A stretch of DNA of 64,000 nucleotides from Chloroflexota bacterium (GCA_040905225.1 JBBDRY010000110.1:26395-90394), one strand, 5' to 3'. Counted from the stretch's first letter, positions 1-64,000 are shown. The notes: generated by a model from the letters alone, not told the origin. A program made the numbers and translations.

Positions 1-928
1 GGGGGCCAGCACTTCGCAGCCATTCGTCGTAGGCACGTCCCACTGGTGCCATCGCCTTAACGTGGGGAATGTCAAGTCCCGTCGGAGTTAGGGGGACAGT
101 GCTTCCCACGAGGTTTCGCAGCCGCCCAGCTTCATGTCTCATCAACGGCTGCGATTCGAGCCAGTCGGCAAGATCAAGCTGCCCTGCACGCGCCGCCAAT
201 TCAAGCGTGCACTCGCGAATTTGGTGAACGACCAACATGATTACGTCGGCGAACACCATCATCGGCAGGCTCGCGCCGGAACTGGGAGTGCCCTGAGCAA
301 GATCGGTGCTTTCCCAAGCAGTGAGCGCGTGAAATTGACCTCGAGCGTGAAGCGTGGACGACATCGTGGCGTAGGCCTTTCCTGGATCGCTCAGTATTCG
401 TGGCCGGCGTGGGCCACCGCTCCAGACACGAGTTATGAAGGCTGCGATCGGTTCGCCGTCGCCTCGCTCGATCCCAAAGGTGAAAGCACGGTTGCTGGTC
501 CAGCGTTCAAGTTGGCCACGGAGTAATACGGAGGCCCCGATTGCCTGGCCGACAAGGATTAGCCGGAACGCTGACGCACACGAGTCGGCTCCCCAGCGAA
601 TCTGTGCGGGCCACGTTCCTATGGGAAGAGCGGGAGATGTGACTCGGTCGACCCGCGTCGAATAAGAAAGGCCAAATCGCCTGAGCACGGCATCGATGTG
701 CGGGACCGCACCAAAGCGCGGAACTGTGAAAGCACTGACAAACGGGGCAGCGTCGATTGCGTTTGACCACCTTGCGTTGTGCCGCTTGAACAACTCTGCT
801 GAAACCCGGCCCGGGCCCGCTTCTCTGGCGAGCTCTTCGTAATGAGCTAGATCGCTTGGAACGTCGAGATGGTCATCAGGAGGGTCGACCGTTTCCCCTA
901 GAGGCACTAGATCAACCAGGAAGGTCAA
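1..928 (-). CDS. hypothetical protein, 3'-truncated by the window edge (absent from the ORF track because it has no in-window stop)
   Basis: Manual minus-strand translation is open from a TTG/GTG near 905-928 down to position 1. Composition is balanced (e.g. RVWSGGPRRPRILSDPGKAYATMSSTLHARGQFHALTAWES). The listed + ORFs 134..526 and 435..665 are its Arg-rich antisense. Confidence 0.4.
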   Translation of the reverse strand, partial: MTFLVDLVPLGETVDPPDDHLDVPSDLAHYEELAREAGPGRVSAELFKRHNARWSNAIDAAPFVSAFTVPRFGAVPHIDAVLRRFGLSYSTRVDRVTSPALPIGTWPAQIRWGADSCASAFRLILVGQAIGASVLLRGQLERWTSNRAFTFGIERGDGEPIAAFITRVWSGGPRRPRILSDPGKAYATMSSTLHARGQFHALTAWESTDLAQGTPSSGASLPMMVFADVIMLVVHQIRECTLELAARAGQLDLADWLESQPLMRHEAGRLRNLVGSTVPLTPTGLDIPHVKAMAPVGRAYDEWLRSAGP

Positions 929-1714
929 TCGCTAGGTCACGCAGGATTCGTGCCGCGACAGTCATTCGTGTGTCCCCTAGAAGGTCACCAACTGCTTCAT
1001 ATGCATACGCAACCGAGGGGGCGGTGACCATGCGCAGATGACGTTCTGGCATTGGCGACCCGTTGGGGTCATAGACGGCGTCACCATCGGCCCTATCGAT
1101 CAATGAAGGCTTGAACGATGCTGCGGAGGTGTGAGAGTACGGGCTAAGAAATCGGTAGAGCATGTCATAGGCCTGACGTATGGCCCAGCTGTGCTCCGGA
1201 ATCGCAGTCTCAATTTCCTCGACCATCCGAGCGAGCGTCGGCATCACGCGATCGCCATAGTTTCGACCAGCGGCCATCGCCGCCGTCCTACCTTCGGCGG
1301 CTATTGACTCCTTCTCCTCGAGGACGTGAGTCATGTTCTCGATGCGTAGTCGCTCGTCCAACGGAGCGGGAAGGTGCGCGGCGGTCTGCCGGATCATGCG
1401 AACGTCTTCCTCTTCGGCTTGGCCAAACCAAAGCGGCGCGTTCGTATCGACATCGAGTGCCATCCACTTGATGAGGATTGCCGCCTCAACTACAGCTCTG
1501 GCATGGTGAAGAGCCGTGATCGCTGATGGTCCTGTGAGTGCGTGCAAAACACCGCGGTAGAGCAGGACGATGCGGTCACCCAAGATGCTCCCGAGCAACG
1601 CGTTGGCAGTTTCCGCCTTGAGCGGAGAAGGGATGCGATCTGCCAACCGGAGGAGCCGCTCCTCGATCTCATCCAGGGTTAGTGCGGATGGTTGCTCTGC
1701 GCCAGGCTCTTTCA
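912..1714 (-). CDS. hypothetical protein (~267 aa)
   Basis: The C-terminal 267 aa of ORF 912..2411 (from MKEPGAEQ) are protein-like. The upstream ~230 aa are R/P/G-rich and overlap gene 1814..2869 out of frame. Confidence 0.5.
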
Positions 1715-1813
1715 TTATCGACTTCAGCCATTTTGCAACTATTGAGACGAGTCGCGCGGGTCGACCTATGGAAAACCCACGACTCGGATTCTCACGGTCG
1801 GACAGTTCTCGAG

Positions 1814-2869
1814 CTACATGCCGATCAGTTGGCGGAAGCGGTGTGTGAGTGGCAGTTCGGCGCGGGCATCCAGCGAGGCTTCGGTGGGCTTCCAGTTGGC
1901 AAATTCGGGCGTCAGGTCCTGAGGCGTTCCGCGAGTGTCGGACTCGCAGAGCTTGCGCCACTCGGTGATCGCTATGTCCGGGCGGTAGAGGCGTTCGGGG
2001 GGCGCGTCCATGACGTCGACCATCAGCCGGTCCTCGTCGTTGAACATGCCGTGGAATACCCAGCGCACCCATAGCCGGTAGAACAGCCGAAACCGGATTC
2101 GCCCGATCAAGCCGGCGCGCTTGGAGACCAGCTGCAGGTAGATGTGGTGATCGGGGTCGGTCGGAGCCCACCATTCGTAATGCTGCCAACCGGCCGACGG
2201 ATACGCGACTCGCAGGAAGCACGGCAGACGGATCGAGACTGTCGCCGTCCCGCGACCTTTCGAGCGCCAGAACCGCTTTGGCGGCCATGTCCCCAGGCCC
2301 GGAAACTCGGTGTCGAAGTGGACCTCGTCCGGCACCCGCGTGATCCAGCCCTCGCCGGTCGGCTCCATGTGGTGCCGCGTCCAGGTCGGCATCTGCCGGC
2401 GGAGGGTCCACAGCGAGCGGCGATGGAGGAATTTGGCGTGGCCCTCGTCGATGCCGTTCTCAGCGCCGAAACGCCAGTTGCCGTGACGCTGGGTCAGCCG
2501 CCCAACGACGACGGCGTCGCCAGACAGAAGCTCTGAAGGGATGTCCGACTCGACAGGCGGTGCCTCTCCCTCGCCGACGAAGACCCATACGATCCCGAGC
2601 CGCTCCTCGGCGGGATACTGACGTTCGCCGCCGGTGAGCACCCTGCCACCTTCGCGACGCAGCCAGATGCGCTCTCCAGCGAGCATGACCTTGAGTGGCT
2701 CTCGCGTGCCGACGTGCTTCGACCATGTCGCGGGGTACCAGTAGTTCCTGAAGCCGAGCACGGCCGCCTCGTACCTCGGCCACGTCGCCCAGTCGCGACG
2801 GCCGGTCGAATGAGCGCCGAAGCCCTTGCGGGATTCCGGCTTTAGTCGGGCTGGAGCAGCCGTAGCCAT
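1814..2869 (-). CDS. Rieske-oxygenase alpha-subunit-like protein with a degenerate Rieske domain (no Cys ligands)
   Basis: Motif GNWRFGAENGIDEGHAKFLH resembles the mononuclear-iron site of ring-hydroxylating oxygenases (NWK..EN..D.YH....H). The first 200 aa have a Rieske-like WYP...LAGE..L.R pattern but contain no cysteine. It lies immediately downstream of UbiD copy 1 on the same strand. Confidence 0.45.
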   Translation of the reverse strand: MATAAPARLKPESRKGFGAHSTGRRDWATWPRYEAAVLGFRNYWYPATWSKHVGTREPLKVMLAGERIWLRREGGRVLTGGERQYPAEERLGIVWVFVGEGEAPPVESDIPSELLSGDAVVVGRLTQRHGNWRFGAENGIDEGHAKFLHRRSLWTLRRQMPTWTRHHMEPTGEGWITRVPDEVHFDTEFPGLGTWPPKRFWRSKGRGTATVSIRLPCFLRVAYPSAGWQHYEWWAPTDPDHHIYLQLVSKRAGLIGRIRFRLFYRLWVRWVFHGMFNDEDRLMVDVMDAPPERLYRPDIAITEWRKLCESDTRGTPQDLTPEFANWKPTEASLDARAELPLTHRFRQLIGM

Positions 2870-2878
2870 GCGCGAAGC

Positions 2879-4317
2879 CTAGGCCAGGTCGGCCGCCGTC
2901 ACGCCTGCCGGCAGCGGCTCCAGGACCGATTCCGGCTGCACTCGCGCGACCACATCTGGCGGAACCCGGCACATCGGCGGGAAAGTCTCCGGCGGAGCTG
3001 GCTTGGTCATATCGAAGATCAGCTTGGTCTCCATCGGCCCCTTCTCCTCGCGGTGGTAGCCGTACGTCACCGGATTGAGGTGGCCGCCGAGGAAGTTGGG
3101 CAACATCGTCAGGTCTCGATCGGCCTGGAAACGCGTGGCCATTGCCCAGAGGGTGTCGACCTCGTTGAAGACATCGACGTCGTCGTCGACCACGAAGACA
3201 TGCTTCAAAAGAGGGTCGACCGCCAGCGCTGCGACTGCGGCGATCTTGGGCTCACCCACTACCCGCTTCTTCATCGAGATGTACAGGTGCGAGCGCGACA
3301 TGCCTGAGAGCGGCAGGTTCACGGCCGTGACAGAGGGCATCGCCTCTTTGACCCGGCGATAGATGGAGCCCATGCGTGGCAGCGCGCCGAGGATCGAGTG
3401 CTCGGTGTGGGCATTGAAGACGTCCACGAAGATCGGCTTCGCGCGCATCGTGATCGCGGTGATCTGGATGTACGGCTGCGGCCCGACGCGCGTGTAGTAG
3501 CGCGGGTACTCGCCGAACGGCCCCTCGACCTGTGTCTTCTCGGGATCGGTGTCGATGATCCCCTCGATGATGATCTCGGCCCGCGCCGGCACCTCGAGAT
3601 CGACCGTCTTGGCGCGAACCATCTCGAGCGGTTCGCCCATCAGCCCGCCCGCAACCTCGAGCTCGCCGCCGATCCCCTCGAGCTTCGACACGGCGCCCAT
3701 GAGCACAGCCGGGTGATGGCTGATAACCAGCGCGATCTCCGCTGGCTTCCCGAGCTCGCGCATGCGCCGCAGGATGTAACCGGTGTGGTGGGCAGGGTTG
3801 ACCTGGATGCCGACCTGGCGCCCTGGTATTGGTGGCGGAAGATGCCAGCGTTGACGCGGCCGCTGTCCGGGTCGCGCATGAGCGTCGCGGCTGAGGTTAT
3901 GTAACGCCCCGCGTCGAGCTCGTTGTGGACGAGCATCGGCAGCCGCCCAACGTCGATGTCGTCACCGGTCCAGACGACCTCCTGCACCGGCGCCGCGGAG
4001 GCATCAATAGTGGTAGTCGGGATGCGGTTGCCCTCACGCTTGGCGTACTCGGGGACCATGCCCTTTACATCGGTCCCGATCGAGAGCGCCAGCCGCTCGT
4101 AAGTGGCGTGCAGGTTGAGAAGCAGCGGCATCGGCGAGCCGCCGATGTTCTTGAACAGCACAGCCGGGAAGCCTGGGTAACGCGCCGGGTCGTCCTCGAT
4201 CCGATCGACAATCGCCGTCGCCTCGAACTCCGGATCGACCTGGGAAGAGACGACCTTCAGCTGGTCCGGGTACGTCCGAATCAGGAGGTCGAGATAAGTG
4301 CGCAGATCCTGGGCCAT
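2879..4317 (-). pseudogene. UbiD-family prFMN-dependent decarboxylase, copy 1, split by a 1-nt frameshift (probable assembly error)
   Basis: ORFs 3640..4317 and 2879..3763 align end to end with the intact paralog 28229..29731. The frame is lost at GGCGCC(C)AGG around 3815-3827, a C-homopolymer. Confidence 0.75.
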
Positions 4318-4555
4318 CGCGGCGCGGCGCCTCCGGAGTGACGCTGGATTGACGTCTTGGTACAGGCTATCGACGGGGCTGCTTGTCGCAACGCCGCGTT
4401 GCTATTATCGCGGCCGGACCACGATGCGGGACGGTGGTTCAGATAGCGGAATGATCGACCGCCCCAGCGGCGATCTGAGGAGGGTAGGGAGCGCGTGAGC
4501 ATTCACGTCCTTGGCGTCGCCGCGAGCCCCAGATCCACAGCCACGACTCGCCTCG

Positions 4556-6847
4556 ATGACTGAAAGCCCGGTCAGCCCGCTCGGCCAGCGCCTCCCAATG
4601 GTCGACGCGGTTGCCCGTGTCACGGGTGCGATGGACTACGCGCTCGACATCGAGCTTCCGGGCATGCTCCAAACGCGGATCCTGCGCAGCCCGCACGCCC
4701 ACGCCCGATTGGTCCGCATTGACGCGAGTCGCGCGGCCGCCCTCCGCGGCGTGACGGTCCTGACGCGCGACGACATCCTCGGCCGCGAGGACGTGAACCC
4801 CACTTTCGGCTTGTTCATCCGCGATCAGCCGCCCGTTGCCCTCGACAAGGTCCGCCACGTGGGCGACCCGGTCGCGGCCGTCGCCGCGCCGGACGACGCC
4901 GCGGCAGAGGAGGCGCTCGACCTGATCGAGGTCGAGTACGAGCCCTTGCCGGCGGTCTTCGACGTCGAAGCAGCTCTGGAGCCCGGGGCGCCGATCCTCC
5001 ACGAGGGGCCCCGATCGCTGGCCAGCCGCCGGCCGGACATCCTCGCCCGACAGCCCGGCTTCGAAGGCACGAACGTCATCCACCAGTTCATCCAGCGCAA
5101 GGGTGATGTCGATGCCGGCTTCGCGGGGGCCGACGAGGTGATCGAGCACACCTTCTACAGCCCACCCGTCCAGCACGTGCCGATGGAGCCGCATGTCGTG
5201 GTCGCGCGCTGGAGCGACAACCGCCTGACGCTGTGGGATTCGACCCAGGCGCCTAACTGGGTGCAGATCGAGCTGGCCAACCTGTTCAAGCTGTCGGCGT
5301 CGGACGTGCGCGTGATCGTCGGGACCCTCGGCGGGGGCTACGGCGGCAAGATCGACCCGTCAATCGAACCGATCGCCGCCTGGCTGGCGCGCAAGGCAAG
5401 ACGCCCGGTGCGCCTCGCGTTGAGGCGCGACGAGGAGTTCTACACGCACACCAAGCATGCGGCGCGGGTGCGCATCCGCACCGGGGCGAAGCGCGACGGC
5501 ACCCTCGTCGCCCACCAGGCGACGTGCTGGTACAACGGCGGCGCGTACGCCAAGGAGACGCCCGAGAAGATCACCCGCGGCTATGCATCGATGGGCCCGT
5601 ACCGCGTGCCCAACGTCCACGTCGACTCGTTCGGCGTGTACACGAATATCACGCCTTCCGCGGCCTTCCGCGGCTTCGGCATCCCGCAGGTCTCGTGGGC
5701 GCACGAGTCGCAGATGGACATCCTGGCCGACGCGCTCGGGCTCGATCCGCTCGAGCTTCGGCTGCGCAACGTCCTCAAAGTCGGGGACCAGTTCTCGACG
5801 GGTGAGACGATCACCGAGGACCTGCACTATCGCGAGCTGCTGAAGATTGCGGCGGAGAAGATCGGCTGGTCGGAGGGCGTCGGCCCGTTCCGGGAGGGCT
5901 CGAAGATCCGTGCCCGGGGGATCGCCACGATCATCAAGGGCATGAGCGCGTTCCCGTCGTCGGCGGTCGCCAAGCTCAACACCGACGGGTCGCTCAACGT
6001 GCTCACGGGCAGCGTCGAGATGGGCCAGGGAGCGCTCACGGCGCTGACGCAGATAGCGGCCGACGAGGCGACCCTGCCGATGAGCCGCGTTCGCGTGTCC
6101 ACACCGGATACCGCGGTGACGCCGTGGGATCAGATGTCGGCGGCGTCGCGCACGACGAACAACATGGGCAAGGCCATCCGTGGCGCGGTCGTCGACGTCA
6201 AGAAGCAGCTGCTCGAGATGGCGGCGCAGCGGTTGGAGATCTCAGTCGACGATCTCGATGTCGTAGCCGGAACGGTCCAGCCCAGGGGCTCTCCCGACAA
6301 GGCGCTGCCGTTCGCCGCCCTCCTTGGTCCGGCGCGGGTGGGCAATCTCCTCGGCCGTGGCTCGTACCAGGCCGTATCGCACCTCGACCTGGACGGCCAG
6401 GGGATCGGCTCCCCGCAGTGGCATCCGTGCGTCTGCGCGGCCGAGGTGGAGGTCGACGAGGAGACTGGTCGGACGACGATCCTCAAGATGCACATGGCGG
6501 TCTACGTGGGCAGGATGATCAATCCGCTCCAGTGCGAGCTCCAGGTCGAGGGCGCAGCGACGTTCGGCATCGGCCAGGCGCTGTTCGAGGAGATCCTCTG
6601 GGACGAGAGCGGCAACCTGACCAACCCCAATCTGTCCGACTACATGGTTCCCTCGATGCTCGACCTCCCGGCCGAATTCGGCGAGACGATCCTCGAAACC
6701 GACACGAACGAGGTGCACGGCATCGGCGAGACGGGCCTGCCGGCAGTCATGCCGGCGGTTGGCAACGCCGTCAGTCGGGCGATCGGCAAGCGCATCCCGA
6801 CTCTGCCGCTGACGCCCGAGAAAGTGCTGCGCGCCATATGGAGCTGA
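4556..6847 (+). CDS. xanthine dehydrogenase-family molybdopterin-binding large subunit (CoxL-like hydroxylase, set 1)
   Basis: ~765 aa. N-terminus LPMVDAVARVTG...LRSPHAHARL and active-site loop SAAFRGFGIPQ are XDH-type, not the CODH AYXCSFR motif. First ATG is 4556 (a TTG lies at 4511). Overlaps the next gene by 10 nt. Confidence 0.85.
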   Translation: MTESPVSPLGQRLPMVDAVARVTGAMDYALDIELPGMLQTRILRSPHAHARLVRIDASRAAALRGVTVLTRDDILGREDVNPTFGLFIRDQPPVALDKVRHVGDPVAAVAAPDDAAAEEALDLIEVEYEPLPAVFDVEAALEPGAPILHEGPRSLASRRPDILARQPGFEGTNVIHQFIQRKGDVDAGFAGADEVIEHTFYSPPVQHVPMEPHVVVARWSDNRLTLWDSTQAPNWVQIELANLFKLSASDVRVIVGTLGGGYGGKIDPSIEPIAAWLARKARRPVRLALRRDEEFYTHTKHAARVRIRTGAKRDGTLVAHQATCWYNGGAYAKETPEKITRGYASMGPYRVPNVHVDSFGVYTNITPSAAFRGFGIPQVSWAHESQMDILADALGLDPLELRLRNVLKVGDQFSTGETITEDLHYRELLKIAAEKIGWSEGVGPFREGSKIRARGIATIIKGMSAFPSSAVAKLNTDGSLNVLTGSVEMGQGALTALTQIAADEATLPMSRVRVSTPDTAVTPWDQMSAASRTTNNMGKAIRGAVVDVKKQLLEMAAQRLEISVDDLDVVAGTVQPRGSPDKALPFAALLGPARVGNLLGRGSYQAVSHLDLDGQGIGSPQWHPCVCAAEVEVDEETGRTTILKMHMAVYVGRMINPLQCELQVEGAATFGIGQALFEEILWDESGNLTNPNLSDYMVPSMLDLPAEFGETILETDTNEVHGIGETGLPAVMPAVGNAVSRAIGKRIPTLPLTPEKVLRAIWS

Positions 6848-7317
6848 TCGAGTTCGAGCTCAACGGCCGCCAGGAGGCTGTTGCCGCGCGCCCGGACGAG
6901 CTACTGCTCGACCTGCTGCGGCGGCAGTTCCACCTGTTCAGCGTCCGCGAGGCGTGCGGCATCGGCATCTGTGGCACCTGCACGGTCGTCGTCGATGGAC
7001 GCCAGGCGAGTGCGTGCCTCGTCCTCGCCGGGCAGGCGTCGGGTCGGTCGATCGAGACGGCGGAGGTACTGTCGGAAGACGGCACGCTGCATCCCATCCA
7101 GCAGGCGTTCATCGAGCACAACGCGTTCCAGTGCTCGTACTGCACGCCCGGCTTCCTCCTTGCGACGCGGGAGCTCCTGGCGACGAATCCTTCGCCGAGC
7201 GAGGACGAGATCCGTCAGTTCCTGGCCGGGAATATCTGTCGCTGCGGGAGCTACGTCAAGATCATCGAGGCCGTGGTCGATGCGGCCGGCCGGCTGCGCG
7301 CGCAGCCGCAGCGATGA
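6838..7317 (+). CDS. (2Fe-2S)-binding small subunit of molybdenum hydroxylase (CoxS-like, set 1)
   Basis: CGIGICGTCTV, CSYCTPGF and CRCGSYVKI motifs. The start sits inside the stop region of the large subunit. Confidence 0.85.
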   Translation: MELIEFELNGRQEAVAARPDELLLDLLRRQFHLFSVREACGIGICGTCTVVVDGRQASACLVLAGQASGRSIETAEVLSEDGTLHPIQQAFIEHNAFQCSYCTPGFLLATRELLATNPSPSEDEIRQFLAGNICRCGSYVKIIEAVVDAAGRLRAQPQR

Positions 7318-8150
7318 TGGCAGAGGTCGCCGACCGGACGGCAATCGCGTTCCGCCACCGATCAGCTGGCCGCGGCCGCGCGGTTGTCCTGATCCACGCG
7401 TTCCCGGTCGATGGGCGGCTCTACGACGTGCAGCTTTCCGCTGCCGAAGCCGGACGCCTGGCAGCCCGAGTAATCGCCGTCGATCTGCCCGGGTTCGGGC
7501 AGACACCTCTGCCGGACCCGGCACCGGACGTTCTGACTGTGGAGTTCCTTGCCGAGGCCGTCTGTGGCTGGATCGAGGCGGAGAGACTCGGTCCGGCGAT
7601 CGTGGGTGGCGTCGCCATCGGCGGTTACGTGGCGATCGAGCTGGCGGCTCGCCGGCCCGACCTCGTCGCGGGCCTGGTATTGATCGGTTGCAAGGCGGCG
7701 CCGGACAACCCAACGATGGCGCCGAAGCGCGAAGAGCTCGCCCAACTCGCGCTCGATCGAGGCGCCGCGGCCGTGGCCGATGAGCTCCACGCCCAGCCGC
7801 TCGGTCCGCACGCCGACGGCGCGGTGAAGGCTCGGATGCACGAGATGATCTCGTCGGCGGATCCACGCGCGATCGCGGCGCTGATCCGAGGAATCGCGCG
7901 GCGACCGGATCCAGCGCCGGTGCTGCCCGGGCTGGCCATGCCGTCCCTGGTGATCTGTGGCGAGAGGGACCCGTTCAGCCCGCTCGACGAGGCCAGGCGG
8001 GTCGCTCAGCTGATGCCGAACGCGGACCTTGTCATCATCAAGGGAGCAGGCCACATGGCCCCGCTGGAGGCTCCCATCGCCGTGAGCCGTGCGTTGGCAG
8101 GCTTCCTCGATCGACTGAACCAGAACCAAACACCAGGAGGAGCAACGTGA
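7314..8150 (+). CDS. alpha/beta hydrolase embedded in the Mo-hydroxylase operon
   Basis: 278 aa with HAFP...GFG...GGVAIGGY nucleophile-elbow context. ATGA overlap with coxS-like and GTGA overlap with coxG-like. Confidence 0.7.
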   Translation: MMAEVADRTAIAFRHRSAGRGRAVVLIHAFPVDGRLYDVQLSAAEAGRLAARVIAVDLPGFGQTPLPDPAPDVLTVEFLAEAVCGWIEAERLGPAIVGGVAIGGYVAIELAARRPDLVAGLVLIGCKAAPDNPTMAPKREELAQLALDRGAAAVADELHAQPLGPHADGAVKARMHEMISSADPRAIAALIRGIARRPDPAPVLPGLAMPSLVICGERDPFSPLDEARRVAQLMPNADLVIIKGAGHMAPLEAPIAVSRALAGFLDRLNQNQTPGGAT

Positions 8151-8668
8151 TCATCGACCAGAACGTGACCATCCCCGCACCGCCCGAGAAAGTCTGGGAC
8201 TTCATGATGGACGTGCCTGAGGTGAGCACTTGCGTCCCCGGCGTTGAAGGGTTCGCGCAGGTCTCACCCGACGTCTACAAGGGGATCCTGGGCATCAAGG
8301 TCGGCCCGATCGGTGTCCGGCTCGAGGGGCAGGTCACGTTGGTCGAGCAGGATCGCGACAACTGGCTGGCGCGGATGGATGTCGAAGCGACCGACCGGCG
8401 CATCCGCGGCGCAGTCAACGCCAAGGCGTGGATGAAGTTGACACCGCGGGAGGATGGCCAGACCGACGTCTTCATCCACACGGACGCGTCAATCTTCGGC
8501 AAGCTGGGCCAGTTCGGCCAGGCAGTGCTGCGCAAGAAGGCCGACCAGATGGTCGCCGAGTTCGCCGCGAACATGTCGCGCCGGCTGACCACGCCGCCTG
8601 CCGAAGCGGAAACGTTGGCCGAAGCGCCGGCCGAAACGTCCGCCGAAGCGCCCGCCGGCCAGTCATGA
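8147..8668 (+). CDS. coxG: CoxG-family (SRPBCC) Mo-hydroxylase accessory protein
   Basis: N-terminus MIIDQNVTIPAPPEKVWDFMMDVPEVSTCVPGVE is typical of CoxG. Ala/Glu-rich C-terminal tail. Confidence 0.7.
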   Translation: MIIDQNVTIPAPPEKVWDFMMDVPEVSTCVPGVEGFAQVSPDVYKGILGIKVGPIGVRLEGQVTLVEQDRDNWLARMDVEATDRRIRGAVNAKAWMKLTPREDGQTDVFIHTDASIFGKLGQFGQAVLRKKADQMVAEFAANMSRRLTTPPAEAETLAEAPAETSAEAPAGQS

Positions 8669-8749
8669 CCTTGAGCCTGCCCGAGACAGACTCGCGCGCC
8701 CCATTGGATACCGTTGTACTCAACGGTACCGACTGCTAAATTCGCCCTG

Positions 8750-9646
8750 ATGCCAAGATCGATTGCCTTCCTGCGTCCCGGCTCCATCGAGGAGGCCGTC
8801 GCGATGCTGGACGAGCACGGCGAGGACGCGAAGGTCGTGGCCGGCTCAACGGCACTGACGATCATGCTGCGCGAGCGGCTGATCGACCCCGGGGCGCTGG
8901 TCTGGATCGGCCGGCTCCCCGAGCCCCAACTCTCGAGGATCGAGCACGCGGATGGTGAGCTGCGGATCGGCGCGCTGGTCACGCATCGTGACGTGGAGCG
9001 CGACTCGACGACACGGTCAGTGCTGCCGGTGCTCGCGGAAACCTTCGGCAAGGTCGCCAACGTCCGCGTGCGCAACCAGGCCACGGTCGGCGGAGTTGTT
9101 GCCGAGGCCGACTATGCGTCCGATCCTCCGGCGGTATTTCTGGCCCTTGACGCGGAGGTGGACGTCCGCGGCCCGAACGGGGCGCGCACGGTCGCGATGA
9201 GCGAGTTCACGCTCTCCTTCTACTCGACCGCGTTGGAACCGAATGAGATCGTTACCGCGGTACGCGTGCCGGTGCCCCAGCCCGGCACGCATGCCGTTTA
9301 CCACAAGTTCGTGACCCGCTCGTCGGAGGACCGCCCGTGCATCGGGGTGATCGGGGTCGTCCGGCTCGCAGCTGACGGGCGAACCGCGGAGGACGTGCGT
9401 GTGGCCGTCGGAGCGGCGGCCGAGATCCCTCAGCGGTTCACGGAGCTCGAGCAGGAGCTGGTCGGCAAGGAGCTGGACGACGCGGCGATCCGAGCCATTG
9501 CCGATGGTTATGCCGAGCGGATCGACACTCTCGACGACATGCGCGGATCAGCCTGGTATCGCACACAGATGGTGCGAGTCTGGGTGCGTCGGGCCCTCGA
9601 GGACGCGCGCACCGCGGCGCAGGGCGGAGACGCGCAGGCAGCCTAA
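8750..9646 (+). CDS. FAD-binding medium subunit of molybdenum hydroxylase (CoxM-like); the only one in the window
   Basis: AFLRPGSIEEAVAMLDEHGEDAKVVAGSTAL is the FAD_binding_5 N-terminus. ORF track start 8714 is TTG; first ATG is 8750. Confidence 0.8.
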   Translation: MPRSIAFLRPGSIEEAVAMLDEHGEDAKVVAGSTALTIMLRERLIDPGALVWIGRLPEPQLSRIEHADGELRIGALVTHRDVERDSTTRSVLPVLAETFGKVANVRVRNQATVGGVVAEADYASDPPAVFLALDAEVDVRGPNGARTVAMSEFTLSFYSTALEPNEIVTAVRVPVPQPGTHAVYHKFVTRSSEDRPCIGVIGVVRLAADGRTAEDVRVAVGAAAEIPQRFTELEQELVGKELDDAAIRAIADGYAERIDTLDDMRGSAWYRTQMVRVWVRRALEDARTAAQGGDAQAA

Positions 9647-9696
9647 AGGGTCCGGCTCCGAGCGCTCCCGGGTGGGTGCGCGCCTCGCCGCACTCG

Positions 9697-10017
9697 TCAG
9701 CGAACCGAGTAGTCGGACAGGATCTTCCTTGTCGGCCTGCCCTGAGCGTACTGAGCGGCAAGCTCGCGCACCCCGAGCATCAGCTCGCTGGCGGCATATG
9801 CATCGAGCGCCTCGCGGTCGCGCCAGGTGAGCAGGTAGTAGTGCGTGCCGGTCTCGAAATCGCCGAAGAAGCGGCCTTCGACGAAGCCCGGGAACCCGCC
9901 GATCTGCTCGATCGTGCGTCGCGCGATCGCCCGTGCGTCCTCGGGAGTCAGGTCGGGCGCCTGCCACTCGACGAGAGTCGAGATCGGCCCACCGTTGAGC
10001 TTGGGTGAGTCATCCAT
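9697..10017 (-). CDS. antibiotic-biosynthesis-monooxygenase (ABM/Dabb)-like small protein
   Basis: 106 aa ferredoxin-like ABM-type sequence. Overlaps the stop of the IDI-2 gene, so it is co-transcribed. Confidence 0.5.
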   Translation of the reverse strand: MDDSPKLNGGPISTLVEWQAPDLTPEDARAIARRTIEQIGGFPGFVEGRFFGDFETGTHYYLLTWRDREALDAYAASELMLGVRELAAQYAQGRPTRKILSDYSVR

Positions 10018-11188
10018 TCGCGTCCTCCTCCAGCTGTCTGATCCACTCGCGCGCCTCGCCAGTGACGACCCTGGCAGCGCGCCGCAGTGACGGTACGTCC
10101 CGGGACCCGGTCAGGTACATCGCCGCCACGAGGCCGCTCGCAAAGCGCTCGATCCATTCGTCGACGGCAGCATCGCCCGCCAGCGCGGCCTGGAGAAGCG
10201 GCCGCGCGACACCGACCGCGGTCGCGCCCATGGCAATCGCCTTCGCCGCGTCGAGGCCGGTGCGAACGCCGCCGGTGGCGATAACGGGCAGGCCCGAGCC
10301 ACTCGCGAGCGCAACGCTGACCAGCGTCGGGATCCCCCATGAGGCCAACAGCTCGCCGAGCAGCACTCCCCGGGAGTCGTGGGTCTGACGAGCGCGCGCG
10401 GCCTCGATCGCGGCGAAGCTGGTGCCGCCGCGGCCGCCGACGTCGAGCACCGCTACGCCCGCGCCGCGCAGCCGCACGGCCGTCGTTGCGGACACGCCTG
10501 CGCCAGTCTCTTTGGCGATCACCGGGACTGAAACGCGACCGGCGACCGCCTCGATCGCGGCCAGCCAGCCGCGGGCATCCGGTTGTCCCTCGGGTTGGAC
10601 GAGCTCCTGGACCGCGTTGAGGTGGATGGCCAGGGCATCGGCGCGGATCATCGCGATCAGCGCCTCGATCTCGGCCGGTTCCACCGCCGGTCGGTCTGCC
10701 TGGGGCACGAGCTGGGCGACACCGATGTTCGCGATCAGCAATGCAGTTGGCGCCGCCTCGCGCGCCGCGGCATACGTCCGCGCGAGCGCCGGCTCGATGA
10801 GCGCGGCACGTTGGCTACCGACGCCCATGGCGAGCCCGTGTCGCTCCGCCGCGCGCGCGAGCGTCGTATTGATGGTCTCGCCACCGGCGAATCCGCCGGT
10901 CATCGCGGCGATGACGAGCGGCAGGCGGAGGCGCTTCCCGAGGAGCTCTACCGAGGTATCGATATGCTCGGGTGCGGCCTCCGGCAGTGCCTCGTGCACC
11001 AGTTGGACGTCGTCGAATCCCGCCCGGCCACCACTGGGTAACTCCTCACCGGCGGCAAGTTCGACGTGTTCGCGCTTGCGCCGCTCGATCTGCGTCGTGC
11101 GCGCCTCGCGTTCAGCGTCGCCGGCACGAGGATCGAGCGTCGACGGCCGGTCCTCGGAAGTGGTCACGGCATACAATCGTATCCCCAC
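10010..11188 (-). CDS. fni: type 2 isopentenyl-diphosphate delta-isomerase (FMN-dependent IDI-2)
   Basis: ERRKREHVELA, AAMTGG, AIHLNAVQE, VIAKETGAG and IATGGVRTG align with the B. subtilis Fni pattern. Start uncertain; ~30 aa N-terminal extension in the ORF. Confidence 0.8.
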   Translation of the reverse strand: MGIRLYAVTTSEDRPSTLDPRAGDAEREARTTQIERRKREHVELAAGEELPSGGRAGFDDVQLVHEALPEAAPEHIDTSVELLGKRLRLPLVIAAMTGGFAGGETINTTLARAAERHGLAMGVGSQRAALIEPALARTYAAAREAAPTALLIANIGVAQLVPQADRPAVEPAEIEALIAMIRADALAIHLNAVQELVQPEGQPDARGWLAAIEAVAGRVSVPVIAKETGAGVSATTAVRLRGAGVAVLDVGGRGGTSFAAIEAARARQTHDSRGVLLGELLASWGIPTLVSVALASGSGLPVIATGGVRTGLDAAKAIAMGATAVGVARPLLQAALAGDAAVDEWIERFASGLVAAMYLTGSRDVPSLRRAARVVTGEAREWIRQLEEDANG

Positions 11189-11217
11189 CTACCCCGAGTC
11201 CCCGAGGAGAGTTTCCG

Positions 11218-12222
11218 ATGCCGGAGTTGCCTCGCGTCGCCCTGATCGTCACGGGCGGCACCATCGATTCCGTCGGCGTCGATCGGCTCGATCTGGCGTG
11301 GTACATCGAGGCTGCGAAGCGGCTTCCAGAAGGCGAGCTCCTCGATAGCCTGCCCGAGCTGTCGCGGGTCGCACAGGTCGCCGAGGTCCCCTTCCGGCGG
11401 ATCCCCAGCCAGGCCATAACCTTCCAGGACTGGATTGACCTCGTCCACCGAATCCACGAGACCTTCAGCGCCGACGAGGCGGACGGCATCGTGATCACCC
11501 ACGGGACGAACACCCTCGAGGAAACGGCCTACTTCCTCCACCTGACACTGAAGACCGACCGTCCAGTCGTCATCGTCGGCAGCATGCGACCGTCGTCGGG
11601 GCTGTCCGCCGACGGCTACCTCAACGTCCTGAACGCCGTCCGGGTCGCCGCCGACCCGCAGTCGCGTGGAATGGGCGTGCTGGTCGTGCTCAACGACACG
11701 ATCCACAGCGCGCGCGACGTCACCAAGACTGCGACTTATCGCCTGGAGGCGTTCCAGGGCAGGGACCTCGGCCCGCTGGGCTACTCCGACGCCGACGGCC
11801 GGGTTCTCTACTATCACCGGCCCGTTCGGCCGCACACGACCGCGACCGACTTCGACGTCGACGAGTTGGGCGCGGACATACCCCGTGTCGACCTCGTCGT
11901 CAGCTACGTCGGCGCCGACGGAAGCGCGATCGACGCCGCCGTGGCGGCCGGTGCTCGGGGGATCGTCTCGGCCGGGACGGGCGCGGGTCGGCCGACGCCG
12001 GGCGAGGATGAGGCCCTGGCGAGGGCGCGGGCGCAAGGAGTTGTCATCTGCCAGGGCACGCGAGTCGGCTCGGGTCGCACGGTGCAGAGCCCCAAGGCGC
12101 GCGAGCGCGGAGACATCGGCGCGGACAACCTCGTGCCCTGGAAGGCGCGCATCCTGCTCACCCTGGGTCTCGCGAAGACCTCCGACCCACAGGAGCTCCA
12201 GCGGCTCTTCGACAAGTACTAG
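11218..12222 (+). CDS. L-asparaginase (type II family)
   Basis: LIVTGGTIDS and GIVITHGTNTLEETAYFL match AnsB motifs. RBS-like GGAGAG precedes ATG 11218. Confidence 0.85.
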   Translation: MPELPRVALIVTGGTIDSVGVDRLDLAWYIEAAKRLPEGELLDSLPELSRVAQVAEVPFRRIPSQAITFQDWIDLVHRIHETFSADEADGIVITHGTNTLEETAYFLHLTLKTDRPVVIVGSMRPSSGLSADGYLNVLNAVRVAADPQSRGMGVLVVLNDTIHSARDVTKTATYRLEAFQGRDLGPLGYSDADGRVLYYHRPVRPHTTATDFDVDELGADIPRVDLVVSYVGADGSAIDAAVAAGARGIVSAGTGAGRPTPGEDEALARARAQGVVICQGTRVGSGRTVQSPKARERGDIGADNLVPWKARILLTLGLAKTSDPQELQRLFDKY

Positions 12223-13436
12223 CGGAGAGTCGCGAGAACCTCCAGCTCGGAGTCGCCGCGCGCTTCCTCTTCCAGGGCGAGCAGCTCGGCGCTTACCCAC
12301 ACGGTCCCGTCGAGGATGTGGCGCGCCGTTCGGCCAATGCGAACGCCGTCGATGACCACCTGGCCGTCGGCCTCGTGCGCGGTGACGAGGACGTCCATCG
12401 CGCCGTAGGGGTTGCCGATCCTGATCCGGTCTCGATCACGGCGCTGGGTCGCCGGCCGGGTAACTCGATGCACTAGCGTGCCGTCCGTGGCGGCCGCAGC
12501 GCCGATGCAGATCGCGCCGGTCACCTGGAGGGAGCGGTGGGCGGTCTGCATGCTCATCGATCGGACCAGTAGGTCGACGGCGTCGGCCGGGACTGCGTCG
12601 CCGGTTGTGGCGACGTACTCGGACGGCGGCGCAATCATCGCTACCTTGGGCAGCCCCGGGCTCTTGCTGAGCGCCACGTCGCGGGAGGGGACGATGCCCA
12701 TCCGCTCGGCCGCGATGGCTCGGATCTCCTCCAGCGTGTCGCACAGGCCGACGTTCGCCTCGATCTCGTCGGGCGCCTCGCTGCCCCGCGCGCCAACGTC
12801 CTCGGCAAGCACGAAGACGCATGGATTGCCGGCGTCGACGAGCGAAACGCGGACGGACCGGCCGTCGGCGAGCGTCATCTCTTCGTCGGGGCGACCAGTC
12901 GGCAGCAGCTTGCCGGTGACTGAGCCGGCCGGGTCGGTGAACTCGAGGTCCACTCGCGCACCGGTGCCGGGGACTCCGGGGATCGCGTAGTCGCCGTGGC
13001 GGACGGCGCGCCCGTGACGAACCGGGACGTGCGCGACGATGATCTTGCCGGTGTTCGTGTTGTGGATACGGACGATGGTCTCGCCCTCGACTGCGGGGAC
13101 AAGCCCAGCATCGATCGCGAACGGGCCGACGGCAGACGAAATGTTGCCGCAGTTACCGCCCCAGTCGACCAGCGGCGTCTTGATGTCAACCTGGGCGAAC
13201 GTGTAGTCGATGTCGGCGTCGCCGCGGCTGGGCGGTCCGATGATCGCCGCCTTGCTCGTGTTCGGCGTAGCGCCAGCCAGTCCGTTGATCTGTCGCGCGT
13301 CCGGGCTTCCGAACACGTCCCGCAGGATGGGTTCGATCCTCTCGCGAGCGTGCGGCAGATTCTTGGCGAGAAAGAAGATGCCGCGGCTCGTGCCGCCGCG
13401 CAGGATCGAGATCGGCAGCGGACGGACGTCGCTCAT
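12219..13436 (-). CDS. PrpF/AcnD-accessory-family isomerase (3-methylitaconate isomerase or 4-oxalomesaconate tautomerase-like)
   Basis: ISILRGGTSRGIFF N-terminus and ~405 aa length. Start chosen at MSDVRPL; the ORF track start 13520 adds an Arg-rich extension. Confidence 0.7.
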   Translation of the reverse strand: MSDVRPLPISILRGGTSRGIFFLAKNLPHARERIEPILRDVFGSPDARQINGLAGATPNTSKAAIIGPPSRGDADIDYTFAQVDIKTPLVDWGGNCGNISSAVGPFAIDAGLVPAVEGETIVRIHNTNTGKIIVAHVPVRHGRAVRHGDYAIPGVPGTGARVDLEFTDPAGSVTGKLLPTGRPDEEMTLADGRSVRVSLVDAGNPCVFVLAEDVGARGSEAPDEIEANVGLCDTLEEIRAIAAERMGIVPSRDVALSKSPGLPKVAMIAPPSEYVATTGDAVPADAVDLLVRSMSMQTAHRSLQVTGAICIGAAAATDGTLVHRVTRPATQRRDRDRIRIGNPYGAMDVLVTAHEADGQVVIDGVRIGRTARHILDGTVWVSAELLALEEEARGDSELEVLATLR

Positions 13437-14338
13437 TGGTTCCGATTCTCCACCTTGGCGTAACGCTCCGCCAGCACGCGGTATTCGCCGAGCCCGACGA
13501 GGCGCTGGCGCTCGTCCCACGGAAGCAGGCGATCGGCCAATGAGCCGGACGTGCCGTCGCGGCGCAGCACCGCGAGGCCTTCCTGGACGGCGCGCGCCGC
13601 GAGACGCAGCGCGGTGTTGGCGAACAGGACGATGCGGTAACCCAATGCGCCGAGCTCCGCGGCCGAGAGCTCCGGCGTCCGGCCACCCTCCACCACGTTT
13701 GCGAGCAGTGGCGCGGGGATCTCCGCCGGCAGCCGCTGGAGCACCTCGCGCGATGGCGGCGCCTCGACGAAGACGACGTCAGCGCCCGCCTCCGCGTAAG
13801 CCCGCCCACGCTCGATCGCCTCGTCCACCCCGAGGCTGGCCAGCGCGTCCGTACGGGCGATGACGACGAGATCCTGGTCCCTGCGTGCGTCGAGCACGGC
13901 CGCCAGCTTGCCCAGGAATTCCACAGCCGGGATGACCTCGGTTCCCTCGAAGTGGCCGCAATGCTTGGGGAAGACCTGATCCTCGATCTGCACACCGGCC
14001 ACGCCGGCCCGCTCAAACGCACGCATGGCACGCGCGGCGTTCAGCGCGTTGCCGTATCCGGTATCGAGATCGGCGACCACCGGCACGTCGACGGCGGCAA
14101 CGATGCGCTCGACCTGGGTGAGCATCTCGGTCGCGGTCAGGAGCCCGATGTCGGGCACGCCGAGCTGCGCGTTCGCGATGCCGGCACCCGTGGCATAGAC
14201 CGCCTCGAAGCCGGCCTCGACCACGATTCGCGCGGTCAAAGCGTCGGCGCAGCCGACCAGCAGTAGCGGATCGCCTGGGCCTTCGATGAGTGACCGCAGC
14301 TGCACCGTTGGCGAGTCAGCGCTGGTGGACCCGGACAT
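13433..14338 (-). CDS. isocitrate lyase/PEP mutase-family lyase (methylisocitrate or dimethylmalate lyase, or oxaloacetate decarboxylase-like)
   Basis: KHCGH signature, DTGYGN motif, 301 aa. 4-nt overlap with the PrpF-like gene. Confidence 0.75.
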   Translation of the reverse strand: MSGSTSADSPTVQLRSLIEGPGDPLLLVGCADALTARIVVEAGFEAVYATGAGIANAQLGVPDIGLLTATEMLTQVERIVAAVDVPVVADLDTGYGNALNAARAMRAFERAGVAGVQIEDQVFPKHCGHFEGTEVIPAVEFLGKLAAVLDARRDQDLVVIARTDALASLGVDEAIERGRAYAEAGADVVFVEAPPSREVLQRLPAEIPAPLLANVVEGGRTPELSAAELGALGYRIVLFANTALRLAARAVQEGLAVLRRDGTSGSLADRLLPWDERQRLVGLGEYRVLAERYAKVENRNQ

Positions 14339-14344
14339 AGGTCC

Positions 14345-14941
14345 TCAGCGCTCGAGCAGCCGGCGCGCGAGCTCATCGAAGCGCTCGGCAGGCACGAAGA
14401 CGACCCCGCCGTCGTCGGCGATGACGACGTCGCCCGGGCGGACCTGGACCCCACAGATCGCGACCTGTTCTCCGAACGCGGCCGCCTCCAGCCGCCAGCG
14501 ACCGGTGATCGGCGTCCGTGTGGATGCCCAGCACGGGAAGCCGAGGCGGGCGAGGCCCTCGATGTCACGAACCGCTCCGTCTACAACGGCGCCGACGATC
14601 CCTGCGCGTCGCAGCGCATCGGCGGCCTCGGACCCGAGCACGGACACGTCCGGCCGGGGACTCTGGACGACCATCACGTCACCCGGCCGCGCGACCTCGA
14701 CGAGTCGCTTGTTGCCGAGCCTTCCCTCCGGGTCCTCCCGCCTCAGCGCGCCCGGCTCGCGCCGTTCTGGAAGGTAGCGAACTGTCGTCGCCGGTCCGAT
14801 GAGCCGCGACCCAGCGTCCGTGGGCGCCAGCCGGCTGGCCGGGACGGCGAGTCGGTAGCCCTCGCGCTCGAGCAGATCGCTGAATTCGGCCGAAAGGTCA
14901 GGAACCGTGCGCAGTCTTTCGACGACAGCCTGGTCGAGCAC
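14345..14941 (-). CDS. RraA-family protein (HMG/CHA aldolase-like)
   Basis: 198 aa. GAVVDGAVRDIEGLARLGFPCWA is the RraA/MenG-family core. Confidence 0.7.
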   Translation of the reverse strand: MLDQAVVERLRTVPDLSAEFSDLLEREGYRLAVPASRLAPTDAGSRLIGPATTVRYLPERREPGALRREDPEGRLGNKRLVEVARPGDVMVVQSPRPDVSVLGSEAADALRRAGIVGAVVDGAVRDIEGLARLGFPCWASTRTPITGRWRLEAAAFGEQVAICGVQVRPGDVVIADDGGVVFVPAERFDELARRLLER

Positions 14942-14947
14942 GTCGGT

Positions 14948-15811
14948 CTAGAGGAGCCGCGCGGCCGCGTCGAGCTGGTCGAGCTCGAGCAGCGTCGGGA
15001 AGAGGTACAGGATGTCCAGACCGGCTTCGCGGTACTCTCCGACCTGGTCGCGCAGCGCCGCATCGTCACCGGTGTGGGCCATCTCGAGGAACGGCTTGCG
15101 CAAGGTGCCGTAATAGTGCTTGAGGTTGCTCTCGGCCTGATCCAGCCGGTTGGGATCGTCGGTCGCCGCGAAATAGGCGAGGCCGCCGATCGGGAGATCC
15201 GGGCGGCCGGCCGCGCGGTACGCAGCGCGTATCTCAGGGATCTTCGCGCGCATCGCCGCGACCCCGGCGACGCCGAAGATGTAGCCGTCGCCGAGCGTCA
15301 CGGCGCGCTTCAGCGCGTCCGGCTGGTAGCCGCCGACCCGGATCGGCGGCCGCGGGCGCTGGACGGGCGGTGGTCCGAGGACGCCCGATTCGTCGCCGTG
15401 CTCGATGGAGCGTCGCCATGCCTCGTCGATGCGGCGGAGCTGGCGCTCGAAGCGGCGGCCGCGCCCGGCCATGTCGCTACCGAGGGCGGTGTAGTCCTGC
15501 TCGCGCCCGCCGAGCCCGACACCCAGCTCGAATCGCCCCCCGGAGATGGCATCGATTGCTGCCGACTGCATCGCCACGAGCCCGGCATCCCGCGCAGGCA
15601 GGATCAGGACCGTGGTCACCAGCCGCACGCGGCGGGTGAGGGGAGCCACAGCAGCCAGGGTTATGAGCGGGTCCCAGGTGTCGTGGTCCGGACGGTCGTG
15701 CGCCGAGACCGCCGCGAACCCGGCCTCGTCGGCGCGACGGGCCCACTCGAGGACGAGGGGCGGATCAACGGCAGTGCCGAGGTACCCGGGAAGCCCGATG
15801 CCAAGCTCCAA
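14948..15811 (-). CDS. LLM-class F420-dependent oxidoreductase
   Basis: Luciferase-like monooxygenase fold, 287 aa. First gene of the minus-strand operon LLM, RraA-like, ICL/PEPM, PrpF-like. Confidence 0.6.
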   Translation of the reverse strand: MELGIGLPGYLGTAVDPPLVLEWARRADEAGFAAVSAHDRPDHDTWDPLITLAAVAPLTRRVRLVTTVLILPARDAGLVAMQSAAIDAISGGRFELGVGLGGREQDYTALGSDMAGRGRRFERQLRRIDEAWRRSIEHGDESGVLGPPPVQRPRPPIRVGGYQPDALKRAVTLGDGYIFGVAGVAAMRAKIPEIRAAYRAAGRPDLPIGGLAYFAATDDPNRLDQAESNLKHYYGTLRKPFLEMAHTGDDAALRDQVGEYREAGLDILYLFPTLLELDQLDAAARLL

Positions 15812-15984
15812 AGGCTGTCTCCCTGTGCGACGAAAGGGCCCGGTCGGTGCGCCTCGTTGCGTTATCGTTCTCTACGGCGTACGGCTGTATGCACGGGGCG
15901 CCGAGGGCACGATAGCGGCTGCCACGACGCGCCGCCAGAGCGCTTGCGGACTGACCGGGATGAGCGGTTGGGAGGTACCTTTTC

Positions 15985-16467
15985 GTGACCGAGTCGCTGA
16001 CGTTCCGCGTCAATGGCGCCTCTCGGACGGTCGAGACGGAGCCATGGACTCCCGTGCTCGAGGTTCTTCGCGAGCGTCTCGGCCTGACCGGGACGAAGGA
16101 GGGCTGCGCGGTCGGGGTCTGCGGACTCTGCTCCGTCACCGTCGACGGCGAGCTCCTCTCGGCATGCCTCGTGCCGGTTGCCGCAGTCGCCGGATGCGAC
16201 ATCACCACGGTGGAGGGGCTGGCCGACCAGGAGCGGCTCTCCACGATGCAGGATCAGTTCATCGCGCATGGCGGGTTCCAATGCGGCATCTGCACGCCCG
16301 GTCAGCTCATCGCCGCAACTGCCTTGCTCGACGAGAATCCGCGCCCGAGCGAAGACGACATCCGTGACTGGCTGGGCGGCAACCTGTGTCGCTGCACTGG
16401 CTACCAACAGATCGTGGACTCGGTCAGCGCTGCCGCCGCCTCACGGGCTGGGGACGTCGCGGCATGA
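15985..16467 (+). CDS. (2Fe-2S)-binding small subunit (CoxS-like, set 2)
   Basis: CAVGVCGLCSV, CGICTPGQ and CRCTGY motifs. GTG start. ATGA overlap with the following large subunit. Confidence 0.85.
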   Translation: MTESLTFRVNGASRTVETEPWTPVLEVLRERLGLTGTKEGCAVGVCGLCSVTVDGELLSACLVPVAAVAGCDITTVEGLADQERLSTMQDQFIAHGGFQCGICTPGQLIAATALLDENPRPSEDDIRDWLGGNLCRCTGYQQIVDSVSAAAASRAGDVAA

Positions 16468-18776
16468 GCGACCATCCTGATCATCACGGGCACGACGTGC
16501 CAGCCCGCCCGGCGCCGGCTTCGCTCGCGGGACCCGAACGGCGCCTGGATGGCCGAGCGAAGGTCACCGGAAGCGCGAAGTATGCGGCCGACCGTCACAT
16601 CCCCGGCGAGCTCGTTGCCCGTTTCCTCGCCAGTCCTCTGCCGCACGCTCGCATCGTCGACATCGACGTCACGCGGGCGAGCGCCGTGCGAGGCGTTCTG
16701 GCCGTACTCACCGGCCGTGACATCGGCCCGGTCCGTATGGGCCGCCGCCTGCAGGACTGGCCGGTGCTGGCACTGGATCGAGTCCGTTTCGTCGGCGAAC
16801 ACGTTGTCGCGGTCGCGGCCGAGACGGCCGCGACGGCCGAGGAGGCAGTGGGGTTGATTCGCGTCGACTACGAGGCGCTCGACCCGATCCTCGACGTCGA
16901 GCAGGCGCTGGCGGACGGCGCCCCTGTGCTCCATCCCGAGGCCGCCGGGTACGTCTACCTGGGCGGCACGCGGCCTTCGGTCCCGCACCCGAACGTCCAG
17001 GGGCATCGCCTGGTGACGAAGGGCGAGGGCGACATCGACTCGATCTTCGCCTCGGCCGCGCGGGTGTTCGAGCACACCTTCAACATCCCGCCGCTGCCCG
17101 CCGGATACCTCGAACCGCACGCGACCATCGTCTGGATCGACGAGGACGACCTGATCCACATCGTCACTCCGAACAAGGCTCCGTTCAACCTGCGCGCGCA
17201 GATGAGTCAGGCGCTCGGTATCGCGGCCGATCGCATCGTCGTGGAGGTCCCCTACATCGGCGGCGACTTCGGCGGGAAAGGCCTCACGATCGACGAATAC
17301 GCGTGCGTCTTCCTCGCGCGGCAGACGGGTCGGCCGGTCCGGGCGGTGATGTCGGCCGCGGACGATATGGCCACGATGAACCCGCGCCATTCCGCGACGA
17401 TCGCTCTCCGTACGGCGGTCAATTCCGATGGCCGCTTCGTTGCGCACGACGCGCGGATCCTCCTCGACGGCGGCGCGTACGCGGCAGCGAAGCCCCTTCC
17501 CCATCTCACGCTGGCCGGGGCGATCAACACCCTGCCCGCGTACGCCGTACCAAACGTGCGGATTGAAGTCACCGTCGCGTACACGAACAATCCGCCGGCG
17601 GGCCACGTCCGGTCGCCGGGCGAGGTCCAGGCCCTGTTCGCGGGCGAGTCCCACGTCGACGAGATAGCGCGGGCGCTCGGCCGCGACCCGCTCGAGTTCC
17701 GGTTGCTCAACGCCGTGCGCGAAGGAGACAGCGGGATCGACGGGTCGCGCTTTCGCGAGCCGCGAGCTGTGGAGATCCTGGAGACCATCCGTCGTGAATC
17801 GCGCTGGGACGAGCCACGGCCGCCCGGAGTGGGTCGCGGAGTCGCTCTCGCCGTGCGGCATATCGGCGGCGGTAAGACGGGCCTTCGCGTCCGCTGCTCG
17901 CCCGCCGGACAGATCCGCGTCGTGACCGGCGCGCCGGACCAGGGAGGCGGTGTCGCAACTGTCATCCGGCGCGTCATGGCCGCCTCGCTGGGCATCGACG
18001 AGGCGAGCGTCGAGGTCGTCCATGGCTCGACCGCCGAGGCGCCCTTCGACATGGGTGTCGGCGGTAGCAGGGCGACCCATCTCGCGAGCCGCGCCGCCGA
18101 GCGGGCCGCCCAGCAGCTGATCGAGGCTCTCGAAGAGCGCATCGAGCCGCGCGTGGCACAGCACGTGGATTTCGAATCCGGGACCTTCGTCGGCGAACGC
18201 GGCCGCCGGCTGTCGTTCGGCGAGGCCGCGGCACTCGCGCTTTCCGGGGAGATCGAGCTGACCGCGACATACGAGGCCGCGGTCCACGACGACGATGAGC
18301 CGGGCGACTTCAACTTCTCCGGCTACGGCATCGCCGTGGAGGTCGATCGGGAGACCGGAGTCGTCCGCGTGCGCGACGCGGTGCTGGTGGCCGACGTCGG
18401 GACGGTCATAAACCCAGTCGCACACCGCGGCCAACTGCTCGGCGGGTTCGCGTTCGGGATCGGGGCCGCTCTGACCGAGGAGCTGGTGCGCGCCGATGGT
18501 CAGGTGGTCAGCGCCAACCTCGGAGAGATGAAGCTGCCGACGGCCGAGGACGTGCCGCCGCTGCGCATCGTGGAGATACCCACGGCCGTCGGACCGGGCG
18601 CGTTCGGCGCGAAGATGGCCGGCGAGCTCACTAACACGGCCGTTGCGCCGGCGATCGCCAACGCGGTGCGCGACGCCGTCGGCGTCCGCGTCACGAGCCT
18701 GCCCATCAAACCCGAGACGGTCCTCCGCGGCCTGATCGAGGCGGCGACCGAACGCGAGCGGGTGCCCACGGCTTGA
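16464..18776 (+). CDS. xanthine dehydrogenase-family molybdopterin-binding large subunit (set 2)
   Basis: 770 aa. N-terminus RLDGRAKVTGSAKYAAD...ASPLPHARI. Active-site loop PAGHVRSPGE differs from sets 1 and 3, so the substrate class is probably different. Confidence 0.8.
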   Translation: MSDHPDHHGHDVPARPAPASLAGPERRLDGRAKVTGSAKYAADRHIPGELVARFLASPLPHARIVDIDVTRASAVRGVLAVLTGRDIGPVRMGRRLQDWPVLALDRVRFVGEHVVAVAAETAATAEEAVGLIRVDYEALDPILDVEQALADGAPVLHPEAAGYVYLGGTRPSVPHPNVQGHRLVTKGEGDIDSIFASAARVFEHTFNIPPLPAGYLEPHATIVWIDEDDLIHIVTPNKAPFNLRAQMSQALGIAADRIVVEVPYIGGDFGGKGLTIDEYACVFLARQTGRPVRAVMSAADDMATMNPRHSATIALRTAVNSDGRFVAHDARILLDGGAYAAAKPLPHLTLAGAINTLPAYAVPNVRIEVTVAYTNNPPAGHVRSPGEVQALFAGESHVDEIARALGRDPLEFRLLNAVREGDSGIDGSRFREPRAVEILETIRRESRWDEPRPPGVGRGVALAVRHIGGGKTGLRVRCSPAGQIRVVTGAPDQGGGVATVIRRVMAASLGIDEASVEVVHGSTAEAPFDMGVGGSRATHLASRAAERAAQQLIEALEERIEPRVAQHVDFESGTFVGERGRRLSFGEAAALALSGEIELTATYEAAVHDDDEPGDFNFSGYGIAVEVDRETGVVRVRDAVLVADVGTVINPVAHRGQLLGGFAFGIGAALTEELVRADGQVVSANLGEMKLPTAEDVPPLRIVEIPTAVGPGAFGAKMAGELTNTAVAPAIANAVRDAVGVRVTSLPIKPETVLRGLIEAATERERVPTA

Positions 18777-19975
18777 GTCTTCGGGCAAAAGTCTCGGGCG
18801 CGGGAGCCCGCCGTCTCTCGCTCTACCTGACGACGTTCCTGACGCAGCTGGGCACGGGCGTGGCCATCCCCATCCTGCCCGAGCTCCAGGACCAGTTCGG
18901 CGTTTCCATCGCCGCCGTTTCGCTCGTGACCGCGCTGTGGGGGCTGGCTAGGCTGGCTGTCGACCTGCCACTCGCGGGCTTCACCGCGCGGGTTTCGACC
19001 GGGAAGATGCTCCTCGCCGGCGCCGGGTTGCTGGGCGCAGGCGCGCTGGTGTCCGCTCTCGCATCATCGTTCGAGGTCCTGCTCGTGGGACGGATCGTGA
19101 GCGGAGCCGGGGCCGCCGTGCTGGCCATCACCAACACTCTCGCGCTGCTCGCACTCAGCACCCCGGCCAACAAGGGCCGCGTGCTCGGCATCTACCAGGT
19201 CGCCCTCCAGGGCGGCGCCTCGCTGAGCCCGGTCGTGGCGGGCGTGGCCAGCCTGCTGTTCGGCTGGCGCGCCGCGTTCCTTGTCGCCGGGCTCGGGGCC
19301 CTGGCAGGACTGGCCGTGCTCGCTCTCGCAGGCCCGTCAAGAGAGCGCGATGCCGGGCCGCCGGAGCCGCCCGAAGAGGCGCCGCGCCAGGTTCGCGCCT
19401 CCCCGATCTGGCTGGACGTGCTCCTCGCGAACGTCGCCACGTTCGTGCTCTTCTTCATGACCGGGGGCATCTTTTCGAACGTGATGCCGCTCTTCGGGGA
19501 CCGGCTCGGCCTCGACGCAGCCGGAATCGGGCTCGTGCTCAGCATCGCCACCGGGCTGCGCGTGCTCGTCAGCGTCGTCGGTAGCGTGATCTCGGATCGC
19601 ACCGGCCGCCACCCGGTCGTCCTGGCCGGCTTCGCACTGACCCTTGTGCCGTTGCTGCTCTTCCCGTTCGTGGACAGCGTGGTCGCGTTCGCGGCGCTCG
19701 CGTGGTTGATGTCGATCGGTCGGGTGGGCAACACGATGCCGATCGCAATGCTCAGCGACCGAGTGCCCGAGGAGCATCACGGCCGCTGGATAAGCCGCAA
19801 CCGTTTCATCGCTGACCTGGCGCTGTTCATCGGTCCCGTCGTCCTCGGCGTCGCTGTGGACGAGGCCGGGTTCGGCGCCGCGTTCTACCTCGGCGCGCTG
19901 CTCGTCGTCGGCGTCCTCGTGCTGATGCTTGTCGAGTGGCGAGCGCACCGCCGAGCGGGTCAAGCGCCGGCGTGA
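18773..19975 (+). CDS. MFS transporter
   Basis: 400 aa, 12 predicted TM segments. TTGA-type overlap with the upstream gene. Confidence 0.75.
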   Translation: MSLRAKVSGAGARRLSLYLTTFLTQLGTGVAIPILPELQDQFGVSIAAVSLVTALWGLARLAVDLPLAGFTARVSTGKMLLAGAGLLGAGALVSALASSFEVLLVGRIVSGAGAAVLAITNTLALLALSTPANKGRVLGIYQVALQGGASLSPVVAGVASLLFGWRAAFLVAGLGALAGLAVLALAGPSRERDAGPPEPPEEAPRQVRASPIWLDVLLANVATFVLFFMTGGIFSNVMPLFGDRLGLDAAGIGLVLSIATGLRVLVSVVGSVISDRTGRHPVVLAGFALTLVPLLLFPFVDSVVAFAALAWLMSIGRVGNTMPIAMLSDRVPEEHHGRWISRNRFIADLALFIGPVVLGVAVDEAGFGAAFYLGALLVVGVLVLMLVEWRAHRRAGQAPA

Positions 19976-19976
19976 C

Positions 19977-21725
19977 CTAGCGGTACTCGCAGATCACGTC
20001 CACCAGCGCGGGACGGCCCTCGCGCAGTACGACGTCCGCCGCGCGCTCGACTGCGGCCTCCACCGCCTCGGGATCGACAATGGGTCCCTCCGACCACCAT
20101 CCGAACGCGCGTGCGAGCGCGGCGAAGTCGGGCGCCGGCTGGTCGAGCGCGATGCCCTCGCGGGCGCGCTCGGGCGGTGTCCCGCGCACGTTCGCCATTG
20201 TCAGTTGGTGGTTCCAGTCGTTGTAGTAGGCGCGGTTGTTGAACATCACCACGAGCAGCGGCAGCCGATGGGCGACCGCGGTCCACAGCGCGCCCGGGTG
20301 GTAGAGGAGATCTCCGTCGGGCTGGAGGTCCACCACGAGCCTGCCCGTCCCTCGGTGTGCCAGCGCCACGCCCAGTGAGACGCCGATCTGGGTCGCCGTG
20401 CCCAGGCTGGAGCCGGGGTGCCGGTATGGTCGGTCGAAGTCCCACAACCGGCGCGCCCAGCCGCCGGCATCGCCGGCGGTCAGGACCCAATCGTGGCGGC
20501 GAACGATGCTCCAAACCGCGGCGGCGAGGTGCGCCGTGGCCACCGGCGAGCGGCGGGAAGCCGCCGCCGCCTCGGCCGCCCAGCCCTCGCGTCTCCGGGC
20601 GTGCACATCGGCGATTTCGCGACGTCGCCGTTCTCGTTGCTCGGCGCGCGCCGGCTCCTCGTCCGCAACGGCGGCGCCGACCGCTTCGATGAGCATGGGC
20701 AGACAGACGCTCGTGTCGGCGACGACGCGCACCTGTGCCGGCCGAAGCGCGCCGTGGTCGATGACCCACGACGAGATTCCCATGTCGGCGAAGCCGATCT
20801 CCACGATCTGAGCGCCGTCGCGCAGCCGTGACCGAAGCCCGCGCTCCCCGACAACGTCCGGCGGCTGGTTGAGCGTCCTTCCGACATCCTTGCCGTCGAG
20901 CAGCAGCACGACGTCAGCCTCCTCGACGAGCTTCCCTTGGTCGCCGGTGCCGTTCAACCGGTGATGGCTCGGCATGGACAGCCGCGTGGCCGTGTCGATC
21001 ACGGCTGCCCCGAGCAGCTCGGCCAGGCGGGGGAGCTGCTCAAAGCAGGCCGGGTCGCGTCCGCAGAAGTCGGCCACCACGAGCGGGCGCTCGGCGGCTA
21101 CCAGTGCGTCCACGGCGCGCCTGAGCGCGTCCGGCTCTGGCGCGAGCCGCGAAGGGACGGCGTACAACGCCACATCCATAGGCTTGAAGCCCTGACCCAG
21201 TTCCTGCTCCTGGAGGTCGACGTCGAGCGCCACATAGACGGGTCCGGCGGGCTCGCTGACGGCAATGCGATGGGCGCGGATGAGCGACTCACCGATCGCG
21301 TCGACCGACGCCGGCTGGTCGTCCCACTTGACTAAGTCCCGGATGGCGTTCGCCTGCACGTTCGCCGTGTGGCGCCAGTCGATCTCCGGACGACGGCGCG
21401 CCGCGTCGACGGGCCCAGAGCCACCCAGGGCCAGCACCGGGACCCGATCGGTGCTCGCGTAGAACAGGGCCATGGCACCGTTCAGGAGACCGACCACGTC
21501 GTGCAGCACGACGGCCATCGGCCGGCCGCTCGCCTTGGCGTAGCCGTGCGCGAGCTGGACACAGATGTTTTCGTGGGCGCACAGCAGGTGCTCGGGTGCT
21601 CCCGGCGTGTTGACGAGTGAATCGTGCAGGCCGCGGAAGCTCGCGCCGGGGTTGAACGCGACGTACTCGACGCCTAGCTCCTGGAGCAGTTCGACCACCA
21701 CATCCGACCCGTACCGAAGCCCCAT
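19977..21725 (-). CDS. thiamine pyrophosphate-dependent enzyme (acetolactate synthase or benzoylformate decarboxylase family)
   Basis: TPP motif DGDLLY...NNRAY. Three-domain architecture. Start chosen at MGLRYGS. Confidence 0.75.
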   Translation of the reverse strand: MGLRYGSDVVVELLQELGVEYVAFNPGASFRGLHDSLVNTPGAPEHLLCAHENICVQLAHGYAKASGRPMAVVLHDVVGLLNGAMALFYASTDRVPVLALGGSGPVDAARRRPEIDWRHTANVQANAIRDLVKWDDQPASVDAIGESLIRAHRIAVSEPAGPVYVALDVDLQEQELGQGFKPMDVALYAVPSRLAPEPDALRRAVDALVAAERPLVVADFCGRDPACFEQLPRLAELLGAAVIDTATRLSMPSHHRLNGTGDQGKLVEEADVVLLLDGKDVGRTLNQPPDVVGERGLRSRLRDGAQIVEIGFADMGISSWVIDHGALRPAQVRVVADTSVCLPMLIEAVGAAVADEEPARAEQRERRRREIADVHARRREGWAAEAAAASRRSPVATAHLAAAVWSIVRRHDWVLTAGDAGGWARRLWDFDRPYRHPGSSLGTATQIGVSLGVALAHRGTGRLVVDLQPDGDLLYHPGALWTAVAHRLPLLVVMFNNRAYYNDWNHQLTMANVRGTPPERAREGIALDQPAPDFAALARAFGWWSEGPIVDPEAVEAAVERAADVVLREGRPALVDVICEYR

Positions 21726-21859
21726 TTTGCCCTCGTCACGATTGACCCCGGCCGCCGCGCGACCATAAGATACCGTTGCATACAATTACGCGGTTGACGC
21801 GGCGACCGGCTGCCGGCCGCGCCCGTTGGACCAGTTGACGCCCGGCTGGAGGAGCTCGC

Positions 21860-23356
21860 ATGGTCACCCAGACGCGTCCCGATCTCGCGGACCGGGTGCA
21901 GCCCTGGGCTGACACGCGGGAGTGGCTGGAGCGCGTCGAGGCCCGCGGGGAGCTGCGCGTCGTCCACGGCGTCGACTGGCAGGAGGGGATCGCCCAGGTC
22001 ACCGAGCTGCTCGACCACACCGACGGATCGCCGGCCGTGCTGTTCGACGACGTCCCGGGTTACGCGAGCGGCTACCGCGTGCTCGTCAACGCCAACGGAA
22101 CTCCGACACGGCAGGCAGTGACGCTCAACCTCCCTCCGTCGGCGGGCACGCACGACGGTCTGCGCAACTTCTGGCGCGGCGTCCTGGAGGATCTGCGCCC
22201 CATCCCGCCAGTCGAAGTCGAGACGGGGCCTGTAATGGAGAACATCATCGAGGGCGACGAAATCGACCTCGAGCGCTTCCCCGTTCCGATCTGGCACCCC
22301 AAGGACGGCGGGCGCTACATCGGCACCGCGAGCATGAACATGCTCCCCGATCCCGACTCCGACTGGGTCAACGTGGGCACGTACCGCAACCAGATCTTCA
22401 GCCGTGACACGATGGGCATCTACATCAGCCCCGGCAAGCACGGCAAGCTCATCCGCGAGAAATACTTCGAGCGCGGCCAGCCGTGTCCGGTGGTCGTCGT
22501 GGTCGGCGCTGATCCGCTCCTGTTCATGGCCGCCTGCGCGGAAGGCATCGCCTACGGCCAGAGCGAGCTCGGCTGGGCGGGTGGGGTTCGTGGCCGTCCG
22601 ATCGAGGTGGTGCGCGCGAAGCACACCGGGATCACGTTCCCGGCTAATTCCGAGATCGCGATCGAGGGCTGGATCGACCCGCACGAGCGGCACGCCGAAG
22701 GCCCGTACGGAGAATGGATGGGCTACTACGCGAGCGGCGAAGGGGAGACGCCGGTCATCCGCGTGAAGGCCATCTACCACCGTAATGACCCGATCCTGCT
22801 GGGCTGCCCGCAGGGCAAGCCGCCGCACGAGGACAACCGCTTCCTGGCCTACCTCAAGGCGGGGCTGATCGAGTCGCAGCTCAAGGCCGCCGGTGTCCCC
22901 AAGGTGACCGGCGTCTGGACGCCGCCCGTGGCGGGCAACCGCATGATGGTCGTCGTGGCGATCCAGCAGGCGTACCCGGGCCACGCCACGCAGGCGTTGC
23001 TGGTCGCCTCTCAGACCGGCACGTCGGCGTACGCCGGCCGAATCGCGGTCGTCGTGGACGAGGACATCGACATCTATTCGATGGACGACGTCATGTGGGC
23101 GATCATGACCCGCTGCGATCCGGTAAGAGACGTCCGCATCATCGACCGAGCCTGGAGCGGCCCGCTCGATCCGGCGATCCATCCCGACCACCGCGGCTTC
23201 AACTCGCGCCTTTTGATCGACGCCACGAAGCCGTGGGAGTGGAAGGACCGCTTTGCCGAACCTGTGGTCACGGCAGAGATGGCCGCCGAGCACCGCCGCC
23301 GCTGGGGCTGGATCCTCGATCCCAACGCGACCGATCCGCGCGTGCGGCCCGGCTAA
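21860..23356 (+). CDS. UbiD-family prFMN-dependent decarboxylase, copy 3 (divergent paralog)
   Basis: 498 aa, collinear with the other UbiD copies over its whole length. Immediately followed by cyclic amidohydrolase 23425..24846. Confidence 0.8.
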   Translation: MVTQTRPDLADRVQPWADTREWLERVEARGELRVVHGVDWQEGIAQVTELLDHTDGSPAVLFDDVPGYASGYRVLVNANGTPTRQAVTLNLPPSAGTHDGLRNFWRGVLEDLRPIPPVEVETGPVMENIIEGDEIDLERFPVPIWHPKDGGRYIGTASMNMLPDPDSDWVNVGTYRNQIFSRDTMGIYISPGKHGKLIREKYFERGQPCPVVVVVGADPLLFMAACAEGIAYGQSELGWAGGVRGRPIEVVRAKHTGITFPANSEIAIEGWIDPHERHAEGPYGEWMGYYASGEGETPVIRVKAIYHRNDPILLGCPQGKPPHEDNRFLAYLKAGLIESQLKAAGVPKVTGVWTPPVAGNRMMVVVAIQQAYPGHATQALLVASQTGTSAYAGRIAVVVDEDIDIYSMDDVMWAIMTRCDPVRDVRIIDRAWSGPLDPAIHPDHRGFNSRLLIDATKPWEWKDRFAEPVVTAEMAAEHRRRWGWILDPNATDPRVRPG

Positions 23357-23424
23357 CCCGCACGACGCGGCACCGGCCGCGACATGAAGCTGATGGAACC
23401 AGAACTGAGTCCGAAGGAGGAACC

Positions 23425-24846
23425 GTGTCCGACAAGGTCGATCTGATAGTCAAGAACGGTACCGTTGTCACGAGCGACGCCACCATGCAGGCGGACATCG
23501 CAATCGACGACGGCAAGTTCGTGGCCATCGCCCCGAGCGGCGGGCTGGGCCTCGACGCGGACGAGGTCTACGACGCGGCCGGCCAGCACGTGCTGCCCGG
23601 GGTGATCGACGGACACGTCCACTTCCGCGAGCCGGGCCTCGAGTACAAGGAGGATTGGCGCACGGGCTCGACTGCGGCCGTCTTCGGCGGCGTTACGACC
23701 GTTGTCGAGATGCCCAACACCAAGCCCAAGACTGACACCGTCGAGAACGTGGAGCTGAAGCGCCGCCTCGCCGAGGAGAAGTCCTACGTGGACTTCGGGA
23801 TCATCGGCCTGCTCGTGCAGGACAGCGTTCCGCAGCTCCGGCCGATGGCCGAGGCCGGCGTGGTCGGCTTCAAGTGCTTCCTGGGCGAGACGATCGGCAA
23901 TATCCCGGCGCCCGACGACGGAATGATGCTCGACGGCCTGCGCGAGATCGCCGCAACCGGGCTGCGCATCGGCTTCCACGCCGAGAACAACGAGATCATG
24001 CAGCACCTCATCCGCCAGATGAAGGAGGCGGGCCGCAGTGATCCGCAGGCGCACGTCGACTCGCGACCGGCGCTCGCGGAGGTCGAGTCCATCCAGCGGA
24101 TGGGCCTCTACGCGAAGCACACCGGCACCAAGATCCACATCTTCCACCTCTCGTCGCGCGAGGGGCTCGACATGATCGACGAGTGGCGCGCCAAGGGCGT
24201 CGACATCACCTGCGAGACCGGTGCCCACTACGTCTTCCTGAAGGCCGAGGACATGGACCACCTGGGCGTGCGGCTGCGCATGAACCCGCCGGTCCGCTAC
24301 GGCTCGGAGGGCCACGGCGACTACCTGCTCGAGGGCCTCAAGGACGGCCGCGTCAACGCCATCGCGACCGACCACTCGCCACACACCGCCGAGGAGAAGC
24401 TCACCGACAACATCTGGACGGCCATCAGCGGCTTCCCTGGTGTCGAGACCTCGGTGCGCTTCTTCCTGACCTTCGGCGTCAACGCCGGTCGAATGACGCT
24501 TCAGCAGTTCGTTCGGGCCTCGTCCGAGGGTCCCGCCAAGATGTGGGACATGTACCCGCAGAAGGGCTGCATCGCACTCGGATCGGACGGCGACCTGACC
24601 ATCGTCGACCTGGCACAGGAGGGGGTCATCCACGAGGACGAGCTCCACTCCAAGAACCACGTCACGCCGTTCGACGGCACGGCGACCAAGGGCGCGCCGG
24701 TGGCGACCATCGTGCGCGGCCAGATCATCATGCGCGACGGCCAGCTCGTGGGTTCACCGGCGGGACGAATGGTTCGTCCGAACCTGAGCGGCGAGAATCG
24801 CGGGGCGGGCGTGCGCGAGCTCGTCGGCGCGGGCTCGGCCGGCTGA
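23425..24846 (+). CDS. dihydroorotase-like cyclic amidohydrolase (DHOase/dihydropyrimidinase/allantoinase family), copy 1
   Basis: VIDGHVHFREPGLEYKEDWRTGS...GGVTTVVEMPNTKP is very close to type-I PyrC. GTG start with a GGAGG RBS at ~23413. Confidence 0.8.
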   Translation: MSDKVDLIVKNGTVVTSDATMQADIAIDDGKFVAIAPSGGLGLDADEVYDAAGQHVLPGVIDGHVHFREPGLEYKEDWRTGSTAAVFGGVTTVVEMPNTKPKTDTVENVELKRRLAEEKSYVDFGIIGLLVQDSVPQLRPMAEAGVVGFKCFLGETIGNIPAPDDGMMLDGLREIAATGLRIGFHAENNEIMQHLIRQMKEAGRSDPQAHVDSRPALAEVESIQRMGLYAKHTGTKIHIFHLSSREGLDMIDEWRAKGVDITCETGAHYVFLKAEDMDHLGVRLRMNPPVRYGSEGHGDYLLEGLKDGRVNAIATDHSPHTAEEKLTDNIWTAISGFPGVETSVRFFLTFGVNAGRMTLQQFVRASSEGPAKMWDMYPQKGCIALGSDGDLTIVDLAQEGVIHEDELHSKNHVTPFDGTATKGAPVATIVRGQIIMRDGQLVGSPAGRMVRPNLSGENRGAGVRELVGAGSAG

Positions 24847-24857
24847 CCCGCGCCCGG

Positions 24858-24876
24858 GGCCACGAACCTGGTGGCC
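24858..24876. terminator. GC hairpin after amidohydrolase stop (GGCCAC-N7-GTGGCC)
   Basis: Inverted repeat 12 nt after the stop at 24846. No T-tract, as is usual in high-GC genomes. Confidence 0.25.
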
Positions 24877-24993
24877 TCACGCTCGCGCCAGCGTCACGCA
24901 CCTTGGTTCAGGCCCTGTCGCGGCGCTCCGACCCGCGTAACGTCGGCCAAATAGACATCTGACAGAAAGTTGGACAGTGGTGGGAGGCGCGGC

Positions 24994-25895
24994 TCAGCAG
25001 GCAGCGAAGCGGTTCGGATCACGTTCGCCGCTGGGTGACCACCTGGCGAACGAGTACGACGTCGACGGCGTGGTCCCCACTTCGCGGACCTGTTCGACGA
25101 GCTCCTCGAAGTCTGTCCCGTCGAGCGTAAACAGGAAGTTTCTATTCCCGTACGCACGCCGGATCAGCTCAGGCCCGATGACACGGACCACCTGGCCGAT
25201 CTCGCGGTACACGGTGACCATGTCCTGAGGGGCGTAGTAGACGAACCCGAGGATCGGGGACTGGTTCATTGGGTAGGGACGCTCCCGGTCCTCATAGTCG
25301 AGAAACCAAAGGTGGTCGTGCGCCGGGATCTTGGCGCGTACTTCCTCAAGGTCACTCGGGGCGTGTCCCATTTGGACCTCAACGAACCCAGCCTCGCGCG
25401 AAACCGGCTCGCCCTTGAGTAGCTCGTCGATCGCGACCTTTGCGTACGCCAACGGGCCTCGCGGTGACCCACTCCAGTATTCGCCGACATAGAGATCCGC
25501 GATCGGACCGCGAATCACCAGATCGGCGTCACTGACGAGTTCGGCGATGGAAGACGGAAGCGGATCGATCCCGAACCAGCAATCGCTGATCCAGTTGGCC
25601 CAGAAGCGGTCGGAGGCCGCAAGCCCGGGTTGAAACGACGGCGAGGGCAATGGCGACGCTCCGACCGGCGACGTGGGACGTGCAGTTGTGCGCTCGGTTG
25701 GCGTCGGCGAAGGGATCGCGAAATGAGTCGGCGTCGGAATGCTCGGTGGCTCGACCGATGTGCTGGGTTCCGGCGAAACCTCGATGGCGCGGGCGATAGT
25801 TCCGCCGGAGCGGCAGTTTGGAGCACAGCGGGGCGCGAGCAGCCGATGACCAGCGACACAAGGAGAGCGGTCGCAACGACGCCACGGTCTCGCAC
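24994..25895 (-). pseudogene. putative lipoprotein split by a frameshift (probable assembly error)
   Basis: ORF 25515..25895 begins MRDRGVVATALLVSLVIGC, a lipobox signal. It runs into ORF 24994..25650 in another frame through a Pro/Thr/Ser-rich linker (EVSPEPSTSVEPPSIPTPT). Confidence 0.4.
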
Positions 25896-25927
25896 TGCTT
25901 ACTTCGGCTTGGAGTTAGCGGTGGTAG

Positions 25928-26977
25928 TCAAATCCGCTCGAGCAGGATGTCCAGGCGGCGACGAAGGTTGTGCGCGCTGTTCGTGTCACCCTCTGCCAGC
26001 GCCGTGTACTCCAGATATGACGGATCGGCGTCGCGCGGTGTGGCGAGGGCCGCATGGCGCGCGACCTCGAAACGCGCGAGCGCTTCGCGCAACGCGGTTG
26101 GGGATAGATCGGCGCGTTCGCGTCGAGCACGCTTGATGGCGAGGTAGACGAGCGGCGCGCCCGCTGCGCGTGTCAACAACGGGTCACGGCCCTGGAACGT
26201 GCGCGCCATCAGCGAGAGCGGGACGAGCGCCCATTCCTTGAGTCGTTCGCGATCGTCGTGCCCCAGCGCGCGGTGCTCACGGACGAAGCGGTCCAGCTGA
26301 CCGGCGTGCAGGTCCGGCACGGCATTGCGGTCGTCGCGCTGCGCGCTCTCGAGTACAAGAAACTTCGTCGCCTGGTCGAAATGCTGGTGGCGCTCGTTCC
26401 CGTACGGCAGGCGGTCGGTGAAGAACGGATGGCGCGCCAGTTCGCGCGCGAGCTGGACCACCGAGCCGCCGATCGCGTTGCGCTTCTCGGCCGCGTTGAG
26501 CGGCTCCCCGTTGTTGAGCCGCGAGAAGAGTTCTTCGATGTCGTCTGGCGTGGCGTTCTGGATGAGGACGACGGAGAGGTAGGTGCCGGTCAGGACGCGC
26601 TGCCAGGCCGGATCCAGCTCCGAGAAGCGCTGGCCAGGACCCGGCGGCGCCGCGTCGCGCGCCTCGTCGGGAATATTCGCTTCGATGGTGGTGTAGTCGG
26701 GCGCGAGCGCCAGCTCGTCGCGCATGAAGCGCCAGATCGTGGTCAGCCGCTGCTTGCCGTCGACGATCGCGTAGACGCTGGTCGGGTGGCGGCCGCGCAG
26801 GTCGTGCAGATACATCTTCGGCACGTCATAGCCGTTGAGCAGCGAGTCGATGAAGAGCTGTTGCTGCTCGACAGACCAGACCTGCCCCTCGCGCTGGTAG
26901 GGCGCATTCTCGTCGATCGAGCTGCGCCACGCGAGCGCCTTGCCGACGGTGAAGTCGCGGGCGGCTACGCAGCGCAT
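25928..26977 (-). CDS. DUF262 (ParB/GmrSD N-terminal nuclease-like) domain protein, standalone
   Basis: QREGQVWSVEQQQLFIDSLLNGYDVP and IVDGKQRLTTI are the DUF262 (D)GQQR signature. 349 aa with no recognisable DUF1524/HNH C-terminal domain. Confidence 0.7.
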   Translation of the reverse strand: MRCVAARDFTVGKALAWRSSIDENAPYQREGQVWSVEQQQLFIDSLLNGYDVPKMYLHDLRGRHPTSVYAIVDGKQRLTTIWRFMRDELALAPDYTTIEANIPDEARDAAPPGPGQRFSELDPAWQRVLTGTYLSVVLIQNATPDDIEELFSRLNNGEPLNAAEKRNAIGGSVVQLARELARHPFFTDRLPYGNERHQHFDQATKFLVLESAQRDDRNAVPDLHAGQLDRFVREHRALGHDDRERLKEWALVPLSLMARTFQGRDPLLTRAAGAPLVYLAIKRARRERADLSPTALREALARFEVARHAALATPRDADPSYLEYTALAEGDTNSAHNLRRRLDILLERI

Positions 26978-27019
26978 CGGCGCGCCACAGTTTGGCCGCC
27001 CAGCTGCAGGGCCGTCACG

Positions 27020-28135
27020 TCACGGGCGGGCGATCGCCGTCTCGCGGTGCTCGACTTTCGCGAAGCCCTTCCAGAGCGGCTCGTAGAAGTAGCGTATGCC
27101 GAACTCGATGCGCAGGGTGCGCGTGCGCGAGTCCGACGGGTTGAAGTGCTCGTGGCGCGTCATTTTCGGTGGTACGTGGACGGCGTCGCCGGCCTCCCAG
27201 TCGTAGTGCTCGTAGTCGATCTCCGAGAAGCCGACGCCCTCCAGCACGTAGAGCACGGCCTCCGTGTGGGAGTGGCAATGCGATGAGGTGTGCGGCACCT
27301 CCTCGAAGATGTTGGTCATCGCCACCGACACCGCCTGGAAGCCGTTGCGCTCGTCGGACGGACTCTCCCCGCCGCCCATCAGGATGTAGATCGCACCGTG
27401 GCGGTGTGGGTTTTCGGATGGCTTGTGTTCGCCGCCGCCGTGGCCGCCGTGCCCGCCACCATGGCCGTTCCCGCCGTGCTCATGCCCGTGGCCGTCGCCT
27501 CGCGCTGCCGCCGCGGCCTCGCGCTCTTTGCGCGCCTCCTCGCGTCGCTTCTGCTCGTCCGGCGCATCCTCGAGATGCAGCGCGATGCGTCGACCCTCCG
27601 CGTCGAACTGGCCGTCCTCGGCGGGAAAGGCGGACACTAAGCCCGGCGCATTGGCACCTTTGGGCTCCAGTTGCTCCAGCCTGCCCAGCTTCGCGAACAG
27701 GTCCAGATCCATCGCCGACGCGGTCACGTATTCGACCTCGTCCGAGCCCGTGTTGAAGAGCTGATGCTCGGACGCCCAGGGGACGTGGATGGTCGTCCCG
27801 GGCCGGAACTCGTACCGGCGCCCATCCACGACGATGAAGCCGGTCCCGGCCAGGACGTGGATCGCCTCCTCGCCGTGCCTGTGTCTGCCGCTGTGGTGAT
27901 CAGCTGGGATGCGCACCTTGCACAGGTTCGTGCCCTGGGTCGGAAACCCCGCCTGTGCGCCGATCAGCATGCCGATGGCGTAGTCGTTGACAGTCTCCGT
28001 CCAGGGCATCTCCCGCGCGCGCGCCACGACGGGCGAGCGGTTGACGTCGATCTCGTTGCGCTCGCTCTGCTCGAGCCAGCCGGCATAGAAGTCCGCCGGC
28101 TCGAGGCGCTCGATGGTGCGCCATTTGTCGCTCAT
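27020..28135 (-). CDS. bicupin protein with an internal His/Gly-rich metal-binding insert
   Basis: Two cupin motifs (HRHGEEAIHVLAGTG and HCHSHTEAVLYVLEGVG) separated by GDGHGHEHGGNGHGGGHGGHGGGEHKPSENPHRH. Confidence 0.7.
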   Translation of the reverse strand: MSDKWRTIERLEPADFYAGWLEQSERNEIDVNRSPVVARAREMPWTETVNDYAIGMLIGAQAGFPTQGTNLCKVRIPADHHSGRHRHGEEAIHVLAGTGFIVVDGRRYEFRPGTTIHVPWASEHQLFNTGSDEVEYVTASAMDLDLFAKLGRLEQLEPKGANAPGLVSAFPAEDGQFDAEGRRIALHLEDAPDEQKRREEARKEREAAAAARGDGHGHEHGGNGHGGGHGGHGGGEHKPSENPHRHGAIYILMGGGESPSDERNGFQAVSVAMTNIFEEVPHTSSHCHSHTEAVLYVLEGVGFSEIDYEHYDWEAGDAVHVPPKMTRHEHFNPSDSRTRTLRIEFGIRYFYEPLWKGFAKVEHRETAIARP

Positions 28136-28228
28136 GGGTTCCTCATGCGAGGGCGAGCGAGGGTCGCCGGCGGAGGAGGAAGCCGGCGACCCCTGCCCGC
28201 ATGGGCCGAACGTTCTGTCGGGGGACGA

Positions 28229-29731
28229 TCAGGACTGACTGGAGAACGACGTTCCCGGTTCGAGCGGCTTTACGACGCTCGCCGGATCGACGGTCTCCAC
28301 GATGTCCTTGGGCACCTCGCACTTGGGTGGGAAGGTGGCTGGAGGAGCGGGCTTGGTGCAGTCGAGGATCATCTTCGTCTCCATCGGCCCCTTCTCCTCG
28401 CGGTGGTAGCCGTAGGTGACCGGGTTGAGGTGCCCGCCCAGGAAGTTCGGCATCACGATCAGGTCCCGATCGGCCTGGAAGCGGGTCGTCATCGCCCACA
28501 GCACCTGGTCGTTATCGAAGACGTCGATGTCATCGTCGACGATCCAGATGTGCTTGAGGATGGGGTCGACGGCGAACGCCGCCGATGCCGCGATCTTGGG
28601 CTCCCCGTCGACGCGCTTCTTCATGGCGATGAAGAGCGAGGAGCGGATCCCCATGAGTGGCAGGTTGACGGCCGTTACTGTCGGCATCGATTCGCGGACG
28701 CGCCGGTAGATGGAACCCATCCGCGGCAGGGCGCCAAGAACCAGGTGCTCGTCATGCGCGTTGAAGACGTCGACGTAGATGGGATTGCGCCGCATCGTCA
28801 CGGCCGTGATACGCATCCACGGCATCGGGCCGATCCGCGTGTAGTAGAGCGGGTACTCGCCGAATGGTCCCTCGTTCTGAACCTTCTCCGGGTCGGTGTC
28901 GACGACGCCTTCGATGATGATCTCGGCCCGCGCTGGGACGAACATGTCGACGGTCTTGGCCTTGACGACCTCGAGCGGCTCGTTGAGCAAACCGCCCATC
29001 ACCTCCAGCTCGCCGCCGATGCCGGCCAGCTTGGAGACTGCGCCCATCAACATCGCCGGGTGGTGGCCGATCGCGAGCGCGACCTGGAGCGGCTCCTTTC
29101 GCTCGCGGCGGGCACGGAGGATGTACGAGGTGTGGTGTGCCGGGTTGGACATGAAGCCGATCTGGCGCGGGCCCTGGAGCTGATGGCGGAAGATGCCGGC
29201 GTTTTCCCGGCCGGAGTCGGGATCGACCGTGATGGCGGCCGCCGAGGTGATGTACTTGCCGGAGTCGAACTCCTGGTGGATCAGCAGCGGCAGCTGGGTT
29301 ATGTCGATCTCGTCGCCCGTCTGGACGACTTCATGGACGGGGGCCTCCTCGGAGGTGACCTCCTTCCACGGGAGCGGCGAACCCTCACGCTTGCCGTACT
29401 CCGGGACCATCCCCTTGATGTCCGAGTCGATCGACAGGGCTACCCTCTCGAACGTCCCGTGCAGGTTGAGGATCAGCGGGATCTTCGAGCCCTTGATGTT
29501 GCGGAACAGCACGGCCGGGTAGCCCGGAAAGTTCGCGTCGTTCTTCATCTTGTGGACGATGGCCGCGGCCTCGAATACCGGGTCAACCTCCTCGTCCACG
29601 ACCTTGAGCTGATCGGGATAGGTGCTGACCAGCTGGTCGAGGAAGGTGCGCAGGTCCTTCCCGTGGCTCGCTGGTGTGCCGCTTGCCGGTTGCGCGGCGG
29701 TGGTTTCGCTGGGCGTGAGCGTGGTGGCCAT
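28229..29731 (-). CDS. UbiD-family prFMN-dependent decarboxylase, copy 2 (intact)
   Basis: 501 aa from MATTLTPSE. The 850-aa ORF in the track extends out of frame into the DMT gene. Lies 8 nt downstream of the DMT transporter gene. Confidence 0.85.
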   Translation of the reverse strand: MATTLTPSETTAAQPASGTPASHGKDLRTFLDQLVSTYPDQLKVVDEEVDPVFEAAAIVHKMKNDANFPGYPAVLFRNIKGSKIPLILNLHGTFERVALSIDSDIKGMVPEYGKREGSPLPWKEVTSEEAPVHEVVQTGDEIDITQLPLLIHQEFDSGKYITSAAAITVDPDSGRENAGIFRHQLQGPRQIGFMSNPAHHTSYILRARRERKEPLQVALAIGHHPAMLMGAVSKLAGIGGELEVMGGLLNEPLEVVKAKTVDMFVPARAEIIIEGVVDTDPEKVQNEGPFGEYPLYYTRIGPMPWMRITAVTMRRNPIYVDVFNAHDEHLVLGALPRMGSIYRRVRESMPTVTAVNLPLMGIRSSLFIAMKKRVDGEPKIAASAAFAVDPILKHIWIVDDDIDVFDNDQVLWAMTTRFQADRDLIVMPNFLGGHLNPVTYGYHREEKGPMETKMILDCTKPAPPATFPPKCEVPKDIVETVDPASVVKPLEPGTSFSSQS

Positions 29732-29739
29732 GGAACCTC

Positions 29740-30603
29740 CTACAGGGCAATGACGCCAAGGACAACGAAGGCGACTCCGAGGACGATGCGCCACGTGACC
29801 AGTTCCTGGCCGCGCAGAAGCAGCGCAGTGAAGCCGAGCGTAAAGAGGGGAGCGCTGGATGTCACCGGGTAGATCACGGTGACATCGTTCGCGGACAGCG
29901 CGAGCATGAAGGCGAGGAAGCCGACTGCCTGGAGCGAGCCCGAGACGACAAAGAGCCACAGGGCCGGCGACCGTACGTCGATCGCGCCACGCAGATCCGC
30001 GAGGCGAGTCAGCGCCGTGGCGTAGATGAAGGCGGCGACGGCTCCGATGAGCGCGGCCGTCAGTGGGATGTTCGCGGCGTCCAGGCCAAACTCGAGAAAC
30101 AGCGGCCGGATGCCATAGGAGATCGCCGAGCCGACCGCGGCGAGGACGCCGGCGGCCGCGAGCTGCTTGATGCCCTGGCCCTTTTTCCAGGTCACGAGCG
30201 TGATGCCGACGACGATCCCGGCGATCGCCGCCGCCTGGATCCACGTCACCGTCTCGTTGAGCAGCAGCACCGCCAGAAACGTGGTGATGACGGGTGCCGA
30301 GTTCTTGATCGCGGTGGCCGGCGCGGCACCGAGCTTGTCGATCGCGGTGTACATCCACCGCCGGCCGATCCCACCGCCGAACAGGCCGCCGAGGATGAAG
30401 CCGCCGAGCGCCGGCAACGTCAGTTGGTCGATGTGGAGGCCGCCCCAGAACGGAAGGAGGAGCAGGTAGATGGGGATCGCGACGGCGAGCCCGATGACGA
30501 CGGCCACGTCGGACCGCCCATGACGCGCGAAGGCGAGCTTGAGGGTGACCGGGTTGAGCCCGAAGCAGAGCGCCGACACCAGAGCTAGCTCCTTGCCGCC
30601 CAC
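29740..30603 (-). CDS. DMT/EamA-family transporter
   Basis: 287 aa, ten hydrophobic segments, duplicated EamA architecture. Confidence 0.75.
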   Translation of the reverse strand: MGGKELALVSALCFGLNPVTLKLAFARHGRSDVAVVIGLAVAIPIYLLLLPFWGGLHIDQLTLPALGGFILGGLFGGGIGRRWMYTAIDKLGAAPATAIKNSAPVITTFLAVLLLNETVTWIQAAAIAGIVVGITLVTWKKGQGIKQLAAAGVLAAVGSAISYGIRPLFLEFGLDAANIPLTAALIGAVAAFIYATALTRLADLRGAIDVRSPALWLFVVSGSLQAVGFLAFMLALSANDVTVIYPVTSSAPLFTLGFTALLLRGQELVTWRIVLGVAFVVLGVIAL

Positions 30604-30807
30604 GATGGCACGCGCTCCTCCTACTCTCCTCCGCCCACGTTAGAGGCCGCGATCTCGCACGCCGCGGTCCTCCGGGAAGCGCCGCGTTGCGGCGATAAGC
30701 TGAGCGTCTCAAGCGTCCGAGGCCGCTCGGTCGGCCGTCAGTATGCACTGGTATCCTAATCGGCCCAGGGGTTCCCCGCAACGCCGCTCCCAGGACAGGA
30801 GATCACG

Positions 30808-31047
30808 ATGACCGAGCCCGCGGCCGATCGCTGTACCCAGCTGGCAGCCGAGATCGATGCCCTCCAGACGGAGTTCGAGCAGACCTGGCTACAGATCAGC
30901 GCGGGCGGCGGGGACCCTGCGAAGTACCGCGTCCTGCGCCAGGATCTCCAGGAGAAGCGCATCGCGTTCAATCGCGAATGCGGCACTGGCCTCGTCCAGG
31001 ACTCGACGCTGCCGCGCAGCGTGACCGCGGACTGGCGCGGCGGCTGA
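30808..31047 (+). CDS. small hypothetical protein (79 aa)
   Basis: ATG preceded by AGGAGAT. Helical, Gln/Glu-rich. No recognisable family. Confidence 0.35.
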   Translation: MTEPAADRCTQLAAEIDALQTEFEQTWLQISAGGGDPAKYRVLRQDLQEKRIAFNRECGTGLVQDSTLPRSVTADWRGG

Positions 31048-31082
31048 CCCTGCCGAGCCGACTCGCTGGCTGATCTGTTCGA

Positions 31083-31805
31083 GTGACCTACTGGATCGGC
31101 CGCATCGAGCCCTCGATGTGGTTTGAGGGCGCCTGGTGGCAAGAGATGCTGCCCGCCGATGTCCGCCTGGCCGTCCTCTCGCTCGGAGTGGGCCGCCTCA
31201 CGCCCGAGGAGCTGGAGAGGGCGCACGCTCAGATCCTGGAGAAGGTGGATCTGCTCGAGCGTGAAGGGGTGGACGTCATCAACGTCGGCGGTTCGCCGGT
31301 CGTCACCGCCTACGGCATGGCCGGACATGCGCGCCTGGTCGACGAGATCGCGGCCCGCGTCAGCCGGCCGTTCGTGACAGCGCTCCAGGCCGAGCTCGAG
31401 GGCATCCGCGCAGTCGGGGCGACGCGCGTCGCGATTGCGTCGCCATATCCCGCGGCGCAGACGGAGCGGCGGATCGCCATCCTCGAAGAGGAGGGCTTCC
31501 GGGTCGTCGGCTTCGAGAGCCTGGACATCCTGCGGAACCGCGAGATTGCGATGCTCGATCCGCGCGACGTGATCGATCTGGCCGTGCGAGTGGCCGACGC
31601 GAGCCCCGGCGCGGAGACCGTCTACCTGCCCTGCGGCTCGCTTCCCGTAGTTTCCGTGATCGACGAGATCGAGGCGCGTACCGGGCTGCCCGTGGTCGCC
31701 TGTGCGCAGGCCCAGGTCGCGGCCTGCCTCAAGCGGGTCAGCTATCCGGCACCCATTGATGGGTTCGGCCGTATTTTGAGGGAGATGGCGCCTCTCGCGG
31801 CTTGA
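31083..31805 (+). CDS. Asp/Glu/hydantoin racemase-superfamily protein (maleate isomerase or arylmalonate decarboxylase-like)
   Basis: 240 aa. VINVGGSP, VAIASPYPA and YLPCGSLP blocks are typical of maleate cis-trans isomerases. Confidence 0.65.
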   Translation: MTYWIGRIEPSMWFEGAWWQEMLPADVRLAVLSLGVGRLTPEELERAHAQILEKVDLLEREGVDVINVGGSPVVTAYGMAGHARLVDEIAARVSRPFVTALQAELEGIRAVGATRVAIASPYPAAQTERRIAILEEEGFRVVGFESLDILRNREIAMLDPRDVIDLAVRVADASPGAETVYLPCGSLPVVSVIDEIEARTGLPVVACAQAQVAACLKRVSYPAPIDGFGRILREMAPLAA

Positions 31806-31837
31806 GGGTGGCAGTCTCGACTGCAGCGACGCCCGAG

Positions 31838-31898
31838 GAACGACGCATGTTCTCAGGACATCGATTTAGAGCATGTGCCGCGGGCATTGCGTCGTTCC
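31838..31898. terminator. long imperfect hairpin (AGGAACGACGCATG ... CAT-T-GCGTCGTTCCT) downstream of the racemase-family gene
   Basis: ~14-bp stem read directly, sitting at the edge of the GC drop. Confidence 0.3.
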
Positions 31899-32145
31899 TG
31901 GGGGAACGGACGCTGACAGCGTCATTTCCGTAACCTGACAGAGAAGTGCTTCTGCCCGAGCAGAGCGAGATCGTGGCGCGGAAGAGCAAAGGGGTTCTCG
32001 CGGCAAATTGAGCTTAGAACATTGTGGTCGACGCCCCCATCCGGGCTCGACGGACGAGGAAAGAAACTCTTGACTTCCCGTTAAGTACCTCTAGCTTGAG
32101 TGGACAGAGGAGAGTCACACGCGGTTTAGGGCACTTGGGGCGGCG

Positions 32146-32667
32146 TTGGGACTAATTGCAGGACTGCTGGTGATCGCGCCTGCACCCGTCCTCTCGTGGG
32201 AATGGATTGGTTTCACGTGGGTTGACGAGAGCGACATCAGCACCTACCGATACGGGTGTTGCGATGCGAGCTATGCGGCATGGGGGACCGCGCGAAGCGA
32301 TTGGAATGCTACGAATACGCCAATTAACTTTACCGTGGAACCCAACGTCGGCGAAGAGAACATCAGATTGCGAACCGTCAACAAGAATGATGTGGAATGG
32401 GACGGAATAGCGAGCGTGACCATTGCCGGCGGTGTGATCAACTGGGTGGACGCCCGGTTAAATGAGTTCTATACCGACGGGTATGTGGCTGCGAAACGAT
32501 TGTCGGTCACGAGTCACGAGCTGGGCCACACGCTGGGGCTCGCTCACGAGAACGGCGTCGCCGTCGTCATGAATGGCATCACCTGCGGCTTCAATAGTCG
32601 GTGGTGCACGTTCGGAGTTAGTAAGCCGCAGCAGGACGATATCAATGGAATCAATGCGATCTACTAG
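32146..32667 (+). CDS. secreted zinc metalloprotease (metzincin, snapalysin/M7-like)
   Basis: HELGHTLGLAHE is the HExxHxxGxxH motif. Hydrophobic N-terminus; start ambiguous (TTG). Lies in the low-GC islet. Confidence 0.65.
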   Translation: MGLIAGLLVIAPAPVLSWEWIGFTWVDESDISTYRYGCCDASYAAWGTARSDWNATNTPINFTVEPNVGEENIRLRTVNKNDVEWDGIASVTIAGGVINWVDARLNEFYTDGYVAAKRLSVTSHELGHTLGLAHENGVAVVMNGITCGFNSRWCTFGVSKPQQDDINGINAIY

Positions 32668-32692
32668 GCCGCAACGCGGGAGGTCGTCACGG

Positions 32693-33253
32693 ATGCGTAT
32701 TGCCGTGGCATTCCTGGCCTCCACCGTCGCAGCCGCTTGCGGCACTTCGAACCCGAGCACGAGCGGCGCGGTTCCGCGAGCTGATGATGCGTACGTCAGA
32801 CTTAATGCGAGCTGGGCGTGGGCGTACCGCGACCTCAGTGAGCTTCAGGAACAAGCCGATGTCGTAATCCTCGGCCAAGTGTCGCGAATCGCGTATCAAG
32901 GCGCAGATCCACAGGATGAAGGCGGCGACCTTCCGCTTACTATCTTCGAAGTATCTGTCACAAGAATATTGAAAGGTCTGACCGACAACACGATTCTGGT
33001 CGGCCAGACTGGTGGGCCAGTCGCCGGAAGGATGGCCGAGGTGAACGGTGATCCACTGATGCGGGAAGGGGAGCAATTTGTCATGTACCTACGCCGCATC
33101 ACGTCGGGGCCGTCCAAAGGTCGTTACACCGTCCTGGGAGGACCGCAAGGTCGGCTCGCGGTGGGGCCGGGCGGAACGCTGTCTAAAGTAGGCGACAGTG
33201 CCGTGTCTGTGCCGAAGGGACTGACGCTCGACACGCTAGTCGCCACACCCTGA
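32693..33253 (+). CDS. putative lipoprotein (hypothetical), partner of the metzincin
   Basis: MRIAVAFLASTVAAACGTS signal with a lipobox Cys. 186 aa. Low-GC region. Confidence 0.5.
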   Translation: MRIAVAFLASTVAAACGTSNPSTSGAVPRADDAYVRLNASWAWAYRDLSELQEQADVVILGQVSRIAYQGADPQDEGGDLPLTIFEVSVTRILKGLTDNTILVGQTGGPVAGRMAEVNGDPLMREGEQFVMYLRRITSGPSKGRYTVLGGPQGRLAVGPGGTLSKVGDSAVSVPKGLTLDTLVATP

Positions 33254-33565
33254 ACCTGCAGGGCTGCCCGCACCACGACTACGGCACGCGCGCCTTAGAA
33301 GGTTGAGGGCCCAACGGGCGTAGCAAGGTGCCGCGATGCCCCCGAGCGTCGAAAGTGCACTTTCGAGGAAGTCGGCGGTAAGCGGAGGTTCCTATAGCTG
33401 GGTGCCTCCGCCAAGCGGGGAGCGCCGCTGACTTCTTTATCTTTCGGGTCCAACGGCCCGCCAGCGGACGTCCGGGTGGCGCCGAGATCCCATGACGTGG
33501 ACGCACGTCGGGTCTTTGTGTGCTTCTACCCATCCGCTCGACGCCCCGACGTCCATGAATTTTTC

Positions 33566-34399
33566 TTAGAACGCCCTCGGGAAGACGGCCAGCAGGCCGC
33601 CATCGCAGGGCAGGTCGACGCCCGTAATGAACGACGATTCGGCCGACGCGAGGAAGAGCGCCGCGTTCGCCTGATCGATCGGGCGCCCCCAGCGTCCGAG
33701 CGGGATACCGCGCGGCTCGGAAGCCCGCACCGTGGACGCGAAGTCCTCGTCGGCGACGCCGACCGGCGATCCGGTCTGGGTCGGCGTCAACGTGTTGACT
33801 CGGATGCCGTGCTCGGCCAGCTCCATGGCCGCCGCCCGGGTCAGGTTGTAGACGCCGGCCTTGGCCACTGCGTAGGGGAACTTGCCCCGGATCCCGCGCA
33901 GCCCGCTCGTCGATCCCATGTTTACGATCGACCCGCCGCGGCCCTGCGCGATCATCTGCCGCGCGGCGTGCTTGGAACACAGGAACGTCGCCTTGAGCGT
34001 GACGCCGTGAATCATCTCCCACTGCTCGAGGGTGCAGTCGACGAGTGAGGCGTTGACCGTCGCGGCGACGTTGTTGACCAGCACGTCGAGACCACCGAAC
34101 GCCTCCACCACCGAGGCGACGAGTTGCTCCACGGCCGCCTCGTCTGTCACATCGGCGACGAACGCGGCCGCTTGACCGCCGGCGTTCCCGATCGCTGCGA
34201 CCACGCGCTCGGCCCGCTCCTCGTTCAGCTCCACGACGGCAACCGCGCTGCCCTCCGCCGCAAAGAGCTCGGCCATGGCGCGGCCGATGTTCTGGCCGGC
34301 GCCGGTGATGATCGAGACCTTGCCCGCCAGCCGTCCGCGGCCGATCGCCGTTCCTGGCTCCGCCGTCACATCTTGACGCGTGCGGTCGATGGCATCCAC
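33566..34399 (-). CDS. SDR-family oxidoreductase
   Basis: TGAGQNIGRA (TGxxxGxG) and YAVAKAG (YxxxK). Confidence 0.8.
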   Translation of the reverse strand: MDAIDRTRQDVTAEPGTAIGRGRLAGKVSIITGAGQNIGRAMAELFAAEGSAVAVVELNEERAERVVAAIGNAGGQAAAFVADVTDEAAVEQLVASVVEAFGGLDVLVNNVAATVNASLVDCTLEQWEMIHGVTLKATFLCSKHAARQMIAQGRGGSIVNMGSTSGLRGIRGKFPYAVAKAGVYNLTRAAAMELAEHGIRVNTLTPTQTGSPVGVADEDFASTVRASEPRGIPLGRWGRPIDQANAALFLASAESSFITGVDLPCDGGLLAVFPRAF

Positions 34400-35214
34400 G
34401 AGGTGAGTCGCCGGTCGATGATCTGGACGAGCTTCACCGCGAACATCGCCACGATCACGATCACGAGCAGCACGGCCAGCACGCCGGCAGCGTCGAAGCG
34501 TTTGCCCTGGTTCATGACGACCGCGCCCAGGCCGACCACTGCGATGAACATCTCGCCGTTGATCATGCCCTTGACGGCGCGCCCGGAGCCCAGCCTGAGG
34601 CCGGCCATGATCAGCGGCAGCGCGGCGGGCAGGATGATCCGCCAGAACATCCTGCGGTCATTGGCGCCGAAGCTCCGGCCCATCTCGATCAGCGAGGGCG
34701 GCACCGAGCGGATCGCAGTCTGTGTATTCACGATGATGATGAAGATCGTGTACATGACGACAACCGCGATCGTCGTCTCGCGCGTGTTGGTCGCACCGAA
34801 CGCGGCGAAGAAGATCGGCGCGAACACGAGGGATGGCGCGGTCAGCAGCGAGTACACGTAGACGTCGAGCGCCGAACCGATCTTCGGGTAGGCGCCCATG
34901 AGCGTGCCGATGACGACTCCGCCAATGGCGGAGATCCCGAAGCCGATTGAGAGGTTGATCAGGCTCTGGACGAGGTTGTTCAGGATCACGCCCTTGGCGA
35001 GATCGCCGTTGGGAGCAGTCAGCTCGAAAAGGCGCACGATCACGTCCGAAAGCGGTGGGAAGAACACCACGTCCCAGGCGCGACCCACGACTTCCCAGGC
35101 GATGGCGCCGATGAGCAGCGCCACGAACCCGGAGCCGAGCCCGATCGAGGCTGGCGAGAACCGTCGCTTCTGGGCGACGGCGCGCCGAGCCTGGGTCGCG
35201 GCGGCGGTGCTCAT
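34366..35214 (-). CDS. ABC transporter permease (NitT/TauT family)
   Basis: 282 aa, 6 TM, EAA-like loop. 4-nt overlap with the ATPase gene. Confidence 0.75.
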   Translation of the reverse strand: MSTAAATQARRAVAQKRRFSPASIGLGSGFVALLIGAIAWEVVGRAWDVVFFPPLSDVIVRLFELTAPNGDLAKGVILNNLVQSLINLSIGFGISAIGGVVIGTLMGAYPKIGSALDVYVYSLLTAPSLVFAPIFFAAFGATNTRETTIAVVVMYTIFIIIVNTQTAIRSVPPSLIEMGRSFGANDRRMFWRIILPAALPLIMAGLRLGSGRAVKGMINGEMFIAVVGLGAVVMNQGKRFDAAGVLAVLLVIVIVAMFAVKLVQIIDRRLTSWMPSTARVKM

Positions 35215-36044
35215 GCGGCCCCGGTCGAGGTTGTGGTCGGCGGCGCGTGCTTGCCCTGCGCCTGGTGGCGGCGGGACACCTGCATGTCACGCAGTCTCGA
35301 CCACAGGTGCTGGGTGATCGCCGTGAACTCCGGCGAGCCTTCGACGCTGTCCACGTTCGTCGAGCGCGGGCGCTTGAGCGGCACCTCGACGATCTCCTCG
35401 ATCCGGCCCGGGCGCGCACTCATCAGCACCACTCGGTCGCCGAGCAGCACGGCTTCCTCCATCGAGTGCGTGATGAAGACGACGGTCGTCCGCTCCTTCT
35501 CCCAGATCGCCAGCAGCTCCTCCTGGAGCAGGCGTCGGGTCTGCTCGTCGAGCGCGCCGAACGGCTCATCCATGAGCAGCACCTTGGGCCTTACGGCGAG
35601 GGCGCGGGCGAGACCGACACGCTGCTGCATGCCGCCCGATAGCTCCATCGGGTAGCGCTTTTCGAAGCCCGTGAGGCCGACGATCTCGATCAGCTCGTTC
35701 GCCCGTTCATAACGCTTCTGCCGCGGAACGCGGGCGATCTCCAGCCCGAAGGCGACGTTGTCGAGGACGTTCATCCACGGCAGCAGGGCGAAGCTCTGGA
35801 ACACCATCGCTCGCTCGGGCCCGGGGCCGCGGACGGCTTTGCCCTCGATCGTGATCTCGCCCTCGTCCCAGTGCAGGAGCCCAGCGATCAGACGCAGGAG
35901 CGTGGTCTTGCCGCAGCCCGACGGCCCGAGGATCGTCAGGAATTCGTTGTCGCGGACGCTCAGGTCCACGTCCTTGAGGGCGAGCACCGGCTCGGATTGA
36001 CGCTTGCCGGGGAAGAGCTTGCTGACGCCGACTATCTCGATCAA
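35211..36044 (-). CDS. ABC transporter ATP-binding protein (NitT/TauT family)
   Basis: Walker A GPSGCGKTT, signature LSGGMQQR, Walker B LLMDEP. Confidence 0.85.
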   Translation of the reverse strand: MIEIVGVSKLFPGKRQSEPVLALKDVDLSVRDNEFLTILGPSGCGKTTLLRLIAGLLHWDEGEITIEGKAVRGPGPERAMVFQSFALLPWMNVLDNVAFGLEIARVPRQKRYERANELIEIVGLTGFEKRYPMELSGGMQQRVGLARALAVRPKVLLMDEPFGALDEQTRRLLQEELLAIWEKERTTVVFITHSMEEAVLLGDRVVLMSARPGRIEEIVEVPLKRPRSTNVDSVEGSPEFTAITQHLWSRLRDMQVSRRHQAQGKHAPPTTTSTGAA

Positions 36045-36054
36045 CTGCCCGCTC

Positions 36055-36783
36055 CTAGCCTGCCAGGACCGACTCGTTCGCCCAGGGAGCCACGCGGCGC
36101 TCCACCCATCGGGCCGCCGAGATGAGGATCAGCGACTCGACGACGATCAGGATGACGACGCCGTAGAGCGTCGGCCCGTCGAAGCGGCCGCGGGCATTGA
36201 TGATCAGGTTTCCGATACCGACGGCGAACATCAGCAGCTCGACGATCACCATGCCGGTGATCGCGCGGCCGACGCCCAGGCGGACGCCGGTCATGATCGC
36301 CGGCAATGCGCCCGGGAGAAGGATCTTGCGCCAGATCGTGCGCTCGTTGGCCAGGAAGCTGGTCGACATCTCGATCAAGGACGGATCCACCTGGCGCACT
36401 CCGGCGCGGGCGTTGACGATCAGCATCGGGATCGCGAAGACGATGACGAGGAGCACGCGCGAGGCGAGGGTGAAACCCAAGGCCATCAGGAAGATGGGGA
36501 TGAGCGCCGCCGTCGGCGTGACCAGCATGATGTTGAGATAGGGGTCCATGAACTTCTCCAGCCGCTCGAAGCGCGCCGCCGCGAGGCCCAGGGGAAGACC
36601 GAGGACGACGGACACGGCGAAGCCGACCACCAGCGCCTGGTTGCTGTCGAGGAACGCCTTCCAGACCACCGGTTCGAAGAGCAGCTGCACGGTCCGGACG
36701 ACGGTTTCCGAGAACCCCGGGATGATCAGGCTGCGGGAGGTGGCCCCATACCACTCCCACAGCACGGCGATCACCACGAGCAC
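36055..36783 (-). CDS. ABC transporter permease (NitT/TauT family), second membrane component
   Basis: 242 aa from GTG 36783. The in-frame upstream region carries the G13 run but no start codon. Confidence 0.7.
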   Translation of the reverse strand: MLVVIAVLWEWYGATSRSLIIPGFSETVVRTVQLLFEPVVWKAFLDSNQALVVGFAVSVVLGLPLGLAAARFERLEKFMDPYLNIMLVTPTAALIPIFLMALGFTLASRVLLVIVFAIPMLIVNARAGVRQVDPSLIEMSTSFLANERTIWRKILLPGALPAIMTGVRLGVGRAITGMVIVELLMFAVGIGNLIINARGRFDGPTLYGVVILIVVESLILISAARWVERRVAPWANESVLAG

Positions 36784-36840
36784 GATCAGGCGGTAGGTCC
36801 AGGGCGACTCGGTGATCGCGCTGATCGCGTTGAAGCGGGG

Positions 36841-36869
36841 GCGGGCCTGAGGCCCGCCCCCCCCCCCCC
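36841..36869. repeat. perfect 7-bp hairpin (GCGGGCC-TGA-GGCCCGC) fused to a 13-nt poly-C (poly-G on the mRNA strand)
   Basis: Read directly at 36841-36869, between the SBP stop (36885) and the permease start (36783). Confidence 0.8.
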
Positions 36870-36884
36870 ATGCCTACTCGGCTG

Positions 36885-37997
36885 CTACTGGCGACCGAGC
36901 TCATCGAGGACCGTGTTCAGGAACGACAGGTCAGCCCACTCCTCGAGTGCGAAGACCTTGTCGACCGTACCGGTGCCTTCTGGTCCGAAGAAGTCGGCGG
37001 TGTAGTTGAGTCCTTCCTCGGTGACGCCGCCGTTGACGTCGAACATGCCGAGGTCGACGTACCGCGCCGCGGCCTGGTCGATCGTGTCCGGGTTGATCGC
37101 GTCGGGCACCTGCTCCTCCGCGACCGTCCTCAGGTACGCCGCATCGGCGGAGACCAATCGGAACTGCTGGATGACTGCGCGCACCACGTCGGTGACCGAC
37201 TGCGGATTCAGCGCCGCCCAGTCGCCGTTGACGTAGATGGACGTCGTCTTCAGGTCGGGCAGGTCGGCCGAGAAGCTCGACAGGAGGTGGTAGCGATCGC
37301 CCGCCTCGTTGTCGATCGTGATCGAGTCGCCCAGCTCGAGGGGGCTGGCGTCGATCTGGTCGGCCAGCAGGGCGGCGACGCGGTTCGGCGAGCCCTCGAT
37401 GAAGATCTCCTGTGGCGTCGTGCCCGCGCAGTTGACGTTGATGTAGTTGCGGACCATTGCCGTGCTGACGGCGCCGTCGCTGTGCAGGGCAAGTCGCAGG
37501 CCAGCGAGACCGGCGCACTCCGTGACTTCGGTGGGGGCGTAGAGCGTCCACTCGTTGGCCACGCGGTCGACGACGACCTTGATGTTCGCGCCCTGCTCGA
37601 TCGCCGCGAGCACGGCGTTGTTGGCGCCCGACCCGAAGGCGAACTGGCCCTGCGCCACACCCTCGGCGACGAGCTCTGACTGGGCCAGGATCGGCGTCTT
37701 GATGTCATAGCCGTGGTTGGCGTTGAGGTCGGCGATCGCCGCCAGGAACGGCGCGCTTGACAGGCCGACCGAGGTAAAGCCGATCCAGAAGTCCTTGCTA
37801 TTGGTGATCGCTGGGGGTGCCGGCGTGACAACAGGTGCCGGCGTGACAACAGGTGCCGGCGTGACAACAGGTGCCGGCGTGACGGCCGGTGGGGCCGCGG
37901 TCGGCGCCCGAGTTGGCGCGGCCGCGCTACACGCGGCCAGCAGGAGCGCGCCCACGACCAGCACGGCCGTGGAGCGTCGGACGATCGAAAGTTGCAT
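36885..37997 (-). CDS. ABC transporter substrate-binding lipoprotein (NMT1/THI5-SsuA/TauA-like)
   Basis: MQLSIVRRSTAVLVVGALLLAAC lipobox, then a (TPAPVV)x4 linker. ~370 aa. Confidence 0.75.
   Translation of the reverse strand: MQLSIVRRSTAVLVVGALLLAACSAAAPTRAPTAAPPAVTPAPVVTPAPVVTPAPVVTPAPPAITNSKDFWIGFTSVGLSSAPFLAAIADLNANHGYDIKTPILAQSELVAEGVAQGQFAFGSGANNAVLAAIEQGANIKVVVDRVANEWTLYAPTEVTECAGLAGLRLALHSDGAVSTAMVRNYINVNCAGTTPQEIFIEGSPNRVAALLADQIDASPLELGDSITIDNEAGDRYHLLSSFSADLPDLKTTSIYVNGDWAALNPQSVTDVVRAVIQQFRLVSADAAYLRTVAEEQVPDAINPDTIDQAAARYVDLGMFDVNGGVTEEGLNYTADFFGPEGTGTVDKVFALEEWADLSFLNTVLDELGRQ
37816..37887. repeat. 18-bp tandem repeat x4 (GGTGCCGGCGTGACAACA) encoding the TPAPVV linker of the SBP
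   Basis: Three perfect copies plus one degenerate copy, read directly. Confidence 0.9.
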
Positions 37998-38098
37998 GCC
38001 TATGTCCTCCAGTGGTTCCCGAACGACGTGTTTCGTGTGGCCTTGTCTCAACGAGCTCCTCCTCTAATTTGCCCGATCGCTCTCCTCGTTTTCCGGGT

Positions 38099-38737
38099 TC
38101 ACCCAGCCGGCGGCGCGGGTGCGCCGTCGCCTCTGCTGGTCTCGTTTGAGTCTCCACCGCTTGCGTCGCGCGCGCGGTGACCGCCCCCGTCACTCATCAG
38201 TCGCTGCCTGGCGTCCATGACAGCGTCGAGGATCTTCACGTAGCTCCCGCAGCGGCACAGGTTGCCCCCCAGATATGCGCTCGCCTGATCACGGTCCGCC
38301 TGGGGCTCCTCGTCCAGAAGGGCCTTGGTGGCGACCACGAAACCCGGCGTGCAGTAAGAACACTGGAACCCAGTGTGTTCGACGAATGCGTCCTGGACCG
38401 GGTGGAGCTCGCCGGCCGGGCCAAGCAAACCCTCGACCGTCACGATCTCTCGACCCTCGGCCTGCATTGCGAGCATCAGACAGCCTGACACGATGCGGTC
38501 GTCGACGAGCACCGTGCAGGCGCCACACATCCCGACCCCGCAGCCCTCCCGGATGTCGATCAGGCCGACACGGTTGCGCAGGGCGTCCAGGAGGGTCTCC
38601 TGCGTGCGGACGCGAACCTGATGCTCCATGCCATTTACGCGCAGGACGAGGGTGACCCACTCCGCGTCTGGGTCCGGCGCCTCGGGGAGTGACGGGAAGG
38701 AGGGCGCCGGGGCGCTAAGGAGGTCTTGCTCCATCAC
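38099..38737 (-). CDS. (2Fe-2S)-binding small subunit (CoxS-like, set 3) with N- and C-terminal extensions
   Basis: CGVGMCGACTV, CSYCTPGF and CRCGSYVKI motifs. 212 aa. 4-nt overlap with the large subunit. Confidence 0.8.
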   Translation of the reverse strand: MMEQDLLSAPAPSFPSLPEAPDPDAEWVTLVLRVNGMEHQVRVRTQETLLDALRNRVGLIDIREGCGVGMCGACTVLVDDRIVSGCLMLAMQAEGREIVTVEGLLGPAGELHPVQDAFVEHTGFQCSYCTPGFVVATKALLDEEPQADRDQASAYLGGNLCRCGSYVKILDAVMDARQRLMSDGGGHRARDASGGDSNETSRGDGAPAPPAG

Positions 38738-41118
38738 GCGGCCGCTCCCTCGAGCTCGCGCTCGCCGGAGGCATCCGCGCTGCTCGCAGAGCCGCCCATC
38801 TTGCCGTCGCGCAACTCCTGCAGGCCGCGCAGCACCTTCTCCGGGGTGAGCGGAAGGTCGCGGATGCGCACCCCAGTAGCGCGGTAGACGGCATTGCCAA
38901 TGGCCGGCATGACCGGCGGCAGCGACGTCTCGCCGATACCGTGAATCTCGCGCGCCTCCAGGTGCTCCAACACGTGGATCGAAAGGTCAGCCGGCATGTC
39001 CTCGATGCTCGCGATCATGTAGTCGCCGAGGTTCCCGTTCTGGAGCTGCCCATTGTCGAAGAGCATCTCCTCGTACAGCGCCTGGCCGAGGCCGAACGCA
39101 ACATTGCCCTCCGTCTGGAGCTCCGCCTGCACCGGGTTGATCGTGCGGCCGGAGTACACACCGGCGTGGTAGCGCAGAACTGTGATGTGGCCCGTTTCGA
39201 GGTCCACCTCGACCTCCGCGGCACCGGCCGCCTGATGCCAGTGGACGCTGCCGATTCCCAGGCCTGTCTCCGGGTCCAGGCCGCCCTTCGTCTGGAAAGT
39301 GCCGCTCCCCTGGATGTTGCCGGCACGATCGCGGCGGATCACCTCTCCGTAATCGAGCCCGCGGTCCGGCGCGCCTTTGGGCAGGATCCGCCCATTGGCG
39401 AACTCCAGATCGTCGGGTGCTATCTCGAGCTGCTCGGAGGCCAGCGCGCGCAGCTTCGCCTTGATCTCCTCGATTGCGCCGACGATCGCGCCACCCATCG
39501 CCTGGGTCGAGCGACTGGAGCTCGTCTGCTGGTCATACGGCGTGAAGTCGGTGTCGGGAGAGGAGATCGATATCCGCTCGATGGGTAGCGCCATCGCCTC
39601 GGAGGCCAGAAACGCCATCGCGGTCTGGAGGCCTTGCCCCATCTCGACCGAGCTGGTCAGCACCTGGAGGCTGCCGTCGTCGTTCAGCTTGGCGGCCGCG
39701 GTCGACGTGGACGGCGTGACCGTCCCCTTGATGATGCAGGAGAGGCCCTTGGCCCGCGCCTTGCGGCCGCCATCGAGGAGCGTCCGCCCGCTTTGCCAAT
39801 CGGTGAAGTCCCAGCCGATGCGCCGCGCCGCCTCGTCGAGCAGTTCGTGGAAGTGAGCGTCTTCGATCGGCTCGCCGGTCATCACCGTGTCGCCATCCTT
39901 GAGCAGGTTGATCCGACGAAGCTCGAGCGGGTCCATGGCCAGGCGCTCGGCGATCATGTCCATCTGCGTCTCGTACGCCCAGGCCGCCTGGCTGATGCCG
40001 TAGCCCCGGAACGCCCCGGCCGGCGGGAGGTTGGTGTAGATGGCGTACGAATCGACCCAGACGTTATCGATGGCGTGCGGGCCGCCGGTCCCGTAGCCGC
40101 CGTTCTTGATCAGCCGCGGGCCGATGTCGGCGTACGCCCCGGTGTTGAACCAGCAGGTGCTCTGCCGAGCCAGGATGCGCCCGTTGCCATCAAGACCCGT
40201 CTTCATCCGGATGGACACGCCGTGCTTCGTGACGGTGACGAACTCCTCCTCGCGAGTCAGGTGCAGCCGGACAGGCTTGCCCGTGACTTTTGCGAGGATG
40301 GCCGTGATCGGCTCTATCTTCGGGTAGCACTTGGCCCCGTAACCGCCGCCGAGCGTAAGCACGATGACGCGTACTCGGGAGGCGGGCAGCCCGAACATCT
40401 CCGCCAGTTGCGAGCGGACGATGTACGGGATCTGCGTGCTCGACCAGATCGTCAGCTGGCCGCCGGTGAAAGACGCGACGGCGACGTGCGTCTCGAGCGG
40501 GACGTGCTGGACCGGCGGACTGCTGAACTCGTCCTCGAAGACGTGCGTCGCGCGCGCGAATCCATCCTCCACGTTGCCCTTCCGAAGCCTGAACGAGTTG
40601 CACACGTTCGTGCCGCCCTGCGCGTGGATGATCACGTCGGCGAAGGTCTGTCCGATCCGGGGAGGCCCCTCGTGGAGCAGCGGGGCGCCCGACTCAAGGG
40701 CTTCTCGCGCGTCGAAAACTGCCGGCAGCTCTTCGTACTCGACGTCGATCAGGTCGAGCGCTTCCGCTGCGGTGTCGGCGTCAACTGCGGCCACCGCCGC
40801 GACCGGCTCGCCAACGAAGCGGACCTTGTCGATGGCAAGCGCTGGCTGGTCGCGGAACACCGGGCCGAAGTAGGGGAACACGCCGGCGCGCTCGGCGATC
40901 TCGTCGCCCGTGAGGACGGCGACGACGCCTGGCAGCGTGCGCGCACGGCTTGTGTCGATCCGGCCGATCCTGGCGTGCGCCGCGACGCTTCTGAGCAGCT
41001 TCGCGTGGAGCATCCCCGGAACGGCGACGTCCATCACGTAGGGGACGCGGCCAGTGACCCGCTCTCTTGCGTCGATCATCCCGGGACGGCGCTGGGAGCC
41101 GGCGGAGGAGACGGTCAT
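38734..41118 (-). CDS. xanthine dehydrogenase-family molybdopterin-binding large subunit (set 3)
   Basis: 794 aa from MTVSSAGSQ. The long ORF upstream is out-of-frame overlap. Active-site loop PAGAFRGYGISQ is XDH-type. Confidence 0.8.
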   Translation of the reverse strand: MTVSSAGSQRRPGMIDARERVTGRVPYVMDVAVPGMLHAKLLRSVAAHARIGRIDTSRARTLPGVVAVLTGDEIAERAGVFPYFGPVFRDQPALAIDKVRFVGEPVAAVAAVDADTAAEALDLIDVEYEELPAVFDAREALESGAPLLHEGPPRIGQTFADVIIHAQGGTNVCNSFRLRKGNVEDGFARATHVFEDEFSSPPVQHVPLETHVAVASFTGGQLTIWSSTQIPYIVRSQLAEMFGLPASRVRVIVLTLGGGYGAKCYPKIEPITAILAKVTGKPVRLHLTREEEFVTVTKHGVSIRMKTGLDGNGRILARQSTCWFNTGAYADIGPRLIKNGGYGTGGPHAIDNVWVDSYAIYTNLPPAGAFRGYGISQAAWAYETQMDMIAERLAMDPLELRRINLLKDGDTVMTGEPIEDAHFHELLDEAARRIGWDFTDWQSGRTLLDGGRKARAKGLSCIIKGTVTPSTSTAAAKLNDDGSLQVLTSSVEMGQGLQTAMAFLASEAMALPIERISISSPDTDFTPYDQQTSSSRSTQAMGGAIVGAIEEIKAKLRALASEQLEIAPDDLEFANGRILPKGAPDRGLDYGEVIRRDRAGNIQGSGTFQTKGGLDPETGLGIGSVHWHQAAGAAEVEVDLETGHITVLRYHAGVYSGRTINPVQAELQTEGNVAFGLGQALYEEMLFDNGQLQNGNLGDYMIASIEDMPADLSIHVLEHLEAREIHGIGETSLPPVMPAIGNAVYRATGVRIRDLPLTPEKVLRGLQELRDGKMGGSASSADASGERELEGAAA

Positions 41119-41175
41119 CAGGCTCCGATTCTTCGGGGCAAGCGGGCCGCGCACGGTTCTCGCTGCGACCATCGT

Positions 41176-43359
41176 ATGCCGTGGCATTCTATTGGACGCC
41201 GAGAGCGTGTCAACGCGCGGGCACCTTGTCACCGGCCGCAGCAAAGGGGTCGTATCACGGATTCCAGCGGAGTCCATTACACGATCGGTGTGGACATCGG
41301 CGGCACGTTTACCGACGTCATCGTGCTCGGCACCGATGGCTCGCTCGAAGAGGCGAAAGCCGCCACCACGCCCCACGACCGGGCCATCGGGGTCATCGAC
41401 GCGATCGTCGCCGCTGCCGACGGCATGGGCATGACCGTGGGCTCGCTGCTCGCTCGGTCCGCGTTCGTCAAGCACGGCAGCACGGTTGCGACCAACGCCC
41501 TGATAACGCGTGCCGGAGTGCGCGTCGGCCTCATCACGACCCGCGGCTTCGAGGACACGACGACGATCATGCGCGCGGTCGGTCGTGTAGACGGGCTGCC
41601 GCCGGAGGAGGTGCGCCACGTTGCGGCGGTGACGAAGCCGGAGCCGCTGGTTTCGGCAGACCTTGTCCGCGGCGTGCGCGAGCGGATCGATGCCTATGGC
41701 CGCGTGATCGTCCCGCTCGTCGAGGACGACGTCCGCCACGCGCTTGACGAGCTCGTCGGTGAGCAGCGCGTGGAGGCGATCGCCGTCAGCCTGCTGCACG
41801 CCTGGCGCAACCCCGTCCATGAGCAGCGGATCCGCGAAATCGTCGAGACGCGCTACCCGGACCGCGAGCTTTACGTCGCCTACGGCGCTCAGCTGTCCGG
41901 TGTTGCGGGCGAGTACGCGCGCACGAACACCGCGGTCGCGGATGCCTTCGTTGGTCCCATCGTGCGAACGTACCTGGCCGACCTCGACGGACGATTGCAG
42001 AGCCTCGGTCTCCACGGCCGCCTCCTGATCATGCAGGGCAACGGCGGACTCGCCGCTCGCGCAGGTGCAACCCCAATCTCGACCCTCCAGTCCGGTCCCG
42101 CCGGTGGGATGCTCGCCGCCGCACACATGAGCGCGGCTCTCGGGCACCGGCGCGTGATCACGACCGACATGGGCGGCACCAGCTTCGACGTCGGGATCCT
42201 CGACGAGGGTCGCTGGCGTTACGCTGAGGAGCCTATCTTCGATCGGTTTCGCATTCTCCAGCCAGTCATGGACATCGTCTCGATCGGGGCGGGTGGCGGC
42301 ACGATGGCCCGTGTCGAGCCCGCCACGAAACGGCTGCTGGTGGGTCCCGAGAGCGCCGGTGCCGCTCCTGGCCCGGTCGCCTACGGCGCAGGCGGCGATA
42401 CCCCGACCGTCACCGACGCCGACCTCGTTCTCGGTTACCTCGACCCGGGCTATTTCCTGGGCGGCAGACGCTCGCTGGACGTGGAAGCGGCCCGTGGCGC
42501 GATCGCGGCGTGCATCTCTGAGCCCCTCGGCATGGACGTGGTGGACGCGGCCGCCGGCATCAAGCGGATCATCGACAGCAAGATGTCCGACCTGATCCGC
42601 CGCGAGGTCGTTCGCAGCGGCTACCTGCCGTCCGCGTTCGTGCTGTACGCGTTCGGCGGCGCGGGACCTGTACACGCCTGTGGTTTCGCGGCCGACCTGG
42701 ACGTCGGCGAGATCCACGTCTTCCCGACGTCTGCGGCCTTCTCCGCGTTCGGGATAGCCATGGCCGACCTGATTCGAACGCGGGTCGCGACGCGCGAGTA
42801 CGCGCTCCCCATCGAGGCCGAGTCGATCAACGCCGATCTCGCCGCGCTGGAGCGCGAGCTTGCCGCCGAGCTGCGTGCCGACGGACTTGGCTCGGAGCCG
42901 GTGTTCCGGAGGTCGGTGACGATGCGCTTCCGGCGGCAGACGACGGGCGAGGAGGTCGCGCTGCCCTGGGACCGTCTGACGGACGCGCGACTGGCCGAGC
43001 TGGTCACGCTGTTCGTCCAGCGCTACGAGGAGCTCTATGGCGCCGGTACTGCGTATGTCGACGCCGGCATCGACATCAACGCCATCCGCGTCGACGCCGT
43101 GTCCGAGGTAGCGAAGCCCGAGCTGCGACCCGAGCCACCGGCCGCGGACACCGATGCTTCAGTCGCGCGCAAGGCAATCCGACCGGCGTGGTTCGATGGC
43201 GCCATGGTCGAGACGCCGGTCTTTGAGCACGATCGCCTCCCGGTCGGGTCGCGGCTCAACGGCCCCGCTATCGTGGAGTCGCCCTTCACGACGATCGTCG
43301 TGCCGACCCGATGGGAGGCGGCGGTGGACCCGTATCGCGCGCTGGTTCTGCGCCGATGA
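41176..43359 (+). CDS. hydantoinase/oxoprolinase-family protein A (HyuA-like)
   Basis: YTIGVDIGGTFTDV N-terminal ATPase motif. Start uncertain; the first ATG at 41176 gives a ~35-aa leader. Divergent from the set-3 large subunit. Confidence 0.8.
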   Translation: MPWHSIGRRERVNARAPCHRPQQRGRITDSSGVHYTIGVDIGGTFTDVIVLGTDGSLEEAKAATTPHDRAIGVIDAIVAAADGMGMTVGSLLARSAFVKHGSTVATNALITRAGVRVGLITTRGFEDTTTIMRAVGRVDGLPPEEVRHVAAVTKPEPLVSADLVRGVRERIDAYGRVIVPLVEDDVRHALDELVGEQRVEAIAVSLLHAWRNPVHEQRIREIVETRYPDRELYVAYGAQLSGVAGEYARTNTAVADAFVGPIVRTYLADLDGRLQSLGLHGRLLIMQGNGGLAARAGATPISTLQSGPAGGMLAAAHMSAALGHRRVITTDMGGTSFDVGILDEGRWRYAEEPIFDRFRILQPVMDIVSIGAGGGTMARVEPATKRLLVGPESAGAAPGPVAYGAGGDTPTVTDADLVLGYLDPGYFLGGRRSLDVEAARGAIAACISEPLGMDVVDAAAGIKRIIDSKMSDLIRREVVRSGYLPSAFVLYAFGGAGPVHACGFAADLDVGEIHVFPTSAAFSAFGIAMADLIRTRVATREYALPIEAESINADLAALERELAAELRADGLGSEPVFRRSVTMRFRRQTTGEEVALPWDRLTDARLAELVTLFVQRYEELYGAGTAYVDAGIDINAIRVDAVSEVAKPELRPEPPAADTDASVARKAIRPAWFDGAMVETPVFEHDRLPVGSRLNGPAIVESPFTTIVVPTRWEAAVDPYRALVLRR

Positions 43360-45581
43360 GCGTGCCGGTGGCGCACGAGACGCGCCTGGACCCGGTCGCC
43401 TACGAGGTGTTCGCCCACAGGCTCTGGGCGATCGGGGAGGAGGGCCGCATCGCGCTCCAGCGGGTCACCGCGTCGCCGATCGTCGCCCAGGGCGGCGAAT
43501 GCATGTGCTCCTTCTACGACACGGACGGCAGGATGATCCTCGCCTGCTCGGGCCATCTGCGCTTCGCTTCCGCGACGTCGGACGCGATCAGGCGCGTGAT
43601 CGAGTGGTACCAGGACGACCCCGGGATCTTCGAGGGCGACGAGTTCTTCTTCAACGACCCCTACGTGGCCGGTTCCCACACCTACGACGTCATCCAGATG
43701 GCGCCCGTATTCCACGACGGCCACAGGATCGGCTGGGTCGCGTCGAGCTCCCATACCGCCGACACCGGCGGGGTGCTGCGCGGCCAGGCGACCGAGATCT
43801 ACCACGAGGGGATCCGCATCCTGGGCTTGAAGATCGTCGACCGAGGCATCTTCCGGCAGGACGTTTTCCGCACGATCGTCGAGCAGTGCCGCGACCCGCA
43901 CTATGTTGGCCTCGACCTGAAGTCGCGGACCGCGGCCAACAGCGTCTGCGCGCGCGGGCTGCTCCGCCTGGTCGAGGAGCTTGGTGTCGAGTTTGTCGAC
44001 GCCGCCGGCCGCCGCCTGATTGAAGATTCCGAGCGGCTGGCCCGAGAGAAGCTGCGGCGGATTCCAGACGGGACCTGGCGGTCGCGCATCTACGGCTCGG
44101 CACGCAACGCGGCCACAAATACGGCCGAGCCATACCAGGTCGTCTGCACGGCAACCAAGACGGGCGATCAGCTGGTGCTCGATTTCGACGGCTCGAGCGC
44201 GCAGCTTGGCAACGACCAGAACTCGACTCTGCCGTCGACGACGGCTCACGTCGCGATCGCGCTGACCAATCAGCTGTTCTGGGACGTTCCCTGGAGCGAC
44301 GGCAAGATGGCGCCGGTCGACATCCGCGTCCCGGAGGGCAGCGCCCTCAACTGCCGTTTCCCGGCCGCCTGTGGGCGCTCTCCGCGGATCGGCCAGTACG
44401 TTGTTGAGGCCGTGCGCGAGTGCCTGTCGCGGATGCTCTTCGCGGCCGGGATCGAGGAGGACGTGAACGCGTCGTGGGGGTCGTTCTGGTACCTCGGCGG
44501 GCCGGGTTTCTTCTACGGCGGCCACAACGCCCGGGGCCTGCCAAACCCGCAGGGCCTGTACGACATCCACGGCGGCGGCATGGGCGCAGCCCCGCTGCGC
44601 GACGGCGTCAACACCGGCGGCCAGTCGAACATCCCGTCCGGCGGCATCAGCGACGTCGAGCGGATCGAGCTCCAGTACCCATTCGTCTACTTCACGCGCC
44701 GACACAATCCGGACGGTGGCGGCGCAGGCCGCTGGAACGGCGGCAACGGCAGCGCCCGGCTGCTCATGGTTCACGGGTCGCGCGACCTCTCCGTCGATCA
44801 CGCTCCATACGGCGGCTTGCCGCAGGGCGCCTTCGGGCTCTTTGGCGGCTATCCGGCGGGCACGGGCGGAATGAGGGCGGTGCTCGAGGCGGCCGGTGAT
44901 CTGCCCGAGCGCCTCCAGGCAGGCGGCTATCCGATCGACCCCGATGATGCGCTGGCAGACGGCTGGGCAGAAACGTGGGTGCCGCCCACGGATTCCGGCC
45001 GCATCCGGGTCGCGGAAGGCTGGCTGGTGAGCGACTTCACGCAGGGCGGCGGCGGGTACGGCGATCCGCTCGATCGCGAACCGGTGCGCGTGGCCGACGA
45101 CGTCGCCAGACGCCTGGTGACACACAGAACGGCGGAGCTGCTCCACGGTGTCGTGCTGCGCGACGGCGGCATCGTGGACGACGACGCGACCGAAGCGCGA
45201 AGGCACGCGATCCGCGAGGAACGGCGCAGCGGAACGGCCGCGCGTGCGCTGCCAACCCAGCCAGCCGGGTGGGAGCTCGTGCTCCCGTACCACGCGCTCC
45301 TGGAGCTCGGGCGCAACGACTCTGGGCACTGGATCCGCTGCTCGCGGTGCCACACCGTGCTCTCGCGCGGCGACGAGAACCCAAAGCTTGCCTGCCTGCG
45401 GCGCGACCGCGACCTGAGCGAGCTGAGCGGCCGGGCGCTGCCCGACGGATCTCCACACATCGGCGTCCTGCGCGAGTACGCGTGCCCGGGCTGCGCGACG
45501 CTCGTCCAGGTCGACGTCTTCTGCCCTTCACTCGGCGGCGAGGAGGATCTCTGGGATACGCGCATCGAGATCGCGCCATGA
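43356..45581 (+). CDS. hydantoinase B/oxoprolinase-family protein (HyuB-like) with a C-terminal Cys4 zinc-ribbon extension
   Basis: DPVAYEVF...GGECMCSFYD is the hydantoinase_B core. ATGA overlap with hyuA-like. C-terminus has CSRC...CPGC. Confidence 0.8.
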   Translation: MSVPVAHETRLDPVAYEVFAHRLWAIGEEGRIALQRVTASPIVAQGGECMCSFYDTDGRMILACSGHLRFASATSDAIRRVIEWYQDDPGIFEGDEFFFNDPYVAGSHTYDVIQMAPVFHDGHRIGWVASSSHTADTGGVLRGQATEIYHEGIRILGLKIVDRGIFRQDVFRTIVEQCRDPHYVGLDLKSRTAANSVCARGLLRLVEELGVEFVDAAGRRLIEDSERLAREKLRRIPDGTWRSRIYGSARNAATNTAEPYQVVCTATKTGDQLVLDFDGSSAQLGNDQNSTLPSTTAHVAIALTNQLFWDVPWSDGKMAPVDIRVPEGSALNCRFPAACGRSPRIGQYVVEAVRECLSRMLFAAGIEEDVNASWGSFWYLGGPGFFYGGHNARGLPNPQGLYDIHGGGMGAAPLRDGVNTGGQSNIPSGGISDVERIELQYPFVYFTRRHNPDGGGAGRWNGGNGSARLLMVHGSRDLSVDHAPYGGLPQGAFGLFGGYPAGTGGMRAVLEAAGDLPERLQAGGYPIDPDDALADGWAETWVPPTDSGRIRVAEGWLVSDFTQGGGGYGDPLDREPVRVADDVARRLVTHRTAELLHGVVLRDGGIVDDDATEARRHAIREERRSGTAARALPTQPAGWELVLPYHALLELGRNDSGHWIRCSRCHTVLSRGDENPKLACLRRDRDLSELSGRALPDGSPHIGVLREYACPGCATLVQVDVFCPSLGGEEDLWDTRIEIAP

Positions 45582-46786
45582 CCGGTCCGCTCGTCGGGCT
45601 GAGCGTCGTCGAGGTGGCGAGCTACGTCACCGGTCCCTACGCCTGCGCGCTGCTGGCCGACATGGGCGCACAGGTCGTGAAGGTCGAGCCCATGGAGCAG
45701 GGCGACCCGTTCCGCGGCTGGGGGAAGGGCGGCTACTCGCCGACGTTCCGTTCCGTGAACCGCGGCAAACGCAGCCTCTCTCTTGACCTTCGGAGCGCCG
45801 CGGGGCGGGACATCGTCCTCGAGCTGGCGGCGCGTGCCGATGTCCTCGTCGAGAACCACCGGCCGGGGACCGTTGAGCGGCTCGGCATCGGCTACGAAGA
45901 GGTTCGGAGGCGCAACCCGCGGATCGTCTACTGCTCGATCTCGGGGTTCGGGTCGAGCGGGCCGTACCGGGACCGGCCGGGCTACGACACGGTAGGGCAG
46001 GCGGTCAGCGGCCTCTTGAGCCTCCTGACGGACCTCGACCGGCCGCGGCCGATGGGTATCTCACTCTCCGACCACCTGACCGGGCTGTACGCCTGCTACG
46101 GGATCCTCGCCGCGTTGGTCGGCCGGTCCGTAAATGGCGAGGGACGCCTCGTCGAGACCTCGCTGCTGCAGGCGACCACGGCCTTCCTTGCCGAGAACGC
46201 CGCGCGCTACTTCGCCGAAGGCGACGTGCCCACACGCGAGACCCGTGCCGAGATCGCGCAGGCCTATGCCTTCGTCTGCGGTGACGGGCTTCCATTCGCG
46301 ATCCATCTATCCTCCCCGCCGAAGTTCTGGGAGGGCTTGACCGAGGCGATCGGCCGCCCGGACCTGCGCGACGACGCGCGCTTCGTGGACCGCGCGGCGA
46401 GGGTCCGGCACTACCGCGCGCTCGAGGAGATCCTCGCCCAGGCGTTCGCCACCGCGCCACGCGCGGAGTGGCTCGAGCGGCTCGACCGGCACGATGTCCC
46501 GGCCGGCCCTATCAACCGCCTCGACGAAGTGTTCGTTGATCCCGGCGTGCGCCACCTCGGGCTTACACAGGAGGTGGTCCATCCCACCGCAGGTGCGATG
46601 ACATTGCTCGGAGCAGGGGTCACCGTGGCCGGCCACGACGAGGCCTCGATCGCGCCACCGCCACTGCTTGGGGAGCACACCGACGAGATCCTCGGAGAGA
46701 TTGGAATTGCCGGTGCCGATCTCGAAAGGCTCGCGGCCGAAGGCGTCATCCGTCGTCCGGCCCCGGCCGCCAAGGGCGCGACGTGA
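45578..46786 (+). CDS. family III CoA-transferase (CaiB/BaiF family)
   Basis: LVGLSVVEVASYVTGPYACALLADMGAQVVKVEP N-terminus. 402 aa. ATGA overlap upstream and GTGA overlap downstream. Confidence 0.85.
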   Translation: MTGPLVGLSVVEVASYVTGPYACALLADMGAQVVKVEPMEQGDPFRGWGKGGYSPTFRSVNRGKRSLSLDLRSAAGRDIVLELAARADVLVENHRPGTVERLGIGYEEVRRRNPRIVYCSISGFGSSGPYRDRPGYDTVGQAVSGLLSLLTDLDRPRPMGISLSDHLTGLYACYGILAALVGRSVNGEGRLVETSLLQATTAFLAENAARYFAEGDVPTRETRAEIAQAYAFVCGDGLPFAIHLSSPPKFWEGLTEAIGRPDLRDDARFVDRAARVRHYRALEEILAQAFATAPRAEWLERLDRHDVPAGPINRLDEVFVDPGVRHLGLTQEVVHPTAGAMTLLGAGVTVAGHDEASIAPPPLLGEHTDEILGEIGIAGADLERLAAEGVIRRPAPAAKGAT

Positions 46787-47583
46787 GCGACACCGGCGAG
46801 TCGCGCGACGTGGCCGAGCCTCGCCCGCTGCGCACGCGACTGGGCCACGCGCTTCCCGATCGAGTACTCGTCCGCGGGCACGACCTGACCGCCGACCTCC
46901 TGGGCAACATCACTTACACCGACATGGTCTCCCTCATGCTGCTCGGCCGGCTGCCAACCGAGGCCGAGCGGCGGATGCTCGACGCGCTGCTCGTCGTGCT
47001 GGTCGAGCACGGACTGGTGAAGCCCGTGGTCGCTGCCCGTTTCGTCTACAGCAACGCGCCCGAGTCTCTCCAGGCGGCCGTGGCCGCATCGCTTCTGGGC
47101 GCCGGCAGCAAGCATCTTGGATCGAGCGAGTGGTGCGCTCGGATGCTCCAGGAAGCGATCGGGCGGGAATCGACGGACGAAGAGGTGGCGGCCGCCGGCG
47201 AGCGCGTCGTCGAGGCTTTCCGAGAGCGGCGCGAGCGGATCCCGGGCATCGGCCACCGGACGCACGCCGCAGGCGACCCGCGCGCGGATCGGCTCTTCGA
47301 GATCGCCCGCGAGACTGGAACCTACGGGCCCTACTCGGCGCTGCTCGAAAGGATCGCCGTCGTGGCCGGGGAGCGCGCCGGCCGGGGGCTACCCGTCAAC
47401 GTCACCGGCGCCATCGCCGCCATCGCGTCGGACATGGGCTTCCGCTGGGAGATCACGAGGGCGTTCGCCCTGATCGGCAGGACGCTCGGGGCACTGGCGC
47501 ATATCCAGGAGGAGATGGACGAGCCGATCAGCGACGCGCTGATCGAGCGGATCCGGCGCGATGTCGAGTACGAAACCGACTGA
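46783..47583 (+). CDS. short citrate-synthase-family protein (citryl-CoA lyase-like)
   Basis: GHRTHAAGDPRA matches the GHRVYK..DPR citrate synthase signature. 266 aa, the short form. Confidence 0.65.
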   Translation: MSDTGESRDVAEPRPLRTRLGHALPDRVLVRGHDLTADLLGNITYTDMVSLMLLGRLPTEAERRMLDALLVVLVEHGLVKPVVAARFVYSNAPESLQAAVAASLLGAGSKHLGSSEWCARMLQEAIGRESTDEEVAAAGERVVEAFRERRERIPGIGHRTHAAGDPRADRLFEIARETGTYGPYSALLERIAVVAGERAGRGLPVNVTGAIAAIASDMGFRWEITRAFALIGRTLGALAHIQEEMDEPISDALIERIRRDVEYETD

Positions 47584-48445
47584 GGAGTTCACCCCGGCGG
47601 AGATGCCGACGTCGATCGGGCTTCCCGGCGCGGGCATCAGGATGCACGCCCTCGATTGGGGCCCCGAGACCGCACCGCGCCTGATCCTGCTGCTCCACGG
47701 CGTCGCGGGCAACGCGCACATCTGGGATGCCGTTGCGAAACGGCTCAGCGCGCGACTCGGGGACGCGGCCCGGGTCGTCGCTCTAGACGGCCGCGACGGC
47801 GGGTTGACAGACCATCCCGCCGCGGGCTATTCGCCCACAGACTTCGGCGCCGATCTCCTGGCTGTCCACGATGCCCTCGGCCGGCGCCCCTTGACGCTGG
47901 TGGGGCATTCTCGTGGCGGATGGCTCGCGGCGTGGTTTGCCGAGCGCCACCCGGACCGCATGGGACGGCTTGTGCTGGTCGATCCCGCCCGGCTCCACTT
48001 CGTCTCCGACGAGTTGTCTGACCGCTTCTTCCGCCGCGTCCTCGAAGGACTCGGCCCCTTCCCGTCAGACGACGCGGCCCTGGAATGGGCGCGCGGCGAG
48101 GATCCGGGAGGAGACTGGAACGAGCATCGGCGGCGCGGCTTCCTGGCGAACTTCCGCAAGCTTGACGATGGATCGCTCGTCGGGCACCTGCCGGCACATG
48201 CCGTGGCACAGCTCAGGCGCGGAGCTGGGGAGGATCCTGTAGGGCCGTTCCTCGACCGTGTCCGTTGCCCGACGCTGCTCATGGTCGGGACGCGCCAGCA
48301 GCCGGACCGCATCGAGGACAAGCTGGCCTACGCCGACGGCATCCGCGACTGCCAGGTCATGAGACTCCCGGCGAGCCACTTCATTCACACCGACCTCCCC
48401 GACGAGACGGCCGAGGCAATCGCAGCCATCCTCGCCGGCAGCTGA
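47561..48445 (+). CDS. alpha/beta hydrolase
   Basis: LLHGVAGNAHIW and GHSRGG nucleophile elbow. 294 aa. Confidence 0.75.
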   Translation: MSSTKPTEEFTPAEMPTSIGLPGAGIRMHALDWGPETAPRLILLLHGVAGNAHIWDAVAKRLSARLGDAARVVALDGRDGGLTDHPAAGYSPTDFGADLLAVHDALGRRPLTLVGHSRGGWLAAWFAERHPDRMGRLVLVDPARLHFVSDELSDRFFRRVLEGLGPFPSDDAALEWARGEDPGGDWNEHRRRGFLANFRKLDDGSLVGHLPAHAVAQLRRGAGEDPVGPFLDRVRCPTLLMVGTRQQPDRIEDKLAYADGIRDCQVMRLPASHFIHTDLPDETAEAIAAILAGS

Positions 48446-48485
48446 CGGTGCACTCGTAGAGGCCTGACTCCGGGCGGCCCGCTCG

Positions 48486-50351
48486 CTACGTACGCAGCGA
48501 ACCGAGCCCGCCCACTCGTCGTAGGAGGATCGCCAGCGTAAGCGTGATGCAGATCATGAAGACGCCCACGACGGCGGTCTCGTCGGTGTCGGCCTTGTCC
48601 CACAGGTTCCAGACGAGGGTCGACAGAACGACGCTCTTGGGCGAGTAGAGCATGAGGGCGAGCGTCAGGTTCTTGATCGAGAGCAGGAACACGAGCAGGG
48701 CGCCGTTCAGGAACGCAGGCAGGACGAGCGGGAGGACCACGCGTCGCATCGTGTGACCCCAGCCGGCGCCGCTGGTGGCGGCCGCCTCCTCGAGATGGCC
48801 GTGGATCTGCGCGATCCCGCCGGTCATCAGACGCGTCGCGATGCTGACGTACTGCGTCGTGAGGGCGATGACGATGATCCAGATCGTGCCGTAGATGGGC
48901 AGCGGCAGCAGCAGGTAGAGCAGCAGGACCGAGAGCCCGATGATCACGCCCGGCATCGCGTGCGGGGTGAAGGCGAGCACGTCGAGCAGAAATCGCAGCC
49001 GGCTCTTGCCGCGGACGAGGATCCAGCCGATGAGCAGTCCCAGGGTCATGCTGGCGAGCCCAGTGGCGATGCCGAGCAGGAGGGTATTGCCGATCGCGTT
49101 GCGGAACGCCGAGCTGCGCAGGACCGCCCCGTACGCGTCGAGCGAGGCCCGCCCGATCGATTCGGCGCTCGGCACGGCGTAGAAGCTCTGCAGGCTGGTC
49201 CAGAGCAACGTCAACGTGGGCAGCACAAAGATGAAGACGATGAACGTCGCCACGAGAGCCACGGCGGCAGGCTTCCAGCGCCCGAGTCGCACGCGCCGTG
49301 TCCGGAAGCTGTGGCCTGAGACGGTCGCGTACCGGCTGGAGCGGGCGATCACCCGGTTGTAGAGGAGCAGCGGCCCAATCGCGATCGCCAGCAGGAACAC
49401 GCTGTACGCGGAGGCGAGCCCGTAGTCGGGCAGACCCGCGGCCGGGTTCGCCTCGATGAAGATGCGCGTAGACAGGACGGTGATGTTGCCGCGCAGCCCG
49501 ATCACGAGCGGGATGTCGAAGGACTCGACGACCGAGACGAACTGGTAGACGAGCGCGCTCAGGAGCGCCGGCAGCAGCAGCGGAAGCACGATGCGCCGGG
49601 CCACGACCGGCGGCGATGCGCCCGAGGTCGCGGCCGCGTCCTCCAGGCTGGCGTCCATGGCGCGGAACGCGGCGACGACCAGGAGGAACGTGATCGGCAC
49701 GAGGGCGAGCCCCTGGACGAAGATCATTCCCGGGATCGTGTACACGTTGATCGGCCCGGGGCCGGCGAGCCCGAAGAGGCCGCGCAGCCCGATGTTGAGC
49801 ATGCCGTTTGTCGGGTTGAGCAGCAGCGCCCAGGCGATCGCGGCGATGACGTTGGGCATCCCGATGGCGGCCACGATCAGCACGAAGACGACGTTGCGGA
49901 AGGGCAGGTCCGTCCGCTCGATCAGCCACGCCAGCGCGATCGCGAGCGCGAAGCTGACGGCCAGGGAGCCGCCCGCGAACACGAGTGTCGCCACGAGTAC
50001 GCGGTAGGTCTGCGAGTTGAGGAAGACGTCGACGTAGTTCTGGAACGTCCACGGCACGCCGCCCTCGAACGGGAGGGCGTTGTGGGTCTCCTTGAAGCTC
50101 GCCACGAGCAGCATGACAAGCGGGCCGCCCACGAGATAAAGCAGCGTCGCCACAGCGAGCACGACCACGATCGTCCGGCTGTCGAGCCTGCGCCGGGCGA
50201 GGCCGCGCGCTGGCGAGAACCTTTGACGGGCCGGCGGCGGCCCTTCGGTGGCGGTCAGCCGGCGCCGCCGTTCTCGGTGCCGAGCTCCGACATCGCAGTC
50301 GCAGATGTCTCCGCGCGATCCGGACCGAAATCGCGCGGAAAGAGCCGGCAC
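48486..50351 (-). CDS. ABC transporter permease, fused two-domain (Fe3+/polyamine FbpB/PotB-type)
   Basis: ~600 aa with two 6-TM modules. True start probably downstream of 50351, because the ORF overlaps the ATPase gene by ~95 nt. Confidence 0.7.
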   Translation of the reverse strand: MPALSARFRSGSRGDICDCDVGARHRERRRRLTATEGPPPARQRFSPARGLARRRLDSRTIVVVLAVATLLYLVGGPLVMLLVASFKETHNALPFEGGVPWTFQNYVDVFLNSQTYRVLVATLVFAGGSLAVSFALAIALAWLIERTDLPFRNVVFVLIVAAIGMPNVIAAIAWALLLNPTNGMLNIGLRGLFGLAGPGPINVYTIPGMIFVQGLALVPITFLLVVAAFRAMDASLEDAAATSGASPPVVARRIVLPLLLPALLSALVYQFVSVVESFDIPLVIGLRGNITVLSTRIFIEANPAAGLPDYGLASAYSVFLLAIAIGPLLLYNRVIARSSRYATVSGHSFRTRRVRLGRWKPAAVALVATFIVFIFVLPTLTLLWTSLQSFYAVPSAESIGRASLDAYGAVLRSSAFRNAIGNTLLLGIATGLASMTLGLLIGWILVRGKSRLRFLLDVLAFTPHAMPGVIIGLSVLLLYLLLPLPIYGTIWIIVIALTTQYVSIATRLMTGGIAQIHGHLEEAAATSGAGWGHTMRRVVLPLVLPAFLNGALLVFLLSIKNLTLALMLYSPKSVVLSTLVWNLWDKADTDETAVVGVFMICITLTLAILLRRVGGLGSLRT

Positions 50352-51427
50352 GCGTTGGGCGGCAGGACGAGCTGGATGTCCTCACCCTCCTCCATCGGTC
50401 GGCGCGATCCCGAGCGTGCCTGCAGCGTCATGCCGTCGACCTCCACGTGGTAGTCGACGAAGGTGCCCGTGAAGAGCCCGATCTGCACCTTGCCCGCGAT
50501 GACGTTTGGTGCCTCAAGCGCACCATGCGACGACCCCGACCGGCGATGCACCTCGATCTCCTCGGGCCGGACGGCGATCATCACAGCGCGCCCGGGCGCC
50601 CAGTCGTAACTGGTCTCGCAGTCGAGTGTCCCGCAGGGTGTCGAGACGCGGACGGTGCCGTTTTCGCCTGGTCCCTCCACCTCGCCCGGCACAAGGTTGG
50701 TCGAGCCGATGAAGCTGGCCACGAACTCGCTCGCCGGCGAGTGGTAGATGTCGCGCGGCGTGCCCTGCTGAACGATGATGCCGTCCTTCATGACCGCGAC
50801 CTGGTCGGACATCGAGAGCGCCTCGATCTGGTCGTGCGTCACGAAGAGCGTGGTCAGGCCCAACCGGCGCTGGATTAGGGTCAGCTCGCCGCGCATACGT
50901 TCGCGGAGCTTCGCGTCCAGGTTCGAGAGTGGTTCGTCCAGCAGCAGGACCTTCGGCTCGCGCACGATCGCCCGAGCCACCGACAGCCGCTGCTGCTGGC
51001 CGCCCGACAGCTCGGTCGCCATGCGGCGCTCCAGTCCGCTCAGGCCGACGAGCTCGAGCGCCGTCGTCACCTTCTGTCGGACCACCTCGCCGCGCATCCG
51101 GCGACGGCCAACGCGGAGCGGGAAGGCGACGTTCTCGAAGACGTCCATGTGCGGCCACACGGCGTAGCTCTGGAAGACCATGCCCAGGTCGCGTCGGTAG
51201 GTGGGCACGTTGACCCGGTCGGACACGACCACGGTGTCGCCCAGCTCGATGGTGCCCGAGTCGGGCTGCTCCAGCCCTGCGATGCAGCGCAGCGTCGTTG
51301 TTTTGCCGCAGCCGCTCGGGCCGAGAAGCGTGTAGAAGCGGCCTTCGTCGACCGTGAACGAGACACCCGCCACCGCCGGGGCGGCCTGCCCCGGATACGT
51401 CTTGCGGAGCTGGGTGACGCGGATCAT
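50255..51427 (-). CDS. ABC transporter ATP-binding protein (FbpC/PotA-type with C-terminal TOBE domain)
   Basis: GPSGCGKTT, LSGGQQQR and LLLDEP motifs. 390 aa. Confidence 0.85.
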   Translation of the reverse strand: MIRVTQLRKTYPGQAAPAVAGVSFTVDEGRFYTLLGPSGCGKTTTLRCIAGLEQPDSGTIELGDTVVVSDRVNVPTYRRDLGMVFQSYAVWPHMDVFENVAFPLRVGRRRMRGEVVRQKVTTALELVGLSGLERRMATELSGGQQQRLSVARAIVREPKVLLLDEPLSNLDAKLRERMRGELTLIQRRLGLTTLFVTHDQIEALSMSDQVAVMKDGIIVQQGTPRDIYHSPASEFVASFIGSTNLVPGEVEGPGENGTVRVSTPCGTLDCETSYDWAPGRAVMIAVRPEEIEVHRRSGSSHGALEAPNVIAGKVQIGLFTGTFVDYHVEVDGMTLQARSGSRRPMEEGEDIQLVLPPNACRLFPRDFGPDRAETSATAMSELGTENGGAG

Positions 51428-51481
51428 TCAGAAAGAGAAGGGCGCCGGGTTATCGTCCCGGCGCCCGATAGTTCCTGCGCG

Positions 51482-52552
51482 TTACTCCGTCCAGATTGGG
51501 CCGATCAGGTCGCTCATCGCCCCGACTGCGTCGGCCTTTTCGGGCGTGTCGATGGCGAGGACCTCAGCGCCCGCAGGGGCGCTGGAGGGAACCGTCTCGT
51601 TCGACTTGAACTCCGACTCGTCGTGGATCTGCTTGCCGGCAGTCGCGATCCAGCCCACCCAGCATGCCGCGGCGTTGGGATGCGTCGCGTCGTTGAGGAC
51701 GGCGTGGTACGCGTCGAGCGTTGGGATGATGTCCAGGTACTTGATATCGATCGGCGCGTCCTCGGCCTGCTGCTCCAGCGTCTCAGCGGAGCGGCCGCCC
51801 GTGGTGATCGCGTACTCGCCGCTGGCGACCGCGACCATGCCGGCCGTCCCGCCTTCGATGACTATCGGATTGACGGTCGTCTTCAGCCGGTTCACGTAGT
51901 CGAGCGTCGCCTCCTCGCCCCAGCTGAGCGAGAGCTGATCGAACGGGCGGCCGCGCGGGTCGACGATGACCTGGCCGTTCCACTCGGCGTCGATCAGCTC
52001 CTCCCACGTGGAGGGGATCTCGTCGGCGGTGTAGTTGTCGGTGTTATACCCGAGACCACCTGCCACTCGGTAGATGCGGACCATTCCCGAGTTGACGATG
52101 TCGTCGGCGGCACCAAGCGCGGCCCAGTCGATCGTCTGGTTGATCAGGTTCCCCCCGAGCACCGGCTGGAAGACATCGAGCCCGCCGTAGATGAGGTCGG
52201 CCGACACCCGGCCAACGGAGGCCTCGGTCAGGACTCGCTGGGCGCTGTCGTCGGGACGCAGCTGCGTGCTCTCGATCTGGATGTCGGGGTAGGCGGCATT
52301 GAAAGCCGCCATGATCGGCTCGGGGTTCGAGAGGTTGTTCCAGTAGACGAGCGACCCTTCAGCCGAACCGGCCGCGCAAACGGCGGCAAGGTCACCGGCG
52401 ACGACACCTGTGGCGGTACTCGCCTGGGGTGTGGCGGTCGGCGCCGCAGGCGTGGCGGTCGCCGCCGGCGGCAGACTTGCTCCTGTCGTGCCGGTGGGAC
52501 GTGGAGTCGCCACTGGTCCGGCACACGCGGCGGCAATAAGAGATACGACCAC
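51482..52552 (-). CDS. ABC transporter substrate-binding protein (family 1, Fe3+/polyamine type); N-terminus probably mis-framed
   Basis: A strong-RBS ATG at 52584-52586 in another frame encodes MSTLARSLIT. A 1-nt indel at the CGGTGG site would fuse it to VVSLIAAACAG and give a perfect lipoprotein signal. Confidence 0.7.
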   Translation of the reverse strand: MVVSLIAAACAGPVATPRPTGTTGASLPPAATATPAAPTATPQASTATGVVAGDLAAVCAAGSAEGSLVYWNNLSNPEPIMAAFNAAYPDIQIESTQLRPDDSAQRVLTEASVGRVSADLIYGGLDVFQPVLGGNLINQTIDWAALGAADDIVNSGMVRIYRVAGGLGYNTDNYTADEIPSTWEELIDAEWNGQVIVDPRGRPFDQLSLSWGEEATLDYVNRLKTTVNPIVIEGGTAGMVAVASGEYAITTGGRSAETLEQQAEDAPIDIKYLDIIPTLDAYHAVLNDATHPNAAACWVGWIATAGKQIHDESEFKSNETVPSSAPAGAEVLAIDTPEKADAVGAMSDLIGPIWTE

Positions 52553-52652
52553 CGACGGTGATCAGAGAACGAGCAAGGGTGGACATGCGGCCTCCTACAA
52601 CCGGGCTATGTACGCCTCTGCATCTAACGGTATACCGATGGTCAACGGCGGG

Positions 52653-53495
52653 TCAGGCCGCAGCGTCAAGCCATTCCAGAACGATCGACGCCGATTGCTC
52701 GGGCGCCTGCCAGAAATAGCCATGAGCGCAGCCGGCGATGGCGCGGAACGGTGCATTGGGCAGATGCTTCGCGAGGTACTGAGACTGTTCCCAGTGGGAA
52801 CCCGTCCCACCCTGGTGCGTGTCGCGGTCACCAACGAGGACCAGGCACGGATGCGCGATCTCGGAGAGCCGCGCGGTCGTCTCGTGCTGCTGGCGTGCAA
52901 TCACGTGCTTGAAGTAGTCCTCGATGCTGGGACGCGTGTCGAGGTATGCCCGTATCAGCCACTCGACGCGCTTGGGGCTCGCATCCCGGAACTCGGGCGT
53001 GAAGAACGTGGTCGCGATCTGGTGACGGATGTAGCCCTCGAAGCCGTGCTCCGCGATCATCACCGCTGGCTTCAGTGGAATGCCCCGGGTGACTGGTCGC
53101 GACGCGTCGAATTGACCGGGTCCGCTGGCCGCCATGACCGCCCGACGGACCAGTTCCGGACGATCGAGGAGGAGCCACTGGAGGATGCGGCCACCCATCG
53201 AGTGGCCGATTGCGTCGACCGGCCCCAGGCCGAGCTCATCGAGGAGCCGCGCGGCATCTGCCGCGAAGAGGCGCGTGGAGTAGTCACCCGGCATGCCAGC
53301 GGTCGCTCCCGTCCCGCGATGGTCGAACGTTACGACCGTCCGGTGCGGCTCGAGCTGTGCCATGAGCTCCGGGAGGCGCCACGTGTCGCCGGCGTAACCG
53401 GTGCCGGCGATTAGCAGGAGCGGCGGGCCGGTCCCCGTGACACTGTGCGCGACGAGTACCGTCTCGAGCAGCCCTGCATCCCTCAGGCCAGTCAT
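52653..53495 (-). CDS. alpha/beta hydrolase
   Basis: 280 aa from MTGLRDAGL, with a GHSMGG nucleophile elbow. The upstream part of the ORF in the track is Arg/Pro-rich junk. Confidence 0.7.
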   Translation of the reverse strand: MTGLRDAGLLETVLVAHSVTGTGPPLLLIAGTGYAGDTWRLPELMAQLEPHRTVVTFDHRGTGATAGMPGDYSTRLFAADAARLLDELGLGPVDAIGHSMGGRILQWLLLDRPELVRRAVMAASGPGQFDASRPVTRGIPLKPAVMIAEHGFEGYIRHQIATTFFTPEFRDASPKRVEWLIRAYLDTRPSIEDYFKHVIARQQHETTARLSEIAHPCLVLVGDRDTHQGGTGSHWEQSQYLAKHLPNAPFRAIAGCAHGYFWQAPEQSASIVLEWLDAAA

Positions 53496-53535
53496 CGCGT
53501 GCGCGGTCGCCCTCGCCCTGAACGCGTACCGGCCC

Positions 53536-53766
53536 TCACTCGTAAACGGTGAAATTAGCCTCGTACCGGCAACGGCAGCCGGCCGGCCGGGTGCAGTCGG
53601 GGACGGGCACAGATGGGAGCGTGGACGGGGTGTACATCTGGCCGTCGGAGCGGGCGCACGCTTCGCAACGCGTCGAATCTGCGGCGACCACGGCCACACC
53701 ATCGATATCGCCTTCGAGGTACAGGCGCTGGAAGCGCGCGATGAGATCGTCGTGCGGCGCGTTCAC
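53536..53766 (-). CDS. small cysteine-rich protein, paralog 1 (76 aa, unknown family)
   Basis: IDGVAVVAAD...C.AC...C...GCRCRYE..FTVYE. ~55% identical to 61477..61674. Sits between the GntR gene and the hydrolase in one operon. Confidence 0.5.
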   Translation of the reverse strand: MNAPHDDLIARFQRLYLEGDIDGVAVVAADSTRCEACARSDGQMYTPSTLPSVPVPDCTRPAGCRCRYEANFTVYE

Positions 53767-53779
53767 CGATCCCTCGCGC

Positions 53780-54496
53780 TCAGCTGGCCACGGAGAGCTC
53801 GTGCCCGATCGCCTTCCTCACGTGCAGCTGCGTCATGTACTCGGACGCGGCCCGGAGGTGCCGCGTCGACGCGAACTCGGCCGCGTCGGCATCGTGCTCC
53901 TCCAGCGCCCTCAGGATCTGCTCGTGCTCGTCGAAGACCGTGTTCACGCGCGGACTGCTGCTGAATGCCTCGGTGCTGAAGCGGCGCACGAAATCTGAGA
54001 GATCGCGCGCGAGCCGCGACAGCGTCGCGTTGCCGGCGGCGCGGTAGATGACGTCGTGGAAGGCCATGTTGGCATTGACGACGATCTCCGTGCGGCCCGC
54101 ATTCAGCCCCTCGTGCATCGAATCGAGAATGGCTCGCAGGCGCAGGAGCTCCTCGGGCGCGATCCGCTGCGCGGCGAGCCGCGCAGCCAAACCCTCGAGG
54201 ACCTCGCGCACCAGGTAAACATCCTGGATCTCGTGCGGCTCTGGCTCGTGGACGACAAGGCCGCGCACGGGATCTGCGTGGACCAGCTTGTCGGTCATGA
54301 GCCGCTTGAGCGCCTCGCGCACCGGCGTGCGGCTGACTTCGAACTCCGCGGCGAACTGGAGCTCCACCAGCCGCGTGTGGGGCGGAAGCTCCCCCGAGAT
54401 GATCATCTCTTTCATCCGCCGGTACACGCGCTCGCTGCTCGGAAGCCCGTCATCGCGGACCCCTGCAACAGCGCTCCTGGTGCGCGAACGAGCCAC
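53780..54496 (-). CDS. GntR-family (FadR/FCD subfamily) transcriptional regulator
   Basis: wHTH ...YRRMKEMIISGELPPHTRLVELQFAAEFEVSRTPVREALKRL plus an all-helical FCD C-terminal domain. Start is GTG near 54496 or ATG 54415. Confidence 0.75.
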   Translation of the reverse strand: MARSRTRSAVAGVRDDGLPSSERVYRRMKEMIISGELPPHTRLVELQFAAEFEVSRTPVREALKRLMTDKLVHADPVRGLVVHEPEPHEIQDVYLVREVLEGLAARLAAQRIAPEELLRLRAILDSMHEGLNAGRTEIVVNANMAFHDVIYRAAGNATLSRLARDLSDFVRRFSTEAFSSSPRVNTVFDEHEQILRALEEHDADAAEFASTRHLRAASEYMTQLHVRKAIGHELSVAS

Positions 54497-54524
54497 CTGC
54501 TCCGCCTCACCTGCCCTCGATCGG

Positions 54525-54534
54525 TACCGCGGTA
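54525..54534. promoter_or_regulatory. perfect 10-bp palindrome TACCGCGGTA in the GntR/FAD-oxidase divergent intergenic region
   Basis: Read directly. It has the ACC..GGT core seen in GntR-type operators. Overlaps the 8-bp palindrome CGGTACCG. Confidence 0.25.
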
Positions 54535-54604
54535 GGGCACCTGCGGCCGAGTATACGGCAGCATGCCGCGGCCGCAAGAAGCACGGGACCGATAGGCTAC
54601 GGTC

Positions 54605-55708
54605 GTGGAGGTGTGCGTGGTCGGCGCGGGGATCATGGGCGCAGTCACGGCCTACCACCTGTCGCGCCGCGGCGCACGAGTGATGGTGATCGAGGCCACC
54701 ACCCTGGAGCCGCGCGGCGCGAGCGCGGCGACCTTCGGCTGGATCAACGCCAACTCCAAGCAGCCGGAACACTATTTCGAGCTGAACCGCGCGGGCATGG
54801 AGGCGCACGGCGAGCTCCGCGATGCTCTCGGCGGCGGATCGTGGCTGCGCGGCGGTGGGAGCGTGGAGTGGGCCGATCCGGAAGGCGCTGCCGCTCTTCG
54901 CGCTCGCGTTGACGCGCACGCAGCGCGGGGCTACCCGGCGGAGCTGATCGATGCCGCGCGTCTCCGTGAGCTCGAGCCTGAGCTCGAACCCGAACCCTCG
55001 CCGACCGAAGTCGCCTTCTTCCCATCCGAAGGCTCGGTCGACACCGTTCCGCTGATAGGCGTCCTGCTCGCCGCCACGCAGGGCATGGGCGCCGTGATCA
55101 AGCGCGGCGTCCGCGTGACGCATCTCGACGCCGGCAGGGATGGCCGCGCCATCATCGTTCTGGACCCTTCCGAGACGATCAGAGCCGACGTGGTGGTGAA
55201 CTGCGCGGGAGCTGATGCAGGCCCGCTGGCGGTGCAGGGCGGGCTGATGGTGGATACCGGTGGTCCTGTGGGACTTAACGCCGTGACGGTCCCGGTCTCC
55301 GTTTCGCTCGGTCGGGTCGTCCGCGCGCCAGGAGTCCATTTTCGTCCCGAGCGTGGTGGCCGGATCATGATCGCGTCCCCTTCGGCCGACGCGGCGCTCG
55401 CCACAGGTACTGACACGAGCGGGTTGGCCGAGCGCCTGGTCGACGCGGCCGCACGTCATCTTCCCGGCCTCGCCGGTGCGGCCATCGAGGAGGCACGCGT
55501 CGCGCGGCGCGCGATTCCTCCGGATGGGCTACCGATTGCCGGACGCCTGGCGGACGCGCCGTGGCTTTACCACCTCGTGACCCACAGTGGCGTGACCCTC
55601 GCGCCGCTGCTGGGTCGCCTGGCGGCGGAGGAGATCCTCGGCGGCGCAGAGGACGCGCGCCTGGCGCCTTACCGTCCGGATCGATTCACCACTTCGGTAA
55701 GCTCTTGA
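54605..55708 (+). CDS. FAD-dependent oxidoreductase (DAO/glycine oxidase/sarcosine oxidase-beta family)
   Basis: VCVVGAGIMGAVTAYHLSRRGARVMVIE dinucleotide-binding motif. 367 aa. Confidence 0.75.
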   Translation: MEVCVVGAGIMGAVTAYHLSRRGARVMVIEATTLEPRGASAATFGWINANSKQPEHYFELNRAGMEAHGELRDALGGGSWLRGGGSVEWADPEGAAALRARVDAHAARGYPAELIDAARLRELEPELEPEPSPTEVAFFPSEGSVDTVPLIGVLLAATQGMGAVIKRGVRVTHLDAGRDGRAIIVLDPSETIRADVVVNCAGADAGPLAVQGGLMVDTGGPVGLNAVTVPVSVSLGRVVRAPGVHFRPERGGRIMIASPSADAALATGTDTSGLAERLVDAAARHLPGLAGAAIEEARVARRAIPPDGLPIAGRLADAPWLYHLVTHSGVTLAPLLGRLAAEEILGGAEDARLAPYRPDRFTTSVSS

Positions 55709-55789
55709 GATGCGGCTCATCGCCGAGGAGATTGTCTGCGTCCTCGCGGCCCAGGGGCTCGCGCCCAACCGTCCGCTGCGGTTACAAGC

Positions 55790-56468
55790 ATGATCTCTGT
55801 CGACGGACGCGAGGCGCTTCGGGCGCTCGCCAACCGGCCCGCGGTCGTGACGATCGATCTGCATCGCGGACACCTCGATCCCGAGGTCGCGACACTCCCG
55901 ATGCCTGCCGATCGGGCCGCGGCGCTTATGGAGCGGGTCGTCCCGCTGCTGGACCGCTACCGCGCGGCCGGGCTGCCGGTGTTCCACCTCGTGACCTGGT
56001 ATCGGGACCGCTCGGAGATCCTGAGCAACCCCATCTGGCGCTATCGCGCGGAGCGCGCGGCCGGGCTCCGCAAGCGGATCGCAGACCACAACATCGACGG
56101 AATGCCAGGCATCGAGCTGATGCCCGGAATCGCCCGGCCGGGGGACCGGATCCTGACGACGAAGAAGCGCTACGACTGCTTCGTTGGGACCGACCTGGAG
56201 TTTCGTCCTTCGCTCGGGCGACCATGACGCGCTCTTCGTGATGGGCGTTAACACCAATTCGTGTGTCCTTGCGACGTCGACTGCGGCATCGTCGCGGGAC
56301 TTCGCGGTCTTCGTGGTCGACGACGGCTGCGACTCGATGCTCGGCCGTGACCTCCACGAGGCGGCCGAATCGGTGATCAACGGATCGTTCGGATGGATCG
56401 TGACCGGCGAGCAGACGCTCGAGCTGCTCGCCGAACGAGCTGGCGCCGTCGGCGCCGCGGGAGGTTGA
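55790..56468 (+). pseudogene. isochorismatase/cysteine-hydrolase-family amidase with a 1-nt frameshift (probable assembly error)
   Basis: ORFs 55790..56227 and 56184..56468 join as ...KKRYDCFVGTDLEFVLRSGDHDALFVMGVNTNSCV... if one T is removed from the TTT at 56201-56203. Confidence 0.7.
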
Positions 56469-56470
56469 GC

Positions 56471-56680
56471 GTGCCGAGGCTGATCGTCCAGCAGATCGAA
56501 GGCCGAAGCGTCGAGCAGAAGCGCGAGCTCGCGCGGAGGCTGACGGACACCGTCGTCGACATCCTGAACGTAGACCCGGAGACCGTGACGGTGTTCATCG
56601 AGGAAGTCCCACCGGAGAATTTCGCTCGCGGCGGCGTACTCGCGGTGGACCGCCGTGCGGGGGAACGCGCTAGCGAATAG
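56471..56680 (+). CDS. 4-oxalocrotonate tautomerase-family protein
   Basis: MPRLIVQQIEGRSVEQKRELARRLTDTVVDIL has the catalytic Pro1 and aligns closely with 4-OT. 69 aa. Confidence 0.8.
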   Translation: MPRLIVQQIEGRSVEQKRELARRLTDTVVDILNVDPETVTVFIEEVPPENFARGGVLAVDRRAGERASE

Positions 56681-56689
56681 AGTCGGACC

Positions 56690-57808
56690 GTGACCGTCGA
56701 GCTCAACGGGATCCGCCTGCGCAACCGGCTGCTGACCTCGGCCAGCCTGCTCGGCTACGGTGCGGGCAAGGGCCGGCTGATCCTCTACGGGCTGTCGCCG
56801 ATCGCCCAGTGGGTGCCGCTCGAGCGGTTCGGCGCCGTCGTGACGCGGACCATGACCGTCCAGCCCCGCGAAGGCCACTTCACGCTCCGCGAGGACTGGA
56901 AGATCTGGCAGTTCCCCGAGATGCTCGGCATGTATTCGCGCGCTCTGCGCCGCGTAGACGCGGGCTGGTTGAACGCTTTCGGCTGGTCGAACATCGGGAT
57001 CGATCGGTACTTCGAGGAATACGAGCGGAGGACGCGGAAGCAGAACCGCATTCTCTCGCTAGGTGGCTTCTCTGCCGAGGAATTCGGCTCGCTCGTTGAA
57101 ACCGTGAACCAGCGCATGAAGCCGGGCGAGATTGCCGCGGTCGAGTTCAACGTCTCGTGCCACAACGTGAACTTTCCCTTCGAGACGATCCTGGAGGACG
57201 TCCTGGCGACCGCGGTTCCGCTGTCCCGCCACCCGGTCATCCTCAAGCTCTCGCCCGACTACGACTACGTCGAGCACGCCCACATGGCGGCGCGCCACGG
57301 AGTCGCCGCCCTGACCGCCATCAACGCCGTCAAGGCGCTGCGGCTGGATCCCAGGACCGGGGAGCCGCTGCTCAAGAACCGCTACGGCTCGCTGTCCGGC
57401 CGTGCCATCAAGCCGATCGGCCTGCGCATCGTTTCGGAGCTGCGGGAGGCCGGCGTCCGCCTGCCGATCATCGCGTCGGCCGGGATCCGGACGTTCGACG
57501 ACTGCCGCGAGTTCTTTTGGGCAGGTGCAGACGCAGTCTCGCTCGGCTCTGCGGTCTGGCTCAAGCCGATGCCGCTCTACGCGCTTGGCCCGCTCGAGGG
57601 TCTGCGCATCCGCCGGCTGATCGGCAAGGTCGAGCGTTACGACGTGCCCGAGCGCAAGCCTCAGCCGATCGACTTCACCCCGCACCCGCTCGAGGCTGAG
57701 CCGTACGAGGCTGAGCCGTACGACGCCGAGCCGGACGAGGCTGAGCCATACGAGGCCGGCGAGGGCGTGCGCGACGAGGCGGAGCTCGCCGGCACCGGGA
57801 CTCGTTGA
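56690..57808 (+). CDS. dihydroorotate dehydrogenase-family protein (PyrD/PreA-like TIM-barrel flavoenzyme) with an acidic EAEPY-repeat tail
   Basis: EFNVSCHNVNFP (cf. NLSCPN) and IIASAGIRTFDD are DHOD-family blocks. The C-terminus is EAEPYEAEPYDAEPDEAEPYEAGEG. Confidence 0.7.
   Translation: MTVELNGIRLRNRLLTSASLLGYGAGKGRLILYGLSPIAQWVPLERFGAVVTRTMTVQPREGHFTLREDWKIWQFPEMLGMYSRALRRVDAGWLNAFGWSNIGIDRYFEEYERRTRKQNRILSLGGFSAEEFGSLVETVNQRMKPGEIAAVEFNVSCHNVNFPFETILEDVLATAVPLSRHPVILKLSPDYDYVEHAHMAARHGVAALTAINAVKALRLDPRTGEPLLKNRYGSLSGRAIKPIGLRIVSELREAGVRLPIIASAGIRTFDDCREFFWAGADAVSLGSAVWLKPMPLYALGPLEGLRIRRLIGKVERYDVPERKPQPIDFTPHPLEAEPYEAEPYDAEPDEAEPYEAGEGVRDEAELAGTGTR
57682..57756. repeat. 15-bp imperfect tandem repeat x5 (GAGGCTGAGCCGTAC) encoding the EAEPY tail
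   Basis: Read directly. Confidence 0.85.
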
Positions 57809-58422
57809 CCCGAAAGCGACTGTCGGACGCCGGCCCTGGCCGGGAGCCGACCGCTTCGCGCTCAGCAGGGGCCGAAGGCCCGCTGCGGAGGAAGGTCGAC
57901 CGCGACGGCCTCGCTCGTGATCTGGTCGCCGCGGCCGTCCTGCGCGGCACATTCACGCTCCGGTCGGGGCAGACGAGCAGCTACTACATCGACAAGTACC
58001 GACTGACGACCGAGCCTGGGCTGCTCTCGCGCATCACCGATCGACTGGCCGAGATGGTTCCCGAAGGCATCGAGCGTGTCGCGGGCACCGCACTCGGTGC
58101 AGTCCCGCTGGCGACCGCGCTGTCGCTCGCGACCGGCCTGCCATCCGTGTTCGTGCGCGTCGACGCGGCGAAGGACCACGGGACGGGGAAGTCGATCGAG
58201 GGCCGGCTTGACGCAGGCGATCGCGTGGCGCTGGTAGAGGACGTTGTTACCACGGGCGGAGCGAGCCTGACCGCGGTTGAGCTGCTGAACGCGGCAGGTG
58301 CGCAGGTCGTGGCCGTGATCGCCGTGGTCGACCGTGAGGAGGGCGGCCGGGAGCGGTTTGTCGATGCCGGCATCTCGTTCCGCCCGCTTTTCACGGTGAC
58401 GGAGCTCGGAATCGGCGACTGA
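57805..58422 (+). CDS. orotate phosphoribosyltransferase-family protein (PyrE-like)
   Basis: LRGTFTLRSGQTSSYYID and the PRPP loop LVEDVVTTGGAS. TTGA overlap with the DHOD-like gene. Start uncertain. Confidence 0.75.
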   Translation: MTRKRLSDAGPGREPTASRSAGAEGPLRRKVDRDGLARDLVAAAVLRGTFTLRSGQTSSYYIDKYRLTTEPGLLSRITDRLAEMVPEGIERVAGTALGAVPLATALSLATGLPSVFVRVDAAKDHGTGKSIEGRLDAGDRVALVEDVVTTGGASLTAVELLNAAGAQVVAVIAVVDREEGGRERFVDAGISFRPLFTVTELGIGD

Positions 58423-58454
58423 GCTCGCTCTAGGCGCGCAGCAGAGCCCAGGGG

Positions 58455-59411
58455 CTACTGCGCAGACCGAAATAGCCGCGCCACCAGCGCAAAGGTTCCC
58501 GTGGCCAAGGCGATACCGGTGAGGACCAGCGCTGCGCCGGCGAGCTGGAGGGGGGAGAGCGACTCGCCGAGGACCGGTACTGCCAGGATTGCTGCCGTCA
58601 ACGGGTTGAGCATCAGGTAAGCCGAACCCTCCGATGTCGGCAGTCGACGATGGCTCTCGGCCAGCAGGATCGTCGCGATGGCACCCGCAACGATGCCCAA
58701 CCAGAGGACGGCCAGCCATGCGTCGGGCGGCGGCGACGGTCTGACCAGCGGGTCGCCGGCGGCTATCGCGAGCAGGAGGCCGGACACGCCGAGGAGCGCG
58801 AAATTGGTGAACGTGATCTGGGTCGGCCTGATGCCCCACGGCCGCTGCCACCGTCGCGACAGAAGCATGAATAGCGCCGTTCCTACGGCGGTAGCCCCCG
58901 CCACGAGCGCACCCTCGACGCGGATGCCCGCGACATCGAAGCCGGCGATCAGGAGCGTTCCAGTGAAGGCAAGTCCGAGGCCGGCGACCGCGGCGACCCG
59001 TAGCGGCTCGCGCAGGACGAGCGGCGCGGCGGCCGAGGCCAGCACCGGATATGCGCCTGCGATGAAGGCCGTGATCGCCGCACCGGTCAGCATGATCGAG
59101 ACGTTCATCCCGATCCCGAACGCAGCGCCTCCGAGAAGGCCGAGCACTACCAGGCGGACGAGCCAGCCCCGCCTCGACGGCGCCGCTCCGGTCGGCGGCG
59201 TCGATGCCGCGTTGCTCGGGCGTCGCAGCCACAGGATCGCGGGCACGAGCACCACGACGGTCACGAGGGAACGCCACGCCGCGAGGGCGAACGGGGAGAA
59301 GCCGTGCAGCGCGACACCTGTGGCGACCCACGACGTCCCGTAGAGCACCGCGGCTCCTATGGCTGACGCCGGCCCGCCCCATCCGTGGCGGCGCTCGTGG
59401 GCTGCGGTCAC
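58455..59411 (-). CDS. DMT/EamA-family transporter (second copy)
   Basis: 318 aa, ten TM segments, two EamA halves. Confidence 0.7.
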   Translation of the reverse strand: MTAAHERRHGWGGPASAIGAAVLYGTSWVATGVALHGFSPFALAAWRSLVTVVVLVPAILWLRRPSNAASTPPTGAAPSRRGWLVRLVVLGLLGGAAFGIGMNVSIMLTGAAITAFIAGAYPVLASAAAPLVLREPLRVAAVAGLGLAFTGTLLIAGFDVAGIRVEGALVAGATAVGTALFMLLSRRWQRPWGIRPTQITFTNFALLGVSGLLLAIAAGDPLVRPSPPPDAWLAVLWLGIVAGAIATILLAESHRRLPTSEGSAYLMLNPLTAAILAVPVLGESLSPLQLAGAALVLTGIALATGTFALVARLFRSAQ

Positions 59412-59452
59412 GTGCTCACGGTAACTTCTTCACATCCGCCGGGGCGGCTAAT

Positions 59453-59462
59453 CTGCATGCAG
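59453..59462. promoter_or_regulatory. 10-bp palindrome CTGCATGCAG ~90 nt upstream of ubiX
   Basis: Read directly in the 170-bp divergent intergenic region. Confidence 0.15.
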
Positions 59463-59550
59463 TCGCATCCGAGACGTCCCGCCGCGACGGTAGTCTGTTC
59501 CGGGAGGAGAGAGCACCTGTGATCTTTCAGCGGCAGGCAGGGACCGCTCG

Positions 59551-60165
59551 GTGACGGACGGTTCGCCCAGGCGGATCGTGGTCGGGATGTCCGGCTCCAG
59601 CGGCGCGATTTTCGGTATCCGCCTCCTGGAGGTGCTTTCCCGGGTCCCGGAGCTCGAGACCCACCTCGTGATGAGCACCGCGGCCGCACAGACGATCGCC
59701 CTCGAGACCGACTACAAGCCGCGCGACGTCGAGGCGCTGGCGACCAGGAGCTACAAGATCGGCGACATCGCCGCATCGCTGTCGAGCGGCTCGTTCCGGA
59801 CTGATGGCATGATCGTCGTGCCCTGCTCGATGAAGTCCGTAGCGGCCATCGCCTACGGCTACGACGAGAACCTGCTCTCGCGGGCAGCGGACGTGACGCT
59901 CAAGGAGAGGCGCCGGCTGATCGTCTGCCCCAGGGAGACGCCGCTCCACCTGGGCCACCTCCGGGCGCTCACCCAGCTGGCCGAGATCGGCGCGATCGTC
60001 GCGCCGCTGATGCCGGCGTTCTACGGCCGACCAAGCTCGATCGACGATCTCGTGGACCACCAGGTCGGACGCCTGCTCGACCTGATCGGTGTGAACGTCG
60101 AGGGGCTGGCCTTTCGCTGGCAGGGCGCGAAGAGCGCGTCGCCGGAGGCTAAGGCCGATGACTGA
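59551..60165 (+). CDS. ubiX: flavin prenyltransferase UbiX (prFMN synthase)
   Basis: [22 protein letters not shown]...[19 protein letters not shown]...[13 protein letters not shown] aligns across the whole E. coli UbiX length. 204 aa. Confidence 0.9.
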
Positions 60166-61452
60166 CTTCGATCTCGTCGTTCGCAACGGCACCGTCGTCA
60201 CGAGCAACCGGCGACGCGAGGTCGACATCGGTGTGATCGATGGCCGTATCGCATCCATCTCTCGACGCGGCGGACTGAGCGGGACAGGTGACGAGGAGAT
60301 CGACGCGACCGGTCACTATGTCCTTCCCGGCGTCATCGACGGCCACGTCCAGTTCCGCGAGCCGGGCATGGAATACAAGGAAGACTGGATGACCGGCTCC
60401 CGCGCCGCCGTGATGGGCGGCGTCACGACGGTGCTGGACATGCCGAACACCATTCCCCAGACGAGCACGCCCGAGGGCGCGCGGGTGAAGCAGGGGCCGA
60501 GCAGGGCCTGGTCGTCGGCATCAAGGCTTTCCTTGGCATCACCATCGGTGGCATTCCGGCACCGCATGACGGCGCGGTGCTCGACGGCATGCGCGCCATC
60601 CAGAGCGTTGGCCTGCGCCTCGGGTTCCACGCCGAGAACAACGACGTGATGGCGAACGAGATCCGCAAGCTCCAGGAGCAGGGACGCAACGACCCGCTGG
60701 CGCACGTCGAATCGCGGCCCGTGATCGCCGAGGTCGAGTCAATCCAGCGCATGGGCCTTTTCGCCAAGCACACCGGCTGCAGGGTCCACATATTCCATCT
60801 CTCGTCCATGCACGGGCTCGAAATGATCGACGAATGGCGGGACAAGGGCGTCGACTTCACCTGCGAGACGGGCGCCCACTACTGCTTCCTGACGTCCGAC
60901 AACATGAAGGAGCTGGGCCCGATCCTGCGCATGAACCCACCGGTCCGCGAAGCCGGCCACGGCGACGCGCTGGTGGTCGGTCTGGCCGATGGACGGGTCA
61001 CCTCGATCGCTACCGACCACTCCCCGCACACGCGCGAGGAAAAGCTCAATCCCGACATCTGGAAGGCGATCAGCGGGTTTGCCGGCGTCGAGACTTCGGT
61101 GCGCCTGTTCCTGACCTACGGCGTCAACGCGGGCCGCATGACGCTGGAGCAGTTCGTTCGCGCGTCCTCGGAGGGACCCGCCAAGACGTGGTCGATGTGG
61201 CCGCGCAAAGGTGCGTTGGAAATTGGCTCGGACGCAGATTTCACGATCATCGATCTTGAGAAGGAAGGCGTCATCCGCGAGGCCGAGCTGCACGGCAAGA
61301 ACAACATCAACCCGTTCGAGGGCCACGCGACGAAGGGCATGGCAGTGGCCACTGTTGTGCGCGGCAGAGTGCAGATGCGCGACGGCGAGCTCACCGGCGA
61401 ACAGGGTTTGGGCCGGCTGATCTCTCCGCTCGTGCCGGTCGCGGCGGGCTGA
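60158..61452 (+). pseudogene. dihydroorotase-like cyclic amidohydrolase, copy 2, with a 1-nt frameshift in a G-homopolymer (probable assembly error)
   Basis: ORF 60158..~60500 ([23 protein letters not shown]...MPNTIPQT) and ORF 60577..61452 join if GGGG at 60493-60496 is read as GGGGG (…[17 protein letters not shown]…). 8-nt overlap with ubiX. Confidence 0.75.
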
Positions 61453-61476
61453 CCAACGGACGAGCAAATCGATCGT

Positions 61477-61674
61477 TTGCAGACGCTGTTCCTCGACGGC
61501 GTCATAGACGGAGTGGCGCTGGTCGCCGCCGACGCGAACGCATGTTCCGTGTGCGCCGAAGTCACCGACCGGGCGTACCTCCCCACGCAGCTGCCGCGCC
61601 TGCCGATCTATGGCTGCACCTCGGCGCGGGGATGTCGCTGCCGCTATGAGCCGGGCTTCACCGTGGTTGAGTAG
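61477..61674 (+). CDS. small cysteine-rich protein, paralog 2 (65 aa, unknown family)
   Basis: VIDGVALVAADANACSVCAEV...CTSARGCRCRYEPGFTVVE. Lies between the amidohydrolase and the MoxR gene. Confidence 0.5.
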   Translation: MQTLFLDGVIDGVALVAADANACSVCAEVTDRAYLPTQLPRLPIYGCTSARGCRCRYEPGFTVVE

Positions 61675-61683
61675 ATTCGGCTG

Positions 61684-62568
61684 ATGGACAGCATCGACGC
61701 CGTCGAATCGGGCCTGCGCGAGCGTGGCTACGTCGCTGACCGTGCCCTCGCCACCGCAGTCTTCCTCGGGCTGCGCCTCGGCCGTCCGTTGCTGCTGGAG
61801 GGCGAGGCGGGCGTCGGCAAGACAGAGCTCGCCAAGGTCCTCGCTGAGGCGCTCGGCACGCGGCTGATACGGCTCCAGTGCTACGAGGGCCTGGACGTCA
61901 ACAACGCGGTGTACGAATGGAATTATCCGCGCCAGATGCTCGAGATTCGGCTGCTCGAGGCGCGCGGGATGGCCGACCAGGCCGCCAGGCAGATCTTCGG
62001 CCCCGACTTCCTCATCCGGCGGCCGCTTCTCCAGGCGCTGGAGGCGGTCGATGGCAAGCCGCCCGTCCTGCTCATCGACGAGGTCGACAGGGCCGACGAG
62101 CCCTTCGAGGCCTACCTGCTCGAGATCCTGTCCGACTACCAGGTGACGGTGCCCGAGATCGGCACGATCAAGGCCGAAACGCCGCCGCACGTGATCCTCA
62201 CGTCGAACCGGACTCGCGAGGTCCACGACGCGTTGAAGCGCCGCTGCCTGTACCACTGGATCGACTACCCGTCGAGCGAACGAGAAGTCGAGATAGTGCT
62301 GTCGCGCATTCCCGAAGCGCCGCGTGTGCTCGTGGGGCAGGTGGTGGCCTTCGTCCAGGGTCTACGGCAGGGGGACCTCTCGAAGTTGCCCGGCGTGGCG
62401 GAGACGCTCGATTGGGCGGCCGCGCTGATGGCCCTGGGCGCGGGCGAGCTCGACGATCCGGTGGTCGACGCGACCCTGGGCGTGATCCTGAAGTACGAAG
62501 AGGACGTGCACCGCGTCCGCGGAGACGAGGCGGGCCGGCTGGTCGCGGCCGCGCGCGAGGTGGCTTGA
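61684..62568 (+). CDS. MoxR-type AAA+ ATPase (CoxD-like Mo-hydroxylase maturation factor)
   Basis: Walker A GEAGVGKTE, Walker B LLIDEVDRA. 294 aa. Confidence 0.8.
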   Translation: MDSIDAVESGLRERGYVADRALATAVFLGLRLGRPLLLEGEAGVGKTELAKVLAEALGTRLIRLQCYEGLDVNNAVYEWNYPRQMLEIRLLEARGMADQAARQIFGPDFLIRRPLLQALEAVDGKPPVLLIDEVDRADEPFEAYLLEILSDYQVTVPEIGTIKAETPPHVILTSNRTREVHDALKRRCLYHWIDYPSSEREVEIVLSRIPEAPRVLVGQVVAFVQGLRQGDLSKLPGVAETLDWAAALMALGAGELDDPVVDATLGVILKYEEDVHRVRGDEAGRLVAAAREVA

Positions 62569-63842
62569 TCCAGCTCGACCCGGAGCGGCTGCTGGCCGCC
62601 GCGGTCGGGTTCGGACGCGAGCTGCGTGCCGCGGGCGTGGCGGTGGCGATGCCGCAGACGCTCGATTTCGTCCGCGCGCTCGGCGTGATGGACCTCGGTG
62701 AGCGCGCGGACGTGCGTTCAGCGAGCCGGTCGATCCACGTTCGACGCCGCGAGGACGTCGAGGTCCACGACGCGCTGTTCGATTCTTTCTGGTCCGCGCG
62801 TCGGGAATTGATCGTCTCGAAGCCATCGTCGGAGGCGCCCCACCGAGGCGCATCAGGCCAGGGACCGGACGGATCGGTGACGCCTCCACGGAGAGCCCAC
62901 CCAGGTACGGCCCGCGACTCCACATCGGCCGCGCCGGCGTTCGTCGTTTCGCGGCGGAGCTACAGCCGAGAGGAGCTTCTTCGCCAGCGCGACTTCGACC
63001 GAATGACGCCCGACGAGTTACGGGAGGCAGAGCGCCTGTTCGATCGGCTGGCCACGAGCCTTGCAACGCGTCCGGCGCGCCGCTACGAGATACACGCTCA
63101 CGGCACTCGACTCGCGCCGCGTCCGATGCTCCGGCGCAGCGTCGCGACCGGCGGTGAGCTCGTGGACTGGCTCTGGCGCAGACCGCGCGTGGTTCCGCGA
63201 CCGGTGACACTGCTCATCGACGTGAGCGGCTCGATGGAGTCGCACGCCCGCATGATGTTGCGCTTCGCCCATTCGCTGCGGCGCGTGAATCGACGAGCCG
63301 AGGTGTTCGTCTTCGGCACGCGCCTGACCCGCGTCACCCGGGCCTTAGCTGCGCGAAATGCGGACGAGGCGCTCGCGCGCGTTTCGACCGAGGTTGCGGA
63401 CTGGTCGGGCGGCACGCGCATCGGTGACTGCCTGCGCGAATACAACAATCGTTGGGCGCGACGCGTTGGGTCGTCGGACGGCATCGTCGTCGTGATGAGC
63501 GATGGCTGGGACCGCGGCGACCCGGATCTGGTGGGTACGGAAGCGATGCGGCTGCGTCGGAATTGCCGCCGCCTGCTGTGGCTAAACCCGCTCGCCGCCG
63601 CGGCCGGATTCGAGCCACTCGCGGCCGGGATGGCCGCTGCCGCGCGGCACGTAGATCGGCTGTTGCCGGCCGGCTCGCTCGATGACCTCGAGGATCTTGC
63701 TGGGCTACTGACCGCGACTCGCTGGGGCGGTCGCCCGTCGCCGCAGCGGCAAACCTCTCCGGAGTCGACGCCTGCAATCAAGGCTCGGACCGTAGACAGG
63801 GTGGCTGCGGATCGACGACCAGACGCGACGAGCCCACTCTAG
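62565..63842 (+). CDS. VWA-domain protein (CoxE-like)
   Basis: MIDAS motif LLIDVSGSM. TTGA overlap with the MoxR gene. ~425 aa. Confidence 0.7.
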   Translation: MIQLDPERLLAAAVGFGRELRAAGVAVAMPQTLDFVRALGVMDLGERADVRSASRSIHVRRREDVEVHDALFDSFWSARRELIVSKPSSEAPHRGASGQGPDGSVTPPRRAHPGTARDSTSAAPAFVVSRRSYSREELLRQRDFDRMTPDELREAERLFDRLATSLATRPARRYEIHAHGTRLAPRPMLRRSVATGGELVDWLWRRPRVVPRPVTLLIDVSGSMESHARMMLRFAHSLRRVNRRAEVFVFGTRLTRVTRALAARNADEALARVSTEVADWSGGTRIGDCLREYNNRWARRVGSSDGIVVVMSDGWDRGDPDLVGTEAMRLRRNCRRLLWLNPLAAAAGFEPLAAGMAAAARHVDRLLPAGSLDDLEDLAGLLTATRWGGRPSPQRQTSPESTPAIKARTVDRVAADRRPDATSPL

Positions 63843-64000
63843 GTCGTCGCTCGTGACCGTCGCGAGGAGAACACGGCCGTCGACGGCCAGCATCCCCGAG
63901 AGAATCCTGGACGCTCTCGACTGTGGCGGCGCATCGCTCGTCGTCGCCCAGCCGCCGAGTCTAGCTGGCAGGTCGTCGAGAGGAGTCCCCGCTTCCGGTC

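Follow-up and report, generated by a model that had tools for sequence, protein, structure and literature searches.

We describe, in the genome of a Limnocylindria bacterium, a translationally coupled gene pair encoding a DHOD-like flavoprotein and an OPRT, which we read, with a probability of roughly 0.5, as a module that serves the use of orotate-type heterocycles, not housekeeping, and lies within a GntR/FCD-controlled operon of a heterocycle-degradation island. The pair belongs to a window of 64,000 nucleotides, the whole stretch of DNA analysed here. The source bacterium is a member of the Chloroflexota, class Limnocylindria, from soil or freshwater. Five ORFs occupy positions 54605-58422, preceded by a divergent regulator:

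53536-53766, minus strand: Cys-rich ORF, copy 1, 76 aa (CxxC...C-x5-CRCRYE), a conserved neighbour of the DAO gene
53780-54496, minus strand: GntR-family regulator with an FCD ligand domain (PF00392, E 7e-19; PF07729, E 8e-29)
54548-54568, no strand assigned: 21-nt operator-like block CGAGTATACGGCAGCATGCCG, including a GTATAC palindrome, in the GntR-DAO spacer
54605-55708, plus strand: ThiO/glycine-oxidase-like FAD amine oxidase of the DAO family (PF01266, E 4e-50)
55790-56468, plus strand: isochorismatase-family amidase, frameshifted (PF00857 in two pieces; ORFs 55790-56227 and 56184-56468)
56471-56680, plus strand: 4-oxalocrotonate tautomerase (4-OT) family protein, 69 aa (MPRLIV...; PF01361, E 1e-18; GTG start)
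56690-57808, plus strand: DHOD-family flavoprotein paralogue (PF01180, E 7e-31)
57691-57756, plus strand: 15-nt tandem repeat, 4.4 copies, coding for an acidic tail (EAEPY) on the DHOD-like protein (TRF score 104)
57805-58422, plus strand: second OPRT, of the E. coli/Mtb type (PF00156; TIGR00336 pyrE 145.3, cut-off 106.8)

The first-pass annotation had claimed a tight five-gene operon with a TTGA overlap, divergent from a GntR gene, and this layout is borne out: all five ORFs and the regulator were found, with intergenic gaps, in gene order, of 81, 2 and 9 nt and then a stop/start overlap of 4 nt (57805-57808). The five ORFs are probably transcribed together.

Limnocylindria MAGs carry a canonical pyrimidine locus of the form pyrR-pyrB-pyrC ... 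pyrK-pyrD-(DUF4349)-pyrE. Its PyrR, PyrC, PyrD and PyrE score above NCBIfam cut-offs, and its PyrK candidate, at 154 for a cut-off of 314, was assigned from Pfam PF10418 and position. The canonical PyrD (P0353-type) is 86-94% identical over more than 120 clusters, some of them named Ca. Limnocylindrales. Of 87 canonical loci, 54 have PyrK, 59 have PyrE and none has a member of the DHOD-like family. Pooled KO lists of CSP1-4 Limnocylindria also contain pyrB, pyrC, pyrK, pyrDI, pyrE and pyrR (PMC13212565 source data). Because this canonical locus exists in Limnocylindria, the DHOD-like gene and the OPRT gene count as additional copies and not as the lineage's housekeeping set; the earlier view of them as paralogs, which would fall if they were the sole pyrD and pyrE, thus holds at the level of the lineage. 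The window's own genome presumably carries the canonical and the second set together.

Judged by its sequence, the DHOD-like protein belongs to a distinct clade that lacks PyrK and has a remodelled active site. It scores 157.6 against PRK07259 (cut-off 269), below every NCBIfam PyrD cut-off and on a scale where true class 1B PyrDs reach 333-384, and it shares 31% identity with the canonical Limnocylindria PyrD. Its nearest PDB entries are the PyrD subunits of DHODB (1EP1, 5UE9; hmmsearch E 4e-27, Foldseek E 8e-19), to which an AF2 model (pTM 0.82) aligns with a TM score of 0.70-0.75. With class 1B PyrD (L. lactis DHODB) it shares the FMN TIM barrel and the catalytic Cys in an N-x-S-C-x-N loop, and it retains Asn95, Asn154, Asn159, Asn212 and Lys186. 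It differs in lacking PyrK (no PyrK-type ORF occurs in 87 DHOD-like loci) and in carrying an Arg at the equivalent of Lys43/48; 14 residues are inserted after PREGH, and the first 90 residues are remodelled. The search for an electron acceptor or a partner yielded none. Across the clade, Arg replaces the FMN/orotate Lys, SCPN becomes SCHN in an active-site loop shortened by 5 residues, and N-T becomes N-A; R53, C157-H158 and N212-A213 are invariant. The EAEPY tail is not conserved in relatives. Since the Asn/Cys set is common to DHOD and dihydropyrimidine dehydrogenase, orotate is indistinguishable here from a uracil-type or pyridone-type substrate. The clade has 339 matches among GTDB species genomes, and nearly all of the 80 listed are Chloroflexota/Limnocylindria; sequence matches include entries named Ca. 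Limnocylindrales.

The partner looks like a canonical OPRT. It passes the TIGR00336 equivalog-domain cut-off, and its motifs FTLRSGxxSxYYID, KDHGTGKSIEG (loop) and VEDVVTTG (PRPP) can be aligned to their counterparts in the human, Leishmania and Mtb OPRTs, matching the orotate-binding FxLxSGxxSxxYxD, the K-x-x-G-T-x-x-x-I-E-G catalytic loop and the PRPP motif of PyrE structures (Mtb 5HKF, human UMPS 2WNS). The PyrE of the lineage's canonical operon is different, a Thermus-type protein (TIGR01367, 224 aa) sharing 31% identity with it. Unlike that PyrE, OPRTs of the window type are coupled with a non-canonical DHOD, or with the DAO gene and the small ORF. The only in-frame start ahead of the domain is the TTG at 57805, and the resulting TTGA overlap predicts translational coupling to the DHOD-like gene. 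A phosphoribosyltransferase (PRT) gene lies within 10 kb of the DHOD-like gene in 28 loci, about a third of those sampled, and immediately downstream in 20; these PRTs form two clades that never share a locus.

The closest relative (L084) has the same operon except for the isochorismatase: its GntR gene is divergent from DAO-4OT-DHOD-PRT-UbiX-AAA-VWA. The regulator is also called in L001, and another relative (L005) carries an equivalently placed orthologue, 83% identical. The block CGAGTATACGGCAGCATGCCG is unchanged in the window, L084 and L005 although the rest of the spacer has diverged. It is unique in the window (1 match, 0 expected, with up to 3 mismatches allowed) and confined to these loci among the 174 compared.

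The DAO-family protein has ThiO as its top NCBIfam match (113 bits, cut-off 251) and a "glycine/D-amino acid oxidase" (7FGP, E 7e-48) as its nearest solved structure. The tautomerase scores 64.5 on TIGR00013 (cut-off 56.9) and resembles 4-OT/YwhB-type short tautomerases in size (about 62-69 aa) and in retaining Pro1 and Arg11; it departs from them in the Thr that fills the column of an Arg in aligned 4-OT homologues, in standing outside a meta-cleavage pathway context and in accompanying a DAO-family oxidase. Cys-rich copy 1, which has no Pfam match, is kept beside the DAO gene in L002, L018, L021, L022 and L084. A functional tie between DAO/4-OT and DHOD/OPRT is plausible.

The isochorismatase-like amidase that had been counted in the operon is indeed present, but its reading frame is broken. 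A one-base insertion (+1 frameshift) near 56201 ends frame 1 in ...GTDLEF, with frame 2 carrying on as VLRSGDHDALFVMGVNTNSCV, and PF00857 positions 2-105 and 107-175 match in different frames. Among solved structures it comes closest to putative hydrolases, biuret hydrolase and N-carbamoylsarcosine amidase. It shares the fold family of these ureido-amidases and RutB, with Asp-Lys-Cys triad motifs legible once the frame is repaired, but the similarity is weak and sub-threshold, and the gene is genome-specific as well as frameshifted. Homologues are absent from 86 related loci except the identical L001. That locus, in the Logan assembly of SRR27977661, carries the same 10.4 kb including the same gene breaks, and the assembly probably shares its origin with the window. 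The five genes are accordingly not a conserved unit: the isochorismatase occurs in one genome, and DAO and 4-OT stand beside the DHOD-like gene in about 9 of about 85 loci.

Further candidate partners lie elsewhere in the window:

21839-23356, plus strand: UbiD decarboxylase (TIGR00148 306, cut-off 245)
about 23440-24846, plus strand: intact DHOase/allantoinase-like amidohydrolase paralogue (TIGR03178 allantoinase 373, cut-off 358; TIGR00857 pyrC_multi 337, cut-off 279)
59551-60165, plus strand: UbiX flavin prenyltransferase (NF004685 253, cut-off 188)
60158-61452, plus strand: DHOase/allantoinase-like cyclic amidohydrolase, a pseudogene split over two frames
61477-61674, plus strand: Cys-rich small ORF, copy 2 (52% identical to copy 1)
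61684-62568, plus strand: MoxR/CoxD-like AAA ATPase (MadB-family ATPase, 282 bits, under the cut-off)
62565-63842, plus strand: CoxE-like VWA protein (MadC VWA, 70 bits, under the cut-off)

Of the two PyrC-like genes reported at first pass, then, one is intact and the other decayed: relative to its L004 orthologue, the copy at 60158-61452 has lost residues 127-149 (about 23 codons), has HxQ for HxH (HVHF to HVQF) and is frameshifted. With two of the cluster's amidase genes disrupted here, the pathway encoded at this site may be in decay. In L084, UbiX immediately follows the PRT gene within one operon and is itself followed by the same AAA and VWA pair, the second gene with PF05762 VWA_CoxE; the adjacency of UbiD and amidohydrolase recurs in the P0016 locus. 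The window also holds 3 CoxL-type hydroxylases, 3 UbiD genes with UbiX, a CoA-transferase III, a citrate-synthase-like gene, PrpF, an ICL-family gene and RraA-like genes. That UbiD might take the place of OMP decarboxylase, as proposed at first pass, is a speculative reading of gene neighbourhood.

Around DHOD-like genes generally, the recurring neighbours are type II asparaginase (24 loci), a cyclic amidohydrolase (about 10), DAO with the small ORF and with or without 4-OT (about 9), HydAB, CoA-transferase and a citrate-synthase-like gene (about 7), and UbiD/EamA/CoxL (about 7). About 45 of 80 sampled genomes instead place the gene in a conserved core block of CvpA-protease, DUF885, F420-type LLM, DHOD, asparaginase, M20 peptidase and KAS, with PRT, DAO and catabolic genes all absent within 10 kb. 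The catabolic association is therefore true of a minority and could be secondary. The catabolic setting first ascribed to the pair fits this island, whose links to DHOase-like amidohydrolase, UbiD/UbiX and Mo-hydroxylase recur elsewhere, but not most genomes, where the core block has no such neighbours.

The pair could also be an isozyme set, a second de novo route from DHO through orotate to OMP with another electron acceptor (fumarate, O2, quinone or F420) or other regulation, DAO and 4-OT being unrelated. Lactococcus lactis has both DHODA and DHODB (pyrDa and pyrDb), and yeast has URA5 and URA10. The kept catalytic Cys, four Asn and FMN motifs, the entirely canonical OPRT motifs, the coupled DHOD-then-PRT order, the class-wide core location and the F420-type LLM immediately upstream in about 30 loci all agree with it. 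We nevertheless consider it improbable, at about a one-in-five level of belief, given that invariant substitutions (K to R; P to H with the loop shortened; T/S to A) fall exactly on substrate and FMN positions, that the gene clusters in several independent arrangements with cyclic amidohydrolases, asparaginase, UbiD/UbiX, Mo-hydroxylases and DAO/4-OT, and that the operon has a GntR/FCD regulator and a conserved operator-like block, as is typical of catabolic control.

Somewhat less probable still is pyrimidine synthesis run backwards, in which orotate would be reduced to dihydroorotate (DHOD-like protein, reverse), opened to N-carbamoyl-aspartate (DHOase-like amidohydrolase), cleaved to aspartate, CO2 and NH3 (isochorismatase-family ureido-amidase), oxidized to iminosuccinate (DAO) and released as oxaloacetate and NH3 with tautomerase-assisted imine/enamine handling, OPRT salvaging part of the orotate. 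Clostridium oroticum classically ferments orotate through dihydroorotate and N-carbamoyl-aspartate to aspartate, CO2 and NH3. Precedents thus exist for pyrD/pyrC chemistry in the catabolic direction (C. oroticum) and for two DHODs within a single genome (L. lactis); both organisms use canonical enzymes of class 1A or 1B, whereas the window enzyme falls in a clade of its own, below threshold and altered at active-site residues. The yeast URC pyrimidine-degradation pathway has a PRTase as its first catabolic step, a precedent for a phosphoribosyltransferase within a heterocycle-catabolic route, but no URC1-/URC4-type genes were seen and the window PRT is OPRT-type, not UPRT-type. This scheme gives a role to each operon gene and to the adjacent amidohydrolase; the isochorismatase family includes ureido-/carbamoyl-amidases (with weak matches to RutB, biuret hydrolase and N-carbamoylsarcosine amidase), DAO resembles glycine/D-amino-acid oxidase, the amidohydrolase exceeds the pyrC_multi cut-off, and GntR/FCD regulators commonly sense carboxylates. 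Against this, the isochorismatase is frameshifted and found in the window's genome only, the adjacent amidohydrolase is a pseudogene, the L084 operon has neither, and orotate reduction needs a low-potential donor, of which none was identified. With both genes broken, an amidase-dependent catabolic branch would be incomplete from these copies.

We give slightly less credence to the DHOD-like protein being a ring ene-reductase for a hydroxylated pyridine/pyridone carboxylate delivered by the island's Mo-hydroxylases and UbiD, with the amidohydrolase opening the ring. Such a scheme would resemble the 6-hydroxynicotinate reductase plus enamidase of Eubacterium barkeri and the citrazinate route by which Mycobacterium sp. 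INA1 degrades isonicotinate. The CoxL-type hydroxylases, UbiD/UbiX, CoA-transferase III and related genes of the window, the company that DHOD-like genes keep in at least 5 further loci (UbiD, CoxL, amidohydrolase, asparaginase and EamA), and an altered active site suggestive of a non-orotate substrate point this way. Genetic precedent was not found in the literature searched, and the conserved coupling with a canonical-looking OPRT and the class-wide core location are left unexplained.

That the organism has no pyrD or pyrE besides these two, which would then lie next to catabolic genes by chance, is very unlikely: the family is highly conserved class-wide (70-92% identity) and sits in a core-genome block in most genomes, the PRT passes the pyrE model and JGI and NCBI pipelines label the two proteins DHOD and OPRT, but the canonical pyrK-pyrD-pyrE and pyrR-pyrB-pyrC genes with their above-cut-off products, pyrK in the CSP1-4 KO lists, a DHOD without PyrK below every PyrD cut-off, and the substituted active-site Lys, Pro and Thr all speak against it.

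Our findings thus favor a non-housekeeping module: a second, class-wide conserved set of a PyrK-independent DHOD-family flavoenzyme and a genuine OPRT-type phosphoribosyltransferase. In the window's sub-lineage the pair would act behind a ThiO-like amine oxidase and 4-OT, forming an imine and handling imine/enamine intermediates in the company of a 73-aa Cys-rich protein, in an operon presumably held by a GntR repressor at the conserved operator-like block; the isochorismatase would be a recent genome-specific insertion, now frameshifted. Most likely, the pair would catalyse conversion between orotate, or a close analogue of it, and a dihydroorotate-type ring, and tie the base to its 5'-phosphoribosyl nucleotide. 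The pair may in this way use or salvage orotate-type heterocycles, whether imported or released by the heterocycle-degradation genes around it, apart from de novo synthesis.

In the ORF listing and the Pfam and NCBIfam scans, five co-directional genes fill window positions 54605-58422 exactly, with a regulator gene divergent from them.

Genes of the operon and its regulator (window coordinates)
53780-54496, minus strand: GntR + FCD regulator, divergent from the operon (PF00392, winged helix, and PF07729)
54605-55708, plus strand: DAO-family FAD oxidase (PF01266, E 4e-50; ThiO is the best NCBIfam match, below cut-off)
55790-56468, plus strand: isochorismatase-family protein (PF00857, in two pieces)
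56471-56680, plus strand: 4-OT tautomerase, 69 aa (GTG start; Pro1 kept; above the TIGR00013 cut-off)
56690-57808, plus strand: DHO_dh protein, hereafter DHOD-like (PF01180, E 7e-31)
57805-58422, plus strand: phosphoribosyltransferase, hereafter PRT (TIGR00336 pyrE, 145.3 against a cut-off of 106.8)

These coordinates bear out the first-pass annotation, which had described a five-gene array with TTGA coupling, divergent from a GntR gene. The intergenic gaps are 81, 2 and 9 nt and the last junction, between the DHOD-like and PRT genes, is the TTGA overlap, where TTG at 57805 is the sole in-frame start before the PRT domain. Gene order and spacing thus describe a compact GntR/FCD-headed operon, whose regulator matches both the GntR winged helix and the FCD domain of the GntR/FadR subfamily. 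The spacer between regulator and operon holds a 21-nt block, CGAGTATACGGCAGCATGCCG (54548-54568, including GTATAC), identical in the window, in its closest relative L084 (GCA_039919485.1) and in the related locus L005, and present in no other sequence examined; it is a candidate operator for the FCD regulator. Consensus scans for promoters and terminators over 53600-60300 found none, but in a Chloroflexota genome of 68% GC such a negative is uninformative.

The tautomerase scores 67.1 bits with Pfam (cut-off 22) and 64.5 with TIGR00013 (cut-off 56.9), and begins MPRLIV with the catalytic Pro1. Arg11 is kept, and Thr stands in a column where the aligned PDB homologues have Arg; the carboxylate clamp residues (Arg11, Arg39) are numbered as in P. 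putida 4-OT. The isochorismatase ORF is broken by a one-base insertion (+1 frameshift) near 56201, and its Asp-Lys-Cys triad motifs (IDLH, TKKRYDCF, NTNSCV) can still be read despite the broken frame. The Logan assembly of SRR27977661 contains a 10.4-kb contig of identical sequence, interrupted at the same places. In L084 the order is GntR / DAO-4OT-DHOD-PRT-UbiX-AAA-VWA, and isochorismatase, EamA and amidohydrolase genes are lacking; because it is absent from that operon, we regard the isochorismatase gene as a genome-specific insertion.

The DHOD-like protein passes the Pfam DHO_dh model (107.8 bits against 27) and falls well below the curated PyrD cut-offs (PRK07259, 157.6 against 269; TIGR01037, 147.6 against 270; archaeal PyrD, 122.8 against 330), failing every other NCBIfam PyrD model as well. 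For comparison, PRK07259 gives 384 for the canonical Limnocylindria PyrD and 333 for genuine class 1B PyrDs recovered by exhaustive search, which are 34-37% identical to the DHOD-like protein. The relatives next in line (33-43% identity) likewise score below threshold as DHOD-likes, and identity within the family across the class is 70-92%. Redox and base-binding residues are kept: none of 21 family members departs from the catalytic C157 or from N95, N154, N159 and N212, all of which align with DHODB and the canonical PyrD, and Lys186 and the FMN-phosphate motifs are conserved too. Three family-invariant changes fall in the active site, namely Arg53 in place of the FMN/orotate Lys (Lys43 in DHODA), S-C-H-N for S-C-P-N, where the active-site loop is also shortened by five residues, and N-A (N212-A213) for N-T/S; a 14-residue insertion after PREGH is likewise invariant.

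Among solved structures, the protein comes closest to the PyrD subunit of L. lactis DHODB. An AF2 model (pTM 0.82, inserts of low confidence) resembles DHODB at a TM of 0.70-0.75, with DPD and class 1A DHODs as the next matches; it was obtained with canonical PyrDs added to the input, as 21 close family members alone gave a pLDDT of 48 and that model was discarded. A 15-nt tandem repeat of 4.4 copies (57691-57756) gives the window protein an acidic EAEPY-repeat C-terminal tail, which is absent from its relatives, whose tails are unrelated and variable. No PyrK gene accompanies the family: PF10418 is missing from the 8 Pfam-annotated loci, and no ORF with CGxGxCxxC other than CoxS occurs in 87 DHOD-like loci. 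Neither the window nor these 87 loci contain a second DHO_dh paralogue. With the fold and the Cys/Asn residues of the family present, and the PyrD cut-offs, the Lys, Pro and Thr positions and the PyrK partnership all failing, sequence comparison classifies the protein as a DHOD-family paralogue, not a PyrD.

Aligned to 3QW4, 2WNS, 2P1Z and 5HKF, the window PRT shows the PRPP motif, the flexible catalytic loop and the orotate-binding N-terminal motif, and is by these features an OPRT-type enzyme. A PRT lies within 10 kb of the DHOD-like gene in 28 loci, directly downstream in 20 (clade 2, the window type); the remaining ones form clade 1, are about 50% identical, and lie on the opposite strand beside the DAO gene, a small Cys-rich ORF or asparaginase. 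OPRT motifs are kept in both clades, which never occur together in one locus. The DHOD-like protein and OPRT form a conserved functional pair, distinct from canonical pyrK-pyrD-pyrE.

Around the pair, several gene modules recur between genomes, and every one of them also occurs in the 64-kb window.

Recurring neighbours of the DHOD-like gene
About 45 of 80 GTDB loci: core block, co-directional and conserved, CvpA-protease > DUF885 > (F420-type LLM) > DHOD > (type II asparaginase) > M20 peptidase > KAS genes
24 loci: asparaginase adjoining the DHOD-like gene
About 10 loci: DHOase/allantoinase-like amidohydrolase nearby, e.g. amidohydrolase-DHOD-PRT or DHOD-PRT-amidohydrolase
About 9 loci: DAO oxidase with the 73-aa Cys-rich ORF, usually with 4-OT too
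About 7 loci: HydA-HydB-CoA-transferase III-citrate-synthase-like operon, convergent with DHOD
About 7 loci: UbiD, EamA and CoxL nearby

Clustering of the DHOD-like/OPRT genes with heterocycle catabolism is recurrent, not universal. The earlier proposal of pyrimidine-gene paralogues in a catabolic operon stands as regards extra copies and a catabolic setting; the five-gene composition varies between genomes, and one member is a pseudogene. Its further suggestion, a UbiD enzyme in place of OMP decarboxylase, is speculative. Two annotations considered for the neighbours were dropped: the M20 peptidase is not assigned as a carbamoyl-amino-acid amidohydrolase, as NCBIfam places it in a generic PRK07906 / ArgE-DapE group, and the LLM gene is not RutA, as it matches F420-type LLM subfamilies only.

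The Cys-rich ORF family (73-76 aa, CxxC ... C-x5-CRCRYE(P/A)) has two copies in the window, at 53536-53766 (minus) and 61477-61674 (plus), and others in the loci L002, L005, L018, L021, L022, L055 and L084. Since it adjoins a DAO-family oxidase in six other genomes, its product may be a metal-binding partner subunit of that oxidase. In two loci (L085, 8803-9999; L006, about 7470-9188) the DHOase-like amidohydrolase gene is separated from the DHOD-like gene by an ORF of about 398 aa whose ends overlap both of them, which suggests that some genomes have an additional module member. Neither the Cys-rich ORF nor the L085 ORF has a Pfam or NCBIfam match.

The pair is predicted to act in the manner of a DHOD and an OPRT. 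It would interconvert a dihydroorotate-type ring with orotate or a close analogue and tie that product to its ribonucleotide, serving the use or salvage of orotate-type heterocycles and not de novo synthesis. The DAO oxidase, 4-OT and small protein would carry out an amine to imine/enamine step in the same substrate stream. We infer this joint reading with a probability of about 0.5. Its best-surviving rival, a plain DHOD/OPRT isozyme that uses a different electron acceptor, is unlikely.

Full reversal of pyrimidine synthesis, with orotate catabolised down to oxaloacetate, is a still less probable explanation; it has the merit of a role for every gene, but the two amidases it requires are broken here or missing in the closest relative. 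The first-pass annotation had counted two PyrC-like genes. One, following a UbiD gene at about 23440-24846, is intact and passes the allantoinase and pyrC_multi models; the other, at 60158-61452, is a true pseudogene, which compared with its orthologue in the related locus L004 has HxQ for HxH, about 23 codons lost and a frame shift. Two amidase genes, this amidohydrolase and the isochorismatase, have thus decayed in this genome. The window's third disrupted gene, at 2897-4323 (minus), encodes a UbiD paralogue and changes frame near 3814-3820; it shares 62-72% identity with the undamaged UbiD at 28232-29731.

Positions 1-53000 form a dense catabolic island.

Other features of the window
4499-6847, 16368-18776 and 38734-41178 (minus): CoxL-type Mo-hydroxylases, with CoxS and CoxM subunits
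10013-11188, minus strand: FMN_dh/IDI-2-like gene
11170-12222: type II asparaginase
12222-15871, minus strand: PrpF, PEP-mutase/ICL-family, RraA-like and LLM genes
19980-21785, minus strand: ThDP enzyme
27023-28228, minus strand: bicupin
31074-31805: arylmalonate-decarboxylase/maleate-isomerase-like gene
41209-45581: HydA/HydB
45578-46786: CoA-transferase III
46720-47583: citrate-synthase-like gene
Three genes in the window: UbiD decarboxylases
Two in the window: ABC transport systems

GC dips locally to about 0.62 at 32000-34000, against about 0.68 elsewhere, in a segment where unassigned ORFs accompany a small ORF resembling zinc metalloproteases (HELGHTLGLAHE, 32095-32667); this segment may be an insertion.

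Together with their recurrent neighbours UbiD/UbiX, the Mo-hydroxylases, the DHOase/allantoinase-like amidohydrolases and type II asparaginase, the DHOD-like protein and OPRT could conceivably make up a pathway, so far undescribed, that handles orotate-like N-heterocyclic acids, a speculation to which we give the same low odds as the reversal. The remodelled DHOD site (Arg, His, Ala, shorter loop) would then set specificity. Orotate is an alpha,beta-unsaturated acid, the substrate type of UbiD enzymes, and in one version prFMN/UbiD would decarboxylate orotate or its nucleotide, giving a route between orotate-type and uracil-type rings that is independent of OMP decarboxylase. To our knowledge no family or pathway with this gene set has been described; full-text searches returned none, and literature searches on PDB 7FGP, on MadB/UbiD and on the gene cluster for citrazinate/isonicotinate gave nothing relevant. 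More doubtful again is a ring ene-reductase acting on hydroxylated pyridine carboxylates supplied by the island's Mo-hydroxylases and UbiDs, which leaves the OPRT unexplained.

The window (GC about 68%) and its DHOD-like protein belong to a lineage with canonical pyr genes of its own. Named homologues of the protein are from Candidatus Limnocylindrales or Chloroflexota, and among 339 matching stretches (one genome per GTDB species) the best 80 are almost all Limnocylindria MAGs. P0353, a high-GC canonical PyrD from the exhaustive search, proved to be the Limnocylindria PyrD; used as a query it retrieved more than 120 clusters that share 86-94% identity with it, several of them labelled Ca. Limnocylindrales. 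The canonical locus reads pyrR-pyrB-pyrC-(DAO-family gene) ... pyrK-pyrD-(two DUF4349 genes)-224-aa PRT. Its PyrR, PyrC and PyrD exceed NCBIfam cut-offs, its PRT narrowly exceeds the Thermus-type pyrE cut-off, and its PyrK candidate, below cut-off (154 against 314), was identified by PF10418 and position. PyrK is present in 54 and the 224-aa PyrE in 59 of 87 canonical loci, both counts being limited by contig ends; the DHOD-like family appears in none of the 87, and the window and the DHOD-like loci are in turn free of canonical pyr genes. In the canonical loci L088 (3916-5259) and L089 (3326-4648), the gene immediately after pyrC is a DAO-family member resembling pipecolate oxidase, with about 25% identity to the window DAO.

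For CSP1-4, a family of Limnocylindria, published KO tables include pyrB, pyrC, pyrK, pyrDI, pyrE and pyrR; pyrF (K01591, OMP decarboxylase) is missing from the pooled freshwater list and present in the sediment list (PMC13212565, source data Fig. 2a,b). The freshwater absence may be genuine or may reflect a missed annotation; it is relevant to, and fits, the UbiD pathway without by itself supporting it. The canonical locus, the 31% identity of the window DHOD-like protein and PRT to canonical PyrD and PyrE, the sub-threshold scores without PyrK, and the CSP1-4 lists together point to an ordinary pyrimidine pathway elsewhere in Limnocylindria and to the window pair as a second set, at the level of the lineage. 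Matching by MAG accession prefixes or NCBI protein accession series found no single genome with both sets, and L003, a named JGI contig with a DHOD-like gene, was not among the results of a metagenome scan for canonical PyrD. That the window genes are the only pyrD/pyrE and hence housekeeping, a check raised by the first-pass annotation, is highly improbable given the canonical pyrK-pyrD-pyrE elsewhere in the lineage.

Limnocylindria rank with the most abundant Chloroflexota of soils and lakes, and we know of none that has been characterised biochemically. The second DHOD/OPRT system is class-wide and mis-annotated: a DHOD-family enzyme with changed catalytic-site residues is coupled to a second OPRT, and pipelines name both ordinary PyrD and PyrE, which can mislead pathway reconstruction, for instance calls of pyrimidine prototrophy. 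A mere isozyme would amount to a modest annotation note. If instead the pair handles an orotate analogue, or reverses the chemistry of pyrimidine synthesis, it would provide a function for a family with 339 matches among GTDB species genomes and a new point at which N-heterocycle catabolism feeds into, or draws from, the nucleotide pools.
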